DNA of 64,000 bases. Origin: Promethearchaeati archaeon SRVP18_Atabeyarchaeia-1. Lineage in GTDB: Archaea > Asgardarchaeota > Atabeyarchaeia > Atabeyarchaeales > Atabeyarchaeaceae. Location: contig CP147779.1 in assembly GCA_037308085.1 (NCBI GenBank), positions 576,001 to 640,000 on the forward strand, read 5' to 3'. Below the pieces are notes generated by a model. That model did no database searches. It was given only the letters and a program-made list of their open reading frames with translations, and was not told the origin of the DNA. Both the position numbers and the translations under genes were made by a program. Each line of letters starts with the position of its first letter. The first letter of the stretch is position 1. Positions 1 to 64,000 of this stretch are shown piece by piece.

Positions 1-15
1 ATCACACTCTCTTTT

Positions 16-639
16 GTGCTGACAGCTTTGTTGCAGAACGTCTCTGGCTCACTCAACCAGCCGATACTCGGTACACCGCTCGGGACATCGTTTCTGGGGG
101 CTGCAGAAGCAGTTTTCTTGATTCCGCTGTATCTCTATTCGAAGAGATTTGAGGTAAGTCGTCTCCAATTGGGAGTACATGTAGCGAACTGGCGCCAGGG
201 GCTCACTGATGTGGCGTGTGGGTTTCTGTTTGGACTGGCAATGGTTCCCGTCTCAGTTTCACTATCAACATTAAATGAGTTGATACTTGGGCCACAACCT
301 GGAGGAGAGTATATTAGGAGATCCTTTTCTGTGGCTTCACCTCTTGAGCTTGCTCTTCTTCTATCCGTGATCGCCTTTGCCGTGGCGCCCGTAGAAGAAG
401 TCATTTCAAGGGGATTCATCCAGCAAGGCTTCGAGAGAGGCTTCGGGAAGCTCAAAGGCCTCGTTCTAGCATCTTTCTTGTTCTCAGTTATGCATCTTGA
501 TTTCTGGTCGATTTTTCCCTTGCTGATTTTGGGCATGCTCCTCGGCTTTGTTTTTCAGCTTAGGGGCGGGAGGGTTCTAGCACCGATCACTTCCCATGCC
601 GTGTATATGGTATGCTTGGTTATCATTGCTTCAACATGA
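16..639 (+). CDS. CPBP/Abi-family (CAAX-type) intramembrane metalloprotease, probably 5'-truncated by the window edge
   Basis: Hydrophobic protein with the family motifs EExxxRG (EEVISRG), FxxxH (FSVMH) and H (SHAVY). Confidence 0.85.
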   Translation: MLTALLQNVSGSLNQPILGTPLGTSFLGAAEAVFLIPLYLYSKRFEVSRLQLGVHVANWRQGLTDVACGFLFGLAMVPVSVSLSTLNELILGPQPGGEYIRRSFSVASPLELALLLSVIAFAVAPVEEVISRGFIQQGFERGFGKLKGLVLASFLFSVMHLDFWSIFPLLILGMLLGFVFQLRGGRVLAPITSHAVYMVCLVIIAST

Positions 640-947
640 GGAATCGCCAAGAGAGATGTTAGGGCTACCCCATCACCGAAAACTAGCATATTTCTGGGAG
701 GCATGGGGAGGTCTTGAAACCGCCTACAGGGGTAGCCGTACTCCAGTGGGAAGACTTGGGGATAAAAAGACCACTAGCAGAATCGAATAATCGTAGGAGA
801 AAAGGCGAGTGAACGAGACACGCATCGTCTCTGACCGGAGCCGTGGATTACTGTTTCCCCCATGATACTCGTTGTTGGGCTTTTTATATCGCGCCCAAGA
901 AGACGATAGTAGCAGATCCAGATATCAAGTAGTAAGGAGGAAGTAAG

Positions 948-1550
948 TTGTCGGAGGCTCTTTGTGCCTATTCACAGAACAGCGTTCTAAAGATCGTGGT
1001 GGCTGGAGATGGAGGCGTCGGGAAGACTAGCCTAATCAGAAGGTATGTTTCAGATTGCTTCAATCCATCTGAGCACATAACAATTGGCTGTGACTTTCAC
1101 ACCAAAACGATAGAAGCTGAAGTAGGGGGCAAATACAAGTTACAAATATGGGATCTCGGTGGTCAGGAGCAATTTAGGATGCTGCTGCCATTATGGTCAA
1201 AAGGTCTTAGAGGGGCAATCCTGACCTTTGACGTGGGAAGCATAGAGTCGTATCTACACCTTGATGAATGGCTAGCGCTTATACTGAATGGAGAGAGGCA
1301 CAGAAAGTTTCCTATAATCGTTGTTGGAAACAAGAGAGACTTGTCGGATGGCGCGATCAGGGAGAGTGATTTGGAGAGTTATGTTGCTAAGAGGGGGTTG
1401 AACGCTTACTACTTGGTGAGCGCCAAGGATGGCACCAGTGTTGCATCTCCATTCGTAGGTCTTCTCAACCTGATCCTAAGCACCGAAGGCGTGAGTGGTG
1501 GTTCTCAAGATGGAAAGCAGCAGGCATCTGCAGCAGAACTACTTGGATGA
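948..1550 (+). CDS. Rab/Ras-like small GTPase (Asgard-type)
   Basis: G1 GDGGVGKT, G2 TIGCDF, G3 WDLGGQE, G4 NKRD, G5 SAK. GGAGG lies upstream of a TTG start. No C-terminal prenylation cysteine. Confidence 0.92.
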   Translation: MSEALCAYSQNSVLKIVVAGDGGVGKTSLIRRYVSDCFNPSEHITIGCDFHTKTIEAEVGGKYKLQIWDLGGQEQFRMLLPLWSKGLRGAILTFDVGSIESYLHLDEWLALILNGERHRKFPIIVVGNKRDLSDGAIRESDLESYVAKRGLNAYYLVSAKDGTSVASPFVGLLNLILSTEGVSGGSQDGKQQASAAELLG

Positions 1551-2385
1551 GACATTCGATGCCCGAGGCTTCTGCTCCCTCTGCGGGCGTCTCGTCTCAA
1601 GAAGTTTCTCGAAGAGATTTGTCATATCTGAGGAAGAAATATCGCGGATAATGGATCAAGAGAACATACAAATCGAGCCAACTCCTCACGTCCACATATT
1701 CTGGATTGACAGGAATTTCTGCGTTCGAAGAGTCGAGGGAGTAAAGGTGCGGGACGAAGGGCTGAAGACCCAGACCCGAATAGTGGACGAAACCCTCAAC
1801 CCTCACAAGGAGAGTAATGTGGTTCTCCTCGGCGATAATTTCATATCTAGCTTCAACAAGATAGGAGGCTTTCTGATTAGAAATGGGAGTACTGTCATAG
1901 AATCCATGCCAAGAGCCACCGAAAACTCCCTAATAACAAAGTACTCCTCTGATCACGATGTTGCTGTTTCTATCCTGCCATGCAACTCTTCCAGCATTTC
2001 GAATCTCTCGGAATGGGTCAAGACATTCGTGAAGGCAATAGAGAATTCCCAGAAAGACCTAGATTCAAACTCCATTTGGCTAGCACTGAGCTACGGGGAC
2101 ACGAATGCGGAGAGGGTGCCCGTGGCCGTTGACGAGAAGATAATCTCTCTGTTGCTTTCGTCCAGACATCTTGCCGCCACGCTTCGACCTGAAATCAAAT
2201 CTCTGATCTTGAGTTTCTCAGATGAGCTGGGCGTGGAGCTGGACAGCGTAGAGCAATCCTTTAACCTGAAAAACCTATACGACGAGGTCGAGGATATGAT
2301 AAAACGAGTTGGCGTAGGCAAGACTTCAAAGCTGTTCTTCAAGCTCTTCAACAATAGGATGCTCAAGATCGAGCGGCTAGCCTAG
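1510..2385 (+). CDS. Hypothetical protein with N-terminal CxxC...HxH putative Zn-binding module, overlapping the GTPase gene
   Basis: ORF 1495..2385 with an in-frame ATG at 1510. Contains CSLC ... PHVHIFWIDRNF. Confidence 0.65.
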   Translation: MESSRHLQQNYLDETFDARGFCSLCGRLVSRSFSKRFVISEEEISRIMDQENIQIEPTPHVHIFWIDRNFCVRRVEGVKVRDEGLKTQTRIVDETLNPHKESNVVLLGDNFISSFNKIGGFLIRNGSTVIESMPRATENSLITKYSSDHDVAVSILPCNSSSISNLSEWVKTFVKAIENSQKDLDSNSIWLALSYGDTNAERVPVAVDEKIISLLLSSRHLAATLRPEIKSLILSFSDELGVELDSVEQSFNLKNLYDEVEDMIKRVGVGKTSKLFFKLFNNRMLKIERLA

Positions 2386-2584
2386 ATCCAGCAAGTTGAA
2401 GCGCGAGTTCGTTCTCCTTCTTTGTCAATGCTGGGCCGTGGTCGGTATATGGAGTCAGAGATCAGAGATGCCAATATTTATATGCCGCGTTTTCTCTTCT
2501 CAATCCTAGCTCAGCTTCCGTTACGCACGGAGAGAAGAAGCATAGAGAGCTCAAAAGCTACTCTAGAGGAAAAGGTGTCGCGAG

Positions 2585-3544
2585 TTGACGCTTGAGACGC
2601 TAGTAGATTCCGGAAAGCGATTCCTACTTTTCGGTGGCAAGGGGGGAGTTGGCAAAACGAGTTGTGCCGCGGCCACATCAGTATGGGCGGCAAACAGGGG
2701 GTACGACGTGCTTGCAATTAGCACCGACCCAGCCCATAGCCTTGGGGTCATCTTTAACCAGAAGATAGGACCTGAAGTCAAGGCGATCAAGGGAGTCAAG
2801 AACCTATCTGGGCTAGAGATAGATCCAAAAGTAGCGTATGGTCAACTACAGGGCGAGCTCTCGAAAACAGGAAAACAAGATCTCTCATCCCTTGGTATTG
2901 ATTCCATGAGCGATTTAGACGTTGGCGCGCCTCCAGGTGCGGATGAGGCATTGGCATTCGCTAAGGTGTTGGAGTACATCGAGAAACCTGATCACGATCT
3001 CATAGTCTTTGATACAGCCCCGACAGGTCACACTCTCCGCCTGCTGTCATTGCCTGACGTACTAAACAGTTGGCTGGGCAAGATGATCAAGTTGAGGTTC
3101 ACCATGGGCAAAATTTGGGGCGGCCTCAAGAGCCTTGTCGGACGAGGCGCCGAAGAGAAGGATGATAGCATGAAGGCCTTAGAGAGGATGAAGGGGACAG
3201 TCGAGAAGGCTAGGGCTGAACTCAGCAACAAAGATAGGACCAGCTTCGTTCCAGTAATGATACCGGAGGCAATGGCTGTGGAGCAGACTGAGATGCTCCT
3301 GACCGCACTATACGAATTTGAGATACCTGTCTCGCATCTAATTGTAAACATGATCTTTCCAGAGGATGTGTCATGCAAGTTCTGCGAGGCTAGGAAGAAG
3401 ATGCAGGATCGCCACCTAGTCGAGATCCGCCGGTTGTACTCGGATCAGTTTAGGCTCACCGAATTGCCACTTCTCGAGGCGGAGGTGAGAGGACTAGACG
3501 AAATCAAGCACCTGTCAAAGTATCTTTTTGCAGACAAGAGTTAA
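2585..3544 (+). CDS. ArsA/Get3(TRC40)-family ATPase
   Basis: GGKGGVGKT, STDPAHSL, DTAPTGHTLRLL and a C-terminal CKFC (Get3-type CxxC). Single ATPase domain. Confidence 0.93.
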   Translation: MTLETLVDSGKRFLLFGGKGGVGKTSCAAATSVWAANRGYDVLAISTDPAHSLGVIFNQKIGPEVKAIKGVKNLSGLEIDPKVAYGQLQGELSKTGKQDLSSLGIDSMSDLDVGAPPGADEALAFAKVLEYIEKPDHDLIVFDTAPTGHTLRLLSLPDVLNSWLGKMIKLRFTMGKIWGGLKSLVGRGAEEKDDSMKALERMKGTVEKARAELSNKDRTSFVPVMIPEAMAVEQTEMLLTALYEFEIPVSHLIVNMIFPEDVSCKFCEARKKMQDRHLVEIRRLYSDQFRLTELPLLEAEVRGLDEIKHLSKYLFADKS

Positions 3545-3622
3545 GCCCAGGACAACATCCCTACAAAATCGCGAGGATGCCCCTTCAAGACCCGCCCTCA
3601 GAGGGGATGGATTCCTGCCTGC

Positions 3623-5164
3623 TCAGACAAATCCACTTATCATGCGGGTCGACAAGATGAATACCACCAAGAACACGGACGCCGATGAACACAGATAGAC
3701 GGCTGGCTTCTCTATTCCGACGGCTTTTGCAACGTTGAATGTGTTTGTTAGCGTCATTAGTAGGAGAACCATGACTGAGACCATGGCATCGCTGCTCCAG
3801 AGCGACGACGTGAAGAAGCTAAGACTGAACTGTCGCATACCGACCATCATGAATAGCGGCGAGAGAGCCGCGATTAGACCCAGAGCTGCAGAGGAGAATA
3901 CTGAAAGAAGCTTCGCCTTGAATCTCTGGGCTCCCAGAACATTCTCTCTTTCTTCAATCAGAGTCTGGTTCTCTTTTATGTAGGATGCAACGTCTATCAG
4001 CCGCTCGCCTGCCACTTCAGCGGTTCTCTCAATCATGAGAGGCAGAGTACCTAGGACTTGGCGACACTGGGGATTCGAAAAGCTGTTGGCGAATCGCATC
4101 CAAGCTTCGCCGAATGTTTCACCGTCATAGATAATTCTGTATGTCAATTCATTGAGAATTGGGCTGAGCCATCCTCGATATATCTCGCTCGCTCTCTTTA
4201 CGGCTCTCTCAGGGGACACGTTCTCTCTATGTAGCAGCTCTCCCAAAATTGACATCAGAATGATTGTTTCTTGCAGTTCTTCTTTCAGCGTGTGGTTCAG
4301 CAGACCTTTGGCGCGCTGACCGCTGTTCTCCCCGCCAAGGATCTGTACGTTTCTGACAGGTTTCATCAGTCTTCTTTGAAGTACATAGAGAAGGACACTG
4401 AACAGTAGGGCCACGAAGACCATGGAAAGCAGGTTACGCCACAGGTTATTTATGAAAATGGCTATTGAGAAGATGATAGGCCAGAAAGTTCCAAATCCGA
4501 CTATAAGGAGTATTCTCGTCTCTGTCTGCATCGTGTATTTCTCGTATTCGAATTCAGCTTCGCCTCTTCTGCCTTGAAGTACTCTCTTGATTTCGCTCCA
4601 CTCCAGATTGAGAGATATTGCGTCCATTAGGTGCCTCCGGAGTGTCTCACAAGGCTGATAATTCGCATACCTCATGACAAGCTCCTCAGGTCTATCGCCA
4701 TTGTTCACATGTTCGACGATTCTTGAGAAGGCTTTCGAGACGATAGGGTGTTTACCCATTACTACCATTTTGGCCAAGTCAAAAATGGATTCTGACCCAG
4801 CTGAGGCCAATATGATCTCTTGAAGGATGAGGGGGGTCTCATAGGAGATTGTCAGTTTCTCTCTTTCAAGCTCCCTTGGAATCCAGTTTAAGAACCAAGA
4901 AGCAATACTGTAGGCAACTAACAGACCAATTAAGAGACTGAGATAGCCCACTAGATAGAAGAGCAGTGATGCTGAGGCAGCGAAGCTGATGAGGAACACC
5001 AGCGCTGACCCCGCGGCGACATCTTGGGGGATGAGACCGTACCTATGGCAATGTCTCGTTGTGATCGATGTCTTGCCCTTAAGTAGCCTGCCGCCAAGCG
5101 CACGCGCCACTCTGTGGTTCGTCGCTGTTTTGCAGATTTTGACAAAAGTCTTAGGGTTGGTCAA
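3623..5164 (-). CDS. Type II secretion F / TadB-TadC-like membrane platform protein
   Basis: Two repeats of a helical cytoplasmic domain followed by TM segments, as in GspF/TadC proteins. Confidence 0.6.
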   Translation of the reverse strand: MTNPKTFVKICKTATNHRVARALGGRLLKGKTSITTRHCHRYGLIPQDVAAGSALVFLISFAASASLLFYLVGYLSLLIGLLVAYSIASWFLNWIPRELEREKLTISYETPLILQEIILASAGSESIFDLAKMVVMGKHPIVSKAFSRIVEHVNNGDRPEELVMRYANYQPCETLRRHLMDAISLNLEWSEIKRVLQGRRGEAEFEYEKYTMQTETRILLIVGFGTFWPIIFSIAIFINNLWRNLLSMVFVALLFSVLLYVLQRRLMKPVRNVQILGGENSGQRAKGLLNHTLKEELQETIILMSILGELLHRENVSPERAVKRASEIYRGWLSPILNELTYRIIYDGETFGEAWMRFANSFSNPQCRQVLGTLPLMIERTAEVAGERLIDVASYIKENQTLIEERENVLGAQRFKAKLLSVFSSAALGLIAALSPLFMMVGMRQFSLSFFTSSLWSSDAMVSVMVLLLMTLTNTFNVAKAVGIEKPAVYLCSSASVFLVVFILSTRMISGFV

Positions 5165-5325
5165 GACAAGTCCATCTCACTCAGGAGCTCAGTGAATTGA
5201 TGCGAAGGAAGCGCCTCAGTTGCTCTCAATTAGGTATTTTTGCCCGATCGTTATAAACTCCGAGTGACTGGGTATAACCTAGGGAGACTGGATAGGTCTG
5301 ACCGCAATTCTCATCTTATCGAGAG

Positions 5326-6474
5326 ATGATTCATCTCAATATTGAAGATCTGATCACTACACCAGGTGTTGTGCTAGGCTTGCAGGGCGTCGTTCTGGCC
5401 GCTGGGACAGGTACAAGAATTATGCCTCTGACAGAGACAATTCCCAAGGCACTTCTACCCATTGCGAATCGACCCATCCTGGAATATGTGTTGGATTCGC
5501 TGGAACGGGCTGGACTCAAAGAAATAGTTGTTGTTACGGGGCATTTAGGACGAAAGTTAGAGGAATTCTTGAAGGTTTCACTGGACCATGGAGACGCCGA
5601 TGTCAGACCCGTTAATGCTATTGATTATGGAAGAGGACCTATCTTCTCACTACTGGCGGCAGAGAACCATGTCACGGATGACTTTGTTCTGGCACCTGTT
5701 GACTTGATCCTCGCACCTCGAATACTTGCCAGACTCTTGTCAAGTCGTGTCGAAGAGGATACAGCCTACATAGCAGTTCGGGATCGGGATCAGGGAATGG
5801 GGGGAACTCCAGTCACATATTATCAGCCCCCAGCAGATGATCTCGGCTCCGTGGTTGCGTTCGGGCCTTCTGGTGCGCGGCGAGATAGCATGATGAAAGG
5901 CAAGGTCGCTGTGGGCACCTCTGTAGGCGTTACAGTGTGTCCAAGGAAGATATTCGACTATGCACACGCTGCAGCCAGGAATGGCTCAACGAGGGTCGTT
6001 GACGCACTCAACCTCTTCTTCTCCGAAAATGGCAAAGGAAGATGCGTTAAGATTGGCGATGAAGATTACTGTTTCGATGTTGACACTGTTGAAATGGCTC
6101 TTTCTGCTAACAGGTACATCCTTCAAAACTCACTTATAGGAGACAAACCTAGAGGAAAGCTGTTCCCTGACCAACTTGCACTCTGGTCAAGTGACGAATC
6201 TCCCGATTCAAGTCATTCAATCGCAAGGATTATTGGTCCATCAATTATCGGCAGAAGTTGCGAAATAGGAGTCGGAAGTAGTCTAGGACCATTTGTCTCT
6301 GTTCAGGACGACTGCGTCATAGGGACCAACGTGACTTGCACGAATTCAATAATAACCGGCGGGTCAAGGATAAATGCTGGTAGCACGATAAGGGATGCCA
6401 TAACTATAGACCACGAAATCATATCCACCGGAAGCCACAGAGGAACAAACCCACACAGAGATGGGAAAAATTGA
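5326..6474 (+). CDS. Sugar-phosphate nucleotidyltransferase with C-terminal hexapeptide-repeat region
   Basis: LAAGTGTRIMPLT...PKALLPIANRP motif and LbH-like repeats at the C-terminus. Confidence 0.85.
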   Translation: MIHLNIEDLITTPGVVLGLQGVVLAAGTGTRIMPLTETIPKALLPIANRPILEYVLDSLERAGLKEIVVVTGHLGRKLEEFLKVSLDHGDADVRPVNAIDYGRGPIFSLLAAENHVTDDFVLAPVDLILAPRILARLLSSRVEEDTAYIAVRDRDQGMGGTPVTYYQPPADDLGSVVAFGPSGARRDSMMKGKVAVGTSVGVTVCPRKIFDYAHAAARNGSTRVVDALNLFFSENGKGRCVKIGDEDYCFDVDTVEMALSANRYILQNSLIGDKPRGKLFPDQLALWSSDESPDSSHSIARIIGPSIIGRSCEIGVGSSLGPFVSVQDDCVIGTNVTCTNSIITGGSRINAGSTIRDAITIDHEIISTGSHRGTNPHRDGKN

Positions 6475-7163
6475 CTGAGAATAGACTGAGGCTGAGAACG
6501 GTATTTCGACCAGTGATTGATCCCGTAGCATCCCTATTCACGAGGCTGAGACTAACCCCCAACATGGTGACAGCATTTGGCGCGTTACTGGCTACCACAA
6601 CCCCATTCTTGATGGCGAACAGCGAATACCTGCTCTTCGGCATAATGGTTTTTCTTGTCGGGTTTCTGGACGGTGTGGATGGCGCGATTGCACGTATGAC
6701 TGGGACCTCTACCAAATGGGGAGGATTCCTGGACTCGATGCTGGACCGCTATGGCGATTCACTGATTCTACTGTCATACCTCTTCATCCCAGTAGCTGCG
6801 CCACTCGGCGAAACCAAGGTTCTTGCAATTCAATTCAGGATGTGGATCTGCGTCGCGATCATAGGCTCGTTGATGGTCAGCTACACAAGGGCGAAAAGTG
6901 AAGCGATTGGAGTTAGACAGGCGGATGTTGGCATAGCAGCAAGATCCGAGAGGTTATTATTATTGTCAGTGACGGGGATTTTGGGCTGCATTAATGAGTA
7001 TATTGCAGTCTACGGTCTAGTGGCAGTGGCAGCATTGGCCAACTTCACCGCGCTTTACCGAATAGCCCACACTAATGCGATCCTGCGAAGGGAGGAAGAG
7101 AATCTCAAACAGTGTGGAAAGGATGTGCATCCAAAAAGAGGAAATCGTCAGAGGCATTCATGA
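6471..7163 (+). CDS. CDP-alcohol phosphatidyltransferase (archaetidylinositol-phosphate synthase-like)
   Basis: DGxxARxxxxxxxxGxxxDxxxD signature (DGVDGAIAR...WGGFLDSMLDR), plus TPN and SYTRAK motifs. Confidence 0.9.
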   Translation: MTENRLRLRTVFRPVIDPVASLFTRLRLTPNMVTAFGALLATTTPFLMANSEYLLFGIMVFLVGFLDGVDGAIARMTGTSTKWGGFLDSMLDRYGDSLILLSYLFIPVAAPLGETKVLAIQFRMWICVAIIGSLMVSYTRAKSEAIGVRQADVGIAARSERLLLLSVTGILGCINEYIAVYGLVAVAALANFTALYRIAHTNAILRREEENLKQCGKDVHPKRGNRQRHS

Positions 7164-7199
7164 CAATAGGAAACCAGTATATGAAGGAGGGATAGCTAG

Positions 7200-7634
7200 T
7201 TGCCTGCGTTCAGAATAGATTTCTACGTTCAAGCAACATTAGACCACGAAGTGCGGTTTGAGGAAGACTCCAAAAGAATGATGGAGACTCTCAGGAAGAT
7301 TCAGGTCCTGAAGAACATTAAGATGAGTGAAGTGAAGTCGTCTAACGACAAATGGTTCGAGTTCGAGGGAAATATCGATATTCCCCAAGGCTCTAAAGCA
7401 TTTCTCGCACTGCTGAAACGCAAGGATCAAGAAGATCCATACAACATTTTCTTGAGGATCGACGTGAACAAGGAGTCCGATACCCGAGAAAGGGCTGAGA
7501 AGGAGACTAGGGAATGGATTGAGAGCACATTTGGCCAACCCGTAAAGGGTGCAATGGGCATCGCCAAAATCAAGATCGCGACTCCGCTTGAGATCATCAA
7601 GGACAAGAAGGGTAGCCGCAAGTCGGTCGCCTAG
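7200..7634 (+). CDS. Hypothetical protein
   Basis: 144-aa ORF with GGAGG before a TTG start, in an operon-like context. Confidence 0.65.
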   Translation: MPAFRIDFYVQATLDHEVRFEEDSKRMMETLRKIQVLKNIKMSEVKSSNDKWFEFEGNIDIPQGSKAFLALLKRKDQEDPYNIFLRIDVNKESDTRERAEKETREWIESTFGQPVKGAMGIAKIKIATPLEIIKDKKGSRKSVA

Positions 7635-7698
7635 CCAGAGCCGAGTGAACTCGATTACCTGGGATAAGTGTCAACACGAGAAGTAACGTGATAGAATT

Positions 7699-8457
7699 TT
7701 GCCAGAGAAAGCAGGAAGAACTAGGATACTCGTGGGAGTCGAAGGGGTCGAAGAATCAGCAAGGACGAATGACATTATCATAGTTGTGGATGTACTCAGA
7801 GCTAGCAGTACCATAGTCACCGCCCTTGCCAACGGGGCCTTGAGCATTTTGCCGACTCTGACCGTAAAGCAGGCGAGGGCAACAGCGAGGTCGATGCCCG
7901 ACTCAATTCTTGGCGGGGAAAGAAAGGGATTGAGAATACCCAAGTTTGAGCTTGGAAACTCCCCCCTTGAGTATACAACTCAAGCTGTGAAGGGCAGGAA
8001 GATAGTATTTACGACGACCAATTGCACAAGAGTACTCGAAAGGTGCAAGGAGTTGCCTTCGGTTACTAAAGTATATATTGGGGCGTTTCTGAACGCCGCA
8101 GCGATCGCGAAGAAGGTGAGGATGTTACTACAGGAGTCTGAGAGACGAGTAACGATAGTCCAAGCAGGCACTGGAGGAAGATCAAGCTTAGATGATCTGG
8201 TATGCGCCGAATTCATAGAAGAGATCATCGAGGCTAGCGGTGAAGTGAAATTGACGCCAAATCTGGGCGCCATAATTAGCTCAATTTCATACGCAGTTCT
8301 CTCCAATACTAAACACGGAAGATACCTTGCCAGCATAGGGTTCGAGAGCGATGTGAAGTACTGCAGTCAACTAAGCATATTCGATGTGACTCCCAGACTA
8401 CAGAGTGGCGGAGGGATGGCAGCCATAATTGAGGAATCTGCTCAACGCAAAAACTAG
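7699..8457 (+). CDS. comB: 2-phosphosulfolactate phosphatase family protein
   Basis: VVDVLRASSTI, GGERKG...FELGNSP and TTTN motifs. Confidence 0.88.
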   Translation: MPEKAGRTRILVGVEGVEESARTNDIIIVVDVLRASSTIVTALANGALSILPTLTVKQARATARSMPDSILGGERKGLRIPKFELGNSPLEYTTQAVKGRKIVFTTTNCTRVLERCKELPSVTKVYIGAFLNAAAIAKKVRMLLQESERRVTIVQAGTGGRSSLDDLVCAEFIEEIIEASGEVKLTPNLGAIISSISYAVLSNTKHGRYLASIGFESDVKYCSQLSIFDVTPRLQSGGGMAAIIEESAQRKN

Positions 8458-8468
8458 CGGGGCTTTCC

Positions 8469-9146
8469 CTAGGGAAGCCAGATGATTTTCTGCTGGGATT
8501 CTGGTAAGTAGAACCGTCGGAGACCATAATCTTCGGCCAACTTATAGAGAATCAGAAGACCGAGTCTGCCGCCCTCACTGAGATCGACAATAACCTCGTG
8601 AGAGGCCAGTTCGTCTATGATTACCCCTTCGAAGACCCTCTTGAGACCCGCAGAGTCTCTTTCCAGCATGTCTTCTGAGACAAAGACAAATTTGACATTA
8701 CCCGGGACTCCTGAGACCTTCTTTCTAAATTCCTCGCGTGCTACAAAGTAATATCGGATCGGTTTGAGGTCATCCGCCTTGAGGGCGGACTCCACGAAGC
8801 TCACGCTCCTAAACCTTTCCTCCGACCCACCGACACACACCACAGGGGATTTGGTGCCAAAGTACTCGCGGACAGGTTGAAGCCACATCGGGTCAAGTTC
8901 CACCTCTTTTCCGCGCCATTTACCGTGAATCTTTACAAGGCGCGCTTCAAGCAGAACCTGCAGGTTGTAGTAAAGCCTGGCGTTAGAGATTCTGGACCTC
9001 AGCCTTTCTGCGAGAAAACTCCGAAGATCCAATCCAGTTTTGGACCCCCCGGCCAGCGCCTCCAATAGTAATTCCCGCGCCTTCACGCCCCCTATGACAG
9101 TTGAAACGAACCCTCCGCCGTGATTTCTATAACTCATATTAATCAT
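8469..9146 (-). CDS. Winged-helix regulator with C-terminal CARF-like Rossmann domain
   Basis: N-terminal wHTH (LYYNLQVLLEARLV). The C-terminal VIVDLSEGGRLGLLILYKLA...FY resembles the CARF DxTGGxK motif region. Confidence 0.6.
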   Translation of the reverse strand: MINMSYRNHGGGFVSTVIGGVKARELLLEALAGGSKTGLDLRSFLAERLRSRISNARLYYNLQVLLEARLVKIHGKWRGKEVELDPMWLQPVREYFGTKSPVVCVGGSEERFRSVSFVESALKADDLKPIRYYFVAREEFRKKVSGVPGNVKFVFVSEDMLERDSAGLKRVFEGVIIDELASHEVIVDLSEGGRLGLLILYKLAEDYGLRRFYLPESQQKIIWLP

Positions 9147-9258
9147 AAAAGTAATAGCATAATCCAGCTATAAAGGTTTTTATACGCAGATTCACAACAA
9201 GATGGCACCAGACAAAATTGCATTGCGAACTCAGCTATGAGAAAGGTGAACAATCTAG

Positions 9259-10407
9259 ATGTCCGGACTAGGAGAAGAAATCGTTGCAGCTAAGCCTATA
9301 GTCTTAGACAACGGCAGCGGCTTGACTAAGAACGGGTACGCAGGAGAAGACCGCCCTAGAAGCGTGTGGCCAACCATAATTGGCTACCCTAAGTACACAT
9401 CGATAATGACAGATGTAGAGCATTATACGAGGGAGTACTACATCGGCGAAGAAGCCCTCAACCTTAGGGGCGTCCTGCGGCTAGTCTACCCGGTCGAGCA
9501 CGGAATGATACTCGACTGGCAGGCTATGGAAAAGATATGGCACTTCACGTTCTACAACGACCTGAGAGTCAATCCATCCGAACACCCAATACTTCTGACT
9601 GAGCCTCCACTGAACCCACGCAAGAACAGAGAGAAAATGGCAGAGATTATGTTTGAAACATTCAATGTTCCAGCGATGTACGTCTCAATGCAAGCGGTTC
9701 TCAGCTTGTACGCTTCTGGTCGAACTACGGGACTCGTCGTAGACTCTGGAGACGGCGTGACCCACATTGTCCCTATCTACGAAGGTTTCGCACTAACGCA
9801 TGCTATCAACAGGATAGACCTCGGTGGAAGAGACATCACCGAGTACCTACGTAGGTTACTGAGACAGAGAGGGTACAGCCTTGTCTCTTCGGCTGAAAGA
9901 GAAATCGTTAGAGACATCAAGGAGAAGCTATGCTACGTTGCACTAGAGCCCGAGAAAGAAATGAAACTCGCTGAGAAAGTAGCCGAAATGCAGAAGGAAT
10001 ACGTTCTGCCTGACGGAGAGAAAGTCGTAATCGGTGCAGAGCGGTTCCTCGCGCCTGAGGTTTTCTTCAACCCAGGAGTAATAGGAATGGAAGCTACTCC
10101 GCTCGACGAATCTATTGTGGACTCAATCCGGAAATGCGATGTTGATCTAAGAAGAGAACTATACGCCAACATTGTACTGAGTGGCGGCTCGACTATGTTT
10201 CCAGGACTGAAGGAGCGCTTAGAGAAAGAGATTAAGGAGCTAACGCCTGAGGAAGTCGACGTTAAGATCATCGCTCCTCCTGAGCGTCAGTACTCAGTCT
10301 GGATGGGTGGCTCAATTCTGTCAAGCCTCAAGACATTCCAGAAACTCTGGATCACGAACAAGGAATACAAGGAACAGGGAAGCTCGGTGATTCACCGCTG
10401 CTTCTAG
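9259..10407 (+). CDS. Actin (lokiactin/Asgard actin)
   Basis: [57 protein letters not shown] and terminal HRCF. Co-linear with eukaryotic actin. Confidence 0.97.
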
Positions 10408-10420
10408 AATCAGTCCCACC

Positions 10421-10440
10421 TCTCTTCTTTTTTTGATTCT
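10421..10440 (+). terminator. Oligo-T archaeal terminator after the actin gene
   Basis: CTCTTCTTTTTTTGATTCT begins about 14 nt after the stop codon. Confidence 0.55.
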
Positions 10441-10794
10441 GCCCGCTATCTTTTCTCGTCTCTTGATCTCGTATACCCAGCATGCCTGGTTCTTATGCTT
10501 CTCCCTCGTGACCTTCAGGGAGGCTCTGATCGCATCACTCTTCAGCATGCCTCTCTTCATGGATCAAGCAGGCGCGTGCCTCAATCAAAGTGCGCCTTTC
10601 ATCTAGTCCCTAGACGGCATGGGCTTTATCGTTCGATTTGGTGGGCAGGCTCGCGGTGGGCGAAGCCAAGAAGGCAACCCTGCCTTCTACTTCGAGGAGG
10701 AGAAAAAAACACAGGGAAGGACTTCGGCGTGTGGCATCCGCAATTGCCCCGCCCACGCAGACCAACAAAAGATGGAGCAGTCTTAGAGCGCGTT

Positions 10795-11901
10795 CTAGGC
10801 TCTGTCGGCGCGGAAAGTCATCAGCATCTTTGACAACTTGAATTTCTCAAACCCACATTCCCAGAGCGCCTTTCTGAACTGCTGCAGATTTGGGTAGTGC
10901 GTGAACTCAGGGATAACAGTACCAGTCCATTCTCCATGCACGAGGTCTCCTTCCCGAAGATGCATTGGCTCCATTCCCGCAAGACAACCATTTTCCCCAA
11001 GTACGTTTCTAATATTCATGATCACCTTGTTGTAATCGTCTTCCCTGATATAGTGCCAGAACAGAAAAGTGGTCGCAACGTCAAAGTCTTTTCCCGTCTT
11101 GTCGAGGGCTCCATCCCTAGCGTCACCCATCAAGAACTCCACCTCAGCCATCTCCTTCCGGTCAGAGGCTGGAAGTTCTTGGTATCTAACTACTGCCTCA
11201 GAGAACAGGTTCTCATCAAGCTCGAGTCCGACAACGTGACCCTGGGATCCAACTGCCTGGGCGATTTGAATTGTGCTCGTACCAGAGCCACATCCCAAGT
11301 CGATTACGCTCATCCCCGGCTTGATCCCAACAAAGGATATTGCCCGTTTCCTACCTTCCTCCATCAGCTTGGCCCTTAGCCCTATTGAGATTGCTATCAT
11401 TTCCCTCGCTCTTGAGATCTCTGTCTCAGATTCGCCACGGACCACGTGCTTCCAGTTTTTCGCCAGCTCAAAGTGTTGCCCTCTGAGCAGTTCGCCACAG
11501 TACTTGTGAGCCAGCATGTTGTCTACTTCTTCTTTGATGGTTTTAGCTTCCTTGACATGGTCTTTGTGGCATGCCCAGATGTAGCGCGTTGTCCCCCTCG
11601 AGTCCTTCTCCCTTTTCATGACATTGTAACAAACCAAGGAGTCCAGAAACAGCCTGATCTTATCTCTAGCACCCGGAGCATAGTTTTCCGACGCACAGAG
11701 CTGATCGATTGTCGTCGGTTTTGAGAGCATCCTCTGGTAGCCCTCTTCTATTGCTGTCTGGACAGCTATGAATCTGAGCCCCCGACGCAGGGCCCTAGCA
11801 ATTCGATAACTCGTTATGATGTTCAAGCTTGTTCTTCCCTCATCAGAAATCCTTGACCCGAGCATTAAAACTCCACGGACCACTGCAGACAAGTGACCCA
11901 T
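10795..11901 (-). CDS. Class I SAM-dependent methyltransferase with N-terminal helical/wHTH domain
   Basis: VIDLGCGSG motif I, GLE, GDA. Confidence 0.85.
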   Translation of the reverse strand: MGHLSAVVRGVLMLGSRISDEGRTSLNIITSYRIARALRRGLRFIAVQTAIEEGYQRMLSKPTTIDQLCASENYAPGARDKIRLFLDSLVCYNVMKREKDSRGTTRYIWACHKDHVKEAKTIKEEVDNMLAHKYCGELLRGQHFELAKNWKHVVRGESETEISRAREMIAISIGLRAKLMEEGRKRAISFVGIKPGMSVIDLGCGSGTSTIQIAQAVGSQGHVVGLELDENLFSEAVVRYQELPASDRKEMAEVEFLMGDARDGALDKTGKDFDVATTFLFWHYIREDDYNKVIMNIRNVLGENGCLAGMEPMHLREGDLVHGEWTGTVIPEFTHYPNLQQFRKALWECGFEKFKLSKMLMTFRADRA

Positions 11902-12131
11902 GACTCTCCAGAAACTTCAGATCATCTACTACGGTCCGCCTGAAAAAGGAGAGGCCTACAACACCGACCCATATTATACCTCTGGCACGCGGCAAATCAG
12001 AGATAATAGGCTACGAGCCTTTCTCGCCCTCTTGCATAAGGAATATAACTGGCAATCGTTCCGTAGTAGGCATGTTTAGACATGGTTCCTGAAACGCGTT
12101 CTAGAATACAGAGTTTTTTGGAGTAGGGAAC

Positions 12132-12971
12132 ATGGATAGCGAGATTAAGAATGTAGTCATCATAGGGGCAGGATTCATGGGACGGAACATCACCGCCCAA
12201 ATCGTCCCATATGGCTACAACGTCCACATCTTCTATCATCGATTTGACACAAATCCCACAGCCATAGACGAAGCGAAGAGAATCATAGGTCACCTGCTGA
12301 AGGCGGCTCCTAAGAAGGGACCCCAAGGGACTATAACATATTACAGGAGCCTGTCGGAAGTTCTGAAAAACGCGGATCTAGTTATCGAGTCAGCTCCAGA
12401 GAACCTAGAGCTTAAGAAAAAGCTCTTTGCCGAGATAGATGCGGCTGCACCGCCACGCACCATCATAGCCACAAATAGCTCTTCAATACCAGTCTCAAGG
12501 ATTGAGAATTCTGTGAAGCGAAAAGACAGAGTTCTGAATTTGCATTTCTATCCAAGGGTAAAAATGGTTGACATTATGAGGGGTAGCAAAACAAGCGATG
12601 AGACGTTCGAGAAGGGGAAGAAGTGGATCGAAAGCATCGACTGCCTCCCGCTAGTTGCCAAGAAGGAATCGGTCGGCCTCGTATTCAACAGGGTGTACAT
12701 AGCGATAAATAAAGAATATCTGGACATGTGGGATAGGGGCATCGCCGATATCGAGAACCTCGACAAGGCATGGAACATATTCACCGGGATGCCTCTCGGA
12801 CCGTTTGCCTTGATGGATTGGGTTGGCTTGGACGTTGTCGTAGAAGTCAGTATGGTGGTCTATCAGCTAACAGGTGATCCCAGGTACAAGCCACCTCAGA
12901 AACTCATCGACAAGGTTAACAAAGGTGAGCTTGGCAGGAAAACTGGGAAAGGCTTCTACACGTACAAGTAG
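12132..12971 (+). CDS. 3-hydroxyacyl-CoA dehydrogenase family protein
   Basis: GAGFMG, ADLVIESAPENLELK, ATNSSS, LHF, GPFALMDWVGLD, LGRKTGKGFY. Confidence 0.93.
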   Translation: MDSEIKNVVIIGAGFMGRNITAQIVPYGYNVHIFYHRFDTNPTAIDEAKRIIGHLLKAAPKKGPQGTITYYRSLSEVLKNADLVIESAPENLELKKKLFAEIDAAAPPRTIIATNSSSIPVSRIENSVKRKDRVLNLHFYPRVKMVDIMRGSKTSDETFEKGKKWIESIDCLPLVAKKESVGLVFNRVYIAINKEYLDMWDRGIADIENLDKAWNIFTGMPLGPFALMDWVGLDVVVEVSMVVYQLTGDPRYKPPQKLIDKVNKGELGRKTGKGFYTYK

Positions 12972-13345
12972 ACGAGATATGCAGGTGGAATGGAAGACTC
13001 TTCTTGGGATTCTGCTTGTTCCGATCCCGCGACATGATGCATCGCTGAGCGGTGTCTTCTTTGAATCTTTTCCTCAAACCACCTCCAGAGTGGGGAAAGT
13101 CCGGGAAAGGAAGGCAATTCCGCCTCGAGATGGTCTCTATTGGAAGCTCCGCGCATTAAATAGCGGCATCTTTAGGTCCACCGCGCTACCTCTGACCCGA
13201 TTTGTCTAGCCAGTCATTATCCAGTTCGAAAAGTTGACATCAGCCAACCCCGGAACCACTTTGGGGCGAGTTTCTTTGGGTTTATATCCCATCCTCCCAC
13301 CAACAATGAGGTTGGGAAGATACTTTCATAACAGGCGAGTGGAAA

Positions 13346-15217
13346 TTGACACCGTCCAGGAAATTGCAGGCGCTAGTCATGGTGATTGCGCTCCTCCTGA
13401 TTATGCAGCAGGCATGCGAAACCAGGGCTGAGGGCGACCAGATAATCCACATCTACTTTGTGGAGGTCGACAGCGGAACATACGAGGTTGGACAGAATGT
13501 TAATGTCACCTCGGCATGGTACATTCAATATGATAGCTACTCGATTCCAAGAAATATGCAGCATAATGAAGCAGCAATATCCCTGCTGCGTGGAGGCGTC
13601 TACCTATCATCTGACCAGTGGTTGAATGAGACTGACGGATACCATGCACACGAATCAAGGCTTCTCTTGAACCCGGGCGTGTGGAATCCAGGCCAAGCAG
13701 GTGAGAATGGCGTCGCGGAGTGTTCACTCGCCATGTACACCGATGGCGGGAACCCACTAGGGCCCGACTCCCTGGGGAAGAGCTTCAGGGTGGTACAGGC
13801 AGGGCAGGGTTGCACCTTGATTAAGATACTCCCCACTCCTATCCCCGCAAACGCCACCTCGGTGACCATGTTCCTAAGAGTCTACAACAGGAACAACTCC
13901 ACTTTTGGCGTCAATCTGAACAGAATTAACTTCGACATAACTAACCCGATCGGCATACTTACCGTTAGAAACGGCTCCAGTTTCTCTGATGCAGGGGGGA
14001 ATTTCACATTGACCTTCGATCCGAGCTTCGTCTACGGTCCATACCAGGTCTCACTGGTAAGCCAGGAGAATGGGAGGTACCTTCAAGGGCGATTCAACTA
14101 CACGGTATACGTGAACAAGAGCCCGATCCCATCCAACCTAAGCATACAATGGAGCTATACAGGAATCATGTATAACGCCTCAACAAGCTACGCGCTTGAG
14201 CCTGCGAAGGTCACAGTGAAACTGGCAAGCTGGCTTGATGGCGTGGGAATAAGCGATCAGCAACTGGACATGAAGGTCCTTGACTCCTCAGACTTGGAGG
14301 TAGTCTACGAGACCAGAGAGACGACAAATGCCTCAGGGTTCGCGACCTCCACCTTCACGATTCCATACGCAGGGGAATTCGCTCTAGAAGTATCCTATGA
14401 CGGGCTAATCAACACGTGGCTGGCAGCGGCCAAAACATCTCCAAACCTCATGAAAGCGAAGTGCAGAGACATATCAATAGTCGAGCTTGTGGGACCACCC
14501 CCGGTAGTTGCACTGAACCGCAGCTACCCCGTCAGATACCTTATCCTTGATTTCTTGTCCAACAAGCCAGTTCTGGGGATCAAAGTATGCGCAGAGTTCA
14601 ACAACTCCACAATCGCCGAAGGCCTCACCAACAGCTATGGGGTGACCGATCTGGAAATCGATTTTTCTTCTGGCAGGCTAGATCTCCTAGGTAACACCAC
14701 GCTAATCATAGAGGCGTCCTCCAACTCCCCCAAGCCGGTTTTCGAGGGCACTGCCATAGCCGTGCCCCTCTTCTGCAAGATTCAAACAGTCATCAAGCTG
14801 AAAGCCTCTTTGCAGAACGTGCTGGAAGGCGGAGGCAAACTAGTAGTCACCTCCGAACTATTATTCTCAAACAACACCCCCATTCCAAACCAGACAATAA
14901 TATTCACACTCATCCTAAACCTAGGGGAAGCTCCCTATGACACTGCTTCTGCGGAGACCAACCCACAGGGAACCTGCAACGTCTCGCTGAACCTACCAAG
15001 GCACGGAGCCATAACGATAACAGCCACCTTCATCGGCAACCTAACACTAGACGTCTCCAATGACTCGTGCTCCATCTCAGTCATCCCCGCGTATCAAGAG
15101 CGGCTCTCCTCCTCCACCCCCATCATAGCCTCAGCCATACTTCTCTCGATGATCGCGATGCTAGTCATGGAAAGGACAAGACGAAAAGCAAGATGGCAGG
15201 ACATACGCATCGCATGA
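13346..15217 (+). CDS. Secreted/surface glycoprotein with Ig-like beta domains and C-terminal TM anchor
   Basis: Signal-peptide-like N-terminus, many NxS/T sequons, repeated TN..G motifs, and a C-terminal TM helix followed by a basic tail. Confidence 0.75.
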   Translation: MTPSRKLQALVMVIALLLIMQQACETRAEGDQIIHIYFVEVDSGTYEVGQNVNVTSAWYIQYDSYSIPRNMQHNEAAISLLRGGVYLSSDQWLNETDGYHAHESRLLLNPGVWNPGQAGENGVAECSLAMYTDGGNPLGPDSLGKSFRVVQAGQGCTLIKILPTPIPANATSVTMFLRVYNRNNSTFGVNLNRINFDITNPIGILTVRNGSSFSDAGGNFTLTFDPSFVYGPYQVSLVSQENGRYLQGRFNYTVYVNKSPIPSNLSIQWSYTGIMYNASTSYALEPAKVTVKLASWLDGVGISDQQLDMKVLDSSDLEVVYETRETTNASGFATSTFTIPYAGEFALEVSYDGLINTWLAAAKTSPNLMKAKCRDISIVELVGPPPVVALNRSYPVRYLILDFLSNKPVLGIKVCAEFNNSTIAEGLTNSYGVTDLEIDFSSGRLDLLGNTTLIIEASSNSPKPVFEGTAIAVPLFCKIQTVIKLKASLQNVLEGGGKLVVTSELLFSNNTPIPNQTIIFTLILNLGEAPYDTASAETNPQGTCNVSLNLPRHGAITITATFIGNLTLDVSNDSCSISVIPAYQERLSSSTPIIASAILLSMIAMLVMERTRRKARWQDIRIA

Positions 15218-15306
15218 CTTCTTCAACATGCTGTGTAGAATTCAGCAAGGGCTACTGACCCAGCTGAAGAGAAGTCATTCACCGTCTCAGACCGAAATGC
15301 TAGCGC

Positions 15307-15570
15307 TCACTTAACGAGGCTCATCAGGAAGCTCCACACTTGGGGAGCCACCGTGTCCCTGAAGAAGTCGAAGCCCGCAACCCAGTCCAGGCATACGACG
15401 AGAATGACGGCGTCGACAGCAATCTCCACGACACGCCTCGGCGTAAAACCAGAGGAAACTCCTCTCCGCACGGCAAACAGCAGCTGGGCAAAGACAACTA
15501 TAGCACCGATGCTGAAGAGAACATCTACGATGTGCTCCACGGCGCCGTTCCCAAGAATGATTTCACTCAT
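15307..15570 (-). CDS. Small membrane protein
   Basis: Two hydrophobic segments. ATG at 15570 within ORF 15307..15660. Confidence 0.55.
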   Translation of the reverse strand: MSEIILGNGAVEHIVDVLFSIGAIVVFAQLLFAVRRGVSSGFTPRRVVEIAVDAVILVVCLDWVAGFDFFRDTVAPQVWSFLMSLVK

Positions 15571-15785
15571 GAGATCGATCTCAACCCCATCAGCGGAAGG
15601 TTCACGGCACACCCTATAAATACCCCACCTCAAGAATGCAAATCCCGCAATCCACAACAATACTCATCAGAAACTTGGCGGTTGCCGAGGAAAACATAGA
15701 CACATAATTGTGCCCTTGAACCCAATTAGCTGCGCTGGTCGATTTCAATTGCCAAAATCGTGATGAGCAGCGTAACTTACTGGGT

Positions 15786-16427
15786 TCAAGCGAGCGCACG
15801 CTTCCGTTCGTAGTGTCGACGCGCCTTGGCGCGGTTGCCGCAGTCCTTCATGTCGCACCACCGGCGGGTACGGTTTCGACTCATATCCAGGAACAGCCAC
15901 CCGCAGTCCTTCGATGAGCACCTTCTTATTCTGTTAATCTCCTTAGAAGTTAGCAGATCTGCCGCGGATCGCGCAATGGACCAAAGTACTCGGCCAAGCT
16001 CGTTTGCCTTGGTGTCAAGAATCCAAGCGAAGCCACCTGACTCTGGCCTGATTTGTGAGTGGGCCATTGCCTCGGACAGCTCAGTATTCAGTGTGGCGAG
16101 ATCCTCGGCGTGCGGCGGATTTCCATCCACGATCGCCGAGAAGACGTGGTATATGACTTCTCTCAGGGCGGTGGCTCGTTTGAGAACTGCAGTTGCCTCT
16201 GTAGGGCGTAGTCTTGCTGACTGGAGAAGCTCTTGCGCTTCGTCGTCGCGCAAGATGCCTGCATGTTGACTCCATGAAATGAGTTCGGAGTAGCTGTTAA
16301 GGCTTTCATGCGAGTGGTCGGTGCCGCGCCAACTGACCGTGTTGGTAAAGTCCAGGCACAGCCACCCGCCAATGAGCTTTAAGTTGCCTGCACCTGTTTC
16401 TTCTTCGTTCATGAGTTCTCTAACCAC
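15786..16427 (-). CDS. ABATE / CGNR zinc-finger protein
   Basis: LDFTNT at the N-terminus and C..C.WLFLD.SRN..RRWC.M..CGNRAK at the C-terminus. Confidence 0.92.
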   Translation of the reverse strand: MVRELMNEEETGAGNLKLIGGWLCLDFTNTVSWRGTDHSHESLNSYSELISWSQHAGILRDDEAQELLQSARLRPTEATAVLKRATALREVIYHVFSAIVDGNPPHAEDLATLNTELSEAMAHSQIRPESGGFAWILDTKANELGRVLWSIARSAADLLTSKEINRIRRCSSKDCGWLFLDMSRNRTRRWCDMKDCGNRAKARRHYERKRALA

Positions 16428-16562
16428 CTAAATGCACTCTTGGCAGCTAAAAGCTTATATACGTATAACCTCCTAATATGACTTTTGACGGTTAGCTCGA
16501 CAGATTGGTTTAGGAGGCCCTAGAACCTGACGACCCTGACACAAGATGTAAAGCAGAAAGCC

Positions 16563-17276
16563 ATGGAACTCGGCTTTGTATCCATTGGCGTTTCTAACCC
16601 TGAAGCGCTCCGGGCACTGCCCTACGGATGGGTGGAAAAAATCGTGAATCTGCGGAGACCCGAAGAGCAACTTCCCACCGTCAAATCGGTAATACTCATG
16701 GCCATGCATGCCTGGGACAACAAGGCATTCAGCTTCGCCATTGACCCACCCAATTGGCTCGGCTACGGAATGCACCCACCCGAACAGCAATTCGACAGCT
16801 ACTACTTCTGCACCGAGATCATGAGGAACAAGGCGTGGCTAATGGTTGAGCATCTCAGAAAAAGCGGCTTCGAATCCACCATTGCTTCTGGATTTCCCCT
16901 CAAGACAGCCGCCGTCAAATGCGGCCTAGGCTGCCAAGGAAAGAACACTCTCCTAATTACCCCCCAGTTCGGACCAAGAGTAAGACTGATCTCAGTGCTA
17001 ACACCAGCACAGCTCGACGCAGACGAACCCTTCAAAGAAGACCTATGCGGAACCTGCGAGAAATGCCTCGCCGCTTGCCCCACAAAGGCGCTTGAACCCC
17101 ACAAGCTGAAAATCACCCGCTGCATGACCTACTCCGTAGAAAGCCCACACTCCTCGGACGTCCCCGACGATGTCAGGAAATTAGAGAAACAATTCGTCGT
17201 GAAGCCCACTCCGAACAGCTACATGGAATGCACAATATGCGCCGATGTCTGCCCCATTGGGAAGACGAAGAAATGA
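16563..17276 (+). CDS. Epoxyqueuosine reductase (QueG)-like 4Fe-4S protein
   Basis: K.AAV..GLG..GKNTLLI.P.FGPRVRL, CxxCxxCxxxCP and a second CxxCxxxCP. Confidence 0.85.
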   Translation: MELGFVSIGVSNPEALRALPYGWVEKIVNLRRPEEQLPTVKSVILMAMHAWDNKAFSFAIDPPNWLGYGMHPPEQQFDSYYFCTEIMRNKAWLMVEHLRKSGFESTIASGFPLKTAAVKCGLGCQGKNTLLITPQFGPRVRLISVLTPAQLDADEPFKEDLCGTCEKCLAACPTKALEPHKLKITRCMTYSVESPHSSDVPDDVRKLEKQFVVKPTPNSYMECTICADVCPIGKTKK

Positions 17277-17329
17277 GCCTGATGCTGCACTCCAGGCGGT
17301 TACGGGCCACAGAATAGAAGCAGCCTTCC

Positions 17330-17632
17330 TTATGTCTTAGGCGAGGGCTGCCTACCTTCACCACCAACTTCCCTTATTTCGCCTGCCTTGCTTACCTTGA
17401 ATTTATGCTTAGTCCTCGTAGTTGAGGAGGGCCCTTCATAGAGCTCGCATACGACGGTAAAATCCTTTCTCCCCCTCTTGACAGAGGCTACCGTAATCTC
17501 CTTCCAGTCCGCCACAATCCTATCAGCTGCCCTCTCCATTCCAGCACCCTTCTTCGTCCCAGACTCATTCCTTTCAAGATAGTTTCTTGCAAGCAGGGCA
17601 GCCGTGTCAGCATTGATCTCTTTTTCTTTCAT
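17330..17632 (-). CDS. Hypothetical protein
   Basis: 100-aa ORF with a TATA-like element upstream. Confidence 0.5.
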   Translation of the reverse strand: MKEKEINADTAALLARNYLERNESGTKKGAGMERAADRIVADWKEITVASVKRGRKDFTVVCELYEGPSSTTRTKHKFKVSKAGEIREVGGEGRQPSPKT

Positions 17633-17759
17633 GCTAATGCGATCTGCATCCGAATCATATAAGAATTCCCGAAAAAATAGAGCTGCCGCCCCTAAGAGGC
17701 TTAATAAGGCAGCTACACAAGACTATCAGTCAACGAGGCGAGGGTGGGGATGAGGTCGC

Positions 17760-18215
17760 ATGCCTAAGTGCCCAGTCTGCGGTGCCAGCATAAGCTCCAA
17801 CGAGCGGGGGTTCAGAGGACGGGGAACATTCGAATGCCCCGAATGCAAGACAAAGCTCAAACTAAGCAGCTCAGTACACACAGTCATCTACACAACACTG
17901 CTACTCGCAACCATCGCGACCATCATCATACTGGTCCAGACCTCCGGGGGGCTAACAGGCACCCACCAATATACAGTCAATGGCGAAATAGCTGGAGCGT
18001 TGGGCTTTCCCGGATCCTTCTTACTAATTTTCTTCGCCCCCTCCATGTATTGGCTGGAAAAGGCGCCCCTCAAGATCGTTGAGCGAAGACCAAGGTGCAG
18101 CCACTGCAACACCATCATTACGCAGCAAAACCCAGAGTTCTGCCCAAAATGCGGGGAGCGACTGACGACTGAGGACCTAAAGGGCACCTTGCCCCGACGC
18201 ACACCCAAGGGTTGA
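17760..18215 (+). CDS. Double zinc-ribbon membrane protein
   Basis: CPVC/CPEC, two TM segments, then CSHC/CPKC. Confidence 0.75.
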   Translation: MPKCPVCGASISSNERGFRGRGTFECPECKTKLKLSSSVHTVIYTTLLLATIATIIILVQTSGGLTGTHQYTVNGEIAGALGFPGSFLLIFFAPSMYWLEKAPLKIVERRPRCSHCNTIITQQNPEFCPKCGERLTTEDLKGTLPRRTPKG

Positions 18216-18318
18216 TGGGGCGGGTCACCATTCCAGGTAGTATCCGTCGTATATTGGCCCAGAACAGAAGTGAAGGAAGCAGTATTTGGGCAGACCCATA
18301 CACTTGATTAGCCCCGCC

Positions 18319-18346
18319 AGGATCACACCGCTTCAACTCACCCTCA
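18319..18346 (-). repeat. atpB 3'-end copy D (core only)
   Basis: AGGATCACACCGCTTCAACTCACCCTCA matches atpB 29127-29154 and reads EGELKRCDP. Confidence 0.85.
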
Positions 18347-18420
18347 CTCTAGTTAAACCTGGATGACTAGAAACCAATCTGCCAAAAGAAAACCAAAAAA
18401 AGAAGGGGAATTGGAGTGTT
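18347..18420 (-). repeat. Shared terminator/junction block (second copy at 22711-22780)
   Basis: CTCT(A/G)GTTAAACCTG.ATGAC.AGAAACC.ATCTGCCAAAAGAA..CAAAAAAAGAAG.GAATTG occurs at both sites. The oligo-A run is oligo-T on the coding strand. Confidence 0.8.
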
Positions 18421-18441
18421 CCAGCGAGCGCTGCCAATCGC

Positions 18442-19779
18442 CTACATCGTTTTCCTGTTGTGCCCGTCTATCATGAAGACGAACCCAACTATGCCGTGAA
18501 GGTTCGGTACAATGAATTTCAGGTTTATGTAATCCCCTTTGAATGTCTGCGTCCACGTGTCGTCGTTGAACATGAGTGGCCCTTTCACGTTCCCGTCGCG
18601 CGAGTGAACTGCCGATATCAGTGGGCATAGGTTCCATCTTCCGTACTTGTCAACGGCGTAGAGCTTGACCTGGTCGATCCACGAGTGGCTGTTGTTGTAC
18701 GCTGCGCCGATCTCAGCGAGCCGTATCGAGCAAACCTGGTGGTTTAGAGCTGGCATCGTGGTCAAGGTGTGGAACACGGTTATGTCGCTTTCAGGGTTGA
18801 CCAAGTTGTGTAGGTTCAGGACGCCCTCGTTAACGAACCCTGTGCCGTCCCAGACCAAGAGGTCCGGGCAGCCGCCACCACCGCCAGGCGGAGGGGGAGG
18901 GGGAGGCGGATAAAGATCCAACGTGACCGATGTCTGCAGAGTTTCCAGGGTCTCAACATGGGTTGGATTACCATCTACATGTTCGAACTGAACCGTTGCA
19001 ACCAGTGTTATCATGTGGGGGATGTTGCCCCTCGTGAGGTACCACTCGATGTCGGCATAAGCCGAAGCTTCGTCCACGCCATAGTTAGCCATCCACCATA
19101 TGTTCCTCTCGTAACTGGCGTCGATGAATCCTGGGTTAATCCATGTAAAGTATCCTCCACTGCTAGCGAAGGGGACATCGGTGTAAGAGCCACCATCTTG
19201 GTTTGCCTGGGACATGTCGTTGCACAGCGTGGTGATGCTATATACCCATCCAAGGATCCCAATGCCGGCAAGGGATGTTATCAGGTCCACCCCAACACCC
19301 AAGGCATACGAGTTGAGGGGGTCGATAGGGTGTGTCTCAGGAATGGGTTTCAAGCCCAAAGTGTTGGTATTATGAATGTATATTCCCATGTATTGCTGGT
19401 AAGATGGGTCCTCAACGACGTCGAGCTTAACCCACCTCACGAAGTAGAACTGATTTCCGGCAGGGGGCTCGGTATCATGAAACACGTTAAGGAGGGAAAC
19501 ATCTATGCTGACTCGAAGCGGCAAAAGGTCATAGGAGTAGCCGCCATCTCCTCTATAGTCGAAATCATAGACGTAGCATGCAATCGCAACCCCGCCCATA
19601 TTCCCTTGCTTCGAGTCCCCAATTGTTTGCCGGAATTGTGTGTCTGTAGTGGGCGTATAAGTAGAGAAGACACTGGGATGCCACGTTGCCGCCGCTGGTG
19701 CCACAACACTGAAAGTAGTGAGTAGCATTACTGACATGAGGGCTATCGTAGCGAGCTTTAATGATCTCTTGTTCTCCAT
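18442..19779 (-). CDS. Secreted protein with Pro/Gly linker and conserved C-terminal 'GGGG-CPxLxVxxG' domain (cargo of unit 4)
   Basis: Signal peptide, then PPPPPPPGGGGGCPDLLVWDG. The C-terminal domain aligns with that of 20580..22190. Confidence 0.85.
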   Translation of the reverse strand: MENKRSLKLATIALMSVMLLTTFSVVAPAAATWHPSVFSTYTPTTDTQFRQTIGDSKQGNMGGVAIACYVYDFDYRGDGGYSYDLLPLRVSIDVSLLNVFHDTEPPAGNQFYFVRWVKLDVVEDPSYQQYMGIYIHNTNTLGLKPIPETHPIDPLNSYALGVGVDLITSLAGIGILGWVYSITTLCNDMSQANQDGGSYTDVPFASSGGYFTWINPGFIDASYERNIWWMANYGVDEASAYADIEWYLTRGNIPHMITLVATVQFEHVDGNPTHVETLETLQTSVTLDLYPPPPPPPPGGGGGCPDLLVWDGTGFVNEGVLNLHNLVNPESDITVFHTLTTMPALNHQVCSIRLAEIGAAYNNSHSWIDQVKLYAVDKYGRWNLCPLISAVHSRDGNVKGPLMFNDDTWTQTFKGDYINLKFIVPNLHGIVGFVFMIDGHNRKTM

Positions 19780-19834
19780 TTACTCGTCTCACTTCTCTCT
19801 CCATGTCTTGCGTTCTCTCTCAGCCCTTCAATTA

Positions 19835-19886
19835 GGGCTAGGCGGTGACCGCCTCCAAGACAAGCAGCCTTGGCTTACCTGCCGTG
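19835..19886. promoter_or_regulatory. Conserved leader block with 15-bp palindrome AGGCGGT-G-ACCGCCT (copy at 22253-22307)
   Basis: Identical palindrome at 19840-19854 and 22258-22272, each 60-70 nt upstream of the cargo start codon. Confidence 0.6.
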
Positions 19887-20039
19887 TTTCGCATCTGAAC
19901 AACGCAAGCATCGTTGCTCTGGGTTTCCCTCAACCGACTTAGCTGAGTTGTTCCCTGAGCGCCCCTCTTGAGCGGCGAATCGTCTCGATTCTGAGACTCT
20001 AGTTGCCTATCACGGCAGGATTTGTTTCCCCGTCCCTCG

Positions 20040-20143
20040 ATCAACTGATAGAAATTATTCCGATGGACCTGCTATTTATAGTTAACGTTTTCTGCTGGGG
20101 GAATCGATTATCGCATTAGAAATAAAACGGCCCCCCGCGCAGC
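20040..20143 (-). promoter_or_regulatory. Duplicated promoter block (copy at 22397-22500) with TATA box TATAAATA
   Basis: TCAACTGAT.GAAATTATTCCGATGGA.CTGCTATTTATAG...CGATTATCGCATTAGAAATAAA occurs at both loci. Confidence 0.75.
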
Positions 20144-20263
20144 GGAACGTGCCTCGAGCAGAACAAGAAAAACCAGCAAGCCGAGGAAATCGAGCCCTTT
20201 CAAGAACCAGTAAGGGAAACAAGCCAAGTAGCGAGCTTGTGAGAAGGGAGGAGAGAAAAGCGA

Positions 20264-20365
20264 TCAGGCGGTTGCCTGCGGCGTCATAGAAGCGTACTTG
20301 TAGCGGCTGGCCCTGCGGGCAGCCTCAATCGTCTTTGGATCGCAAGGCTTCAACTCATTCTCAGA
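20264..20365 (-). repeat. atpB 3'-end copy C
   Basis: Reads [32 protein letters not shown] against the atpB end [32 protein letters not shown]. Confidence 0.93.
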
Positions 20366-20579
20366 AGCGCACGGTGGGAGCAACCCGGTGAGATTATGTC
20401 CTACCTGCGTGACAATGTTTCATGGGATTCCTCGTCGTTGCATCGGGCTTGCTGATCTTGGAGCTTATTACCAATCTTCGAGTATTAGGGTCACAGGAAG
20501 ATGTTTACTGTCAGCATCTGGTGCATAATAGAAAAAGTAAGGGAGTTGGAGTAGTCTCTCGATCCCTTTAGGTGTTGGC

Positions 20580-22190
20580 TCAGAATTTCGATATCACGTT
20601 ATATCCGATTATGACGAATGTGAAGCTTACTGGGTGTATCCATGGTGGTAGCGCTAGGAATCTGAGGTCTATGCTCTGGCTGGCGCCATTGTTCCACTTT
20701 GCCCCAAACTCAGTTGCCCTCAAATTGTCGTCCAAGAGCAGCTGCGGCAACACGTTACCGACTTGTGTTTCAACCGCTGAAACCAAGGGTAGTTGAATAG
20801 TCTTGCCGTTACTCAGGGTAGCGTAGAGCTTGACTTGGTTGATGTGGCTGATCGTCTCCCAATGCTCCGTTAGTCGGAACACGTATGTGTGGTCAACAAC
20901 TGCTGGCGTGTCTGTTAGGATGTGGCTTCTTACCAAGTCCGTTCCATTGTACCCAGAGTGTATGTCCAGCAGACCTTCGTTGACGTACTGAGAACCGCTG
21001 TAGACGTAGAGGTACGGGCAGCCGCCACCCCCGCTCTTTGACCATTGTACGTACACTGTGACCGCCGAAGTGTAAACACAGTCTCCCAACTCGTCATAGA
21101 CTCTAGCTTGAATTGTGTGGGCTACCGGACTAGTAGAAAGGGACACTTCCTTGTACCATAGATGATTGTCTCCGGCTTCGAGATCTAGCCAGGTGCCACC
21201 GTCGCAACTTACTTGGACACCACTAATGAATGGATAATTGCCCTGGTATGCATACACATAAACGCCAACAGCAGCAGTGGATCCGCTGGTGTAGAAAGTC
21301 AGACCAGATGTCGGGTATTTAAGTTGAATCTGAGGCAAATCAGTTATTTTGTTGTAGTTGTATCTGATTACGTCATTTGCATCTATTGTTACATCCGCGT
21401 AGACAGGAGCAGTTCCCACCTGCTTCCCAGTTCTCGGATCAGTGATAGGTTGCGTATCGACTACGTAACTGACCCTGATCGCGTAGTGGACATACACGAG
21501 ATAGGAGCCGTCACCTCCTGTGCAACCGAATTGGAACTTGAACATCAATGAACGCTGTGTCGAGTCTGCCCCAAGAATTGCACGATTGCGATCGTAGTCT
21601 CCATACACATCGTTACCGGTGCCATGTCCAGTCGTGCAGAATGTTCCGTCGAGCTGTACATTCGGTAGCAAGGCGCTAAGACCCGTGCCAACGTGGGCAA
21701 GCAGAAATTTGGCGAGAGCGTTAAAGATGTATGTTAGTAATGGTGCAGCATCACTGCTTGCCGGAGGAGAGGTTTTGACCGAATCCGCGTAAAGGGAGAG
21801 CCAGTTCCCAGGTACCTGGTTGGACTTTGGATCAACCACATAGGCATCAATGCACAGCCTTGTTACCTCGCCCACCCCCGCATCGCATATCAGTCCGCAG
21901 ACGATGTTCTGGTACTGTTGATTGCTAGTTGCGAACTGGCTGACAAGATACTCAATTGACATACCATAGGTGATATTGAATGGCTGTGCGTGGTAGTAAA
22001 CCCCAGACGGTGGGGTAACACGGATTGTCTTCAATTGTGCGCCCGAATGGTAGATCCCATTTGGATATTGCTCTTCTGTTGCGGTGCATTGCGGAAGAGC
22101 GTAAGCGAACATCGTAAGCAACAAGAGCGCTGATACGAGCAATACAGCTCTATACTTGCGAGTGCCAATTCTGCATGTCAGATTTCTCAC
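20580..22190 (-). CDS. Secreted protein with Ig-like domain and conserved C-terminal 'GGGG-CPxLxVxxG' domain (cargo of unit 3)
   Basis: Signal peptide, an Ig-like (Big_7-like) segment ending HTIQARVYDELG, then KSGGGGCPYLYVYSG. Confidence 0.85.
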   Translation of the reverse strand: MRNLTCRIGTRKYRAVLLVSALLLLTMFAYALPQCTATEEQYPNGIYHSGAQLKTIRVTPPSGVYYHAQPFNITYGMSIEYLVSQFATSNQQYQNIVCGLICDAGVGEVTRLCIDAYVVDPKSNQVPGNWLSLYADSVKTSPPASSDAAPLLTYIFNALAKFLLAHVGTGLSALLPNVQLDGTFCTTGHGTGNDVYGDYDRNRAILGADSTQRSLMFKFQFGCTGGDGSYLVYVHYAIRVSYVVDTQPITDPRTGKQVGTAPVYADVTIDANDVIRYNYNKITDLPQIQLKYPTSGLTFYTSGSTAAVGVYVYAYQGNYPFISGVQVSCDGGTWLDLEAGDNHLWYKEVSLSTSPVAHTIQARVYDELGDCVYTSAVTVYVQWSKSGGGGCPYLYVYSGSQYVNEGLLDIHSGYNGTDLVRSHILTDTPAVVDHTYVFRLTEHWETISHINQVKLYATLSNGKTIQLPLVSAVETQVGNVLPQLLLDDNLRATEFGAKWNNGASQSIDLRFLALPPWIHPVSFTFVIIGYNVISKF

Positions 22191-22396
22191 TATCCTTAGA
22201 CTCTTTCTTTCTCTATATTTCCCTGTCTTGTTCTCTTTCTGCCCCTCATATGGGGCCAGGCGGTGACCGCCTCCAAGACAAGTAGCCCTGGCTTCTTAGC
22301 CACCGTGACCCACGCCAGACCGACGTGCCCACGAATCATCATAGACCTCAATCTCCAGCCGCGAATCACGGCAGACTGCTTTTCCTCTTCCCTCAA

Positions 22397-22500
22397 TCAA
22401 CTGATTGAAATTATTCCGATGGATCTGCTATTTATAGCTGTCGCGTTCTACTGGGGGAAACGATTATCGCATTAGAAATAAACCGTCCTCCAGCGCATCG
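22397..22500 (-). promoter_or_regulatory. Duplicated promoter block (copy of 20040-20143)
   Basis: Near-identical to 20040-20143, including the TATA box. Confidence 0.75.
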
Positions 22501-22610
22501 GGACTAGGGTCTCGGGCAGAACACGCCGGCAGACCCGTTCGCGTTATCCTATTCTCCGGCACGCCGTCTGCAGAAGAGACTTGCAGGGTAGACAAATAGG
22601 GAAAGAAGGG

Positions 22611-22710
22611 TCACGCCGTTGCCTGCGGCGCCGTACACGCATACTTGTAGCGGCTGACCTTGCGGGCAGCCTCAATCGTCTTAGGATCACAACGCTTCAA
22701 CCCACCCTCA
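22611..22710 (-). repeat. atpB 3'-end copy B
   Basis: Reads [32 protein letters not shown]. Confidence 0.93.
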
Positions 22711-22800
22711 CTCTGGTTAAACCTGTATGACGAGAAACCGATCTGCCAAAAGAAGATCAAAAAAAGAAGAGAATTGAAGAATCTATAGGTAGCGATGCAA

Positions 22801-23808
22801 TCACCAAGTGAGACCGTACGGATTGGGGACCTCCCACGGACCGGAAGTGGTGGCTGTATTTCCAGCGGAGTCGGTAACCGTGTGCGTAAGGATATAAGTA
22901 CCCGGCGCACTGTAAGTGTGATCTACTACAAAGCCTGTTGCCGTGGAGCCATCACCAAAGTCCCAAGTGCTGCTAACGTAAGGCGTGGTGCCTCCACTTG
23001 AACTGTCAGCGAATTGTAAGTAGAGCCCATTCCAGTGAACTGCGTAGAAGTTAGCCTGTAGTTGAAGATCCCCGGCGCAAGCAGGATAGAAAGTAGGCTC
23101 TGTAAATGACGGAGTCTCTAATGGTATTAAGCCGGGTTGGACTCTCCAATGCGTAGTTATTGTGATGCCGGTTGCAAATGCCTGGTACTTATGTGTTCTA
23201 ATCAATGCCGTCAGAAGCACTTGGTTCGAATTTGATTGTGCAATGTCATTCATTGAGAATGTCCATTGAATATAGCCTCCGAAATTGTCGTCACGCTGTG
23301 TCGTAATCGTAAGAGACTGCTGAGTGTAAGAAGATGTGGCGGAAAAGGTAAGTACGTCCTGACTATTTAGAGATACACCAGTGCCATATGTAAACGACGT
23401 CGTGCCTGTGCTCGGGTCTAGATAGACAGCCATGGATGAATGAGCTAGCTCAAGCCTCGTTGTAGCTCCAGTTATGTATCCAGATTCGCCTCGACTCTTG
23501 CTTGGGTTCATTACTTCCAAGATATAAATCGCGTAATAGTCATATTGCGTACTGGTAGTCGGGATGTACTTGATCATCCATTCATAGTGCAATTGACCAA
23601 CATAGTAAGTCGTTGTATACCATGGAAATATCCAGAAATAGAATTGATGTGTAACATAGTAATCCCTAATGACGGGACCAGAGCTTTGGGCGGTTGGGTT
23701 CGTCCATAGACTAAAGACGTCGTCCGAAGCACGAGCTGGTGCTGCTTGCACTGCCAGAATACTCGTCATCATTACTGCGATCACGATGAATGCAAATGCT
23801 TTTCTCAC
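22801..23808 (-). CDS. Secreted protein with C-terminal PKD domain (cargo of unit 2)
   Basis: Signal peptide after a GTG at 23808 (GGAGG upstream). PKD signature WDFGDG...HTYSAPGTY..T.TVTD..G. Confidence 0.85.
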   Translation of the reverse strand: MRKAFAFIVIAVMMTSILAVQAAPARASDDVFSLWTNPTAQSSGPVIRDYYVTHQFYFWIFPWYTTTYYVGQLHYEWMIKYIPTTSTQYDYYAIYILEVMNPSKSRGESGYITGATTRLELAHSSMAVYLDPSTGTTSFTYGTGVSLNSQDVLTFSATSSYTQQSLTITTQRDDNFGGYIQWTFSMNDIAQSNSNQVLLTALIRTHKYQAFATGITITTHWRVQPGLIPLETPSFTEPTFYPACAGDLQLQANFYAVHWNGLYLQFADSSSGGTTPYVSSTWDFGDGSTATGFVVDHTYSAPGTYILTHTVTDSAGNTATTSGPWEVPNPYGLTW

Positions 23809-23971
23809 TCTCTCTCCCTCCTCTCTTGGTCCGCGCCTCCACGCGGCCATTCCTGACTACTCAGCCGCGTATATTTATGCATTTCGATAGAAAACTGTAC
23901 GGAGGTTGAGTATCCCCAGCCACGAATATGTCAGAAGCGTCAAAGTCAGGTTCGTGAAAATAGATCTACTT

Positions 23972-24079
23972 CTATTCCTCTATGTACTCGTACGCATTCA
24001 CCTTGCGGGCAGCCTCAATCGTCTTAGGATCACAGCGCTTCAACTCACCCTCAGGAAACACTGAAAGAAGATCCCAAGC
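23972..24079 (-). repeat. atpB 3'-end copy A
   Basis: Reads [35 protein letters not shown] against atp[33 protein letters not shown]. Confidence 0.93.
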
Positions 24080-24116
24080 CATTGCTGGAAATAGGCAATA
24101 ATCAGGTGACAATAAC

Positions 24117-25073
24117 CTACTGCCGGTTCTCCGATGCATAATCGTGTAGTAGGTTCTCTTGAGAGTCGGACTTAGTTGACTCTCGACTAGTATTCGGCGT
24201 ATTAAGAATAATAACTTCCTTGATCGCTCCTCTCCCGTCGCCCTTGCAGCTTATCATTCTCTTTGCGAGGATTTCCTCCACCTTATACCCGCTGTAAAGA
24301 TCTGTGATAAGGGGAGCAGCGCTGTTACTTAGCATTAGGAGGCATCCCCTTTTTGCCAGCTCGTCGAAGACCTTAAAGAGGTTTCTTTGGTCATCCTCCG
24401 AGAATGAGCCGCTAGTGTAGCTCGTGAAACTGGAAGTCTTGGAAAGAGGCTGGTATGGTGGATCGAAATAGACAAAGTCTCCTACGGTCGCGTACCTCAA
24501 AACTTCATCATACGGTCTGATATTGAGCTCGACTCCCTCAAGTAACCTGCTTGCTTTGAGTAGGTTACGCTCCTGCACGATCGATGGCTTCTCATAGCTA
24601 CCCATTGGCACGTTGAACTTACCTTGGGAGTTGACACGGTACAGGCCATTGAAACACGTCTTGTTGAGATAAATGAAGTCAGCTGCATTCACTAGGTCCG
24701 GAAAGTCTTCTTTGTTGATCGACGTTCTGAAGTTCTGCCTAGTCTCATAATAGTGGCCTCTTGGATCTTTGTGATGCTCTCGCGCGTGTCTCTTGAGTTC
24801 TGAAAGCAATTTATTGACAGCGTCCCGGACAGAAACGAATCCGTTGATCAAAACGGAGTTGACATCGGTTAGAACGAAATCCCTCTTCGACGCACCCTTC
24901 TTTTCAAGAATACTCTTCAGATAAAAGAAGACTGCCCCACTTCCAAGGAAAGGTTCGAAGTATCTCTCAAAGACCTTGGGAAAGTATTTTCTGTACTCTC
25001 CTAGAAGCTGGGTCTTGCCGCCTGCCCATTTCACAAAGGTGGGAACAGATATCCTCGCGGATTTCGGGTCCAT
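24117..25073 (-). CDS. dam: Dam-family (GATC) N6-adenine DNA methyltransferase, DpnM-like
   Basis: KWAGGK, YFEPFLGSGAV, FNGLYRVN..G.FNVP.G, DPPY and SNS motifs. Confidence 0.95.
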   Translation of the reverse strand: MDPKSARISVPTFVKWAGGKTQLLGEYRKYFPKVFERYFEPFLGSGAVFFYLKSILEKKGASKRDFVLTDVNSVLINGFVSVRDAVNKLLSELKRHAREHHKDPRGHYYETRQNFRTSINKEDFPDLVNAADFIYLNKTCFNGLYRVNSQGKFNVPMGSYEKPSIVQERNLLKASRLLEGVELNIRPYDEVLRYATVGDFVYFDPPYQPLSKTSSFTSYTSGSFSEDDQRNLFKVFDELAKRGCLLMLSNSAAPLITDLYSGYKVEEILAKRMISCKGDGRGAIKEVIILNTPNTSRESTKSDSQENLLHDYASENRQ

Positions 25074-25130
25074 AGGCGCTCTCCTATGAGTAAGTAGAAA
25101 TACATATTATATCTATTCCATGCTCGTTCA

Positions 25131-26027
25131 ATGAGTTTGGAGGGAGAATTGTTGGTAGACTATCGCTTGCTAGGCTTCGAAAGCGAGAATCAATACCTTG
25201 GCTATTTCTTCGAAACACTTCTCAAGACTAACTGGACCTACGAGTACTTCGTCTACTGGGAAAAAGTCAGAGAAAACACTAGGAAGAATGTGAAGGAGAT
25301 ATCTCTCCTAAATTCTCTGACGAAAATCCCGCCCAAGAACAGGAAGGAGGAACTTCAGAGGATCTTCATGGAGTACCCGAAGACGATACCAGTCATCCCC
25401 TCAATCATAGCAATAAGGGAGAAAATCATTCCCATCCTGGAAATCGAGAAAACACCTCTCTACAAGACATTTGACTTTTCTGTCAGAAGACTCGAAGAAC
25501 AAGAGATCCAAGATCTCACCGATTTCTGCGAGAAAGCGGGGATTCTCCAACTTCTTGGAGAGATCAACGATCTCTACGCATACATGCTCGGAGTAGAAGT
25601 CGGACTGGACTCAAATGCAAGAAAGAATAGAAGCGGAGACATATTCCAGCAACTAGTAGGCATGCTCCTGAAGAGAAAACTAAAGCAGGCGGATCTGAAA
25701 ATAGTGACTGAAGATTCAAGCGTAGTAACCACCAGGAGCAAGAGAGCAGACTTTGTTCTCTACCATAGAGGCAGTGCAAAGATAGTGATTGAGTGCAATT
25801 TCTACAACACCACCGGCAGCAAACCAATAGAGACAGCAAATGCCTACGTAGACTTCCAGCGAAGGATACGTGAGAAAGGAGGAACCTCCTTCATCTGGAT
25901 AACCGACGGGCCTGCATGGGAAACAATGAAACAAACCGTCATGCAAAGCTTCAGAGAAATCGATTTTCCAATGAACTACACGATCGCAGGCGACAGACTA
26001 GACAGCCTAGTATCAGCTCTCCTATAG
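25131..26027 (+). CDS. DpnII-family type II restriction endonuclease (GATC)
   Basis: GVEVGLDSNARKNRSG, IECNFY...GSK and FIWITDG..W are characteristic of DpnII/MboI enzymes. Divergent from dam. Confidence 0.92.
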   Translation: MSLEGELLVDYRLLGFESENQYLGYFFETLLKTNWTYEYFVYWEKVRENTRKNVKEISLLNSLTKIPPKNRKEELQRIFMEYPKTIPVIPSIIAIREKIIPILEIEKTPLYKTFDFSVRRLEEQEIQDLTDFCEKAGILQLLGEINDLYAYMLGVEVGLDSNARKNRSGDIFQQLVGMLLKRKLKQADLKIVTEDSSVVTTRSKRADFVLYHRGSAKIVIECNFYNTTGSKPIETANAYVDFQRRIREKGGTSFIWITDGPAWETMKQTVMQSFREIDFPMNYTIAGDRLDSLVSALL

Positions 26028-26185
26028 GACCCGCAGACGCGTACTCGCGACTCGGCACAACAAAGAAAACCAGTAAACCTAGAAAACCGGGCTCTTGTAC
26101 TGCTTGGCTCCCTGCACCGCATCTCCCATTTTAGGGCCACGGTGATTGAACTCACCCCCACCCAAGGAGATCCCTTCTCACTCCA

Positions 26186-27727
26186 ATGCGCCAACGAGGG
26201 ATAGCGCTGCCAGAAATGTACCAGAGAGACGGAAGTAACAATGGCTTAGTGGAGACTATAAGGCGACAACCGGAACCACCAACCAGCAGGAAAACAAGGC
26301 GAGGCCAGACTATGACCGGCGGACAATCGGCTGAAAGTAGCAATGGGTCTTCTCCGCTTGAACTCAACAAGAAACCCCGAGGCTTCGCCGGCGAAAACCT
26401 AGAACAGCTTATTGATCAGGGAGTACTGCCCAAGAAGGATGAAGCAAAGCTAGGCAACAACACGGTCTTGAGACTTGACGTGAATATGGGGCTCACCATA
26501 ACCCACGAGAACATAGACTACAGGATCTCAAGCGCGAACCACAGCAAGATAGGAGACCTAGACTTCTACAGATACGCCACCCAACGCGGGGAGGAATTCC
26601 TCCACATCCCAGCCCAAGGCAAGCTTGTCCCACCCACTGAAATGACCTGGTACGCGTACCCCCCTAACACGGAAGTATATCTGGACAAGAAGTACAAGCA
26701 CAAACTGCTTGAGACTGCAGTAAAGAAGGCAGGAGGGATAGTTGCCCTTCGGCATGAACTAAAGCGAAACGGAACAAGAATGAACGCCATGTACGTCTAC
26801 AAGCAGCTGAACGATCTGAGAAAAGGTATGACTGAAGATAAGTTGATTCCAATTCTCAACTACCTAGGAAGAAACCTAGATGAGGCAAGCAACCACATCT
26901 ACGCGATAGGACACATCCAAGCAGTGAAGGACCCTCAACTACCGTTCAACTTGAGTGGAAAGGATGGTGCAAGGCTACTATCTGCCAGGTACGGAGACGG
27001 AACACTCTGTGCATCAGTAGGGAGAGGACCAAGGTTTGACTACTCTAACAATGATACAGAGATGAGAGACAGAGTAATCGAATCATTAACCAATGTGTTC
27101 GGCGAACCAAACGTACTCAACAGAGAGCACAGTGATGGCCGAGTCTCGCAGGTGCGTACATCGTCAGACATCATCGGACATGCACTGCAAAGGGCGGGAG
27201 CAATAACCGGTGAAATCGTTAACCAGAATCCTCACGTACCCACATGGATCGAACAGGGATCCATAGAAAACAAGCGCGAGTGGATAGTCCAAGCCTTTGG
27301 TGACGAAGGATTTGTGTGGGCAAACAGGGGAAAGGTCTGCATAGGAAGATCTGTCGAGTTGACAAGCGTCTTGCTAGAACACATGTCTCGACACCTTGAT
27401 CAGATGGACTGGGGGAGCAGGTATATTGACGATGTCTTTGTCGATGACGTAAGAGCATGTGATGATCTTCCAGCCGACATCACTCAGGCGATAAGAGAGC
27501 ATCCCATCAACCTGCTAGTCGAAGAGAAGAAGATGCTTGAAGATTTCGGCATAGTCACAGAAATGTATCCCTCAGAGATTCATAGAGGAAAGTATGGAGA
27601 CTATTCAGCTCATTGGACCCTGCAAGCCAAAACAAGAGAAGACACGAGACGTTTCTATGAGGAGATAGGGTTTCCCCAAGAAAGAAAGCAGGAGGACCTA
27701 AGATCGGCTATTCGGTTTGAGAGGTGA
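26186..27727 (+). CDS. Free-standing LAGLIDADG/DOD homing-endonuclease-like protein (true start may be downstream, e.g. ATG 26311)
   Basis: Two LAGLIDADG-like helices (GARLLSARYGDGTL and EWIVQAFGDEGFV) and the DOD-type tail FYEEIGF..ERKQ..L. No Hint blocks. Confidence 0.7.
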   Translation: MRQRGIALPEMYQRDGSNNGLVETIRRQPEPPTSRKTRRGQTMTGGQSAESSNGSSPLELNKKPRGFAGENLEQLIDQGVLPKKDEAKLGNNTVLRLDVNMGLTITHENIDYRISSANHSKIGDLDFYRYATQRGEEFLHIPAQGKLVPPTEMTWYAYPPNTEVYLDKKYKHKLLETAVKKAGGIVALRHELKRNGTRMNAMYVYKQLNDLRKGMTEDKLIPILNYLGRNLDEASNHIYAIGHIQAVKDPQLPFNLSGKDGARLLSARYGDGTLCASVGRGPRFDYSNNDTEMRDRVIESLTNVFGEPNVLNREHSDGRVSQVRTSSDIIGHALQRAGAITGEIVNQNPHVPTWIEQGSIENKREWIVQAFGDEGFVWANRGKVCIGRSVELTSVLLEHMSRHLDQMDWGSRYIDDVFVDDVRACDDLPADITQAIREHPINLLVEEKKMLEDFGIVTEMYPSEIHRGKYGDYSAHWTLQAKTREDTRRFYEEIGFPQERKQEDLRSAIRFER

Positions 27728-27984
27728 AAAGAAACACTATCAAAGAAAATCAAACAGTACTAGTTCAGCAGGCGTATGAATAGTGGAAGGCTGAATACAT
27801 CAAGGAGGAGTAACTGCTGGGATGGCCGAAGGGAAAAGGACTGTCACCAGAAGAAAGGCAACATCCCAAAATAATGACTCCTGGATGGGTGACTCAAGTA
27901 CTTGAATACGTATTCAACCTAATGAAGAAAGTTATGCTTAGGCAATAATCCCAAAAGTTTAATATCGTTTGCCAAATACTTAGC

Positions 27985-28704
27985 TTGAGGGGATACGGTT
28001 TGGTTCGCCAAGTCAGGAGACCCATAGAAAGGCTCACCGATATGCTTCTTCTGCTCTTTCTGATCAACGATGTTAATGATAAAGATCATAACTGCGGAAT
28101 CACGAAGCTACAGAAGCTTGTTTTTCTGTCCCAACTAGAAATGAACAACCATAGACAGAAGGGGTTCAGCTACAAGTTCGTGAAAATAAATCTCGGACCA
28201 GTCAGTGGTCAGATTGAGAAAACTGACATTCCCAAGCTAGAGAAGGTTGGATACTTAGCCCAGGAGCAAGTTGGCAACTTCAACAAGTTTGTTGCCAGTG
28301 AGAGCGGTTCCAGATTTCTTAGCCATCTTTCAGGCATTTTCCATCGGAACGAACGATTCGTGCAGATTATATCCAGAATCAACGAGAAGTACTCTGGCAT
28401 GTCAGCCACTGATCTTGTTAACGAGGTTCACAGTATGCCGAACCCCTACAGGCGGAATCTGACCATAGATGAAACCCCCCAAGGAGAGGTCTTACTCTCA
28501 AAGATATCAGACAAAGCCACCCAAACAAGATTCGACTTCACCGGTAACGAACTCGCAACCCTTGAACTCTACTTTGACGCGGAGGCCAGAGAATCAGTTG
28601 AACGTGCAATGAGTTCAGCACTAAGTGAGCCTAGCGTTCCTTGGGAGGTCGTCCTTAGACATGCAGAAGAAGCGCTACGAGGTAAGGGTCAGCAAAGACT
28701 TTGA
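27985..28704 (+). CDS. Panacea/SocA (DUF4065)-like antitoxin
   Basis: ITKLQKLVFL...Y.F....GP.S motif. Overlaps the downstream toxin gene. Confidence 0.72.
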   Translation: MRGYGLVRQVRRPIERLTDMLLLLFLINDVNDKDHNCGITKLQKLVFLSQLEMNNHRQKGFSYKFVKINLGPVSGQIEKTDIPKLEKVGYLAQEQVGNFNKFVASESGSRFLSHLSGIFHRNERFVQIISRINEKYSGMSATDLVNEVHSMPNPYRRNLTIDETPQGEVLLSKISDKATQTRFDFTGNELATLELYFDAEARESVERAMSSALSEPSVPWEVVLRHAEEALRGKGQQRL

Positions 28705-28996
28705 GCGCGAATTCATAAAACTCGTTAAGAGAGACCCTGAACTGAAGCGCAGACTTGAGTCTCGAATCGAGGAGCTTTCTATAGATCCTAGATTAGGAAC
28801 GACGCTCTACAAGTGGGATTATCAAGGCTGGAGGAAGGCTAGGGTTGGAGAGTACCGCATAATACTGGGAGTGTGCGAGGAATGCAGACAGATCCGAAAC
28901 CCGAATCTGCAACGATGCATCGACTGCGATCAAATGACTGACAACTTAGTGAAACTCATTGAAGTCGGTCACCGGAACGATGTCTATGATGACTAA
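28625..28996 (+). CDS. RelE/ParE-family toxin with CxxC..CxxC insertion (ATG at 28661 likely)
   Basis: YEVRVSKDFEREF...WRKARVGEYRII...IEVGHR.DVY RelE pattern. Confidence 0.85.
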   Translation: MSLAFLGRSSLDMQKKRYEVRVSKDFEREFIKLVKRDPELKRRLESRIEELSIDPRLGTTLYKWDYQGWRKARVGEYRIILGVCEECRQIRNPNLQRCIDCDQMTDNLVKLIEVGHRNDVYDD

Positions 28997-29054
28997 GAAA
29001 AATGCCTGCCCAATTCAAGTTTGAATCATGCCAAACGAGGTAGACGAAAGAAAG

Positions 29055-30536
29055 CTAGGCGGTTGCCCGCGGAGACATAGACGCGTACTTATAGCGACTG
29101 GCCTTCCGGGCAGACTCGATCGTCTTCGGATCACAGCGCTTCAACTCACCTTCAGGAAACGCCGACAACAAATCCCAACCAAGATCCAAAGTCTGCTCAA
29201 TGCTGCGATCCTCGTATTCCCCTTGACTAATAAACTTGCGCTCAAAGGTGTCAGCAAACTTCAGGTAGAGCTTGTCCCTATCAGTCAAAGCCTCCTCACC
29301 AATAACGGCAACCAAATCACGGAGATCCATACCCTCACTAAAAGCATAGTAAAGCTGATCCGACACTTCACGATGATCCTCACGCGTATGCCTAGTCCCA
29401 TCCTTCTCGACACCGATGCCCTCTTTCATTAGGCGACTCAGAGAAGGACGCGGATCCATCGGAGGGTAGATGCCCTTGTGGTGTAATGCCTCAGAAATAA
29501 TCAGTTGTCCCTCAGTGATATAACCGGTAAGGTCGGGAACGGGATTCGTAATGTCCCCGTGGGGCATCGTGAGGACGGGCATTTGTGTGATGGTGCCTTT
29601 TCTGCCTTGTATTCTTCCTGCTCTTTCGTAGATGGTGGCGAGGTCTGTGTAGAGGTATCCGGGGTATCCTCTTCTTCCTGGGACTTCTTCTCTTGCTGCG
29701 CTTATTTCTCGTAGGGCTTCTGCGTAGTTGGTCATGTCTGTTAGGATGACGAGTATGTGTAGGTTTTGTTGGTATGCGAGGTATTCTGCGGTGGTGAGTG
29801 CGCATCTGGGTGTTATGATGCGTTCGATGGCTGGGTCGTCTGCGAGGTTTAGGAAGAGGGTGCATCTTTCTAGTGCGCCGGTGCGTTCGAAGTCTTTGCG
29901 GAAGTATTGGGCTTCTTCTGCGGTGATGCCCATGGCTGCGAAGATTACTGCGAATTGTTCTTCTTTGCCGAGTACTTTGGCTTGTCTGGCTATTTGTGCT
30001 GCTATGCGGTTGTGTGGGAGTCCTGCTCCGCTGAAGAGTGGTAGTTTTTGTCCGCGGACGAGGCTGTTCATGCCGTCGATGGTGCTGATGCCGGTTTGTA
30101 TGAATTCTCTGGGGTAGGCTCTTGCGTCGGGGTTGATGGGGCTGCCGTTTATGTCCCACATGTCTTCGGGGATGATTGGTGGGCCGTTGTCGATGGGTTC
30201 GCCTGAGCCGTCGAGTATTCTTCCGAGGATGTCTGTTGTGACCGGGATCTTTAGCGTTTCTCCTGTGAATCTGGCTGTGGTGTTCTTCGTGTCGAGTCCT
30301 GTTGTTCCCTCGAAGACTTGGACGATGGCTTTTCCTCGCCCTACTTCGAGGACTGTGCCTTTTCTCTTTTCTCCGTCCGGTGTTTCGATGTTGACGAGTT
30401 CGTTGAAGGACACGCCTTCTACGTTTTGAAGTATTATTAGTGGTCCCTTGACTTCGGTTACTGTCCTGTAGGTTCTCTTGGTGTAGAGGTCGGACGTTGC
30501 GGTCCGTGGTTCTGATTCTTCTCTTGCTGTCTTCAT
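29055..30536 (-). CDS. atpB: A/V-type ATP synthase subunit B
   Basis: [66 protein letters not shown]. Confidence 0.98.
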
Positions 30537-30640
30537 TGGCGGGTTCTCCTCTTCTTCATCTTTTCTTCTTCTGTTCCGCGGGGTGGATGATGCAGGTGGG
30601 TCATCTAGTGATTCGCTAATCGGTTGGTTGGTTGCGTGTG

Positions 30641-30650
30641 TTATATAATC
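30641..30650 (-). promoter_or_regulatory. TATA box for atpB
   Basis: The minus strand reads CACAAGGATTATATAA about 105 nt upstream of the atpB start. Confidence 0.5.
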
Positions 30651-30734
30651 CTTGTGGTGTCGGGTTTTGCCTATTCTTGTCAGGCGTCGCGCCGTGCTGC
30701 GTCTCGTCGGCGTGATTTCGGTTCTGACCTCGGC

Positions 30735-33700
30735 CTAGAGGGCCGTCCTGTCAGTTATGTGGTTTGCGAGTTTGTCGGTTTCATCTTCGCTGAAGTGCAT
30801 GACCACTACTCCGGGTTGATTGATTTGGGCGACCAGGTCTCTGAGTTTCTTGGCGTCCCTTTTCCAAGGTGTGATTATAATCAGCTCTCCTGTTTGCTCG
30901 TATTTTAGTTCCTGCCTTATCCTTGCGAGCTTGGAGATTGCCGTAGTTAGGTCTATGCTGTTGTTCGTCCAGGTTGCGATCACGTGTTGGTTGTCGGTGG
31001 TTGCGAGAAGCTCCATGACTTGGTCTACCCATCTTGTGTTGACTCCCTTGCTGTGTAGATCTCTGTGGATTGCGTCTATGATGTATTCTTGTAGTATGTT
31101 CCTTGCCTCGTGGTCCGCGATTTGGTAGTATATTCTGGTAATGGTTACGGGAACCGTGTAGCTCGGCGCCTTGACTTCGCCGAGAAAACCATTTCTGATG
31201 AGAGGCTCAACCAGATTCCTCAATTCCTGTTGTGTTTGCACGTTGAGCCTCGATTGGAGTTTTGTCTCCTCGACTATCTCCTGCAGGTGCCTGAAGGCTC
31301 CTCTCACTTTGAGCCATGTCTCTTTGTCTTCTGATGCCCGCGGTGATCTGGCCATGGCTTGGTCCGGTGGTTTCCCTGCTTCTGGTTTCTGTAATCGGTT
31401 TGGGAAGACTAGGTTCATCTGGCTAGGCGGAGCTGAGGCTTCAATTCTCCCCGGGGGTGCCAGGGTCGGGAGTGTCTGGTGACTGACGGGGTAGGCTACT
31501 TGGGGGGTGATTGCGGCGCCTAACCTATCCTGTCTCTTTTCTTCTCTTGCCCCCTTCATACTCTCTATTGCTTTTATGGATGTTTTCAGGGCTTCCCTGT
31601 AGTCTCCTGCCTCGTAGGCTTCCTTTGCCATGTTTCTGAGCCTCGCGGTCTCTGGGGGAAGTGGTTCAACGGGTTTGTGTAGCCGGCTGGGGGTCTCCTC
31701 CATTCCGGTGCTTGGCTTCTGGATCTTCGCTTCCGTGTCGTATATTATTGGGTAGTTCATCATGTTGTTTATCATAATGTCTCTCTTCTCAACTTTCGGA
31801 AGATCCATCTCGAGAGTTTTGATCCTGATTGGCTTGGGGAACCTTGGCGTCGTGATTAGCGCCTCTCTCTTCGGCATTGTCTTCAGGTAGCTTGCCTGCT
31901 CTTCGTCCAAGTTGAGCCACTTTGCTGCTCGCTCATTGTCCACCGTGGTTCGAAGAAATATCTTCGTGGCGGCGTTTGCCACTATGTTTTGGCTTATGTT
32001 TGGTCTTTGTGTCGAGACAATTACTCCTTGTCCAGTGGATCTTAGCAGCAGGACCATTTGTTCGGTTATTGTGGTCTCGGCAGTCGTTTTTCTGGCCAGT
32101 ATCTCTGGGACTATGTCGAGGGCATCATCGATCACTAGTATGTGCTTTAGCTCTTGCTGGACCCCTCTTTGCTGAGCCGCCGTGGCCACATACTTGGTGA
32201 TGATATTCGAGATTAGCCGCAAGTCTTCGGCAGTTCCTTTAGCCTTGACTTCGCTGAGATCTATAATTGCCCTCCGTTTGACCAGATCGCCGAAATTCAC
32301 GTTGCTCACGTCATTATCGAAGACGTCGCTTAGGGGAGTTCTAGTAAAAGAGTTCAGGCGATTGAGCAGTGCCTGGATGGTGGAGTTGATCTGGGGCATA
32401 GAACCTATACCGAGTTTCTCTGCATATGTTTTCAGCCAAGCATTGAATCCTTCCCAGCCTCGGGGATGGATGCCAACCTCAGCGACTCTCTCCCTGCCGT
32501 GCCCCCCCTTTTGATCCTGCGCCACATTCGTCCTAGCGTCTTCTGCCTCTGACTTGACGTATGTTACCAGTGCCTCATAGAAGACGCGCTCCATTTGAGC
32601 GCTTAGATCCCTGCTCTGGTCCATGAAGAGAGTTGAGAAGGTTTCCTTCAATATGGTGAAGATCTTCTTTGCGTGTGTCTCGGGATTCTCCATCTGAGGG
32701 TCAAATAGGCATATCCTAAGCGGAGCCATTTCCGATGCCGGTTTGAGGTAGACCACGTTGCTCAGGATCTTAACCAGCGGCTTGTATTCGCCCTTCATTT
32801 CTATTATCGTCCATGCGACGTCGCTGTGCGACACGGACTCAAGCAGCTTCATGATTAACCTGGTTTTTCCGAATCCGGTTTCCCCGAATATCACTGTATG
32901 AAGCATCAAGTCATCCAGTCTCATTCTCATGGGGCAGATTTCATTATCACTCGACATAACCGTGCCAAGCGTGATGTCCCCTTCCTCCAGCTCTTCTCTT
33001 GGAGGGACTTCAAAGTTGGATGCCGTGGTTCTTGGTATTCCAGGCATGCAATCCTCTGGAAGGCTCAACAGCGTCGCCGCCAGTTTCGACGACACCTCCA
33101 TCATGGAAACTCCTGCCCCGCGCCTGAAGAGGATGTTATCAAGCTGCGACTCGATTTTTCTACCTTTGAGTTTCAGGCATTTCACTCTACTTCCCGCACT
33201 CGAGTAGATAGCCTCAATACATGCATCTCCCTTCTCCTGGAAGAGCTTCACATCCTCAGCGCTTCTGCCTCGGTACGCTGCGAAGGCCGAAACCTTCCAG
33301 AATCCGGACAGTTGGGCGCGCCTCTCCTCGTGTGCCTCTGACTTCCTCTCATTAAGTTCAAGCATGACCTTCATGTCAGGTTCGTTTCTTGCCTTCTCAA
33401 TGAGTTTTGCCTCAGGCGTTATGGATGGAGGGTTCGTCGTTTCCAAGCGAATCACTATTGACGCTGTAAGATGCTCCTTCGCGGAAGCCGCTATGAACTG
33501 CTGCGACGGCGCTTGCACCATGTCAGTAGCACCGGGCGATTCAACTTCCCCTTTGAGCGCGCTGACAGCGACATAATGCTCTTCAGAGCCGTCAGTACCA
33601 TCAATTCTCAGGCAACCCTCAGCCCTTTCGTGGGCGCAGCATGGATCTGCCCCCAAGATTGATCCATACCCGAGCCACATCGCATCGCCCTGAAGGAATT

Positions 33701-34496
33701 CAATCTTACAGTGAAATCTCGCTTGAAGCACAGTCTTCAGTACCTCGGCCTTCCGCTCAGCTGATCTTGCTGCGCAGTCAGCGTCGGAATCAGAGGCCGA
33801 TGTGAAGAACTTGATGGACGTTAGACCGTTTTCAACCATGAACTCAGCGCCGAAATCCGGAACATTGCTCCACAACGAAACTAGATAAGAGTATTGCGTA
33901 AATCCCTCAAGTGACGCCCCAGGGTCTTCGACTTGGTCGCGAAGGACTTTACCCCGTCCCATTGTTGTTGAGGAAGGGGGTGACTGGCTAGTAACCTTGA
34001 GAATGCAGAGGGCCACTTTCCTGTGGCTCCTGACGAAGAGAAGGCTTCTCCCACGATAGGACTTCGCGCTGTTCGCTGCGGCTACATAGCTGTGGCTGCT
34101 TGACATCCGGCGCAGGATGAATACACCTGCTAAAGCAGATGACGTGAGTAATCCAAATGAGAGGAGACCCATAGTGAAAATACTGGATCCCGCGCGCAGA
34201 CCTATCACCGGGGAGAATAGGTAAGCGGAAAGCAAGCTTGATGCCGTAGAACTTAGCGCAGTAATCTCCACATAACGTATCTTGCTCCTTGCAGACCGTC
34301 TGCCGAAAAACTCGTACGCAGCCCACCACAGAGCCACAAAGACTGGAATAGTGACAAGCATCCCCGGCAAGTCGCCATAAACTGATGTGGATGCGAAGCC
34401 TTGATCGAGTTGAGCAAGAAGCCTCAAGACAAGTAGGAGAAGCATGTCAGAGGAAACAAGAAGCGCCATAACATTTCTAACGCTAATCGCTGGCAC
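30735..34496 (-). CDS. Membrane-anchored HerA/VirB4-like (DUF87) ATPase
   Basis: N-terminal TM segments, HTVIFGETGFGKT Walker A, ILVIDDA Walker B, RSTGQG...STQRP and N motifs of the FtsK/HerA family. Confidence 0.85.
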   Translation of the reverse strand: MPAISVRNVMALLVSSDMLLLLVLRLLAQLDQGFASTSVYGDLPGMLVTIPVFVALWWAAYEFFGRRSARSKIRYVEITALSSTASSLLSAYLFSPVIGLRAGSSIFTMGLLSFGLLTSSALAGVFILRRMSSSHSYVAAANSAKSYRGRSLLFVRSHRKVALCILKVTSQSPPSSTTMGRGKVLRDQVEDPGASLEGFTQYSYLVSLWSNVPDFGAEFMVENGLTSIKFFTSASDSDADCAARSAERKAEVLKTVLQARFHCKIEFLQGDAMWLGYGSILGADPCCAHERAEGCLRIDGTDGSEEHYVAVSALKGEVESPGATDMVQAPSQQFIAASAKEHLTASIVIRLETTNPPSITPEAKLIEKARNEPDMKVMLELNERKSEAHEERRAQLSGFWKVSAFAAYRGRSAEDVKLFQEKGDACIEAIYSSAGSRVKCLKLKGRKIESQLDNILFRRGAGVSMMEVSSKLAATLLSLPEDCMPGIPRTTASNFEVPPREELEEGDITLGTVMSSDNEICPMRMRLDDLMLHTVIFGETGFGKTRLIMKLLESVSHSDVAWTIIEMKGEYKPLVKILSNVVYLKPASEMAPLRICLFDPQMENPETHAKKIFTILKETFSTLFMDQSRDLSAQMERVFYEALVTYVKSEAEDARTNVAQDQKGGHGRERVAEVGIHPRGWEGFNAWLKTYAEKLGIGSMPQINSTIQALLNRLNSFTRTPLSDVFDNDVSNVNFGDLVKRRAIIDLSEVKAKGTAEDLRLISNIITKYVATAAQQRGVQQELKHILVIDDALDIVPEILARKTTAETTITEQMVLLLRSTGQGVIVSTQRPNISQNIVANAATKIFLRTTVDNERAAKWLNLDEEQASYLKTMPKREALITTPRFPKPIRIKTLEMDLPKVEKRDIMINNMMNYPIIYDTEAKIQKPSTGMEETPSRLHKPVEPLPPETARLRNMAKEAYEAGDYREALKTSIKAIESMKGAREEKRQDRLGAAITPQVAYPVSHQTLPTLAPPGRIEASAPPSQMNLVFPNRLQKPEAGKPPDQAMARSPRASEDKETWLKVRGAFRHLQEIVEETKLQSRLNVQTQQELRNLVEPLIRNGFLGEVKAPSYTVPVTITRIYYQIADHEARNILQEYIIDAIHRDLHSKGVNTRWVDQVMELLATTDNQHVIATWTNNSIDLTTAISKLARIRQELKYEQTGELIIITPWKRDAKKLRDLVAQINQPGVVVMHFSEDETDKLANHITDRTAL

Positions 34497-34620
34497 CCGT
34501 CATTGCAGTATTCAGGCATACTATTAGAACCCCCCCCCTTGAATGGCAAATCTGCAAGAAAAAGAGGTTGACAGAAAAGAGAAAGGGGTATCCGCGAGCG
34601 TCTGAACTCGAAAGAGACTT

Positions 34621-37600
34621 CTATTTTGAAGCAGCTGCACTCTGCGGTGCCTGGCTAACTAGCGACTCGAACTGGCTATCTATCCTCTTTTCTACATCGT
34701 CGAAGACTTCTTTTATCTTGGACTGTTCAACAATCTTAAGCCGAGCCACTTCATCATACACGCTAAGCTTCAGAACCTCGCGTATGGGAACTCCAAGGCT
34801 CACTGCCTTCTTCATGTTTTCGTAGAACTTGACTATTACCCTAAGCAGCCTGTACGACTTCGTTGGATCGCAGTAGGAGTCCACGGGGTGCAGTGCGGAC
34901 TGCATCAAGTAGTCCTCTCTAATCATCCGTGCCGCCTCCAAAACCACCTTCTCAGACTCAGGAAGGGCGTCGGGTCCTACTAGCTGGACGATTTCCTTGA
35001 GTTCCTCTTCCCTCTGCAGCAAAGTCATTGCGCTCTCTCTCAGGTAGATCCACTCAGGGCTAACCTTGGTCTTGAACCACTCCTTCAAGTTATCCAGGTA
35101 CAAACTGTAGCTTTGAAGCCAGTTGATAGCTGGAAAGTGTCTCCTTGAGGCCAAATCCTTGTCGAGCGCCCAAAACACCTTCACTATTCTCAGAGTGTTC
35201 ACGGTAACCGGCTCAGAGAAATCACCGCCAGGTGGACTAACTGCCCCCGTCACGCTGATACTGGCAATTCGCTCTTCTGGGCCAAGGGTTACAACCCTCC
35301 CAGCCCGCTCGTAGAACTCCGACAACCGGCTCGCAAGATAAGCAGGGTAACCCTCTTCTCCAGGCATCTCCTCAAGGCGACCTGATATCTCCCTCAGCGC
35401 CTCAGCCCACCTTGACGTACTATCAGCCATCAGCGCCACATCATAACCCATATCCCTGAAGTACTCAGCCATGGTAATCCCAGTGTAGATGCTCGCCTCC
35501 CTAGCCGCCACCGGCATGTTACTGGTATTCGCTATCAGCACAGTACGATTCATCAGCGGCTCCCCCGACCTCGGATCCTTCAACTTCGGAAACTCCTCAA
35601 GGACCTCAGTCATCTCATTCCCCCTCTCACCACAGCCCACATAAACTATTATCTTGGCGTCAGCCCACTTAGCAAGCTGGTGCAACATCACAGTGTTGTG
35701 AAAAGTAGATGGAACGATGCCGCCGACAAAGTTGTGAGTTCCTTCAACCGTGATATCAAAGACCGGGCTGCTAGCCTCTCTGACGACGATCTTGCGAACA
35801 CGATCGAAGTAGATTTCTTCGGAGGCTTTCAAAACATTCATTATCTTTTCTGCCTCCGTCTGGCGGCCTGCCTCTTTGTTAGCCTCGATTATTTCTCCAA
35901 CACTTCTGAGTGTGTTCAAGGATGGAGTCTCATCCAGCGCCGTGTAGTTTCTAAGCCTAATGCCCTTGGCGCGAAAAACGTCGTAGCCACTCTGATCATT
36001 GCAATCAACAATGACCCTTGACAACAACTGCTTTCCAATAGGCACGACGTCGAGACCTGTGAAGTGTCTGACCTGCCTGCTGGCGTATTCAGAGAGTGGG
36101 CCCAGCTTGGAGTAACTGTATACCCTATTCTCAGTTAGGACTCGATGGAGATGCTCAGCAGACTCTCCGTCTACGTCGACGAGATAATACCCATTCTTGG
36201 TTCGTGAGTGGAACAGCACTCCGAGGCGTGCTAGAAGATAGCTCAGATCGCTGTAAAGTCCCTTGCTCGCCGTACTAAAAGATACAGAATAGCGGTAGAA
36301 TCCTCCGTCTCCAGCAAAATAGCCAGCCAAGAAGTGTGTCAGGTATTCCTCTGGAGCTACTCGAATACAGTAAGGTATTCTCACAGAACATGTTTTATCC
36401 TCTTTCGGAATACCAAGATAATGTAGGAATTTCCGAAGAGGCGTATTGCGGATATATGCGTATGGCGTACGATCGATCGCGTCTTGACCGAACCTGGCTT
36501 TGAAGCCGAAGATACTGAGTGTCAGCTCTCCGAATCGGTTCAAGATCTCTTCAGAAGTATTGTACAGGTACGTTCCTTGGTGGGTTCCTTTTAGGTGGCC
36601 CTCGGCTACGAAAAGACCTAGCCACTCCGCGAGCTCCTTGGTTAGGCACTTGGGAACCCTGAAGGACTTTGATATGGTCTGAGCCTTAACAATTTCGACA
36701 GGGATTCTGGGCACGCCAGCGAATTCGGCCAGTCTGCGTAGGAAGAGTAGGGTCGGCTTGTTCTTGCCTGTCCAGTAGCCAATGAGAACGTCGTAAGAGA
36801 CGCCCAGCTTCTCAGCTATCGTTTTCAGTGGCATACGATCCTTCAGAGCTTGTAGGATGCCCAACATCTCGTCTAGTGCTCTTGCATCAACGGCCCGTAG
36901 ACTTGGAGAGATGTCATAAGGGTCGAAAGTCATGATTCGCCCAGGTATTCGCAGTTTTCTTGGTACTGCAAGATAGTCACCCACTTTGAGGTTCCGAGCT
37001 TCTGTCTCCTCAATAATCTCCCCGTTGAATCTGAACAGTCTATGGACTGGGGTGACCTTCAACTTCCTTCCTGTCCGCGTTGTCACCTCAACGATTGTCT
37101 TGGTCGTTCCCTTGTAGATGTGAGTTGCTTCGGCTGGTCTGTACCTGTCTTCATCGAGGGAAAGAACGCTGATTGGATATCTAAGTTTGACAAGAGACTC
37201 TGTTTCTGAGTCCTCAAGAAGCAAATTGTCCTCCTCAAGTGACTTCTCATATAGTTCCTGGATTCGGATAGTGTCTCCATCTGCCATTAGCACTGGTGTC
37301 TCTCCAGTCACACACTTGCCAGTCCCGAAGCCTCCGGGTATGGCGGCGGTTCCGCCTTTGGCTGTGGGGAAGAAGGTGTCTATGATTCGTTGGCCGGTTA
37401 CGAGGGGGGTGTCGGTGGCGAGTTTGAACTTTATGGGCCTGGCTTTTCGGACGGGCCAGGTTTGTAGGAGAGTTAGATCTTTCTCTTCGCCGTATGCGGT
37501 GCGTATTTTTGCTACGCTGTCTGTAAGCTTGTACTCGTCCTCGGTGGCCACTTCGGTGAGCTCTCCGGATAGGCCATAAGGGACGACTATTCTGTGCTTG

Positions 37601-38040
37601 ACGAGGGTTGTCTCAGGGATTTCTCCAATTATGGAGCCAGGCTCAACTTTACTCCCTTTCTTCAGTAGCGGAGTGAATTTCCACCCAATGTTCTTTGGAA
37701 GTGAGTCTGCGACAACTCCCCTCTTAATGAAATCGCCCACTGCTTCCTTGATTCTAGGCAGTGGTCGTTGAATTCCATCGAAGATCTGGCCTATGAGACC
37801 GGGACCCAGTTCAACTGATAGTGGGCGGCCAGTTGCGACCACGGGTTCTCCTGGCCTGATGCCAGCGGTTTCCTCGTAAACCTGAATCGTGCAGACGTCT
37901 CCCACGATTCTGTTAACCTCTCCAATTAGGCCTTCGTTCCCTACTCTACAGACTTCATACATCTTGACTCCGCGAAGGCCTTCACCATCAACAACGGGTC
38001 CTGACACCCTGACTATCTTGCCTGTGACCTCGGACACCAT
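34621..38040 (-). CDS. atpA: A/V-type ATP synthase subunit A, intein-containing
   Basis: [16 protein letters not shown]|intein|[40 protein letters not shown] before the ATG at 38040. Confidence 0.98.
35695..37314 (-). mobile_element. Intein (540 aa) with LAGLIDADG homing endonuclease in the AtpA P-loop (VMA-b-type site)
   Basis: Starts CVTGETPV, block [17 protein letters not shown] and [10 protein letters not shown] motifs, an HTH-like insert, and ends [12 protein letters not shown]...FHN/T. Confidence 0.96.
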
Positions 38041-38358
38041 GTTCACCTCTGGAACGAGTACACTCCGCCAACGAGCCATTGGTGAGGAGATTGGACTACT
38101 CTTAAAACAGTTACGGCAGGTCCGACTTATTTAAGGATTATGAAAAAAGGTTCTGTTACCTCTGCGGTTGATCTGACCGTTTTGTGTGGCTGTTACTTTT
38201 CGGTTGATGGCTTGCGTTCTATTAACTTGCGCTGGAATGGGGTCAGCGGTTAATCGTTGTAGGATGGCTAACATAAATCGGTTGATAAACAGTGACCATT
38301 GACCTCTTAGCGCCAATCTCGGAAGTTTTAAGAAGTAAGTCGATCGAACCTCTATTTT

Positions 38359-39177
38359 ATGAAGATTACGAATCAATACCGAATGATAAGTAGAATAACC
38401 GAGCTTATCGGAAATCTAAAAGAGGTTAATGAAGCCTCAACACATGGTAATAGTGTTGTGCAACTCTCCAGAGTTGAATGGGTTTGTCCCATATCATTTC
38501 TTCCGATTGTGGCTTACGCAAACCATATGAATATCTCAGTTGACTATTCGGGTCATAGCGAAGACATATCTACCTACCTTAATGCAATTGGCTTTCCTAA
38601 CGGTGTAACTGAGTTCACCAGAATGAGGAAGAATCTTCTTCCGATAACACGTGTGCGATGCTCCGATCGTAACGACATCCTGACTTTGTATGAAGACAGA
38701 ATATTGAGCCAGCTTCCACAAGCGCAAAGGCGAGAGGCATTAGGCGGTCTGAAATATCTGACTAGCGAACTAGAAGCGAACGTGCGAGAGCATGCCCACG
38801 TTGACGGTTACTGGGTTTTTGCTCAGTATTGGCGACGCTCAGGGATGTGCGAGATAGGTATTTGTGATACAGGAATCGGATACAAGCAATCGTATGTCGG
38901 AACACCATATGAAGTGACAAGACATATTGATGCAATCGAAAATGCGCTGGGAGGTAAGTCTTCCAAGTTGCCTCGGGAGAGAGGGGCAGGTATCCCGACT
39001 ATTGCTCGTATATTAGCTGAGGGTTATAGAGGTGAGCTAATCATAATGTCAGGAGATTCTCTTTTGCTTTCAGAACGAGGAAGAAGGTCTGGATACAGAT
39101 TTGGCGTCAGTTTGCCAGGCTCATTTGTCGGACTTAGGTTTCGTTTGAGTGGAATTAATATATATAATTTTATATAG
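38359..39177 (+). CDS. GHKL/HATPase_c-like ATP-binding protein
   Basis: ELEANVREHA (N box), ICDTGIG (G1), RGAGI (G2), GSFV. Confidence 0.75.
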   Translation: MKITNQYRMISRITELIGNLKEVNEASTHGNSVVQLSRVEWVCPISFLPIVAYANHMNISVDYSGHSEDISTYLNAIGFPNGVTEFTRMRKNLLPITRVRCSDRNDILTLYEDRILSQLPQAQRREALGGLKYLTSELEANVREHAHVDGYWVFAQYWRRSGMCEIGICDTGIGYKQSYVGTPYEVTRHIDAIENALGGKSSKLPRERGAGIPTIARILAEGYRGELIIMSGDSLLLSERGRRSGYRFGVSLPGSFVGLRFRLSGINIYNFI

Positions 39178-39198
39178 AGATAATCAGGAAAGGGTACC

Positions 39199-39519
39199 AT
39201 GGATAATGTGAGAGAGAGGAATATGGAGATAAAGTTGCGCGATATGCTGGGTACGGGCACGTTAAGGGATAGAGAAACAGCTCTCTTCGTACTGAAAGAG
39301 ATTTCGCAAATTCCCGAGACATGCCCAGTTGAAATTGATTTTGCTAGTATTGATTTTGCTTCTAGGTCATTCCTTCATGAATTACTCATAGGCTTGAAAT
39401 GCAGAAGGAATGTTAGCTTTCAGAATCTGAACAATGAAGTCAAGAATATGATGAATGTCTCGCTAAGAAAACCAAATGTTGCACCGAGCAGCCCCACAAA
39501 GATTACGGTGATTGGTTAG
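39199..39519 (+). CDS. STAS-like (DUF4325-type) protein
   Basis: VEIDFASIDFASRSFLHEL STAS-like motif, paired with the HATPase gene. Confidence 0.75.
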   Translation: MDNVRERNMEIKLRDMLGTGTLRDRETALFVLKEISQIPETCPVEIDFASIDFASRSFLHELLIGLKCRRNVSFQNLNNEVKNMMNVSLRKPNVAPSSPTKITVIG

Positions 39520-40282
39520 CGCGCGTATTGAGATGGCTTGCGTTCTGAATCAGGGTTATCCACTTGTTGTGTCCTTTAACACTTATCCCACAGGCGTCTG
39601 CGGGAGTCTTGCCGTCTAGCGCTATGCGTGGTCTAACGTGGTTGTGGAAGATCTGGTAGCCTTTTAGAATAGGTGTGTCCTTTTTCTTTAGCCCACGCAT
39701 GACTTTCTCTCTGTCTCTGACTTCCCCATTCATTCTCTCCATCTTGTTATTGTTGCGGTCTCCCCTAATGGTGATGTGCTGGATGTGCTCTGTTCTCGGA
39801 CCCTTGGAAGTCCAAAACTCTTCCTTGTATGCAATGTGGTAAGCTTGAAGACCATCCGTTATCAGGGTTAGAGGCTTCTTCCCCATGAGTTCCTTACCCT
39901 TATGGAAGAGGTTCCCCGCATCATGCCTGTACTTGGTTTCGGCCACCTCTTGCGCAATCCAAAACCGTGTCTCATCATCCATCAACGCGAAGACGTATTT
40001 CATGTCACCCTTAATCTTGACGTAGAGTTCATCGGCTCTCCAGGTATCAGAGACATTAGGTTTCAGTTTCTCTACATAATCCTGCATCAATGTGATGTAC
40101 TTCCTAATCCATAGATAGACCGTCTTATGTGAGACTTCGACTCCTAGTGGTTTGAGAGACTTCTGAGTGTTCCTCAGTGATTCACCGCTAAAGTAGAGTT
40201 GCATGGCCGAGGTGACAGCTTGGGGGTTGTGCTTCATCTTCTCGAAGCCTATGTTCACGCTGAAAGTCCTCCCACATTGTCC
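39503..40282 (-). pseudogene. IS6/IS240-family DDE transposase, 5'-truncated
   Basis: WRADELYVKIKG..KYVFALMD, ITDG, NNKMERMNG DDE motifs. The frame extends upstream only to GQCGRTFSVNIGFEK (half of a Zn ribbon) before an in-frame stop. Confidence 0.8.
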
Positions 40283-40297
40283 TCATAGTGCTTCCTC

Positions 40298-40600
40298 TTA
40301 CTTTGACTTGGCGCTTAAACAGGTAGTACTTCGCAAGCTCATTAAACGCATTTGCGTCTGTTTTGGATCCATCTGCCTCAACTGCTCTACGAACTGCCTT
40401 GGCGATTCCTCGGGGTCTTTACAGACTTTGTAGATGCACGATGTGTATGCCCCAATTGTCCCTTCGCTCATGCACCGTAACCTCATGTACCCAACGAGGT
40501 TGAGTATCGCCGGGTCATTTGTTGACCAACCTGGGATCTTCGCTTTTGCTAGACTTCTAAGCCCGCCCGTTCCATTGAAAGCAGATTCTGTGACCCACAT
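40298..40600 (-). pseudogene. Possible fragment of an integrase N-terminal SAM-like domain
   Basis: YMRLRCMSEGTIGAY resembles the 'L...GxS..TI..Y' pattern of integrase core-binding domains. Short, with no catalytic domain. Confidence 0.3.
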
Positions 40601-40751
40601 CTTGCCTTGTAAGCGACTTTGATTGGTCTAGCATCGTTCGCACTAATAATCTTGCAGAACAGTTACATGGTTTGACGGGCGTCACTAAAGTGGCTGCAAA
40701 CCCACGGCCTGAAACTAGAAAGACACAGCAAAAAAAAGGGAGATGCTTTTT

Positions 40752-41099
40752 TCAAGATTCCAAGAATGCATCGCCATTCTGAAAATCCAAGTTCAATCTC
40801 TTGAATCTGCTGAGTATGTCCATTCCCATCAGGCTAAAATGAGGTCTGGGGCTGGTTTCTGTTTGCTCGAAGACATTCACATGTTCTAGGTTGACGACGC
40901 GCAGTGCTTGCTCAGTGTCGAGAAAGAAGAATGCAGCATCTAGCAACTCTCTGACGTACGCCACAGATCCGACGATAAGGACATTGCTCCTCCGGAGCCT
41001 TTTGCAATCCAAACCCAGTCTTTCGCAGTCGCCATCCAAGATAGTTGAAGTTGTTGATCCAGTATCAAGCATTAGCAGAATTGGCGAAGGCTTGTCCAA
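40752..41099 (-). CDS. Retropepsin-like (clan AA) aspartic protease; the frame is open to a CTG near 41171
   Basis: LDTGS catalytic motif and SLMGMDIL C-terminal motif. Confidence 0.8.
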   Translation of the reverse strand: MDKPSPILLMLDTGSTTSTILDGDCERLGLDCKRLRRSNVLIVGSVAYVRELLDAAFFFLDTEQALRVVNLEHVNVFEQTETSPRPHFSLMGMDILSRFKRLNLDFQNGDAFLES

Positions 41100-41200
41100 T
41101 TGGTCACATGCAAAGAATGACCGGAAGAAATAATGACCTCTACGTGCGTCGAATGTTCCTCTAATCCTCAGGTCACTGCCCCCTCGTCAGAGTGATTTCT

Positions 41201-41491
41201 TTACAACAGGAATATTATGGGTTTTTCCGTCATGTATTGGATTACGAAATCGTCTAGGTCGTCATACTTCTTCTTCAGTTTACCGATCAGGTGTATTATG
41301 TTTTTGTCACTGTCAACAACGCTTCTATTCTTTACCGCGATGTATTTATCAGCGTACTGCTTTGCCAGACCACCAAAATTACTTGCTATCCACTCAGCAT
41401 TGTCCTCTTGTACAGCAAGCAGATCAACGAGCCTCTTTGATTCAGTCTTTGAACTCAACGTACGGTTGACTATTTGTGCTGTCGTTGTCAT
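41201..41491 (-). CDS. DUF5678-like small protein
   Basis: W...N...L...Y..KYIAV....VVDSD pattern, upstream of the aspartic protease. Confidence 0.7.
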   Translation of the reverse strand: MTTTAQIVNRTLSSKTESKRLVDLLAVQEDNAEWIASNFGGLAKQYADKYIAVKNRSVVDSDKNIIHLIGKLKKKYDDLDDFVIQYMTEKPIIFLL

Positions 41492-41550
41492 ATCTATCCC
41501 CCACCTGCGAAGATGAGTGGTTATTCATAAGTTCTGCCTCCAATTTAAGC

Positions 41551-41928
41551 TTATCGCGAGACGTTGTCGGACTCATTCCCATGCTGAAGTAAGAGATACT
41601 CGATCTCCTTCTCTTTTTCCCTCTGCTTCCTCACCAGATCGTCAAGTTCCAGTTTCAGCTCTTGGTACCTGTCAATTATGGACTCAAATTGCTTAAGCGT
41701 CTTTTTTCCTTGATCAGTGAGCTCGTATTTTATCGTCGGCTTCTTCCTTCCGCGGGGGTCAAGTTTCTCTTTCACCATGCCGCGTTGCTGTGCTTCCCTT
41801 ATCCTCTTCAAGAGGGTGCTAGGGCTCAAGTTAAGCTTCTTCAATTCACTGAAAGATTTCGCTCCATCACCGAGCATCGCCAGCAGGTCGACCATCCCTT
41901 TCTGTATCCGACTCATCTCGTCCACCAA
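41551..41928 (-). CDS. HxlR-like winged-helix regulator with coiled-coil tail
   Basis: SFSELK.L.LSPSTL.KR......G.V...Y.LT..G. Confidence 0.8.
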   Translation of the reverse strand: MVDEMSRIQKGMVDLLAMLGDGAKSFSELKKLNLSPSTLLKRIREAQQRGMVKEKLDPRGRKKPTIKYELTDQGKKTLKQFESIIDRYQELKLELDDLVRKQREKEKEIEYLLLQHGNESDNVSR

Positions 41929-42136
41929 TACTTAGTATTGGCGTACTTATATATATCTGTATTTACGTTTTCCTATCATTACTCAATGATGTTGCTAACA
42001 TCGCAATAGCAGCCTAGATGAAGACAGCCTCTATAGATCCTATATCAGAGAGAACCTTGTGCCCAGAAAGATCACCATGTGAAAACAGTTGAAGTCTAAG
42101 GTTATTACTCAAGCGTATGCTTAATATTCATTAAAC

Positions 42137-42352
42137 TTGAAGAAATGTAACAGAGGTAGACGTATGCAAAAGCCTAGGCTATATTATTTCCCAGAGACCA
42201 GCGGTAGAAAAGCAATCTTAATTTTCGATTCAGGTTACAGTTTTCCTGACGGTAAGAGAATAGGCAACATTCACATTTACGAATTCAAAGAAACTCTTCC
42301 AGCAAGTCAGGTAGATGAGCAACTCAGAAAATACGGACATTACATTGATTGA
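42137..42352 (+). CDS. Small hypothetical protein (transposon cargo)
   Basis: ORF with GAGG before an ATG at 42164. Confidence 0.4.
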   Translation: MKKCNRGRRMQKPRLYYFPETSGRKAILIFDSGYSFPDGKRIGNIHIYEFKETLPASQVDEQLRKYGHYID

Positions 42353-42657
42353 TACCTATCAAGTGACGATCCTAGCGAGATTAGACGTAAAGCAATTGAA
42401 GAAACGCGGAGAAATCCTCTACTACTGCGTGAATAGGTACTTCTGGAAGTTATCTCGCGACAGTTAACAGCAATACAGACCACCCTAAGACCTAACGGAA
42501 CCGAGCCGTCAACCGAAAAGTAACGACCTCAACAATCACCCGGATCAACCGCAGAGGTAACAGAACCTGAAAAACGTCAAGAGCAGAACCGAAAGGTTGG
42601 GGTTGCGGGGGCTTCTAATAGCGGCGCCCCCACACTTTTCTTGGAAGGAGGATTGGC

Positions 42658-43002
42658 ATGCATCTTTCTCTCGAGAGACTCATGAGTACGGTCGCTCTTC
42701 TCAGTCTCATCTTGGTGGTATTGCCACAAGTTGCGATTACCGGCACTTCTGCCCAATCAGGCTATGACCCGCTACAGGAGCTGTCAGGTGTGTTGCTGAA
42801 CATGTGGATTATCGACATGATCGCGATCTCGGTTTCAGTTGACCATATAGCTTTGGTTGTGAGCATAATCCCATTCCTCTTCATTTTTCCGACAGCGCTG
42901 GTGATTTCGATGCTAGACACAGAAATCTTCGTGAGAATCCTGATGTTGGGCATACTGACCGTCGGCTTTGCTGTAGCCCGGTACATCGCTAATTCAATAT
43001 AG
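42658..43002 (+). CDS. Small membrane protein
   Basis: GGAGG SD and 3-4 hydrophobic segments. Confidence 0.65.
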   Translation: MHLSLERLMSTVALLSLILVVLPQVAITGTSAQSGYDPLQELSGVLLNMWIIDMIAISVSVDHIALVVSIIPFLFIFPTALVISMLDTEIFVRILMLGILTVGFAVARYIANSI

Positions 43003-43114
43003 TGACTATGCGACGCATACTGCGAATTGGGGGTCAGCGCGCTTTCAGTCAGCGGCTCGTTTCCTTTCGTCGGCAGTCATGCCCACACAGGTAAGCGCGA
43101 GAGGTTCACAATTC

Positions 43115-43465
43115 CGTCGTAGGGAAGCCCACGCTCCTTAGGGGTGGGAGGAGCTGCGGTAGCGGCGACCAGATGGTCTGTTTAAATGCCTTTGCCGCGT
43201 ATGTTTCCTTGGACCTTGGGGCGAGACCGCGGGGGTGGCGCCCCCAATGCAAAGAGCCTGAGTCTCTGTTTCCCAGGGCGGATGGTGGTCTCGCAGCACC
43301 GAGACGCGAAGCGTAACCCACCACGCCTGGCGAGGTGAGCGGGCTGGAAAAGCGCGGCGCGCGAAGGCCCGGAAGTCGCAACTTCCACAATAGGCTTTCC
43401 GGAACCACCGACCCGGCGACGGGCGGAGGCAGGGCAAACGAAACGGAAAGCCCACCGGCTCAAAG
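43115..43465 (-). ncRNA. Candidate large structured ncRNA, family not recognised
   Basis: GC-rich intergenic tract with many stems and an H-type pseudoknot. G-U pairs extend stems only on the minus strand. TATA-like TATAAG at about 43482-43487 (minus). Confidence 0.5.
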
Positions 43466-43662
43466 CCATGGGAAGAGGTTACTTATACCACACTCCCCCC
43501 CAGTATTTAGGGTAATGATTCCGATCATTATGGCGTGGCGAGGTCTTCAAATCTCCAATAAACCGAAAAAGAGAGAAACAGAATACTTTACCGCTTAGAC
43601 GCTAGATTGGGGCGACATGAGATCTGAGAAGGAGGATCTATCCTAACTTAGAAGAGATACTC

Positions 43663-43935
43663 GTGTCCAGAAGCAGGATCAAGATCCTGAAGGCGCTATC
43701 TGTCAAAGGACCGCTAAACATCTCTGGCATAAAAAGATGCACGGGCCTCAACTACAAATCGATAATAAAAGCCTTGGAGATTCTCAAATATATGAGGGTT
43801 GTCGACGAGGTTCATCTCGAAAGGACCCGCAACTTTCGCATAAGGGTGGAAAATGAAGAGGCTTCCGCTGTAGATAGGCTAATCAAGAGCCTAGTTGGAC
43901 TCGACAGAAACTCCAGTCAGAGGAAAGAGGGGTAG
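43663..43935 (+). CDS. ArsR-like winged-helix protein
   Basis: SRIKILKAL...LNISGI.R.TGLNY......L..L. Confidence 0.75.
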   Translation: MSRSRIKILKALSVKGPLNISGIKRCTGLNYKSIIKALEILKYMRVVDEVHLERTRNFRIRVENEEASAVDRLIKSLVGLDRNSSQRKEG

Positions 43936-44038
43936 ACACCCTAGACCGAAGAGAACGCCACGCGCATCACAACAAGATATAAGGAATTAGTTGCACAATC
44001 ATTACTCTCAGAGTAAACTCATAGGATTCTCACCAAGA

Positions 44039-45031
44039 ATGATCGGAGGGATAACTATTCCAGAAGACGAGATTGTAGAGGAAAATGAGGCCGGCGCAAA
44101 GGTTCTAACTGATCTTCCAGGGATCGGCCCTGCCATCGCCAAGAAACTATCCGAGGCGGGCTACAGACGGATCGAGTCTATAGCAGTTGCAGCAGTTCAG
44201 GAGCTATCAAAAATCGCGGACATAGGTGCAAGCACCGCGCAGAAGATCATAGAAGAAGCGCGCAAAGCTCTCGACATCGGCTTTGAGACTGCAGACGAGA
44301 TTTTCAAGAGAAGGCAAAACGTCGGGCGCATCACCACAAGTTCAAAGAACCTTGATGCCTTGCTGGGAGGAGGAGCAGAGACGCAGTCAATAACAGAAGC
44401 ATACGGCGAATACCGAACGGGAAAAACGCAGATAGGTCACCAGCTATCCGTTAACGTCCAGCTTCCGCCTGAGAAAGGGGGGCTCGAGGGTCAAGCACTC
44501 TACGTCGACTGCGAAGGAACGTTCAGACCTGAACGCATTTGCCAGATGGCCATCGGGCAGAACATTGATCCGAATAAGGCGCTCAAGAACATAGTCGTCG
44601 CTAGAGCATACAACTCTGACCATCAAATCCTGCTGGTCCAGCAAGCCGAGGAATTCATTGAAGAGAAGAAAATCAAGTTAGTAGTAGTCGACTCAATAGC
44701 TGGCCACTTCCGCGCGGAGTATATTGGCCGTGAAAGACTGGCGGAGCGCCAACAAAAACTGAATAAGCATCTTCACAATCTACAGCGGCTTGCAGACATA
44801 CATAGCGTCGCCGTCTTCGTCACAAACCAAGTTATGTCCAAGCCAGATGTATTCTTCGGAGACCCAACCCAGCCCATCGGTGGCCACGTGCTCGCACACG
44901 TGCCCCAAACAAGGCTATACTTGAGAAGATCCAAAGGCAACATAAGAATATGCAGATTGGTGGACAGCTCATACCTGCCTGAGGGCGAGGCCGTCTTCCT
45001 AATCACAGAAGAGGGAATAAAAGATCAGTAG
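44039..45031 (+). CDS. radA: DNA repair recombinase RadA
   Basis: N-terminal HhH (LPGIGP), [41 protein letters not shown]. Confidence 0.98.
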
Positions 45032-45220
45032 CTCCCCCGATAGCAGAACCTTCCAGGAACCAACCCCGAGCTTCCGGCTTCTTCCCCAAATTGAGTTCGC
45101 CTACCATGCGTGCCACCATAGCCTCCCGGCGGGGCAAAAATTGAAGGCTGGCTTTGCGCACGACGTCAGCCATATACCACCGCAGTCATGCGATCAACCC
45201 TCCAGGTTTGCTGCTAGAGA

Positions 45221-45326
45221 TGGCGGGCCCGGAGGGATTTGAACCCACGACCACCGGCTTTCTGCACCCAGTCTCGGGAAAAGCGCTTCGCAGGCCGGCG
45301 CCCTATCCTGACTAGGCCACGGGCCC
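45221..45326 (-). tRNA. tRNA-Arg(GCG) with canonical 37/38 intron (45260-45287), CCA encoded
   Basis: GGGCCCG acceptor stem, anticodon stem CCGGC/GCCGG with loop CT-GCG-A|A, T-loop GGTTCAAATCC. Confidence 0.93.
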
Positions 45327-45530
45327 CGTAGTATTCACCAGACCAATAAGTAGAACAACTGAAGTTTAATACTTTTTCTTTCCTGCTCGTCACGGATTGT
45401 GTTCCTCCAAGCTACCCTCGTAATTGGATTCAGGGAACCGATACTATTAACATAGAGATCGACCCCATGAGTCACTGATGCAAAAGCCAAGAAGACGTTC
45501 TGATCCTAGGTGAAAGGAGGGTAGCCTAGA

Positions 45531-46289
45531 ATGGAGACAGAAACGCCAGCTAGCACCTCTCACTTGAAGGATATAATGTCAAGAATCAGGGTGGTCGAGA
45601 CCCTTAGGCTCCTAAAGAAGACGCATACGTACGCCGAGTTGTCTGCCGCTTCCAGTTTGCCGGTAACAGTGCTCAATCGATATGTAAAGGGCAGAGTCTT
45701 GCCAAGTCGAGACAGATCCGAGCTTCTTTTCAAGACATTCCAAGACATGTTTAATCTCTCTCAAGAAGTGAGGAAACGGATTGTCTTTGACAAAAACGGG
45801 TATTTCGACAACACGCCTCTTCTCAGCGATACTCTTCTCTCACGCGAAATCGCGAGAGAAGTAGCCAGAAGATTCGCCAACAGGAAGGTGAATAAAGTAA
45901 TCTCGCCTGCCGTTGATGGCATACCAATTGCCGTGCACGTCGCGAATGAGCTTGGCGTTGACCTGGTTATTGCCAAGAAGGCTAAGGAGGTCGGCATTGA
46001 GAGCTTTATAGAGGAGAGCTATGTCCCTAGCTACTCTGGCGTAATGATGACGCTTTACCTTCCAAGAAAGGCCGTCTCTACCAAGGACAAAGTGATCATA
46101 GTCGACGATGTGATCAGGTCTGGCGAGACCCAGAGGGCGCTCATAGACGTGACGAATAAGCTCGGCGCCACAATTGTCGGCATATTCATTCTAGTTGCCA
46201 TCGGCAATCTCTGGGAGAAGGAATTGAAGCTACCCCCCAGTTGCCAGATGGAGCTGCTTGTTAAGCTGCCTCCGCCTCCTCGTCCCTAG
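45531..46289 (+). CDS. HTH-phosphoribosyltransferase (PurR/APRT-like) protein
   Basis: N-terminal HTH (LNRYVKG.VLP) and PRPP-binding IIVDDVIRSGET. Confidence 0.88.
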   Translation: METETPASTSHLKDIMSRIRVVETLRLLKKTHTYAELSAASSLPVTVLNRYVKGRVLPSRDRSELLFKTFQDMFNLSQEVRKRIVFDKNGYFDNTPLLSDTLLSREIAREVARRFANRKVNKVISPAVDGIPIAVHVANELGVDLVIAKKAKEVGIESFIEESYVPSYSGVMMTLYLPRKAVSTKDKVIIVDDVIRSGETQRALIDVTNKLGATIVGIFILVAIGNLWEKELKLPPSCQMELLVKLPPPPRP

Positions 46290-46761
46290 ACTTCTGCGCG
46301 AAAAGGCTAGACAGTATTCTCTCCAGCAAATCCAGACTCTCCTTGACTGGCTTAGAAATCCCCTCCCCGGGTCCAACTCTGAGAGGCTGGATTCCCACCA
46401 CTAGAATCCCTACCCCAAGCTCCTTTTCCAAGTACTCAATCAAGAATGACAAAGGAAGGCCATGAGTGGAAATGGGAAGCCCAGCGATCTCGCCCCTATC
46501 CACAATTCTGATCGAACCGGGAGGTAGCCCCATGTCCGCGGCGTCGATTACCAGGATCTGAGAAGGATTAAACCTGCGAATAGCTGAGATGAAGTTCTCG
46601 GGAGCCATGCCGGCCTCAATAGCACGCACTCTCCGTGATAAGCGCCGTTCCCTGCTTAGGCGCCTTGCCAACTCAAGACCGGCTTCATCATCGCCCTGAA
46701 GTACACTGCCAATCCCGAGCACCGCCAGACGCTTGGCATCCTTCAATCTCATTCTGAGCAA
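46261..46761 (-). CDS. hycI: Hydrogenase maturation protease (HycI-like)
   Basis: LGIGS...GDD..G, APEN, IDAA, STH.LPL, GIQP. Confidence 0.88.
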   Translation of the reverse strand: MLRMRLKDAKRLAVLGIGSVLQGDDEAGLELARRLSRERRLSRRVRAIEAGMAPENFISAIRRFNPSQILVIDAADMGLPPGSIRIVDRGEIAGLPISTHGLPLSFLIEYLEKELGVGILVVGIQPLRVGPGEGISKPVKESLDLLERILSSLFAQKSRDEEAEAA

Positions 46762-46881
46762 CTCTTCCAGCGCCCAACCCCCCTGACAGCATACTTGAAC
46801 TTGGCTGATGGGATCTATCGGTCTGGAATCGCGACCACAGCAGAACGATATGGATTCTCTCGTACTCCAGGACCGGTGCTT

Positions 46882-47679
46882 CTATTTACGCTTCTTCTTG
46901 GTGATGTAGAACCCTCTCTTCTCAAGCTGCTCAAGCAGCTCACTTGGATCTCTGTACCATTGACCCCACTTTCTGCTGATGTGTTCCGTCCAGCTGTAGT
47001 TGTCATAGGAGAACGTTTCTTTACGATCACCCGCCAGAGGAATCTTATGCTTCCCCTTGCGGTAGTAGTCCTGCGCTAGATACCCGCTGTCCATCAACTT
47101 CATAGCCTCCGAGATGACCTCACCGCCCAACTCTGGATATTTGTTCTTGAAAAGAGTGAATCTGAGTGGGTATCTGGGTCTTGGCGGTGGATCTTCGGCT
47201 GGATACCCCATCGCCAGCTGCACTAGCGGAAAAACCCTGCTTGGCAGGCGGTATTCCTTCGCGATCGTGTCGGCCCTGTACGGCGCGCTACCGAGAAAAC
47301 AGCTTCCAAGTCCTAGACTCCGCCCCGCAACAACCATGTTCCCAGCCATTAGAGACGCATCCTGAATACCGAAGAACAGCAGCGAGAGATCATTGGCGAC
47401 CATCTTCCATTCTCTCGCAGCCATTATTTTTTCGAATTTGTGGGAGTCGACGCAAACTGTGAAGAGAAGCGGAGCTTTCCACGGGTTCCGACCCCTGTTC
47501 TGCGAAAGCATGATGCTGTATAATTGAGAAGCAAAAGGCGCTCGCTGACCGGCCCTCACAACCGTTTCTATGACCTCCTCTGAAGGCTCCTCGTCCGTGT
47601 ATTTTCGGATCGACCTGTGATCAAGCATAATCTCTATTACGGGACTTGACTTAATGACGTGTCCCCCCGTGCGATACAC
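46882..47679 (-). CDS. Nitroreductase family protein
   Basis: HRSIRKY, DASL...N.......SLGLGSCFLG, L.MGYP...P..RPR.P. Confidence 0.9.
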   Translation of the reverse strand: MYRTGGHVIKSSPVIEIMLDHRSIRKYTDEEPSEEVIETVVRAGQRAPFASQLYSIMLSQNRGRNPWKAPLLFTVCVDSHKFEKIMAAREWKMVANDLSLLFFGIQDASLMAGNMVVAGRSLGLGSCFLGSAPYRADTIAKEYRLPSRVFPLVQLAMGYPAEDPPPRPRYPLRFTLFKNKYPELGGEVISEAMKLMDSGYLAQDYYRKGKHKIPLAGDRKETFSYDNYSWTEHISRKWGQWYRDPSELLEQLEKRGFYITKKKRK

Positions 47680-47840
47680 ATGCCAAACACTTGCTCAGTC
47701 AATATCTTAATATTTTGGGTTCGCCCGACCTAAGCGGCCGAATCGCCATGAACTCCCGATTAAGTTAAAAGGATGCCAAGGCTGTGTTAATGGTCAAACT
47801 GTGGTGCTCAGACATCAACCTCTCGAACGAGGAATGACGC

Positions 47841-48566
47841 ATGGCAGAAGAAAAAGGCGAGATGCGAGCAGAAGAGACGTGGATAGGAGGAGAAGTGGAG
47901 AAACCAGTACCACAGGAGCCAGAAGCATTCATCACAGGCTCATCCGTAGTGGAAGCAAAGGAGATGCCGGTACCACAGAAGCCAAAGGCATTCTTCACAG
48001 GCTCATCGGTAGTGGTCAGGAACGAGGTAGAGGTCGTTCACAACAGGGTATCCTACGGAACTGAGCAACTTGACGGAACCCTCAGCCTTTCCCCACTTGA
48101 AACGATATTTCTCTTAGAGAGGGGCAGAATTGAACTATTCGATGAACAGACTGGAGAACAGAAGACCAACGAAGAGAAACCCGGAGAGGAGAAGGCAAAA
48201 GAGGAAAAGTTAGATCTGTACCAGTATCTGCAGAAGGTATCCAGCTCTCAACCAGAATTGTGGACGCGCTACCTAGTGTATAGAGACCTCCGAAGCAGGG
48301 GTTACATTGTTAAGGAAGGGCTTAGCGAGGACATAATTTTCAGGGTATATCCAAGGGGCGCCGAAATAAACAAGAAAACCTCCACTTGGGAGATCTACAT
48401 AGTCAAGGAAGGAGTACCGATCGATTTAAACAAGCTGGTTACCGCAACGAAGACAACAAAAAGAGTTGGCAAGAGACTCGTACTAGCAGTCCTGAATAGG
48501 CAGGGGGAAGCTACATACTACCAGGTTTCCGAAGAAAGTATTGGCCATGCAAGCGCTGCTACTTAG
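47841..48566 (+). CDS. endA: tRNA splicing endonuclease subunit, probably the non-catalytic (structural) subunit
   Basis: LSPLETIFLLERG and YLVYRDLRSRGY.VK.G, FRVY.RG. Catalytic Tyr and His are not evident. Confidence 0.82.
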   Translation: MAEEKGEMRAEETWIGGEVEKPVPQEPEAFITGSSVVEAKEMPVPQKPKAFFTGSSVVVRNEVEVVHNRVSYGTEQLDGTLSLSPLETIFLLERGRIELFDEQTGEQKTNEEKPGEEKAKEEKLDLYQYLQKVSSSQPELWTRYLVYRDLRSRGYIVKEGLSEDIIFRVYPRGAEINKKTSTWEIYIVKEGVPIDLNKLVTATKTTKRVGKRLVLAVLNRQGEATYYQVSEESIGHASAAT

Positions 48567-49707
48567 CCTTCTTTGGTATGAAGGAGCTGGGCATCTTGAC
48601 GACCTCTGCTTTCACTAGCCGTCCCCTGATTTTGACCCCAAGGATCATGCCTTTCTTTGCGTACTTGCGTTCCACGTAGCCAATGCCAATGCCTCGGTCG
48701 AGGACAGGCGAAAATGAACCACTTGATATTTTGCCGACAGTGCTTAACCCTCGAAGGATCTCGTAGCCAGTTCTGGGAATTCCCTTATCGAGGAGCGCTA
48801 AGCCAATCCGCGAGCGCTTGACGCCTCTTCTTCTCTGCGCCAAAAGAGCCTTCTTTCCAATAAACGACTTCTTCCTAAACTTGATGAAGGGCCTCAGCTC
48901 GGCTTCGAGCGGCGTGGTCTGCTCGTCGAGATCCTCTCCATACAGGGGCATTCCCGCTTCAAGCCTGAGGGTATCCCTGCACCCGAGTCCACATGGCAAT
49001 ATGCCAAACTCCTTTCCTGCATCCAAGATCGCCTCGAACAGCTCCACCGCCTTTCCAGAATCCTGTTCGGGAACATCAAATTGGCAGATCTCAAAGCCAT
49101 CCTCTCCGGTGTACCCTGTCCTTGATATCAGAACCCTGGAGCCGTGAAGCTCGACTATCTCAACGCCGAACCGCGGAACATCACTGAGATTGCTGTCGGC
49201 GAGTTTCTGCAAGGTAGACACGGCGTTGCGTCCCTGCACGGCGAACATTGGAGTGTAATCCGAGATGTTCTCGAGGCTGGTATCGTATTTCTTGACATGT
49301 GCGGCAAACCAGGTGAAATCCTTCTCCCTGTTTGACGCGTTGACTACAACGTAGAAATCATGATTCTCCAATCGGTATACGAAGAGATCATCAAGGATAC
49401 CGCCATCCCGTCTACACAGCAAGGCGTATTCCGACGATCCTACATGCACGCGAGTTAGATCGTTGGTGACAAGGTGGTTGAGGAAACGGCGAGACCCTGA
49501 ACCCTCTACGTGAAATCGACCCATGTGCGTTATGTCAAAAATGCCAACGGAATTTCTTACCGCGTTGTGCTCGGCTATGATTCCCGTCTTCTCATACCAA
49601 AGAGGCATATCAAAACCGGCAAATACGCTCATGTGTCCTCCATGCGAGACATGCCAATCGTGAAGGTGCGTCCTCCGAGGTTGCTCGCCAGCCAAGTCGA
49701 TCACCAA
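48559..49707 (-). CDS. gcvT: Glycine cleavage system aminomethyltransferase T
   Basis: FAGFDMPLWY, GIFDITHMG, SRTGYTGEDGFEI, GLGCRDTLRLEAG. Confidence 0.96.
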   Translation of the reverse strand: MVIDLAGEQPRRTHLHDWHVSHGGHMSVFAGFDMPLWYEKTGIIAEHNAVRNSVGIFDITHMGRFHVEGSGSRRFLNHLVTNDLTRVHVGSSEYALLCRRDGGILDDLFVYRLENHDFYVVVNASNREKDFTWFAAHVKKYDTSLENISDYTPMFAVQGRNAVSTLQKLADSNLSDVPRFGVEIVELHGSRVLISRTGYTGEDGFEICQFDVPEQDSGKAVELFEAILDAGKEFGILPCGLGCRDTLRLEAGMPLYGEDLDEQTTPLEAELRPFIKFRKKSFIGKKALLAQRRRGVKRSRIGLALLDKGIPRTGYEILRGLSTVGKISSGSFSPVLDRGIGIGYVERKYAKKGMILGVKIRGRLVKAEVVKMPSSFIPKKAK

Positions 49708-49886
49708 TTGATAGCTAATAGAATCTGTTATTAACGCTTTCCTACAATCCGATCACTTGAATTGGCTGTACCTATCTTCTGAAGACCAACGGGAACCAAT
49801 AACCCAATCATCTACTCTCGCAACACATGTGACCGACGCAGTCTCTCATGAAACAGGGAGGCAATCTAGCCATGGAGGGATGAAAT

Positions 49887-50693
49887 TTGGAGCTACATCC
49901 GATACATACTGGAATGATTAAAACAAATGACAACGTGACGGATACGATTCTCGAAGCACTGAGCAGAGATGGATTCAAGATCGAGGTCAAAGATATTATT
50001 GCGGTCACTTCAAAGGTGGTTTCGGTGTCGGAGGGTCGGGTAGTTGAGTTGAAGAGTATCACCCCCTCAAGTAGAGCCTATGCACTATCCAAGAGGTTCA
50101 ATGTCTTGCCAGAACTGACTGAACTAATAATAAGGGAGGCTGACACCATAATCGGGGGAATGGATGGCGTCATCCTTACTCTCAAGGACAACGCGCTCAT
50201 CGCAAATGCGGGGATCGATAAGAAGAACGCCGGGCCGGGCAGGGTGGTCCTCCATCCAAGAGACTCTTCCAAGACAGCCGAGAAAATAAGGAAGGAGATT
50301 CTTCAAAGAACGGGAAAGAAGGTGGGCGTCATCGTAACGGATACGCGTACTCAACCTCTTAGGATAGGGACGATAGGGATAGCTCTATCGGCAAGCGGGT
50401 TCGAACCCATAGTGGATGAGAGAGGCAAGCCAGACTTGTTCTGCAGACCGTTGCGGGTCACGAGGAGAGCATTGGCAGACCAGCTGGCAACGGCAGCGGA
50501 AATCCTGATGGGCGAAACCAACGAATGCATACCCGCGGTAGTCATCAGAGACGCTCCCGTAACTCTCAACGACAAAACGCCTAGTCCCTCTGCACTCTAC
50601 GTTTCTCCAGACGAGTGCTTCTACACGAAGATCCTTGCGGGCTACAAAAAAGGACATCCAAAGACGCCGGCAAGAGAGAAGCAACGCAAGTAA
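49887..50693 (+). CDS. cofE: Coenzyme F420-0:gamma-glutamyl ligase
   Basis: TSKVVS..EGR, ANAGID..N, VIVTDT, D.RG..DLF.R.L..T....ADQLA.AA...MGE..E..P.V.IR. Confidence 0.92.
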   Translation: MELHPIHTGMIKTNDNVTDTILEALSRDGFKIEVKDIIAVTSKVVSVSEGRVVELKSITPSSRAYALSKRFNVLPELTELIIREADTIIGGMDGVILTLKDNALIANAGIDKKNAGPGRVVLHPRDSSKTAEKIRKEILQRTGKKVGVIVTDTRTQPLRIGTIGIALSASGFEPIVDERGKPDLFCRPLRVTRRALADQLATAAEILMGETNECIPAVVIRDAPVTLNDKTPSPSALYVSPDECFYTKILAGYKKGHPKTPAREKQRK

Positions 50694-50747
50694 GTCGTTG
50701 AGTGACCTTGATTCGGGAGCCGCCAAGCGCAATAGGCAGGATGGCAG

Positions 50748-52868
50748 ATGGTCAGGCGATGCGGTGAAATGGCAATGGATAACAAGTTCACATTGATTCT
50801 TGCAGAGAAACCAGATGCCGCTAAGCGAATAGCTACCGCCTTAGCACAGAAGATCATAAGTAGTCCTGGGAGAGGAGAGCTACCGTTTTACGAAATCCTA
50901 AGAAACGGTGAAAGAATAAGAGTCATGGCCGCAGTTGGGCATCTATACACGTTGAAGCAGTCTGGCAAGGGCTGGGATTATCCAGTTCTCAGCATGGAGT
51001 GGGTTCCCAGGTATGAGGTTGACAAGACCGCCAGCAACACTAGACGATTCGTGCAGAAGTTCCGTGAACTCTCGGTTGATACGGGATCCTTCATGGTTGC
51101 CACCGACTATGATATTGAGGGCGAGACAATTGCTTACTGCATACTAAAGTATGCGTGCGGAGAGAATGCCTTCAGACAGGCAAAAAGATTGAGGTTCTCC
51201 TCTCTAACAGATAGGGAATTGGTCGAGGCCTACGAACACCCATTGGCTCACATAGATCTCAGAATGGCTGAGGCGGGTGAAACGAGGCATAAAGTCGATT
51301 GGCTCTTTGGCATAAACATTTCAAGAGCGCTTATACTTGCAGTGAAACACGCAACGGGCAGATATTGGACTCTCAGCACTGGACGTGTCCAAGGACCGAC
51401 CTTGACATTCGTAGCCAACCGAGAATCCGCAATTAGAAGCTTCGTGCCAACACCATACTGGATCATCAATGCAAGTGCCGAGATGGAAGGCCAATTCTAT
51501 CATCTAGGGTACTCCAAAGATAAGATCAAAACGCTGGATGAGGCCAAGCGAATCGTCGACGCATGTCTCAGGAAGAAAGGCATTATTGAAGAAATCGAAA
51601 AGAAGCAAAACAAGACGCCGCCTCCGCATCCATTTGACTTGGGTTCGCTTCAATCAGAGGCATACAAGTTGTTTGGCTATACCCCAAGCAGAACTTCGTC
51701 GATTGCAGAAAGACTTTATCTGGCAGCATTGATCTCATACCCGAGAACAGGTAGCCAAAAGATACCTGCTTCGCTCGACCCAAGAAGTATACTGAAGCCA
51801 TTGACTCGAATCAAGAAGTACGAGCCTCTTGTGACCGAGCTTCTGAGAAAGGAGAAGCTAGTTCCATCCCAGGGAAGGAAAGAGGATCCGGCACACCCGC
51901 CCATAACTCCCACAGGTGTGGTGCCTTCCGAGAATGCTCTCTCAGAACCTGAAAACAGGATCTTCGATTTGATTGTCAGGAGATTCATGGCCATCTACGG
52001 CGACCCGGCAGTAAGTGAGACCGTCAGTGCGACCGTAAATGTCAATGGCGAGACCTTCTACCTTAGGGGAAGAAAGCTGATTGAAAAGGGCTGGCGCAAG
52101 TTCTATGAGCCCTACATCAAAGAAGGAGACGTATTGCTTCCCGAAATAAGAGTGGGACAGATCATTGAGAATATCGAAGCAAGCAAGGTGGACAAGTTCA
52201 CAGGTCCTCCCCCCAGGTACAACCCGGGCACACTACTGAGACTGATGGAGGAGCAGGAAATCGGCACGAAGGCGACGCGAGCAGAGATAATCGATACACT
52301 GAATCGACGGGGATACGTCACAGGCGAACAAGTTGTTATCACAGATCTTGGTTTTGCGATCGTGGATGTATTGCGGAAGTACTCCCCGGAGATCCTATCG
52401 GTAGACACGACCCGCCAGTTGGAGAGAGATATAGAGAGAATTCAGTTCGGGGAGATCAAAGGACCGGAAGTGATTTCAAGAACCATATCCTTCCTCGAAC
52501 CAGTTCTCCAAGAATTCAAAGCAAGGGAGACAGTAATAGGAACTGCCCTCAATGAAGCGCTCCGTGAGTCGCTAAGAAAATCATCGACAATAGGCCCTTG
52601 CCCAGCCTGCAAGGCGGGCGAACTAATGGTGATAAGATCAAGGAAAACTGGAAAAAGATTCGTAGGTTGCACCAACTACCAGAATGGTGGATGCAGGTTT
52701 ACTGCACCCCTTCCCCAATCCGGAGTTGTCCAGCCGACCTTCAAGAAATGCCCAAGTTGCCAGTTCCCCATCGTCATTGTGAAACTGAAGGGCAGAAAAC
52801 CATGGCAGCTGTGCATCAACCCAGAGTGCGAAACGAAGACGAGAACCAGAGCGAAGCGGAGTACTTAA
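50748..52868 (+). CDS. topA: Type IA DNA topoisomerase with C-terminal Zn ribbons
   Basis: AEKP, ATDYDIEGE (TOPRIM), STGRVQGPTL, ISYPRT (catalytic Tyr), GTKATR. Confidence 0.96.
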   Translation: MVRRCGEMAMDNKFTLILAEKPDAAKRIATALAQKIISSPGRGELPFYEILRNGERIRVMAAVGHLYTLKQSGKGWDYPVLSMEWVPRYEVDKTASNTRRFVQKFRELSVDTGSFMVATDYDIEGETIAYCILKYACGENAFRQAKRLRFSSLTDRELVEAYEHPLAHIDLRMAEAGETRHKVDWLFGINISRALILAVKHATGRYWTLSTGRVQGPTLTFVANRESAIRSFVPTPYWIINASAEMEGQFYHLGYSKDKIKTLDEAKRIVDACLRKKGIIEEIEKKQNKTPPPHPFDLGSLQSEAYKLFGYTPSRTSSIAERLYLAALISYPRTGSQKIPASLDPRSILKPLTRIKKYEPLVTELLRKEKLVPSQGRKEDPAHPPITPTGVVPSENALSEPENRIFDLIVRRFMAIYGDPAVSETVSATVNVNGETFYLRGRKLIEKGWRKFYEPYIKEGDVLLPEIRVGQIIENIEASKVDKFTGPPPRYNPGTLLRLMEEQEIGTKATRAEIIDTLNRRGYVTGEQVVITDLGFAIVDVLRKYSPEILSVDTTRQLERDIERIQFGEIKGPEVISRTISFLEPVLQEFKARETVIGTALNEALRESLRKSSTIGPCPACKAGELMVIRSRKTGKRFVGCTNYQNGGCRFTAPLPQSGVVQPTFKKCPSCQFPIVIVKLKGRKPWQLCINPECETKTRTRAKRST

Positions 52869-52902
52869 GGGAAGTTATCCAACACTTGGGTTGCTCTCCA
52901 TC

Positions 52903-53163
52903 TCAAAGCTCCATCAAATATCCTCTCTCCAGCAAATAGTTTGCCATCTCCACAACCCATTCGCCTGAATTGGGGTTCTTGATGAGAAGGTTTAGGTACT
53001 GCTCTCTCGTGACTGATCCATAGGCATTTGCCCATACGCGGAACCCCTTCCGAATATTGTCTAGTGCCAACTGATGAGAGGAACAGAAGAGAGCACCATT
53101 GTGTAGCATTCTGGCTCGACAGATGGGGCAGGATTTACGGTTATCCTCATTTGTATTACTCAC
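52903..53163 (-). CDS. Small CxxC..CxxH Zn-binding hypothetical protein
   Basis: CPIC...FCSSH, W..AYG, GEWV.E. Confidence 0.65.
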   Translation of the reverse strand: MSNTNEDNRKSCPICRARMLHNGALFCSSHQLALDNIRKGFRVWANAYGSVTREQYLNLLIKNPNSGEWVVEMANYLLERGYLMEL

Positions 53164-53294
53164 AGGGGATCGCCTACGAAGTCCTTGGACTCACCGTTAT
53201 GATAAGAGAAAAACGCTAATGCTGCAACACATTTATAAACTTGGTCAAGCAATAATTTCAAACTGACTCATGCCGAAGGAGCGCGTGACACCAG

Positions 53295-53726
53295 ATGGTT
53301 CGAACCCCATGGCCTAGATTCCTGAGGAAGCCGAAGCTGAGGCTTGGCAAGCCGAGCCTGAGGATGCCACAGAAGCCATCCAGTTCCACAGTCTTTGGTC
53401 TCACGCTAGTGTTCCTCCTATTCGTATTTGGCGGAGGAGTGTGGGATATCGTCTTCAGAAGCCAACTGCTACCTTACGGCACACCTTCAAGCACATCAGT
53501 GGTCTATATCTATCCAAGTCTTGACGCCCAGTTTATTCTCGAAGGTCTAGTTGCCAGTGCCTTTATTTTCATCGGGTTTATGGGCGTCGTTATAATGTAC
53601 CAGAGTACGCGCCACGTGTATAGACCGAACTACGCAAGGCTACTGCTAATCTCAGGCATGGTCCTCGTCTTAATCGCCTACATCGTGGCGATAATAATGT
53701 TAGGCGCGAAGTTCACGACGAGCTAG
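53295..53726 (+). CDS. OST3/OST6-family, OSTC(DC2)-like oligosaccharyltransferase subunit
   Basis: Three TM segments. GGGVWDIV...QFILEGLVASAFIFIG parallels OSTC GGIIYDVI...QYIMEGLASSFLF. Confidence 0.75.
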   Translation: MVRTPWPRFLRKPKLRLGKPSLRMPQKPSSSTVFGLTLVFLLFVFGGGVWDIVFRSQLLPYGTPSSTSVVYIYPSLDAQFILEGLVASAFIFIGFMGVVIMYQSTRHVYRPNYARLLLISGMVLVLIAYIVAIIMLGAKFTTS

Positions 53727-53760
53727 CAGGAGAGGCATGCGCGTGCCACCCTAGGACCAC

Positions 53761-54315
53761 TTACCAGGGAACTCTTTTGAGACCTAGCAGGTAGCTGAGA
53801 CCATTAGTCAACAGATGAATCAAGGGCGTAGCAACAACTAGAATGATCACGTATTCCCAGGGAACAGGAAAAACGAAGGAAACCAGTGCAAATGCCACAA
53901 CCAGAAAGGTTAGTTGGTCAAGAACCGGCGCAGGTGCTCCTCTCCTGAATCCCATTCTTCTTTTGATGAACGAGCCTAGCAGATCACCCGTGAGCGCTCC
54001 CAACGATAGCAAAAGTGCTCGCGAGAGCGTGCACTGAAGGGTCTCAATCGAGATTGATGACAGTATCGTCAGTTTGCCAAGCTCGAAGATAACTCTGCTT
54101 GAGACAAAAGATTCAAATATGCCTACCAGGAGCCCTCCAATGATTCCTCCCGCAAAACCCCTTATCGTTTTTCCGTCCCCGAAAACTCTCCGTCCATCGA
54201 AGAAGTCTCTCCCAAAATCCATTGGCTTGCCTCCACCTACCAGTACCGGTACCGCATTAGCCGCGTAGGCAGGAAAGACAAACCAGAAAGACAGAGCCAC
54301 AGTCCAGATATCCAT
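53761..54315 (-). CDS. carS: CDP-archaeol synthase
   Basis: PAYAANA.PV, P.D.G..F.DG.R.FGDGKT.RG, GDLLGSFIKRR.G..RG...P.LDQL. GGAGG before the ATG at 54315. Confidence 0.93.
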   Translation of the reverse strand: MDIWTVALSFWFVFPAYAANAVPVLVGGGKPMDFGRDFFDGRRVFGDGKTIRGFAGGIIGGLLVGIFESFVSSRVIFELGKLTILSSISIETLQCTLSRALLLSLGALTGDLLGSFIKRRMGFRRGAPAPVLDQLTFLVVAFALVSFVFPVPWEYVIILVVATPLIHLLTNGLSYLLGLKRVPW

Positions 54316-54367
54316 ATCCGCTTGACCTCCAGCATTTGTCTGATTTGCACCCGAAGGTTGTCCCGCA

Positions 54368-55051
54368 CTAGGAGGCGCCCAGCGCACTCGGGGAAAAGGT
54401 AGCAGAGCCCCCCACAGCGTGGCGGTGATGTTTCTCTAGGATGGCCTTTCTACAACCTGGACCACCCGCTATCTCAAGCCTCAATGACACGTTGCACCAA
54501 GGGCCGACGACTTGACTCCCAACTGGAGCGAAGCCTGCCTCGGCATCTTTGCGAGGACCCCCCCTAGCTTGATTCAATATCATGACAGCCACATCGGAGC
54601 GCTCCGCAACGTGCAGTAACATGGCCATTTGCCTGCACAGCTCCATGCTGAAGTAAACGTTCTCTTCTCGATCAAGGCTCATCGCGTATCTGTAAAGGGA
54701 ACCAACTGAATCAAAAACGATCAACTGAACACCCTCCTTGACCAGCATCTCGATTGAATCAATTATGTTTGACTGTTCCGAGAACGAGCGAGGCGACAAG
54801 AGGAGGAACTTACACAAATCAAGACCGCCAAAGCGGCGCGAAATCTGAAGGAACCGCTTCCTTGGGAATGAGGAATCTGCAACAACATAAACAACCTTCC
54901 CGCCTTTGGACACGCAGCCCAGTGCACACTGGAGCGCTATGGACGTCTTACCAGAACCTGCAGCACCGTAGATCTGTGTAAGAATTCCACTTTCGATACC
55001 ACCACCCAGCAGGTCGTCTATGGGTTTACACAAGGTCGGAATAATCTTCAA
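54368..55051 (-). CDS. radB: RadB paralog recombinase
   Basis: DDLLGGG, TQIYGAAGSGKT, NQ and the KHR-like C-terminal motif (LEKHHR). GGAGG before a TTG at 55051. Confidence 0.85.
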   Translation of the reverse strand: MKIIPTLCKPIDDLLGGGIESGILTQIYGAAGSGKTSIALQCALGCVSKGGKVVYVVADSSFPRKRFLQISRRFGGLDLCKFLLLSPRSFSEQSNIIDSIEMLVKEGVQLIVFDSVGSLYRYAMSLDREENVYFSMELCRQMAMLLHVAERSDVAVMILNQARGGPRKDAEAGFAPVGSQVVGPWCNVSLRLEIAGGPGCRKAILEKHHRHAVGGSATFSPSALGAS

Positions 55052-55157
55052 GCGATTTCTCCTCCAAGCTTTGCGAAAACAAGGCGTCTGGCAATCCGTG
55101 GGAACATGAACATCTTGCGTATCAACCCTAGTCACACTTAGTTTGAGACAAGCTTCT

Positions 55158-57128
55158 TTAAGTTATTGAAGGCCCAACCGAGCCATAGAATTCTCGAAGT
55201 TCACGGAAGATCCTTCCATCCTCGTCTGGAAGGACTTTACAGGATTCGCGGATCCAGGAGGGTAGGAGCCTGAGGCACGGAGACCCCGCGAACCTGTAAT
55301 CCAAGAACACGACGGCGCCTCTGTCATCACCCGATCTGAACGCCCTCCCAGCAGCCTGTGAGGCCTTTCTCACCGCAGGCACATTATATCCATATTCTTT
55401 GCCCTTCTTGGGAAACTTGGATTCGTAGTAGTCGATTGAAGCCTTTACCCGAGCTGTTGGTTTCGCGTAGGGAACTCCTACTACAATGACAGTATCCAAT
55501 AGGTTCCCCGGCAGATCTAGTCCTTCAGAATTCCTCCCCCCTTGTACCCCTAGTAGGACGCCGCCCCCAGATGAGGCGCTCTCGCGGAAGCGTTCAATCA
55601 GCTCGTCGTTTCTCGTTGAAGTGGAGCCAGATGTCTCGACAAACAGGGGCTTACGCAACAGAGCCTCCAGGCCAGCCTCCATCAGCCCGTGAAGAACCTC
55701 ATACGAGGCCGCAAAAATGCCTGAATTAAGAGGGGTCGAGTTCACAGCTTCGGCAGTGCGCGCTGAGAGCTTCTCGTACGTCTTCATCGATCTCGCGGTT
55801 AATGACGTGGTTACGCCTCTGCAGATTACGATCTTTATGTTCTCTTTCGGAAAAGGCGAACCAAAGACGTATCCCTTGGTTTCTTTTGGCAGCCCTACGA
55901 CGTCGATGTAGCAGTCAAGCGGCTCAAGTGTTCCTGACATGCTGATGCTCGAGTGGAAATCTGGTAGCACATGCGCCAATACCTCCGCTGGATCAAGACA
56001 TAAAACCTCCAAGTACGTAGTGAAGTCGGCGCCTGAACCCCCGTTGCCTCTTTTGCCTATAAGGTGCAAGTAGTTCTTCTTGGCGCAGGTATCGAGCCAT
56101 TTTAGTAGAAATGCCGCTACACGATGAATATTAGATCTAGGTGGCTTTCCTCTGTCCAGAAGGGCCCGCTTGACCGATTCCCCTTGGCCATGCAGGGACT
56201 CAAGCATCCCGTCGATCCTGTCCGACTTATCACCACATTCACTTAGTATTCTGTTTATCAGAACCGAAGCGGGGAGAGCCGTCTCAGCCAGTGCACTGTA
56301 CTCCTGTAAGCTGTCAACTGCCCGCGCAACATTCGCAAGGAATCTATGAGATTCTGGTAGACCAAAACTTCTCGCCTCAATCTCCGCTCTCTTTAGGGTG
56401 AAGTCACCCAGTCTGTCACTCGCCGTATTGATGGCCGCGTCCGGAAGATTGTGAGCCTCATCCATGACCAAGATATATGAGGACAGTGGATGCTCGAAGT
56501 TCTTCAATAGGGACTGCCTAATCTCATCGTGCAGAAGGTAGTTGTAGCTCATCGCGGCTACGTCGACCTTGCCGACAACGAGCTTTGCTAATTCATATGG
56601 GCATACGCCAAGTCTCTTACAGGTTTCGACAACTTCGGTGAAGAGTGAGGGCTGGACAGTGATTCTCCGCAATTCCTCTTCAAAGCTTCTGCCACGATTT
56701 CTGAGCCTCTCGAAAAAGCGACAAGAATGGCGCTTCTTGAGTTCGCCACATATCTCCATCGCAGTGGTTGCATCGATAGCGTACCGAGAGATAAGCTTGT
56801 TGAAGCAGGCCTCAGATCTACCGCGAATTGATATTCCACTCGCCTGAACAGAGGATCTGTTAATGACTTTCAGTTCCTCAATTGCTCTGTCACACTCTTT
56901 GTGGGTCCGCGCAACATAGAGGATCCTCAAACCGTTCTCTTTCGCAAAGGGTAGAGTTGCAGCGAGCACGCCAATTGTCTTACCGAGGCCGCTTGCCGCA
57001 GCGACTGCTATGTGTTCTCCCTGCCTAACTGCATCATAAATGACGTTAATGAATTCATCTTGATACCGCCTGACTGTCGGATAAGGAAAGCAATTTAGGC
57101 GAGGAGACGACAAGAAAGACACCAACAC
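55158..57128 (-). CDS. xpd: XPD/Rad3-family Fe-S DNA helicase
   Basis: Q motif RRYQ, SGLGKT, four Fe-S cysteines, DEAHNL, SGTL, QAAGRAFR...DRG. Confidence 0.92.
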   Translation of the reverse strand: MLVSFLSSPRLNCFPYPTVRRYQDEFINVIYDAVRQGEHIAVAAASGLGKTIGVLAATLPFAKENGLRILYVARTHKECDRAIEELKVINRSSVQASGISIRGRSEACFNKLISRYAIDATTAMEICGELKKRHSCRFFERLRNRGRSFEEELRRITVQPSLFTEVVETCKRLGVCPYELAKLVVGKVDVAAMSYNYLLHDEIRQSLLKNFEHPLSSYILVMDEAHNLPDAAINTASDRLGDFTLKRAEIEARSFGLPESHRFLANVARAVDSLQEYSALAETALPASVLINRILSECGDKSDRIDGMLESLHGQGESVKRALLDRGKPPRSNIHRVAAFLLKWLDTCAKKNYLHLIGKRGNGGSGADFTTYLEVLCLDPAEVLAHVLPDFHSSISMSGTLEPLDCYIDVVGLPKETKGYVFGSPFPKENIKIVICRGVTTSLTARSMKTYEKLSARTAEAVNSTPLNSGIFAASYEVLHGLMEAGLEALLRKPLFVETSGSTSTRNDELIERFRESASSGGGVLLGVQGGRNSEGLDLPGNLLDTVIVVGVPYAKPTARVKASIDYYESKFPKKGKEYGYNVPAVRKASQAAGRAFRSGDDRGAVVFLDYRFAGSPCLRLLPSWIRESCKVLPDEDGRIFRELREFYGSVGPSIT

Positions 57129-57358
57129 CTCCTAGTTATATTCCTTGTTAATAATAGTTCCATCTATTGGAGAGGCAACCTGTCTTAAGTCTCATTGGTC
57201 TGCCTGAAGCATTGAACGCAGGCTGGATCTGCGACACAATTAGGCTGTCTCCTGAGCCAGAATCCACCACCTTTTATAGGAGGGCACCAAATGATTGATC
57301 AGGGCGCCTAATCTCCTTCAGTTACCCGGACAGTGTCTGACGGAACGTGGGATATGGA

Positions 57359-57718
57359 ATGACTATAAGACTCGTCGAAGAGTCATGTGAACTCACGGGT
57401 GCGAAGCTTTCAGTGTCCATACTTAGCCTTGAAAACGCCACACTTGTGCTGGTAACGGACAAGAGAAATCAGTACAGGATTGGAACCGTCGCGCTCGCAA
57501 TGCCGATAACGGGGAGAACAGGAGAGGCACCACCATCTATCCTCACGCTATTCGGCTCGGGAGGAGGACTTCTTGCGAAGGCTCTTGCGGGGAGGATATC
57601 AAATAGGACAGGCAAGACAGTGCTTTCAATAGTGGGTTTAATGGACGATGACCTGGGAACAGTTTCATCAATACTTAGAGTATCGGAGAGAATCCTAGAG
57701 AAGATGTCATCCACTTAG
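57359..57718 (+). CDS. Proteasome assembly chaperone 4 (PAC4/PSMG4)-like protein
   Basis: LENA.LV.V...IGTVALAMP...S..LFG...LAK.LA.RIS.RTGKTV parallels the PAC4 pattern. Confidence 0.65.
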   Translation: MTIRLVEESCELTGAKLSVSILSLENATLVLVTDKRNQYRIGTVALAMPITGRTGEAPPSILTLFGSGGGLLAKALAGRISNRTGKTVLSIVGLMDDDLGTVSSILRVSERILEKMSST

Positions 57719-57787
57719 CTATGATATTGCGTCAAACGATGAAAGCCATAGGAGCACAGACCATAAGTAGTTCGAGAAGATAACAGA

Positions 57788-59089
57788 GTGCAAGTGTATT
57801 GTGAGATGAAAGGTAAAATGTCGAAAGCTTGGGGTTTCATTAAGTGCCCTCTTTACAACTACATACACATAAGCCGCTTTGAAAAGGATCTCATAGACAC
57901 CTATCCATTTCAGAGGCTAAGGAGGCTTAGACAGCTCGTTGGGGCAGAGTACGTTTACCCTGGTGCATGCCATACTCGACTCGAGCATTCTCTGGGAGTA
58001 ATGCACTTGGCTGGAGAGCTGTCGACTAATCTGGAAAAGAGCGGGCAGCTCAAAAAAACAGAAGTGCAGGAGATCAAGATCTCAGCACTCCTCCACGATA
58101 TTGGGCATGGTCCCTTCTCGCACGTCTTTGAGCCATTGTTGATTCAGGATCTGAAAAAGACGCATGAGGATATGAGTACTTGGATCATTAGGAAGACCGA
58201 AGTCGCTGATATCATGAATAACGAAGGAGTAGATCCTGCCAGGGTCAGCGAACTAGCAGTAGGCAGACTCAAAGACGCCAAGAAGTTCATGAACCAAATC
58301 ATATCGAGTGCCGTGGACGTTGACAAGATGGATTTTGTCGGAAGAGATACTTATCACACTGGAGCGGAGTACGGGCATGTTGACATCTTCCGACTTATAT
58401 ACACCATGGACACATTGGATGACTGCATAGCAGTTGACTTGACTGCACTGACTACTCTTGAAACCTTCATTCTCGCTAGGATTGAATCCTTCAGAGCCAT
58501 CTACTTCCATCGTGTCTCCAGGGCAGCTCAGATAATGCTTGAGAAGGCCTTGTACTACGCCAGAGACGAGCTGGGCATCACGAAGTTTGACAGCGTCGAC
58601 GACTACTTGAAGTTGGATGACTACACGATGTGGACTTATTTGAAGCAAGCAAAGGAGTCGGGAAAGATAATCGATAGACTCGAGCGACGAGATCTGCTGA
58701 AACAGGCTTATGAGAAGACGTTTCTAGCCAAGGACGAGATGCTTACCAGTGTTCTGACAAACGAGAAGATCCGATCAGAGCTTGAGAACCAATTATCCAA
58801 AACTGCAAACCTGCCCCCTGAGCAGGTGATAATAGATGTCCCCTCCTTGCCATCAGTGGCTACATCCCATGCGATGTCTCCGGAGCACATGGAGATTCCT
58901 ATGTTCTACAAGGATCATAATGGCAGGAAGAACCCACGCAGGTTGAGCGATGCATCAAAAATAATAGATCTACTTAGAGGATACATGAACATAGTGAGAG
59001 TTTACACGACTCGAGAGAACAGAGAAGCCGTCAGCAGAGCCTCGGAAAAGCTTCTCGGAAGACCGCAGTCACTAGAGATATCATATTGA
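57788..59089 (+). CDS. HD-domain dNTP triphosphohydrolase (SAMHD1-like)
   Basis: FQRLRRLRQL, H.R.EHSLG, LLHDIGHGPFSH.FE, DVDKMD...RD, YFH. Confidence 0.93.
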   Translation: MQVYCEMKGKMSKAWGFIKCPLYNYIHISRFEKDLIDTYPFQRLRRLRQLVGAEYVYPGACHTRLEHSLGVMHLAGELSTNLEKSGQLKKTEVQEIKISALLHDIGHGPFSHVFEPLLIQDLKKTHEDMSTWIIRKTEVADIMNNEGVDPARVSELAVGRLKDAKKFMNQIISSAVDVDKMDFVGRDTYHTGAEYGHVDIFRLIYTMDTLDDCIAVDLTALTTLETFILARIESFRAIYFHRVSRAAQIMLEKALYYARDELGITKFDSVDDYLKLDDYTMWTYLKQAKESGKIIDRLERRDLLKQAYEKTFLAKDEMLTSVLTNEKIRSELENQLSKTANLPPEQVIIDVPSLPSVATSHAMSPEHMEIPMFYKDHNGRKNPRRLSDASKIIDLLRGYMNIVRVYTTRENREAVSRASEKLLGRPQSLEISY

Positions 59090-59127
59090 GTTGCATTAAC
59101 CACTGCGATCTTGATCTTAATGGGAAC

Positions 59128-59466
59128 CTACTTTCCGACAACGTAGGAGCGGATCTCTTCCCAGAGCTCCTTGCGAAGCCTAGCGATATCGTTCAATTCA
59201 ACGACCTCTGCGTCTTTGACGGCATTCTGAAGCTGGATTACGTTACCTACCGCACTAACATTTTTGACATCGACGGGGAATTCAACGTCGAGGCCTTTCA
59301 CAATCAGCTCAACACGAGGGCCTGGAAGAGCGATCCTTATGCTTCTTACTATGCCAACGATTCTTGCGGCTCCGTCTATCACGGCTCTCCCAACAAGTCG
59401 CCCAGGCATCATGAGCTCATAAAGTTCGGCTTCTGTTACGGATCGTATATCCTCAGGGGGTACCAA
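59128..59466 (-). CDS. PRC-barrel domain protein
   Basis: LVGRAVID..ARIVG.V...I and V..V.AVGNVI.L. GGAGG SD. Confidence 0.75.
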   Translation of the reverse strand: MVPPEDIRSVTEAELYELMMPGRLVGRAVIDGAARIVGIVRSIRIALPGPRVELIVKGLDVEFPVDVKNVSAVGNVIQLQNAVKDAEVVELNDIARLRKELWEEIRSYVVGK

Positions 59467-59527
59467 GCTAATACCTCCAGTTGCACTCTCATTAATGTGA
59501 CTATACAGTATATGCTGAACTATCTTT

Positions 59528-60067
59528 TCAGTTTATCTGAAGTTCCTGAAGGTCCTCGATGGTAATAATGTCTCCGTCGAAACCGTCCAACCGTCCTTCA
59601 CGGTTGATCGATTCCGCGATTGTGGCAACGAGGATCTCTGGCTCTGTTCTTCTCATGCCACTTAGCTGAAACACTCTTATTGAAGAGGGTGACATAGAAA
59701 AGCGGACAATGTATCGGTCCGGAACCAGATTCACGGTCCTGGCATTTTTCACGTAACGATAGTTTATGTAGACTATGAAGTCTAGAGACAGTGGCGCAGC
59801 CGATAATCTGGACACCCGACCCGCTTGGTCTTCATCGAGGTAATTGAAACACAACCCTTCAGCCACCCCGACTTCAAAGGATCTTGTTACCGAGAAGGAT
59901 CCATCGTGACCTGCGATGGATGTATCGACCTTGTCTTCGATCTTGTTCAGTTTCTGCATGCCGCGTGCTATGGCGGCGACCAGATCTATGCCCGATTTAC
60001 TCAGCGAGAGCTTAACGTCTAGGTGCACGATCAATGGAAAACCCGTGTAGACGCCAAGGTCGCCCAT
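59528..60067 (-). CDS. Conserved archaeal hypothetical protein
   Basis: 179-aa ORF in an operon-like run. FEVGVAEG..FNYLD. Confidence 0.65.
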   Translation of the reverse strand: MGDLGVYTGFPLIVHLDVKLSLSKSGIDLVAAIARGMQKLNKIEDKVDTSIAGHDGSFSVTRSFEVGVAEGLCFNYLDEDQAGRVSRLSAAPLSLDFIVYINYRYVKNARTVNLVPDRYIVRFSMSPSSIRVFQLSGMRRTEPEILVATIAESINREGRLDGFDGDIITIEDLQELQIN

Positions 60068-60074
60068 CGTCCAG

Positions 60075-60428
60075 TCAATCCTTTTTCCTTTTGTGTTCCC
60101 TTAAGCTGTCTAGGAGCCTGAGAACCTCGAGGAACTTCAGCGTAATTTCGGCAAGCTGAGCCAGCTTGTTGAGATCGGTGGTTTTGCCGATTTCAACTTC
60201 AAGTTCGTGGATTTTCCTCAATACAGTGGAATTCGCTGCAGACAAGTTCTCCATCACATTATCAGGTTCGGATGTCGCTTTGGCGCTGTCCGTGGAATAG
60301 CCACAGTTGGCGCAGAACACCTTTCCCTTTTGCTTGAATAATGGTGAATTGCAGATGGGACAAGCATCTTGAAGCATCGTGGCTCCTGATCTAAGGAGCT
60401 CTGCCATCTTCTTAATTTGCTCATTCAT
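60075..60428 (-). CDS. UPF0148 / Sjogren autoantigen p27-like Zn-ribbon protein
   Basis: [12 protein letters not shown]...CPICNSPLF...G..FC..C. Confidence 0.88.
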
Positions 60429-60552
60429 ATACTAGGTTCAGCTCTATGGAAAAGTATTTCTATCAACTATGACCTCTGACACACAGTAAGGTTAGTATAG
60501 CCTGTTATATACTTCACTGGCGAGGATGCGTTCCAACCGAGGGATAAGCAAT

Positions 60553-60831
60553 ATGAGTAAAAGAGCGACCCAGAAACACCAGCCGACTGTCGACGAAGCC
60601 GTTCAGATTCTGAATGGAATAATGAAGCCTGAAGCGCAGATACCACGTAACATAAAAAGAGCGGCCAACAACGCTATTAGTGAACTGCAATCTGGAAGAG
60701 GTAGTTATGGCCTAAGAGCCTCAAACGCCATATCGGTCCTCGAAGAGGTTTCCCAAGATCCAAACTGCCCTCCTTATGCGCGGACGATGATTCTTCAAGT
60801 ACTCGCCAAATTGGAGACCATACGAGACTGA
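60553..60831 (+). CDS. UPF0147 family protein
   Basis: PRNIKRAA...RA.NAIS.LEE.SQDPN.P.YART. Confidence 0.9.
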   Translation: MSKRATQKHQPTVDEAVQILNGIMKPEAQIPRNIKRAANNAISELQSGRGSYGLRASNAISVLEEVSQDPNCPPYARTMILQVLAKLETIRD

Positions 60832-60888
60832 CCAACGTCGCGCAAAGACCTAGAGGCTTTATCTAGAGCAGAACCCAGTACTCCAAAT

Positions 60889-61033
60889 GCGGGGGTGCCC
60901 GAGCCTGGTCAAAGGGGGTAGACACGCTCAAAGCGTGACCTGTGCTCAGGACCTATCGGCGTAGTGGCATGGAATGCTCATCTCGAGCAGCCGACGCAAG
61001 CCTGCGAGGGTTCGAAGCCCTCCCCCCGCACCA
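60889..61033 (+). tRNA. tRNA-Leu(CAG) with two non-canonical introns (30/31: 60922-60943; variable arm: 60965-60999)
   Basis: Removing both inserts gives an 88-nt archaeal Leu tRNA GCGGGGG...GTAGG-CTCAGGA-CCTAT...CCCCCGCACCA. BHB-like junctions. Confidence 0.9.
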
Positions 61034-61148
61034 CCGCCGACATACTAGTCTTCGTCTTGAGTTTTGCTCTTGCCTGTCAAAGAGCGCGTGCCCAGAGTCA
61101 GACTAGGATTCCTTCTCTTCCTCCATTCCGCCTTATCTACGAAAAAGA

Positions 61149-61349
61149 TGGCGCCGTGGACCGGATTTTCCCAGCTGAATCATAATGCCATCACGCATCA
61201 GCTGATTTGAACCGGTGCTCCCCCGAAGGGGAACGGGATCTCGAGTCGAGGTGCGCCATCGCGGCACACTGTCCCGCGCCTTAACCGGACATCGCTGGTT
61301 GGTCGATCTTCAAGATTTAGACGACAAGTCAACCTTTGGCTACCACGGC
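61149..61349 (-). tRNA. tRNA-Ser(CGA) with three introns (D-loop about 14/15: 61291-61335; 32/33: 61245-61270; 59/60: 61166-61205)
   Basis: Removing the inserts gives a 90-nt GCCGTGG...CGGGA-CTCGAGA-TCCCG, a long variable arm, then ACCGGTTCAAATCCGGT-CCACGGC-GCCA. Confidence 0.88.
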
Positions 61350-61625
61350 ACCACGTCTAAGGTCTGACCCTCAAGAATAAACTGTCAACCGTAGTATTAA
61401 AACGCTTTCTAAGCAGCGTGACTCTTTCCATTGGACTGATCCACCGGGGATGGCTGCGCATACACACTGAAAGCTGCATTCAACAGTTTCGAACTTCATA
61501 GGCTTAAGTAAGCGTAAGTGGGTGTAGCGGTGCGTAGGATGAGACCCAATTAGGACAAACATAATTAAAGGATCTCAACATTAGCTGTCAGATAGCGAGA
61601 CAATCTCACGCGGGGAGAGCTGCGG

Positions 61626-63188
61626 TTGGGCGAGAGCCAAAGAGCACAAGATGCTGTTCGAACTTTGCTAAGAGCGGGAATTCAGGTAAGCCCCGACGCG
61701 CTGAGCTACCTGGCCGTTCAACCTGATCCTATACAGCTCGCCTCCAAGACACTGGAGGAACTGAACAAGAGGAGTGAAAAGCCGCTTGTCATCACGAGGA
61801 GCATCCTCGAAGGAATTCCCCAGCTGGGTCATGCGAGGCTTATCAGGATAATCGGCTCAAAGGATCTGGAGATTCTCTCTGCTGACAAGCTGGTGGTGGA
61901 AGCGGCACCTTCGATTGAGATTCTGTCACCCCTTTACGAGACATCATCTTCTGAGGGAAAACTCGAGGACTTCATAGCCTATTTCAGGGACAGATACCAG
62001 AAGCTCATGAAGCTATTCAGGGCGAGGAAAGACACCCAAGAAGCCGTCACGGTAAGCATGGCACTGAAACAAGACCATGGCAACGGCGCTGAGAAGCAGA
62101 CACCAGAGAGCAACACTAAGGTGATCGGGCTAGCGACTTCTAAGAAAGTGACCAACAAGGGCTCGATAATCGTGCAACTAGAGGATCCAACTGGGATCAT
62201 ATCTGGCGTGATCTCCTCCAAGAGTGAAAAGCTAGTCGCAAAAGGCTCCAGGATTCTCCTTGATCAAGTTTTCTGCATGGAAGGGGTCTTAAGGGCAGAC
62301 AAATCGATCTCTGTAAGAGACATAACTTGGGCCGACGTACCGTATGATTACAAACCAAGTAAGGCTAAGGACCCGGTATACGCTGTATTAGTATCAGACA
62401 TACACTACGGCAGCACCAAATTCTTGAGAGGGGAATTTGAAGCTTTCATACTCTGGCTCAGAGGAGAAGGAGCTACCGATGAGTCCGCCAGGATAGCCAA
62501 AGGAGTCAGATACTTGGTTATCGCGGGAGACCTAGTCGACGGGCTTGGCGTTTATCCCAACCAAGAAGACGAGCTTGAAGTAAAGGACATTTACGAACAG
62601 TACAGCAAGCTCTCGGAGTATCTGAGAAAGATTCCATCAACTATCGAGATAATCGCTATTCCAGGAAATCATGATGCAACGCGTTTGTCTCTTCCTCAGC
62701 CTCCTATCTCGGAGAAGTACATAGAGCCGATCACGAAGACTTGTAGCACATTCCATATGCTCGGAAACCCAGCCTTCGTCAAGATCCATAATGTGGGCAC
62801 ACTGATCTACCATGGCAAGATAATCGACAATATCCTTTCGACACTTCCAGAGATAAGTAGCAAGACCGTAACTCAAGCGCTTCACGAGCTAATGCGGTGC
62901 AGGCATTTGGCGCCCACCTGGGATCCCGATAATCCAATGACACCAGCAAACGAGGACTTGCTCGTCATGGAGAGAATACCGGATATCTTCCACACCGGTC
63001 ACATACACATTAACGCGGTATCACAGTACAGGGGCGTTCTTGCGGTCAACTCTGGAACCTTCCAGTCCCAAACTTCCTACCAGAAATCGATGGGCGTGAA
63101 GCCTACTCCCGGGCGGGTCGACGTTGTAAATCTGATGACCCTAAAACCCTCTCAGATTCAATTCGCCGGCGAGGCTAGTAATGGCTGA
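61626..63188 (+). CDS. polD1: DNA polymerase D small (proofreading) subunit DP1
   Basis: OB fold, SDIHYGS, AGDLVDG..VYP.Q, PGNHD, YHG, RHLAP, HTGHIH, NSGTFQ.QT. Confidence 0.96.
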   Translation: MGESQRAQDAVRTLLRAGIQVSPDALSYLAVQPDPIQLASKTLEELNKRSEKPLVITRSILEGIPQLGHARLIRIIGSKDLEILSADKLVVEAAPSIEILSPLYETSSSEGKLEDFIAYFRDRYQKLMKLFRARKDTQEAVTVSMALKQDHGNGAEKQTPESNTKVIGLATSKKVTNKGSIIVQLEDPTGIISGVISSKSEKLVAKGSRILLDQVFCMEGVLRADKSISVRDITWADVPYDYKPSKAKDPVYAVLVSDIHYGSTKFLRGEFEAFILWLRGEGATDESARIAKGVRYLVIAGDLVDGLGVYPNQEDELEVKDIYEQYSKLSEYLRKIPSTIEIIAIPGNHDATRLSLPQPPISEKYIEPITKTCSTFHMLGNPAFVKIHNVGTLIYHGKIIDNILSTLPEISSKTVTQALHELMRCRHLAPTWDPDNPMTPANEDLLVMERIPDIFHTGHIHINAVSQYRGVLAVNSGTFQSQTSYQKSMGVKPTPGRVDVVNLMTLKPSQIQFAGEASNG

Positions 63189-63197
63189 TTCCACATC

Positions 63198-64000
63198 TCA
63201 GCTTCCCTGGGGCGAGAGCTTGGGAAGATATCTTGAGATGTTCTTTATCGTATCGTCCTCCTCGAGGACTTCCTTAACCTGACTATTCGGCACAGAGAGC
63301 TTTATCATCTTCGTTCTCCCGTAGCGACCTTTACTCTCGACCTTCGCATTAATTATTCCCAGCATATCCAGCTCATTTACTAGATCTCCAACACGCCTCT
63401 GCGTCAGCAAATCCAGTCCCAGATCGCCGCATAGAGTGGCATAGACGTCAAAAACACTGCCAGTGATCACCTCATTCTCGCCACGTTGCTCCAAAACGTA
63501 TATACTGTAAAGAACAAGCTTGGATTGAAGTGGCAGGGTCTTCAGCGTTTCCGTCACTTTGTCGTACTCGATGCAACCTTGGGCTGCACGGACATGCTTC
63601 TCGGTCGTCTGCTGTTCTCCACCCCGCTCGCACAGCTCTCCGGCAACTCTAAGAAGGTCTAAGGCTCTGCGCGCGTCTCCATGCTCTCGCGCAGCTAGGG
63701 CAGCACAAAGGTTTATCACACCATCGTCTAGGACGCCTTCGCGGAAGCCAATCGTAGTTCGCTGTCTGAGAATATCCTGAAGCTCTGTGGCCGTGTACGG
63801 AGGAAAGACGAGCTCCTCCTCACTCAAGCTACTCACAACGCGCGGATCGAGAAGGTCCTTGAACTTCAGATCATTAGATATCCCGACGAGACTTACTCTG
63901 CCCTGCTTCAAGGAAGTATTGACTCTCGTCAAATCATAGAGCACATCGTCTCCGTCCTTCTTTACAAGCATGTCAACTTCATCGAGAACAATAATAATCA
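63198..64000 (-). CDS. cdc6: Cdc6/Orc1 replication initiator (5' part outside the window)
   Basis: IIVLDEVD Walker B at the window edge, LDPRVVSSL, FPPY, GDARRALDLLR, and C-terminal wHTH (SKGRYGRT). Confidence 0.96.
   Translation of the reverse strand, partial: IIIVLDEVDMLVKKDGDDVLYDLTRVNTSLKQGRVSLVGISNDLKFKDLLDPRVVSSLSEEELVFPPYTATELQDILRQRTTIGFREGVLDDGVINLCAALAAREHGDARRALDLLRVAGELCERGGEQQTTEKHVRAAQGCIEYDKVTETLKTLPLQSKLVLYSIYVLEQRGENEVITGSVFDVYATLCGDLGLDLLTQRRVGDLVNELDMLGIINAKVESKGRYGRTKMIKLSVPNSQVKEVLEEDDTIKNISRYLPKLSPQGS

Follow-up and report, generated by a model that had tools for sequence, protein, structure and literature searches.

The window, a stretch of 64,000 nt, was taken from the complete chromosome of Ca. 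Atabeyarchaeum (Asgard), which has a 2.81-Mb genome. Accessory genes are stacked in blocks behind atpB, and every block ends in a degraded copy of the final 30-50 atpB codons (Table 1). The stack of atpB 3'-end copies claimed in the initial annotation is real; a repeat search recovered copies A, B, C and D at the places given there, all on the atpB strand. On the chromosome the array occupies 0.594-0.606 Mb. BLAST of the atpB tail against the 2.81-Mb genome gave matches confined to the array downstream of atpB (C, E 2e-23; A, E 2e-19; D, E 2e-4), with no 3'-end copies elsewhere, and copy B was recovered by genome-wide tblastn (E 5e-9). The atpB protein is 88-92% identical (aa) to atpB of two family relatives.

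Table 1. Features of the array, starting at atpB (positions in the window)
Feature	Position	Strand	Basis
atpB, A-type ATP synthase subunit B, 493 aa; resident tail = last ~33-41 codons (29055-29178)	29055..30536	-	Pfam ATP-synt_ab 1e-74, ATP-synt_VA_C
ParE/RelE-type toxin gene, unit 1a	28625..28996	+	Pfam PF05016 5e-6; 111-aa gene call on Logan contigs
Panacea (SocA-like) antitoxin gene, unit 1a	27985..28704	+	Pfam PF13274 5e-5 (slightly below curated cut-off); PADLOC PDC-M19A 1e-7
Free-standing double-motif LAGLIDADG endonuclease-like gene, 513 aa, unit 1a	26186..27727	+	Model, fold search, homologues
Candidate decayed tail A', boundary unit 1a / unit 1b	26134..26163	-	22/30 nt match to copy A
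DpnII-type GATC restriction endonuclease, unit 1b	25131..26027	+	Pfam PF04556 5e-74
Dam-type N6-adenine methyltransferase, unit 1b	24117..25073	-	Pfam PF02086 4e-57; PADLOC MTase_II
Displaced tail A, short variant end	23972..24079	-	Repeat search, translation
Unit 2 cargo: PKD-domain protein, signal-like N-terminus	22801..23850	-	Pfam PKD_4 1e-12
Displaced tail B (22611-22710) + 59-nt upstream arm, 91% identical to arm preceding D	22611..22769	-	Repeat search
Unit 3: conserved leader (22230-22504, 78-86% to unit 4 leader) + 536-aa secreted-type protein	20580..22504	-	Repeat search, sequence
Displaced tail C	20264..20365	-	Repeat search, translation
Unit 4: conserved leader (19812-20148) + 445-aa secreted-type protein	18442..20148	-	Repeat search, sequence
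Tail D: 26-28-nt core alone, B-type arm ahead	18319..18405	-	atpB similarity ends right after GATCC
Unit 5: zinc-ribbon membrane protein (17760-18215 +) + 100-aa gene (17330-17632 -)	17330..18215	.	Pfam; G001 homologue of 100-aa gene
Candidate last remnant E: ancestral atpB end + T/C-rich trailer	17260..17321	-	G001 synteny

Copy A (23984-24077) matched 29085-29178 of atpB at 80%, copies B (22611-22710) and C (20264-20363) matched at 81-85%, and D (18319-18352) retained the core only. The peptide core E-G-E-L-K-R-C-D-P, described earlier as common to all copies, was present in approximate form rather than identical: atpB, A and D have the same translation, B reads EGGLKRCDP, and C reads ENELKPCDP. 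B, C and D indeed start within 0-4 nt of one codon; A extends 24 nt further upstream.

The boundaries A-D stood, but the division into four units did not hold throughout. Unit 1 is probably two units, and the array probably reaches beyond D, with two further candidate tails, both decayed, and six units. The candidate tail A' matched copy A with a score of 32 (shuffles 17.5 +/- 2.6, maximum 28 of 300). Its position is one at which an older tail is predicted from synteny with the related source G001, where the DpnII 3' end lies ~80 nt after the atpB stop. By the same comparison, the putative newest block of the window is ParE, Panacea and LAGLIDADG with the new tail. Beyond D, 17211-17322 was homologous to two stretches of G001, each following an atpB tail, and the G001 homologue of the 100-aa gene of unit 5 directly adjoins an atpB tail. 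Remnant E (about 17260-17321) was at chance level by local alignment alone and was kept as a candidate on synteny.

The cargo was as first described. Dam, DpnII and Panacea with ParE/RelE were assigned by Pfam, and the LAGLIDADG fold by model and fold search. Units 2-4 contain one putative secreted-protein gene each, on the - strand like atpB, with N-terminal hydrophobic signal-like segments by sequence inspection. Unit 2 is 1343 nt long (A to B). Paralogy links units 3 and 4, which have the leader and a C-terminal domain in common (the C-terminal 150 aa of the 445-aa protein are 37% identical to the 536-aa protein). Conserved arms accompany unrelated cargo, at 91% before B and D and at 78-86% after B and C. 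Zinc-ribbon genes lie beside tails in three genomes; they were not retained as one family, having only the ribbon in common.

Among relatives, gene content downstream of atpB was variable rather than fixed, with displaced tails and different cassettes of their own. Tails were found in G001, in G002 and on the JGI contigs L104 and L105, and L109 has at least the endonuclease gene beside atpB. Displaced tails numbered 4-6 (co-oriented) in the window, 5 in G002, at least 9 in G001, 3 in L104 and 1 in L105, and the cargo differed in each. At 78 atpB loci of more distant archaea and bacteria, no extra atpB tail was seen up to 10 kb away. G001 and G002 have in common a block with an M20 peptidase and its flanking tails, so some of the array is of old, inherited origin. 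L106, another lineage, has a resident tail to which the displaced tail of L105 is 83% similar; an apparent breakpoint between the atpB genes of L105 and L106 was not robust. A second array of the same build lies in the window genome behind a RuBisCO-like gene.

Between the resident tail and B, 11 synonymous and 7 non-synonymous differences were counted (pN/pS 0.20, binomial P 8e-4), and between the resident tail and C, 10 and 7 (pN/pS 0.21, binomial P 2e-3). The differences are mainly synonymous, and the copies therefore were once working gene ends. The array records repeated entry of foreign DNA at the atpB 3' end, by which the old tail and earlier cargo were displaced downstream. Each incoming segment brought a working replacement of the last 30-50 atpB codons, and atpB stayed intact. 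An excess of synonymous divergence near the tail was also considered; values of 0.2-0.35 in the atpB body and 0.6-0.9 in the 3' third, against a baseline of 0.59 (actin and methyltransferase), gave no clear excess.

The AF2 model of the 513-aa protein had a pLDDT of 83.6. Foldseek against the PDB returned intein homing endonucleases (E 4e-8) and I-DmoI (TMt 0.6-0.69), and D271, G272 and G372-D373-E374-G375 were invariant in 19 homologues. The protein is accordingly predicted to have a LAGLIDADG fold with invariant acidic residues at the motifs. Array-associated endonucleases are 430-840 aa long with an added N-terminal part. A subclade of seven members with 100/100 support includes the copies from the window, L104, L113 (the G002 array) and L109, and its members are found at atpB in four lineages; 40 nt separate the end of the L109 gene from the atpB stop. 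Where surroundings were examined for family members not in this subclade (five other paralogues of the window genome, L110 and L111), the gene was not at atpB. The window protein is closest to L104/L112 (66-68%) and is 53% to L109, despite L109 flanks that are ~80% DNA-identical to the window, which suggests transfer between arrays. The G002 and L104 genes are each buried in a large unit and paired with a DUF87/HerA-like gene, and there the endonuclease gene could be ordinary cargo or a member of a defence pair. A DUF87 gene also sits between atpA and atpB; it was rejected as counterpart of the G002 partner at only 22% identity. In the window, the LAGLIDADG gene lies between the working atpB end and a displaced copy only if candidate A' is accepted.

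The initial annotation had left three drivers open: a recombinase acting in trans, homologous recombination or the LAGLIDADG protein. The last gained most support, though only by association. Our preferred explanation, held tentatively and at somewhat short of even confidence, is that tails were displaced serially through break repair and homologous recombination and not by a cassette-borne integrase, with the LAGLIDADG endonuclease as the probable trigger. Breaks would probably be made by the array-associated endonuclease in atpB tails that lack its linked variant, and homology would be supplied by the tail copies and atpB itself. Toxin-antitoxin and restriction-modification cargo may then aid persistence of the new block, and recombination between tails could later delete, duplicate or move blocks. 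Across genomes, tail copies have 5' limits anywhere between 0 and about -150 nt, a spread to be expected of repair tracts rather than of a single crossover point.

Several observations run against this explanation. Resident and displaced cores of the window genome are nearly identical, which offers no obvious change of immunity. A discrete site would better account for copy D, with its core alone, and for the abrupt starts of B, C and D. Most cassettes are without an endonuclease gene, and none was found among the nameable products of the RuBisCO-like array. No tail duplications were detected near the five other LAGLIDADG paralogues of the window genome or on L108, L110 and L111, and no displaced tail was detectable in L109 even though the LAGLIDADG gene abuts atpB.

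The main rival, possible but somewhat doubtful, is site-specific accretion, in which integrase-less (CIME-like) cassettes carry an attP with a replacement atpB tail and a tyrosine recombinase encoded elsewhere inserts them at the tail core and can excise them. The layout matches tandem accretion at a gene 3' end (PMC5704250), and conserved arms on cassettes with unrelated cargo are in keeping with it, as are the near-coincident starts of B, C and D and the reduction of D to the core. In three genomes, 7/17 copies begin within 8 nt of the core, with B, C and D and several copies in relatives at 0-8 nt; others begin 17-150 nt upstream, and B and D, which have the same upstream arm, are not independent. 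The genome encodes four PF00589 proteins that could serve (three large integrases and a Xer-type enzyme, at 1.55, 1.66, 2.02 and 2.59 Mb), but none of the genes lies within 900 kb of the array. In line with the earlier reading, tyrosine recombinases were absent from all arrays and their vicinity; no recombinase was found by Pfam/PHROGs among the ORFs searched in ~25 cassettes of five lineages or in the RuBisCO-like array, some short ORFs being outside the search. Core DNA was not conserved in the resident atpB of G001, G002 and L109. The proposed search for an integrase next to the core found no such element in IMG/VR or JGI metagenome contigs: IMG/VR had no match to the core pattern, nor did the JGI contigs to its first form, and in the latter a loosened pattern brought up two atpB loci, both from relatives, and not a mobile element. 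No dyad symmetry was seen by eye in the core, and no dif-like 11-6-11 inverted-arm symmetry, the mark of Xer/dif-exploiting elements (IMEX), in the core or the next 30 nt. Folding the DNA of tails A, B and C and of the resident tail, with each strand taken in turn, gave z of -0.55 to +0.39 versus shuffles, with no attC-like fold. The atpB end was upheld as a long-standing anchor for varied cargo. A discrete 'att' core was not supported, because of the variable 5' limits and since neither an element with core and integrase nor an integron-type fold was found.

It is unlikely that the locus is a passive flexible island that strains exchange by homologous recombination through atpB on one side, with tails from a few illegitimate events plus tandem duplications and the LAGLIDADG gene as mere cargo. 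The paralogy of units 3 and 4, the inherited M20-peptidase block and the greater similarity of window-genome tails to each other than to other tails would agree with such a history. So would, as weak evidence, a second sample, in which unitigs of units 2-3 were of lower k-mer depth than unit 1 and the flank and ended away from the cores. Random events, however, would not put >20 independent 5' limits within the last 80 codons or repeat the pattern at a second gene, and they leave unexplained both the mainly synonymous tail differences and the recurrence of one LAGLIDADG subclade at atpB in four lineages. Stretches of the array were without cover in runs X2, X4 and X6, and unitig depth in X2 was ~5-6x for units 2-4 versus 13-15x for the flank and unit 1; these at most hint at a difference in the array between populations. 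Cassette shuffling, as first proposed, was weakly shown, through the shared arms on unrelated cargo and the uneven contig depth in the second sample. The suggested check for circles or core junctions was performed on four runs, which gave contigs only, with no circle junction and no joint across any unit. Exact-protein look-ups (atpB, Fer4 flank gene, PKD gene) returned only contigs of the same arrangement, broken at repeats.

That strain variants of the atpB end were stitched together by the assembly is extremely improbable: although unit 2 formed a separate 1368-nt unitig joined solely via a 54-nt near-identical stretch common to A and B, tails are crossed in the source run by a 41-kb unitig (flank, D, unit 4, C, unit 3) and a 7-kb unitig (A to atpB), and a second complete genome shows the same build, as do independent JGI contigs.

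Serial tail displacement at atpB was compared with known systems. In the 'orphan' arrays of Rhs, CdiA and T6SS effectors, new ends recombine into the conserved part, and old ends are pushed downstream with a variable conserved stub and a linked gene. Old ends are likewise displaced with linked genes here; there, however, the end itself is the payload (toxin plus immunity), whereas here the end belongs to a housekeeping ATPase and unrelated genes form the payload. In fungal mitochondria (Endoconidiophora resinifera), C-terminal duplications of atp6 and cob are flanked by LAGLIDADG and GIY-YIG ORFs (PMC6279837). As with these free-standing homing endonuclease genes, a working host-gene end is kept, an older C-terminal segment lies downstream with LAGLIDADG-type ORFs between, and there is no integrase. 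In contrast, the present case concerns an archaeal chromosome with stacks reaching six or more units and with cargo that includes defence, secreted-protein, transport and metabolic genes; most units are without an endonuclease gene, and the putative endonuclease has 430-840 aa with the added N-terminal part.

In tandem accretion of ICE/IME and CIME at a gene 3' end, e.g. ICESt1/ICESt3 at fda (PMC5704250), direct repeats of the target-gene end also separate stacked islands, many without integration genes, and the newcomer supplies a new end. Unlike here, where no integrase was found and limits vary by up to 150 nt, those arrays have a fixed crossover core, and integrases of matching specificity are present in them or traceable. 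With integrons and integrase-less cassette arrays (CALINs; archaeal ones are mentioned in PMC11529989) the locus has in common a one-directional array, short promoter-poor cargo units and a fixed platform; it differs in having no IntI and no attC, its repeats being coding-sequence tails without excess folding. Aloposons were considered and found unrelated (giant genes, tRNA target sites). The text of PMC11529989, the main paper on mobile elements of these genomes, has no mention of atpB, ATP synthase or DpnII.

A broader and rather speculative reading, which we regard as doubtful, is that the array represents an integrase-free gene-capture platform of Asgard archaea. A mobile LAGLIDADG endonuclease would target the tail of a conserved gene, and each cut and repair would install a recoded tail with linked DNA, giving integron-like gain and exchange of defence and surface genes by means of wholly different components; the RuBisCO-like array would be a further instance. 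If true, this would show how Asgard archaea, the closest prokaryotic relatives of eukaryotes, gain and turn over accessory genes at fixed sites without integrons or cassette-borne integrases, and it would link a homing-endonuclease family to accessory-gene turnover.

The window (G000:C1:576001-640000) is part of a single-contig genome of 2.81 Mb (G000), for which the closest named relative is Ca. Atabeyarchaeum deiterrae Atabeyarchaeia-2 (CP147780.1; 89% identity in atpB). An Asgard-type actin gene also lies within the window. Four extra copies of the atpB 3' end (tails A to D) had been proposed in the initial annotation, and all were recovered by a repeat search, co-oriented and exactly where they had been placed. 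Tails A, B and C were 80-85% identical to the atpB end across ~100 nt, and a core of 26-28 nt was found for tail D, in which similarity to atpB is lost immediately past GATCC. Translated in frame, each copy gives an atpB tail; the stop codons of B and C match that of atpB in position, and A has a shorter, variant end. No further site for the atpB-end sequence was found anywhere in G000 by whole-genome sequence search. In the source run, a 41-kb unitig covers the flank, D, C and unit 3, and a 7-kb unitig reaches from A to atpB; mis-assembly is therefore an unlikely origin of the copies. Unit 2 alone was connected via a common 54-nt stretch.

Two additional, decayed tails (A' and E) are likely present. 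Candidate A' matches copy A at 22/30 nt, better than all 300 shuffles, and sits exactly where an older tail is predicted from the related genome G001, because the 3' end of DpnII there lies ~80 nt past the atpB stop. Candidate E taken alone is at chance level; positions 17211-17322 are homologous to two G001 stretches, each located behind an atpB tail. With these candidates included, the likely order of the proximal part is unit 1a (ParE, Panacea, LAGLIDADG), A', unit 1b (DpnII, Dam), A. This is followed by a PKD protein, B, a 536-aa protein, C, a 445-aa protein and D, and, in the distal part, probably by a zinc-ribbon protein with a 100-aa gene and E.

Coordinates of features at the atpB locus and at related loci (window positions unless a genome or contig is named)
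Feature	Position	Strand
atpB, A-type ATPase B subunit	29055-30536	-
Candidate tail A'	26134-26163	
Candidate tail E	~17260-17321	
Two secreted-type proteins with common C-terminal domain	18442-19779, 20580-22190	-
65-nt motif	19812-19876, 22230-22294; G000:C1:1901693-1901764	
513-aa LAGLIDADG-like protein	26186-27727	+
DUF87/HerA-like ATPase, 1253 aa	30735-34496	-
atpA	34621-38079	-
DDE transposase	39503-40258	-
DUF87/HerA-like (~1100 aa) and LAGLIDADG pair	L090:1-2173 with L089:11170-14001 (G002); L104:4677-10379; L108:6611-12535; L113:2285-7288	
Second array (locus L107), outside window	G000:C1:2700475-2713664	

Cargo downstream of atpB was compared between relatives, as the initial annotation had proposed, and was variable rather than fixed. 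In G002, a second genome of the same family, five extra tails are spread over 26 kb. Among their cargo are an SNF2 cluster, an HD protein, AbiEi/AbiEii, a cation-efflux gene, an Imm5-like gene, an M20 peptidase and a LAGLIDADG homologue preceded by a DUF87/HerA-like gene. At least nine tails were found in G001 on five contigs, where cargo includes AbiEi, an epimerase, an amino-acid permease and an M20 peptidase. Three tails were found in the related JGI contig L104, and a single displaced tail lies 4.2 kb behind atpB in JGI contig L105, with Schlafen/AlbA_2 and ParB-ASCH genes in between. The M20 block and its flanking tails are common to G001 and G002, and the distal array is therefore old; atpB-proximal blocks are different in each lineage. 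The 78 atpB loci compared from more distant archaea and bacteria had no extra atpB tail within 10 kb.

Differences between the resident tail, i.e. the present atpB 3' end, and its displaced copies are predominantly synonymous (B: 11 synonymous, 7 non-synonymous, pN/pS 0.20, binomial P 8e-4; C: 10 and 7, pN/pS 0.21, P 2e-3). The displaced tails were formerly working gene ends. The displaced tail of L105 most resembles the resident tail of a separate lineage, L106 (83%). In the atpB body (window 29300-30300, codons ~100-300), synonymous divergence between genera was just 0.2-0.35; actin and a methyltransferase, compared in the same way, gave 0.59. This suggests that the atpB body is under strong synonymous constraint or is homogenised.

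Cassettes with unrelated cargo have arms in common (91% before B and D; 78-86% after B and C). The 536-aa and 445-aa secreted-type proteins are alike only in a C-terminal domain of ~150 aa (37% identity), which starts with a GGGGCP motif and had no match in Pfam, NCBIfam or PADLOC. In contig L109, a 641-aa homologue is encoded behind atpB. Three secreted-protein genes are preceded, at ~30 nt, by a 65-nt motif containing two short hairpins, possibly a common leader or operator; contigs from other samples have 38 nt of it in common and diverge on either side.

A second array of the same build is present in G000. In it, a RuBisCO-large-subunit-like gene with two frameshifts in this assembly and 34% identity to rbcL at 187734-189014 has its final 35-45 codons repeated in at least seven copies, all in one orientation, between 2700475 and 2712434. 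Cargo between the copies includes two MNT/HepT pairs, an alpha/beta hydrolase, a glycoside hydrolase and a NIPA transporter. Further RuBisCO-like tail fragments were located at 1709987-1710067 and 1711216-1711278.

As array mechanism, we tentatively favour break repair and homologous recombination, which would be triggered by the LAGLIDADG enzyme. The 513-aa protein gave a confident structure model (pLDDT 83.6), which resembles intein-borne and free-standing LAGLIDADG homing endonucleases (E 4e-8; I-DmoI TMt <=0.69), and the residues of its GDG and GDEG motifs do not vary among 19 homologues. The family has six copies in G000. The window copy belongs to a subclade of seven (support 100/100), together with those of L104, L113 (the G002 array) and L109; the window protein is 66-68% identical to those of L104/L112 versus 53% to that of L109. 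In L109, 40 nt separate the end of the LAGLIDADG gene from the atpB stop, and the flanks have ~80% DNA identity to the window despite the more distant protein. Three observations speak against the enzyme as driver: tail duplications are missing near the other paralogues, no displaced tail was found in L109, and in G002, L104 and L108 the gene is paired with a ~1100-aa DUF87 gene upstream of it.

This conserved pair, with the LAGLIDADG family member directly after the DUF87/HerA-like gene, may be an independent defence or DNA-transfer module. Another DUF87/HerA-like gene lies between atpA and atpB, with weak matches to CedD, VirB4 and mad8 and a G001 homologue in the same position (~70% nucleotide identity). 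atpA carries an intein with a LAGLIDADG endonuclease domain of its own (Intein_splicing, LAGLIDADG_3); the G001 atpA appears to be intein-free, since its ORF has just 598 aa.

A recombinase acting in trans is a somewhat less likely maker of the array. The initial annotation had seen no tyrosine or serine recombinase in the array, and this held among the cargo searched, all but some short ORFs: neither integrase nor transposase was matched in any array (Pfam, PHROGs). PF00589 genes in G000 lie only at 1.55, 1.66, 2.02 and 2.59 Mb. AttC-like folding was not found in the tails, nor the tail core on viral contigs (IMG/VR), and tail 5' limits vary between 0 and ~-150 nt. Upstream of atpA, ~9 kb from the atpB 5' end, lies a DDE transposase gene, labelled IS6/IS240-type by Pfam in the contig gene table. 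A passive island is less likely again.

Valentin-Alvarado et al. 2024 (PMC11529989) report 18 integrated elements in these genomes; atpB, ATP synthase, DpnII and GATC are unmentioned in their text. The array behind atpB is real, family-wide and integrase-free, and was built through serial displacement of atpB tails.

Follow-up and report, generated by a model that had tools for sequence, protein, structure and literature searches.

Displaced copies of the atpB gene end in an Atabeyarchaeia genome as probable scars of serial cassette insertion

Why should the gene for subunit B of an archaeal ATP synthase be followed by a row of copies of its own last codons, separated by unrelated genes? The window analysed here, a 64,000-nucleotide stretch of the genome of Promethearchaeati archaeon SRVP18_Atabeyarchaeia-1 (contig CP147779.1, positions 576,001 to 640,000), contains such an array, in which a preliminary description had seen a stock of alternative AtpB C termini. 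The copies are probably cast-off atpB ends, decaying scars left by the serial insertion of cassettes at the end of the gene.

The gene end and its copies

The atpB gene is intact and full length, is 88–92% identical to the atpB of sister genomes and has a HerA-like gene and atpA as its upstream neighbours. Behind it, displaced tails A, B and C (Table 1) lie in the same orientation and, in a codon-by-codon alignment with atpB, in frame and free of indels, as had been described. Tail copies correspond roughly to the last 30–45 codons of the gene, their 5′ limits lying anywhere between 32 and 56 codons; the similarity in repeat families D2 and D4 spans 69–100 nt at 85–88% identity. A 21-nt core occurs exactly three times, and once in atpB with three mismatches, where none would be expected by chance. 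Copies B and C stop at an identical codon, which is the position of the atpB stop, with TGA instead of TAG; copy A keeps the frame over about 35 codons and ends at a stop of its own, six codons early. A pyrimidine-rich stretch follows the stop of each copy, as it does that of live atpB. The earlier counts also hold: copy C differs from atpB by nine synonymous changes (eight codons and the stop change) and six non-synonymous ones over 33 codons, and the changes in WDLLSxFPEGEL of copy A, given as mostly third-position, are synonymous in six of seven bases (four third positions and two Leu first positions). All four tail readings that had been quoted, for the gene, C, B and A, are correct.

Two items can be added to that description, namely stump D, whose homology to the tail stops after ..TGTGATCCT, and the doubtful copy F. 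A fragment at 17293–17321 (repeat family D9), considered as a further tail end, was absent from the profile search even at an E value of 10 and is attributed to chance. The cargo comprises a toxin–antitoxin pair, a LAGLIDADG endonuclease, a DpnII restriction–modification pair and three secreted proteins; the C-terminal domains of the 536- and 445-residue secreted proteins are 35% identical. In the congeneric genome, a displaced tail is immediately followed by a homologue (68%) of the distal 100-residue open reading frame.

Table 1 Features of atpB and of the array behind it, in window coordinates
Feature	Position	Strand	Evidence or remarks
atpB, A/V-type ATP synthase subunit B, 493 aa	29055–30536	minus	Pfam ATP-synt_ab_N, ATP-synt_ab, ATP-synt_VA_C
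Live tail G, last ~47 codons of atpB, which the copies resemble	29055–29198	minus	
ParE-like toxin, first slot after atpB	28625–28996	plus	PF05016, E 5e-6
SocA/Panacea-like antitoxin, first slot after atpB	27985–28704	plus	PF13274, E 5e-5
Free-standing gene, predicted LAGLIDADG-fold endonuclease-like, 513 aa, first slot	26186–27727	plus	
Possible tail copy F, strongly decayed, doubtful	26094–26161	minus	nhmmer E 0.033; visible in alignment
DpnII endonuclease of DpnII-type restriction–modification pair	25131–26027	plus	PF04556, 5e-74
D12 adenine methyltransferase of the same pair	24117–25073	minus	PF02086, 4e-57
Displaced tail A	23972–24085	minus	nhmmer E 1.8e-28; own early end NAYEYIEE, then stop
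Secreted 349-aa protein with PKD domain, cassette gene	22801–23850	minus	PKD_4, 1.3e-12
Cassette arm, 53 nt, upstream of tail B	22717–22769	minus	repeat family D5; recurs before stump D
Displaced tail B	22611–22712	minus	repeat family D4; nhmmer E 1.2e-23
Cassette	20580–22504	minus	leader modules D1 (22332–22504) and D7 (22230–22294)
Secreted 536-aa protein, after D1 and D7 of this cassette	20580–22190	minus	
Displaced tail C	20264–20366	minus	nhmmer E 3e-23
Cassette	18442–20148	minus	leader modules D1 (19976–20148) and D7 (19812–19876)
Secreted 445-aa protein, after D1 and D7 of this cassette	18442–19779	minus	
Shared cassette arm before stump D	18353–18405	minus	repeat family D5
Stump D, only the first 28 nt of the tail	18319–18346	minus	repeat family D3; nhmmer E 1.2e-4
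Double zinc-ribbon membrane protein, distal array gene	17760–18215	plus	
100-aa ORF, distal array gene	17330–17632	minus	

Coding-like divergence and decay of the tails

Compared with the live tail, copies A, B and C give dN/dS values of 0.25 (p = 0.007), 0.13 (p = 0.0008) and 0.18 (p = 0.003), respectively, and their synonymous divergence from it (dS 0.64–0.86) lies within the range found between the atpB genes of different assemblies (0.53–2.0). Substitutions are far from evenly spread over codon positions: a parsimony count on the intact displaced copies alone, from four assemblies, gave 18, 18 and 49 changes at the three positions (p = 1e-5), a strong third-position excess. On metagenome contig L131 the live tail differs from displaced copy c1 by 23 synonymous and 3 non-synonymous changes (p = 9e-13) and from c4 by 17 and 2, and tail dN/dS across comparisons ranges from 0.02 to 0.25. 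This signature of purifying selection supports the view, reached by sequence comparison, that the tails once served as the ends of working atpB genes, or arrived on incoming DNA as replacement ends, and are not fresh duplications in situ. The preliminary description had gone further, taking each copy for a translated atpB end and not a decaying duplicate. The signature against the live tail bears out the first part, but 'each' is too strong, as B versus C (6 synonymous and 9 non-synonymous changes, p = 0.11) and A versus C (p = 0.09) are indistinguishable from neutral drift, and the copies also decay. With neither comparison significantly coding-like, an old local duplication could be the source of the two secreted-protein cassettes.

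Decay is already visible in the window, where copy B has a Glu-to-Gly replacement inside the invariant EGELKRCDP motif and copy C an Arg-to-Pro replacement in the KRCDP part of the same motif; older copies in relatives contain stops, frameshifts and truncations. Nothing, it follows, appears to preserve the displaced copies. They form a continuum: at one extreme 0 of 26 invariant residues are replaced, at the other 12 of 19 are, with stops and frameshifts. Preservation does not fall smoothly with distance from atpB: on L131, c2 is frameshifted and c3 and c4 are intact, and in the window the doubtful copy F is nearest to the gene yet most decayed. Such unevenness suggests that insertion is not strictly at the live end, or that composite blocks move together.

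Recurrence in relatives and candidate enzymes

Arrays of this kind recur in a congeneric genome (G001, 10 copies), in Atabeyarchaeia-2 (G002, at least 6 copies) and on contig L131 (5 copies), and a single copy is present on the Njordarchaeota contig L145; at 62 other atpB loci with more than 3 kb of downstream sequence no array was found. Synteny with Atabeyarchaeia-2 holds upstream of atpB and ends exactly at the end of the gene, and nothing downstream is collinear with that genome, so the boundary of the island is not placed by synteny. Two other assemblies break approximately 150 nt after the atpB stop, and these breaks are the only hints of an excised circle or empty site, neither of which was itself observed.

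The cassettes are small (0.8–3.5 kb, one to three genes, on both strands). Some of their genes recur in the arrays of more than one genome, at identities of up to 93% between genera, and the cargo as a whole is entirely different between genomes while the tails persist. The tail type YKYASM.P.ATA is live in the source genome (G000) and in its relative P0020 and is displaced as B and C, so that the expectation of relatives using these tails as their atpB end holds for the B/C type. It does not extend to tail A, the only really different end, with which no atpB was found to terminate; this type is displaced in both the source and the congeneric genome. Tail A groups with a displaced copy of the latter (bootstrap 83) in a tree that is poorly supported overall, as the alignment comprises only about 100 nt. 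A metagenome scan with the exact pattern shared by A, B and C returned no match. A degenerate ELKRCDPKT pattern gave nine matches, none with an atpB body, and the four inspected looked like chance. Free elements carrying the tail were found neither among IMG/VR viral contigs nor in a phage and a plasmid collection. A survey of mobile elements in these same genomes (PMC11529989) lists 14 elements; its main text, like its preprint, makes no mention of atpB, ATP synthase or LAGLIDADG.

The 513-residue protein of the first slot is predicted to be a free-standing endonuclease-like protein of the LAGLIDADG fold. Its AlphaFold2 model (pLDDT 83.6) matches I-DmoI, I-Tsp061I and VMA-intein endonucleases in Foldseek (probability 1.0), and neither of the two motif ends (..YGDG.. 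and ..FGDEG..) varies among 19 homologues. The protein has no sequence similarity to the atpA intein, and kinship between the two was rejected. The gene is located 1.3 kb from the atpB stop, on the opposite strand and behind the toxin–antitoxin pair; downstream, only the doubtful copy F abuts it, and the clear copy A is 2.1 kb further on, past the restriction–modification pair. Its best homologue (57%) resides inside the atpB array of Atabeyarchaeia-2, deeper than the first slot. One of the four first slots examined, that of the source genome, has an endonuclease gene, and none was found in those of Atabeyarchaeia-2, L131 and L145; the first-slot protein of L131 (411 aa) resembles the MJECL33 family and not a nuclease. 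The other five LAGLIDADG paralogue loci in the source genome and one in Atabeyarchaeia-2 are without such flanking repeats, so that the endonuclease family has no general link to tail arrays.

Six-frame searches with PF00589, PF16795 and PF00239 detected no tyrosine or serine recombinase on the array contigs of the source, congeneric and Atabeyarchaeia-2 genomes, the nearest match being hundreds of kilobases away, and none of these families is recorded or was found in L131 or L145. Among the candidate mechanisms, a homing-endonuclease-driven route, resembling the mobile endonuclease ORFs of fungal mitochondria that carry a replacement C terminus, is marginally the likeliest, though by itself less likely than not. 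A site-specific recombinase acting in trans is nearly as likely, and plain homologous recombination of looped-out circles somewhat less so.

Origin of the array and comparison with known systems

According to the insertion model, foreign blocks of DNA would recombine repeatedly into the last ~100–170 bases of atpB, in Atabeyarchaeia and on the Njordarchaeota contig. Each incoming block would supply its own atpB 3′ end and terminator, which would explain why insertion never inactivates the gene. The supplied end would become the working end of the essential atpB and the previous end would be pushed downstream, there to drift and decay. The tails would have served different lineages as working or replacement ends and evolved there, which would explain why they differ mostly at synonymous sites. 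A tail seems to travel with the cassette that follows it, since homologous leader modules D1 and D7 run on from tail B and again from tail C. The layout of the array, its recurrence among relatives and the coding-like divergence and decay of its tails are observations; the serial order of the insertions and the enzyme behind them are inferences. It had also been proposed that recombination at a copy restores atpB, and for an intact copy an in-frame gene does follow from the sequence; recombination of such a copy with the live tail would delete the cassettes, as a by-product of the arrangement and not its purpose.

A more specific form of the insertion model, plausible enough to be entertained with caution, sees an array that captures genes without an integrase and uses the atpB end as its landing pad. 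This array would be conserved in both Atabeyarchaeia and Njordarchaeales, its driver would be a selfish LAGLIDADG endonuclease or some recombinase, and each insert would supply a recoded gene end. The closest parallel is in fungal mitochondria, where endonuclease ORFs carry a foreign C terminus that displaces the native one, the two ends differing mostly at synonymous sites (PMC3630166; Allomyces macrogynus atp6 and Glomus atp6, atp9, cox2 and nad3). At atpB, likewise, the end of the gene would be replaced by that of the insert and the native end would persist as a silent downstream copy, with mostly synonymous differences and a predicted LAGLIDADG gene behind the new end. The atpB array differs in that this gene is on the opposite strand with the toxin–antitoxin pair in between, in the stacking of up to ten tails, most of whose cassettes have no endonuclease, and in its location on an archaeal chromosome rather than in an organelle.

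Integrative elements can also occupy the 3′ ends of protein-coding genes, as e14 and phage 21 do in Escherichia coli icd. Thaumarchaeal elements integrated at such ends rebuild the reading frame and form arrays (PMC6563490). The atpB inserts resemble this class: they are flanked by direct repeats of the target gene end, they restore the reading frame, and the site is re-used to give tandem arrays. The atpB units are nevertheless very small, none of the arrays examined contains an integrase, and the repeats are 100–170 nt of coding sequence in place of identity blocks of 13–69 nt.

An integron-like platform, in which a dedicated recombinase, encoded elsewhere, would recognize the tails as its sites and would capture and excise single cassettes one by one, is the rival that survives best, although on balance it is improbable. 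As in integrons and integrase-less attC clusters, small cassettes of accessory genes alternate with a recurring site and adjoin a fixed anchor. Many copies share the same start point (between ..TTTCC and TGAGGGTGAG), stump D ends where c2 of L131 has a 2-nt deletion (after TGTGATCCT), and the same conserved cassette arm precedes copies B and D. The recombinase searches, however, found no such enzyme in or beside any array, and neither IntI nor attI adjoins the atpB array. Unlike attC sites, the tails showed no hairpin-forming site or inverted repeats, their single strands folding no better than shuffled sequence (z from −0.73 to +0.96 for both strands of four tails). The site is the gene's own coding end, its 5′ limit varies between copies, and cassette genes occupy both strands.

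The earlier reading, that selection maintains a stock of alternative AtpB C termini for recombination, is far less credible. The open frames and stops of A, B and C and the identity of their 21-nt core would suit it. A known system with some likeness to the array is that of the rhs and cdiA toxin genes, which have orphan C-terminal modules behind them: there, too, displaced 3′ pieces that have a short conserved core follow the full gene in a stack and could recombine with it. The C termini of rhs and cdiA are, however, the variable payload, each with an immunity gene, whereas the atpB tails are conserved, the payload lies between them and the neighbouring genes are unrelated cargo. The low dN/dS argues against diversification of the tails as a function and leaves the cassettes as what varies. 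The decay of the copies, including the replacements in the invariant motif of B and C, and the want of any atpB found with end A also oppose this reading. With copies that decay after displacement, and with the differences between B and C indistinguishable from neutral drift, any stock of C termini would be a by-product of the scars of serial insertion.

Most improbable of all is a local tandem duplication of the atpB end with its neighbouring DNA, followed by neutral decay and involving no import: the drift-like comparisons of B and A with C and the likeness of the B-to-C and C-to-D cassettes (2.35-kb period, modules D1 and D7) would fit it, but the dS from the live tail with its strong synonymous excess, mosaic cassettes in which the tails are 85% identical and the N-terminal halves of the two secreted proteins unrelated, cargo that changes completely between genomes, and tail types common to several genomes all speak against it.

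Serial insertion with replacement of the gene end accounts for the existence, inside an ATP synthase gene cluster, of a hypervariable island of defence and surface-protein genes that does no harm to an essential gene. The tails would serve as a dated record of past insertions, and synonymous divergence between them as large as that between genera suggests import of the DNA from distant relatives. Phylogenies of these lineages should be built on atpB trimmed of its last ~50 codons, whose history is unlike that of the remainder of the gene. Should the enzyme prove to be a homing endonuclease or a recombinase of a new kind, the locus would be a tractable model of integrase-free gene capture; if the landing-pad reading is true, it would represent an undescribed route for the collection of defence and surface genes by Asgard archaea, the group to which the closest prokaryotic relatives of eukaryotes belong.

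Displaced atpB ends and the cassettes between them

The window, positions 576001–640000 of a complete, 2.81 Mb genome, carries displaced copies of the 3′ end of atpB (tails A, B and C, stump D and a doubtful copy F) separated by blocks of genes, here called cassettes. The copies were recovered by repeat finding, by a profile search and by a 21-mer search of the tail core (0 matches expected by chance), which bears out the preliminary description; its count for C against atpB (9 synonymous changes, stop change included, and 6 non-synonymous over 33 codons) was exact. The codon alignment of the tails with atpB contains zero indels; the stop codon position of atpB is kept in B and C, and A, whose end differs, stops six codons short of it.

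Features of the atpB array and its gene cluster
Feature	Position	Strand	Remark
Stump D, 28 nt	18319–18346	minus (atpB strand)	
C-terminal domain shared by two secreted proteins	18442–18870; 20580–21020	minus	
Displaced tail C	20264–20366	minus (atpB strand)	Profile search E 3e-23
Displaced tail B	22611–22712	minus (atpB strand)	Profile search E 1.2e-23
Displaced tail A	23972–24085	minus (atpB strand)	Profile search E 1.8e-28
Copy F, doubtful, very decayed	26094–26161	minus (atpB strand)	Profile search E 0.033
513-aa LAGLIDADG protein	26186–27727		
A/V-type ATP synthase B subunit (atpB)	29055–30536	minus	
Stretch of atpB with raised divergence	29055–29700		
HerA/DUF87-like ATPase gene, 1253 aa	30735–34496	minus	Between atpA and atpB
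atpA, with intein	34621–38079	minus	Upstream of atpB
Intein of atpA	about 35695–37268		Pfam Intein_splicing, LAGLIDADG_3
Stretch missing from G002	38100–42700		
IS240-family DDE transposase	39503–40258		

Slot 1, the cassette adjoining atpB, holds a ParE/SocA-like toxin–antitoxin pair and the 513-aa protein, beyond which lies a DpnII restriction–modification pair. A secreted protein with a PKD domain is found behind tail A, and two secreted proteins (536 and 445 aa) with common leader modules and C-terminal domain behind tails B and C. These two proteins share only the C-terminal domain of about 147 residues (35% identity), preceded by a Gly-rich linker and Cys; their N-terminal parts are unrelated. 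Because the homologous leader modules continue directly from tails B and C, a tail and the cassette following it move as one, in keeping with an incoming insert that would bring a new atpB end with it.

Upstream of atpB, good synteny is seen with the sister genome, Candidatus Atabeyarchaeum deiterrae Atabeyarchaeia-2 (G002, CP147780.1); it ends exactly at the atpB 3′ end. Two assemblies break about 150 nt past the atpB stop. Some cassette genes are common to the arrays of different genomes, one of them 93% identical across genera. This match, over 434 aa, joins a 600-aa array protein of G002 (587596–589398) to an array protein of the congeneric genome G001 (contig C51, 3448–4758; L132); it exceeds the 88% identity of atpB between the present genome and G002, suggesting recent cassette exchange across genera.

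Within the ATP synthase gene cluster, the HerA-like gene is an odd but stable insertion, kept at the same place in G002 and on a relative's contig, L130 (1257 aa). The atpA intein occurs only in the present genome in this comparison, atpA being intein-free in G002 and L130 (598 aa in the latter), and is unlike the free-standing LAGLIDADG protein in sequence, the two showing no similarity. The stretch containing the transposase is missing from the otherwise collinear G002 region. In the 3′ third of atpB itself, from aligned codon ~391 onward to the gene end, the share of same-amino-acid codons that differ approximately doubles, rising from 0.1–0.35 to 0.4–0.76 in most windows in 6 of 6 genome pairs compared; this stretch far exceeds every displaced tail in length (56 codons at most).

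Divergence and decay of the tails

Against the live tail of atpB, the displaced copies diverge like coding sequence, with dN/dS (Nei–Gojobori; binomial p) of 0.25 for A (p 0.007), 0.13 for B (p 0.0008) and 0.18 for C (p 0.003). Their synonymous divergence from it is 0.64–0.86, which falls within the 0.53–2.0 found between atpB genes of different assemblies. Compared among themselves, A, B and C are less informative (B against C, 6 synonymous to 9 non-synonymous changes, p 0.11; A against C, p 0.09). The live tail of metagenome contig L131 differs from its first displaced copy by 23 synonymous and 3 non-synonymous changes over 44 codons (p 9e-13). Parsimony changes are spread unevenly over codon positions, with a third-position excess both among all intact tails (34/24/90; tree of 20 tails) and among intact displaced copies alone (18/18/49, p 1e-5).

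The motif EGELKRCDP, invariant in seven working atpB genes, has Glu replaced by Gly in B and Arg by Pro in C. Together with the coding-like divergence, these replacements indicate once-working ends that have since begun to decay, so the earlier reading of the copies as formerly translated atpB ends is supported. There is no such support for the further proposal of a stock of alternative C-termini: displaced copies grade continuously from pristine (no replacement at 26 invariant residues) to ruined (12 replacements at 19, with stops and frameshifts), which counts against selection keeping them as spares. The tail copies are very probably scars, now decaying, of cassettes inserted serially at atpB.

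Arrays and tail types in relatives

Relatives settle the question, as the same structure is present elsewhere: ten displaced copies on four contigs in G001, at least six in G002, reaching 25.6 kb out, five inside 9 kb on L131 and one on a Njordarchaeota contig (L145). A survey took in 81 atpB loci, of other archaea plus a few bacteria; in the 64 whose downstream sequence exceeds 3 kb, extra tails occurred only in G002 and the Njordarchaeota contig, making the habit specific to this lineage.

The expectation that relatives use these tails held in part. In the present genome and in another relative (P0020), the working atpB ends in the B/C type (...YKYASM.P.ATA). No working atpB ending in an A-type tail was found among the relatives' genes compared; the only match to type A is again a displaced copy, in G001 (bootstrap 83). 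A further type, ...YKYMSQSATA, is the working end in G001, G002 and L131 and is displaced in those three as well.

Possible routes of insertion

The 513-aa slot 1 protein has a double LAGLIDADG fold (predicted model, pLDDT 83.6), with I-DmoI, I-Tsp061I and VMA-intein endonucleases as best structural matches. Both LAGLIDADG motif ends are invariant across 19 homologues, the closest of which (57%) lies in the G002 atpB array. The family has six copies in the present genome (the others at 891587, 981238, 1027175, 1067015 and 1405105; loci L122–L126), three in G001 and three in G002, and is otherwise found only in Njordarchaeota-like and unnamed metagenome records.

Endonuclease ORFs of fungal mitochondria enter atp6, atp9, cox2 or nad3 at the gene's end, carrying a foreign C-terminus and leaving the native one behind; as in the atpB array, the two ends differ mainly at synonymous sites (PMC3630166). 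By analogy, the array with its slot 1 LAGLIDADG gene recalls these ORFs, and insertion driven by an endonuclease is conceivable, if doubtful. As a general cause it is opposed by the LAGLIDADG gene's presence in only one of four first slots, the absence of flanking repeats at other genomic copies of the family, and the sole tail directly behind the gene being the doubtful F.

A trans-acting site-specific recombinase is a somewhat unlikely agent. Many copies have a common start point, between ..TTTCC and TGAGGGTGAG; stump D breaks off after TGTGATCCT, where an L131 copy (c2) has a 2-nt deletion. Together these hint at a preferred crossover, although the copies overall vary in their 5′ limit between 32 and 56 codons. 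Homologous recombination of looped-out circles is rather improbable. Neither an integron nor a classical integrase-bearing element accounts for the arrays, since no tyrosine or serine recombinase turned up within or close to any of them in six-frame searches, the tails fold into no hairpin and the cassettes have genes on both strands.

In Thaumarchaeota, DNA that integrates at the 3′ end of a protein gene rebuilds the reading frame, and the site is re-used in tandem (PMC6563490). Neither the mobile-element paper on these genomes (PMC11529989) nor its preprint mentions atpB, ATP synthase, ATPase or LAGLIDADG in the main text. Integration at gene 3′ ends and carried C-termini are already documented, and the atpB arrays vary that theme; their interest lies in being arrays without an integrase that recur across a whole Asgard lineage.
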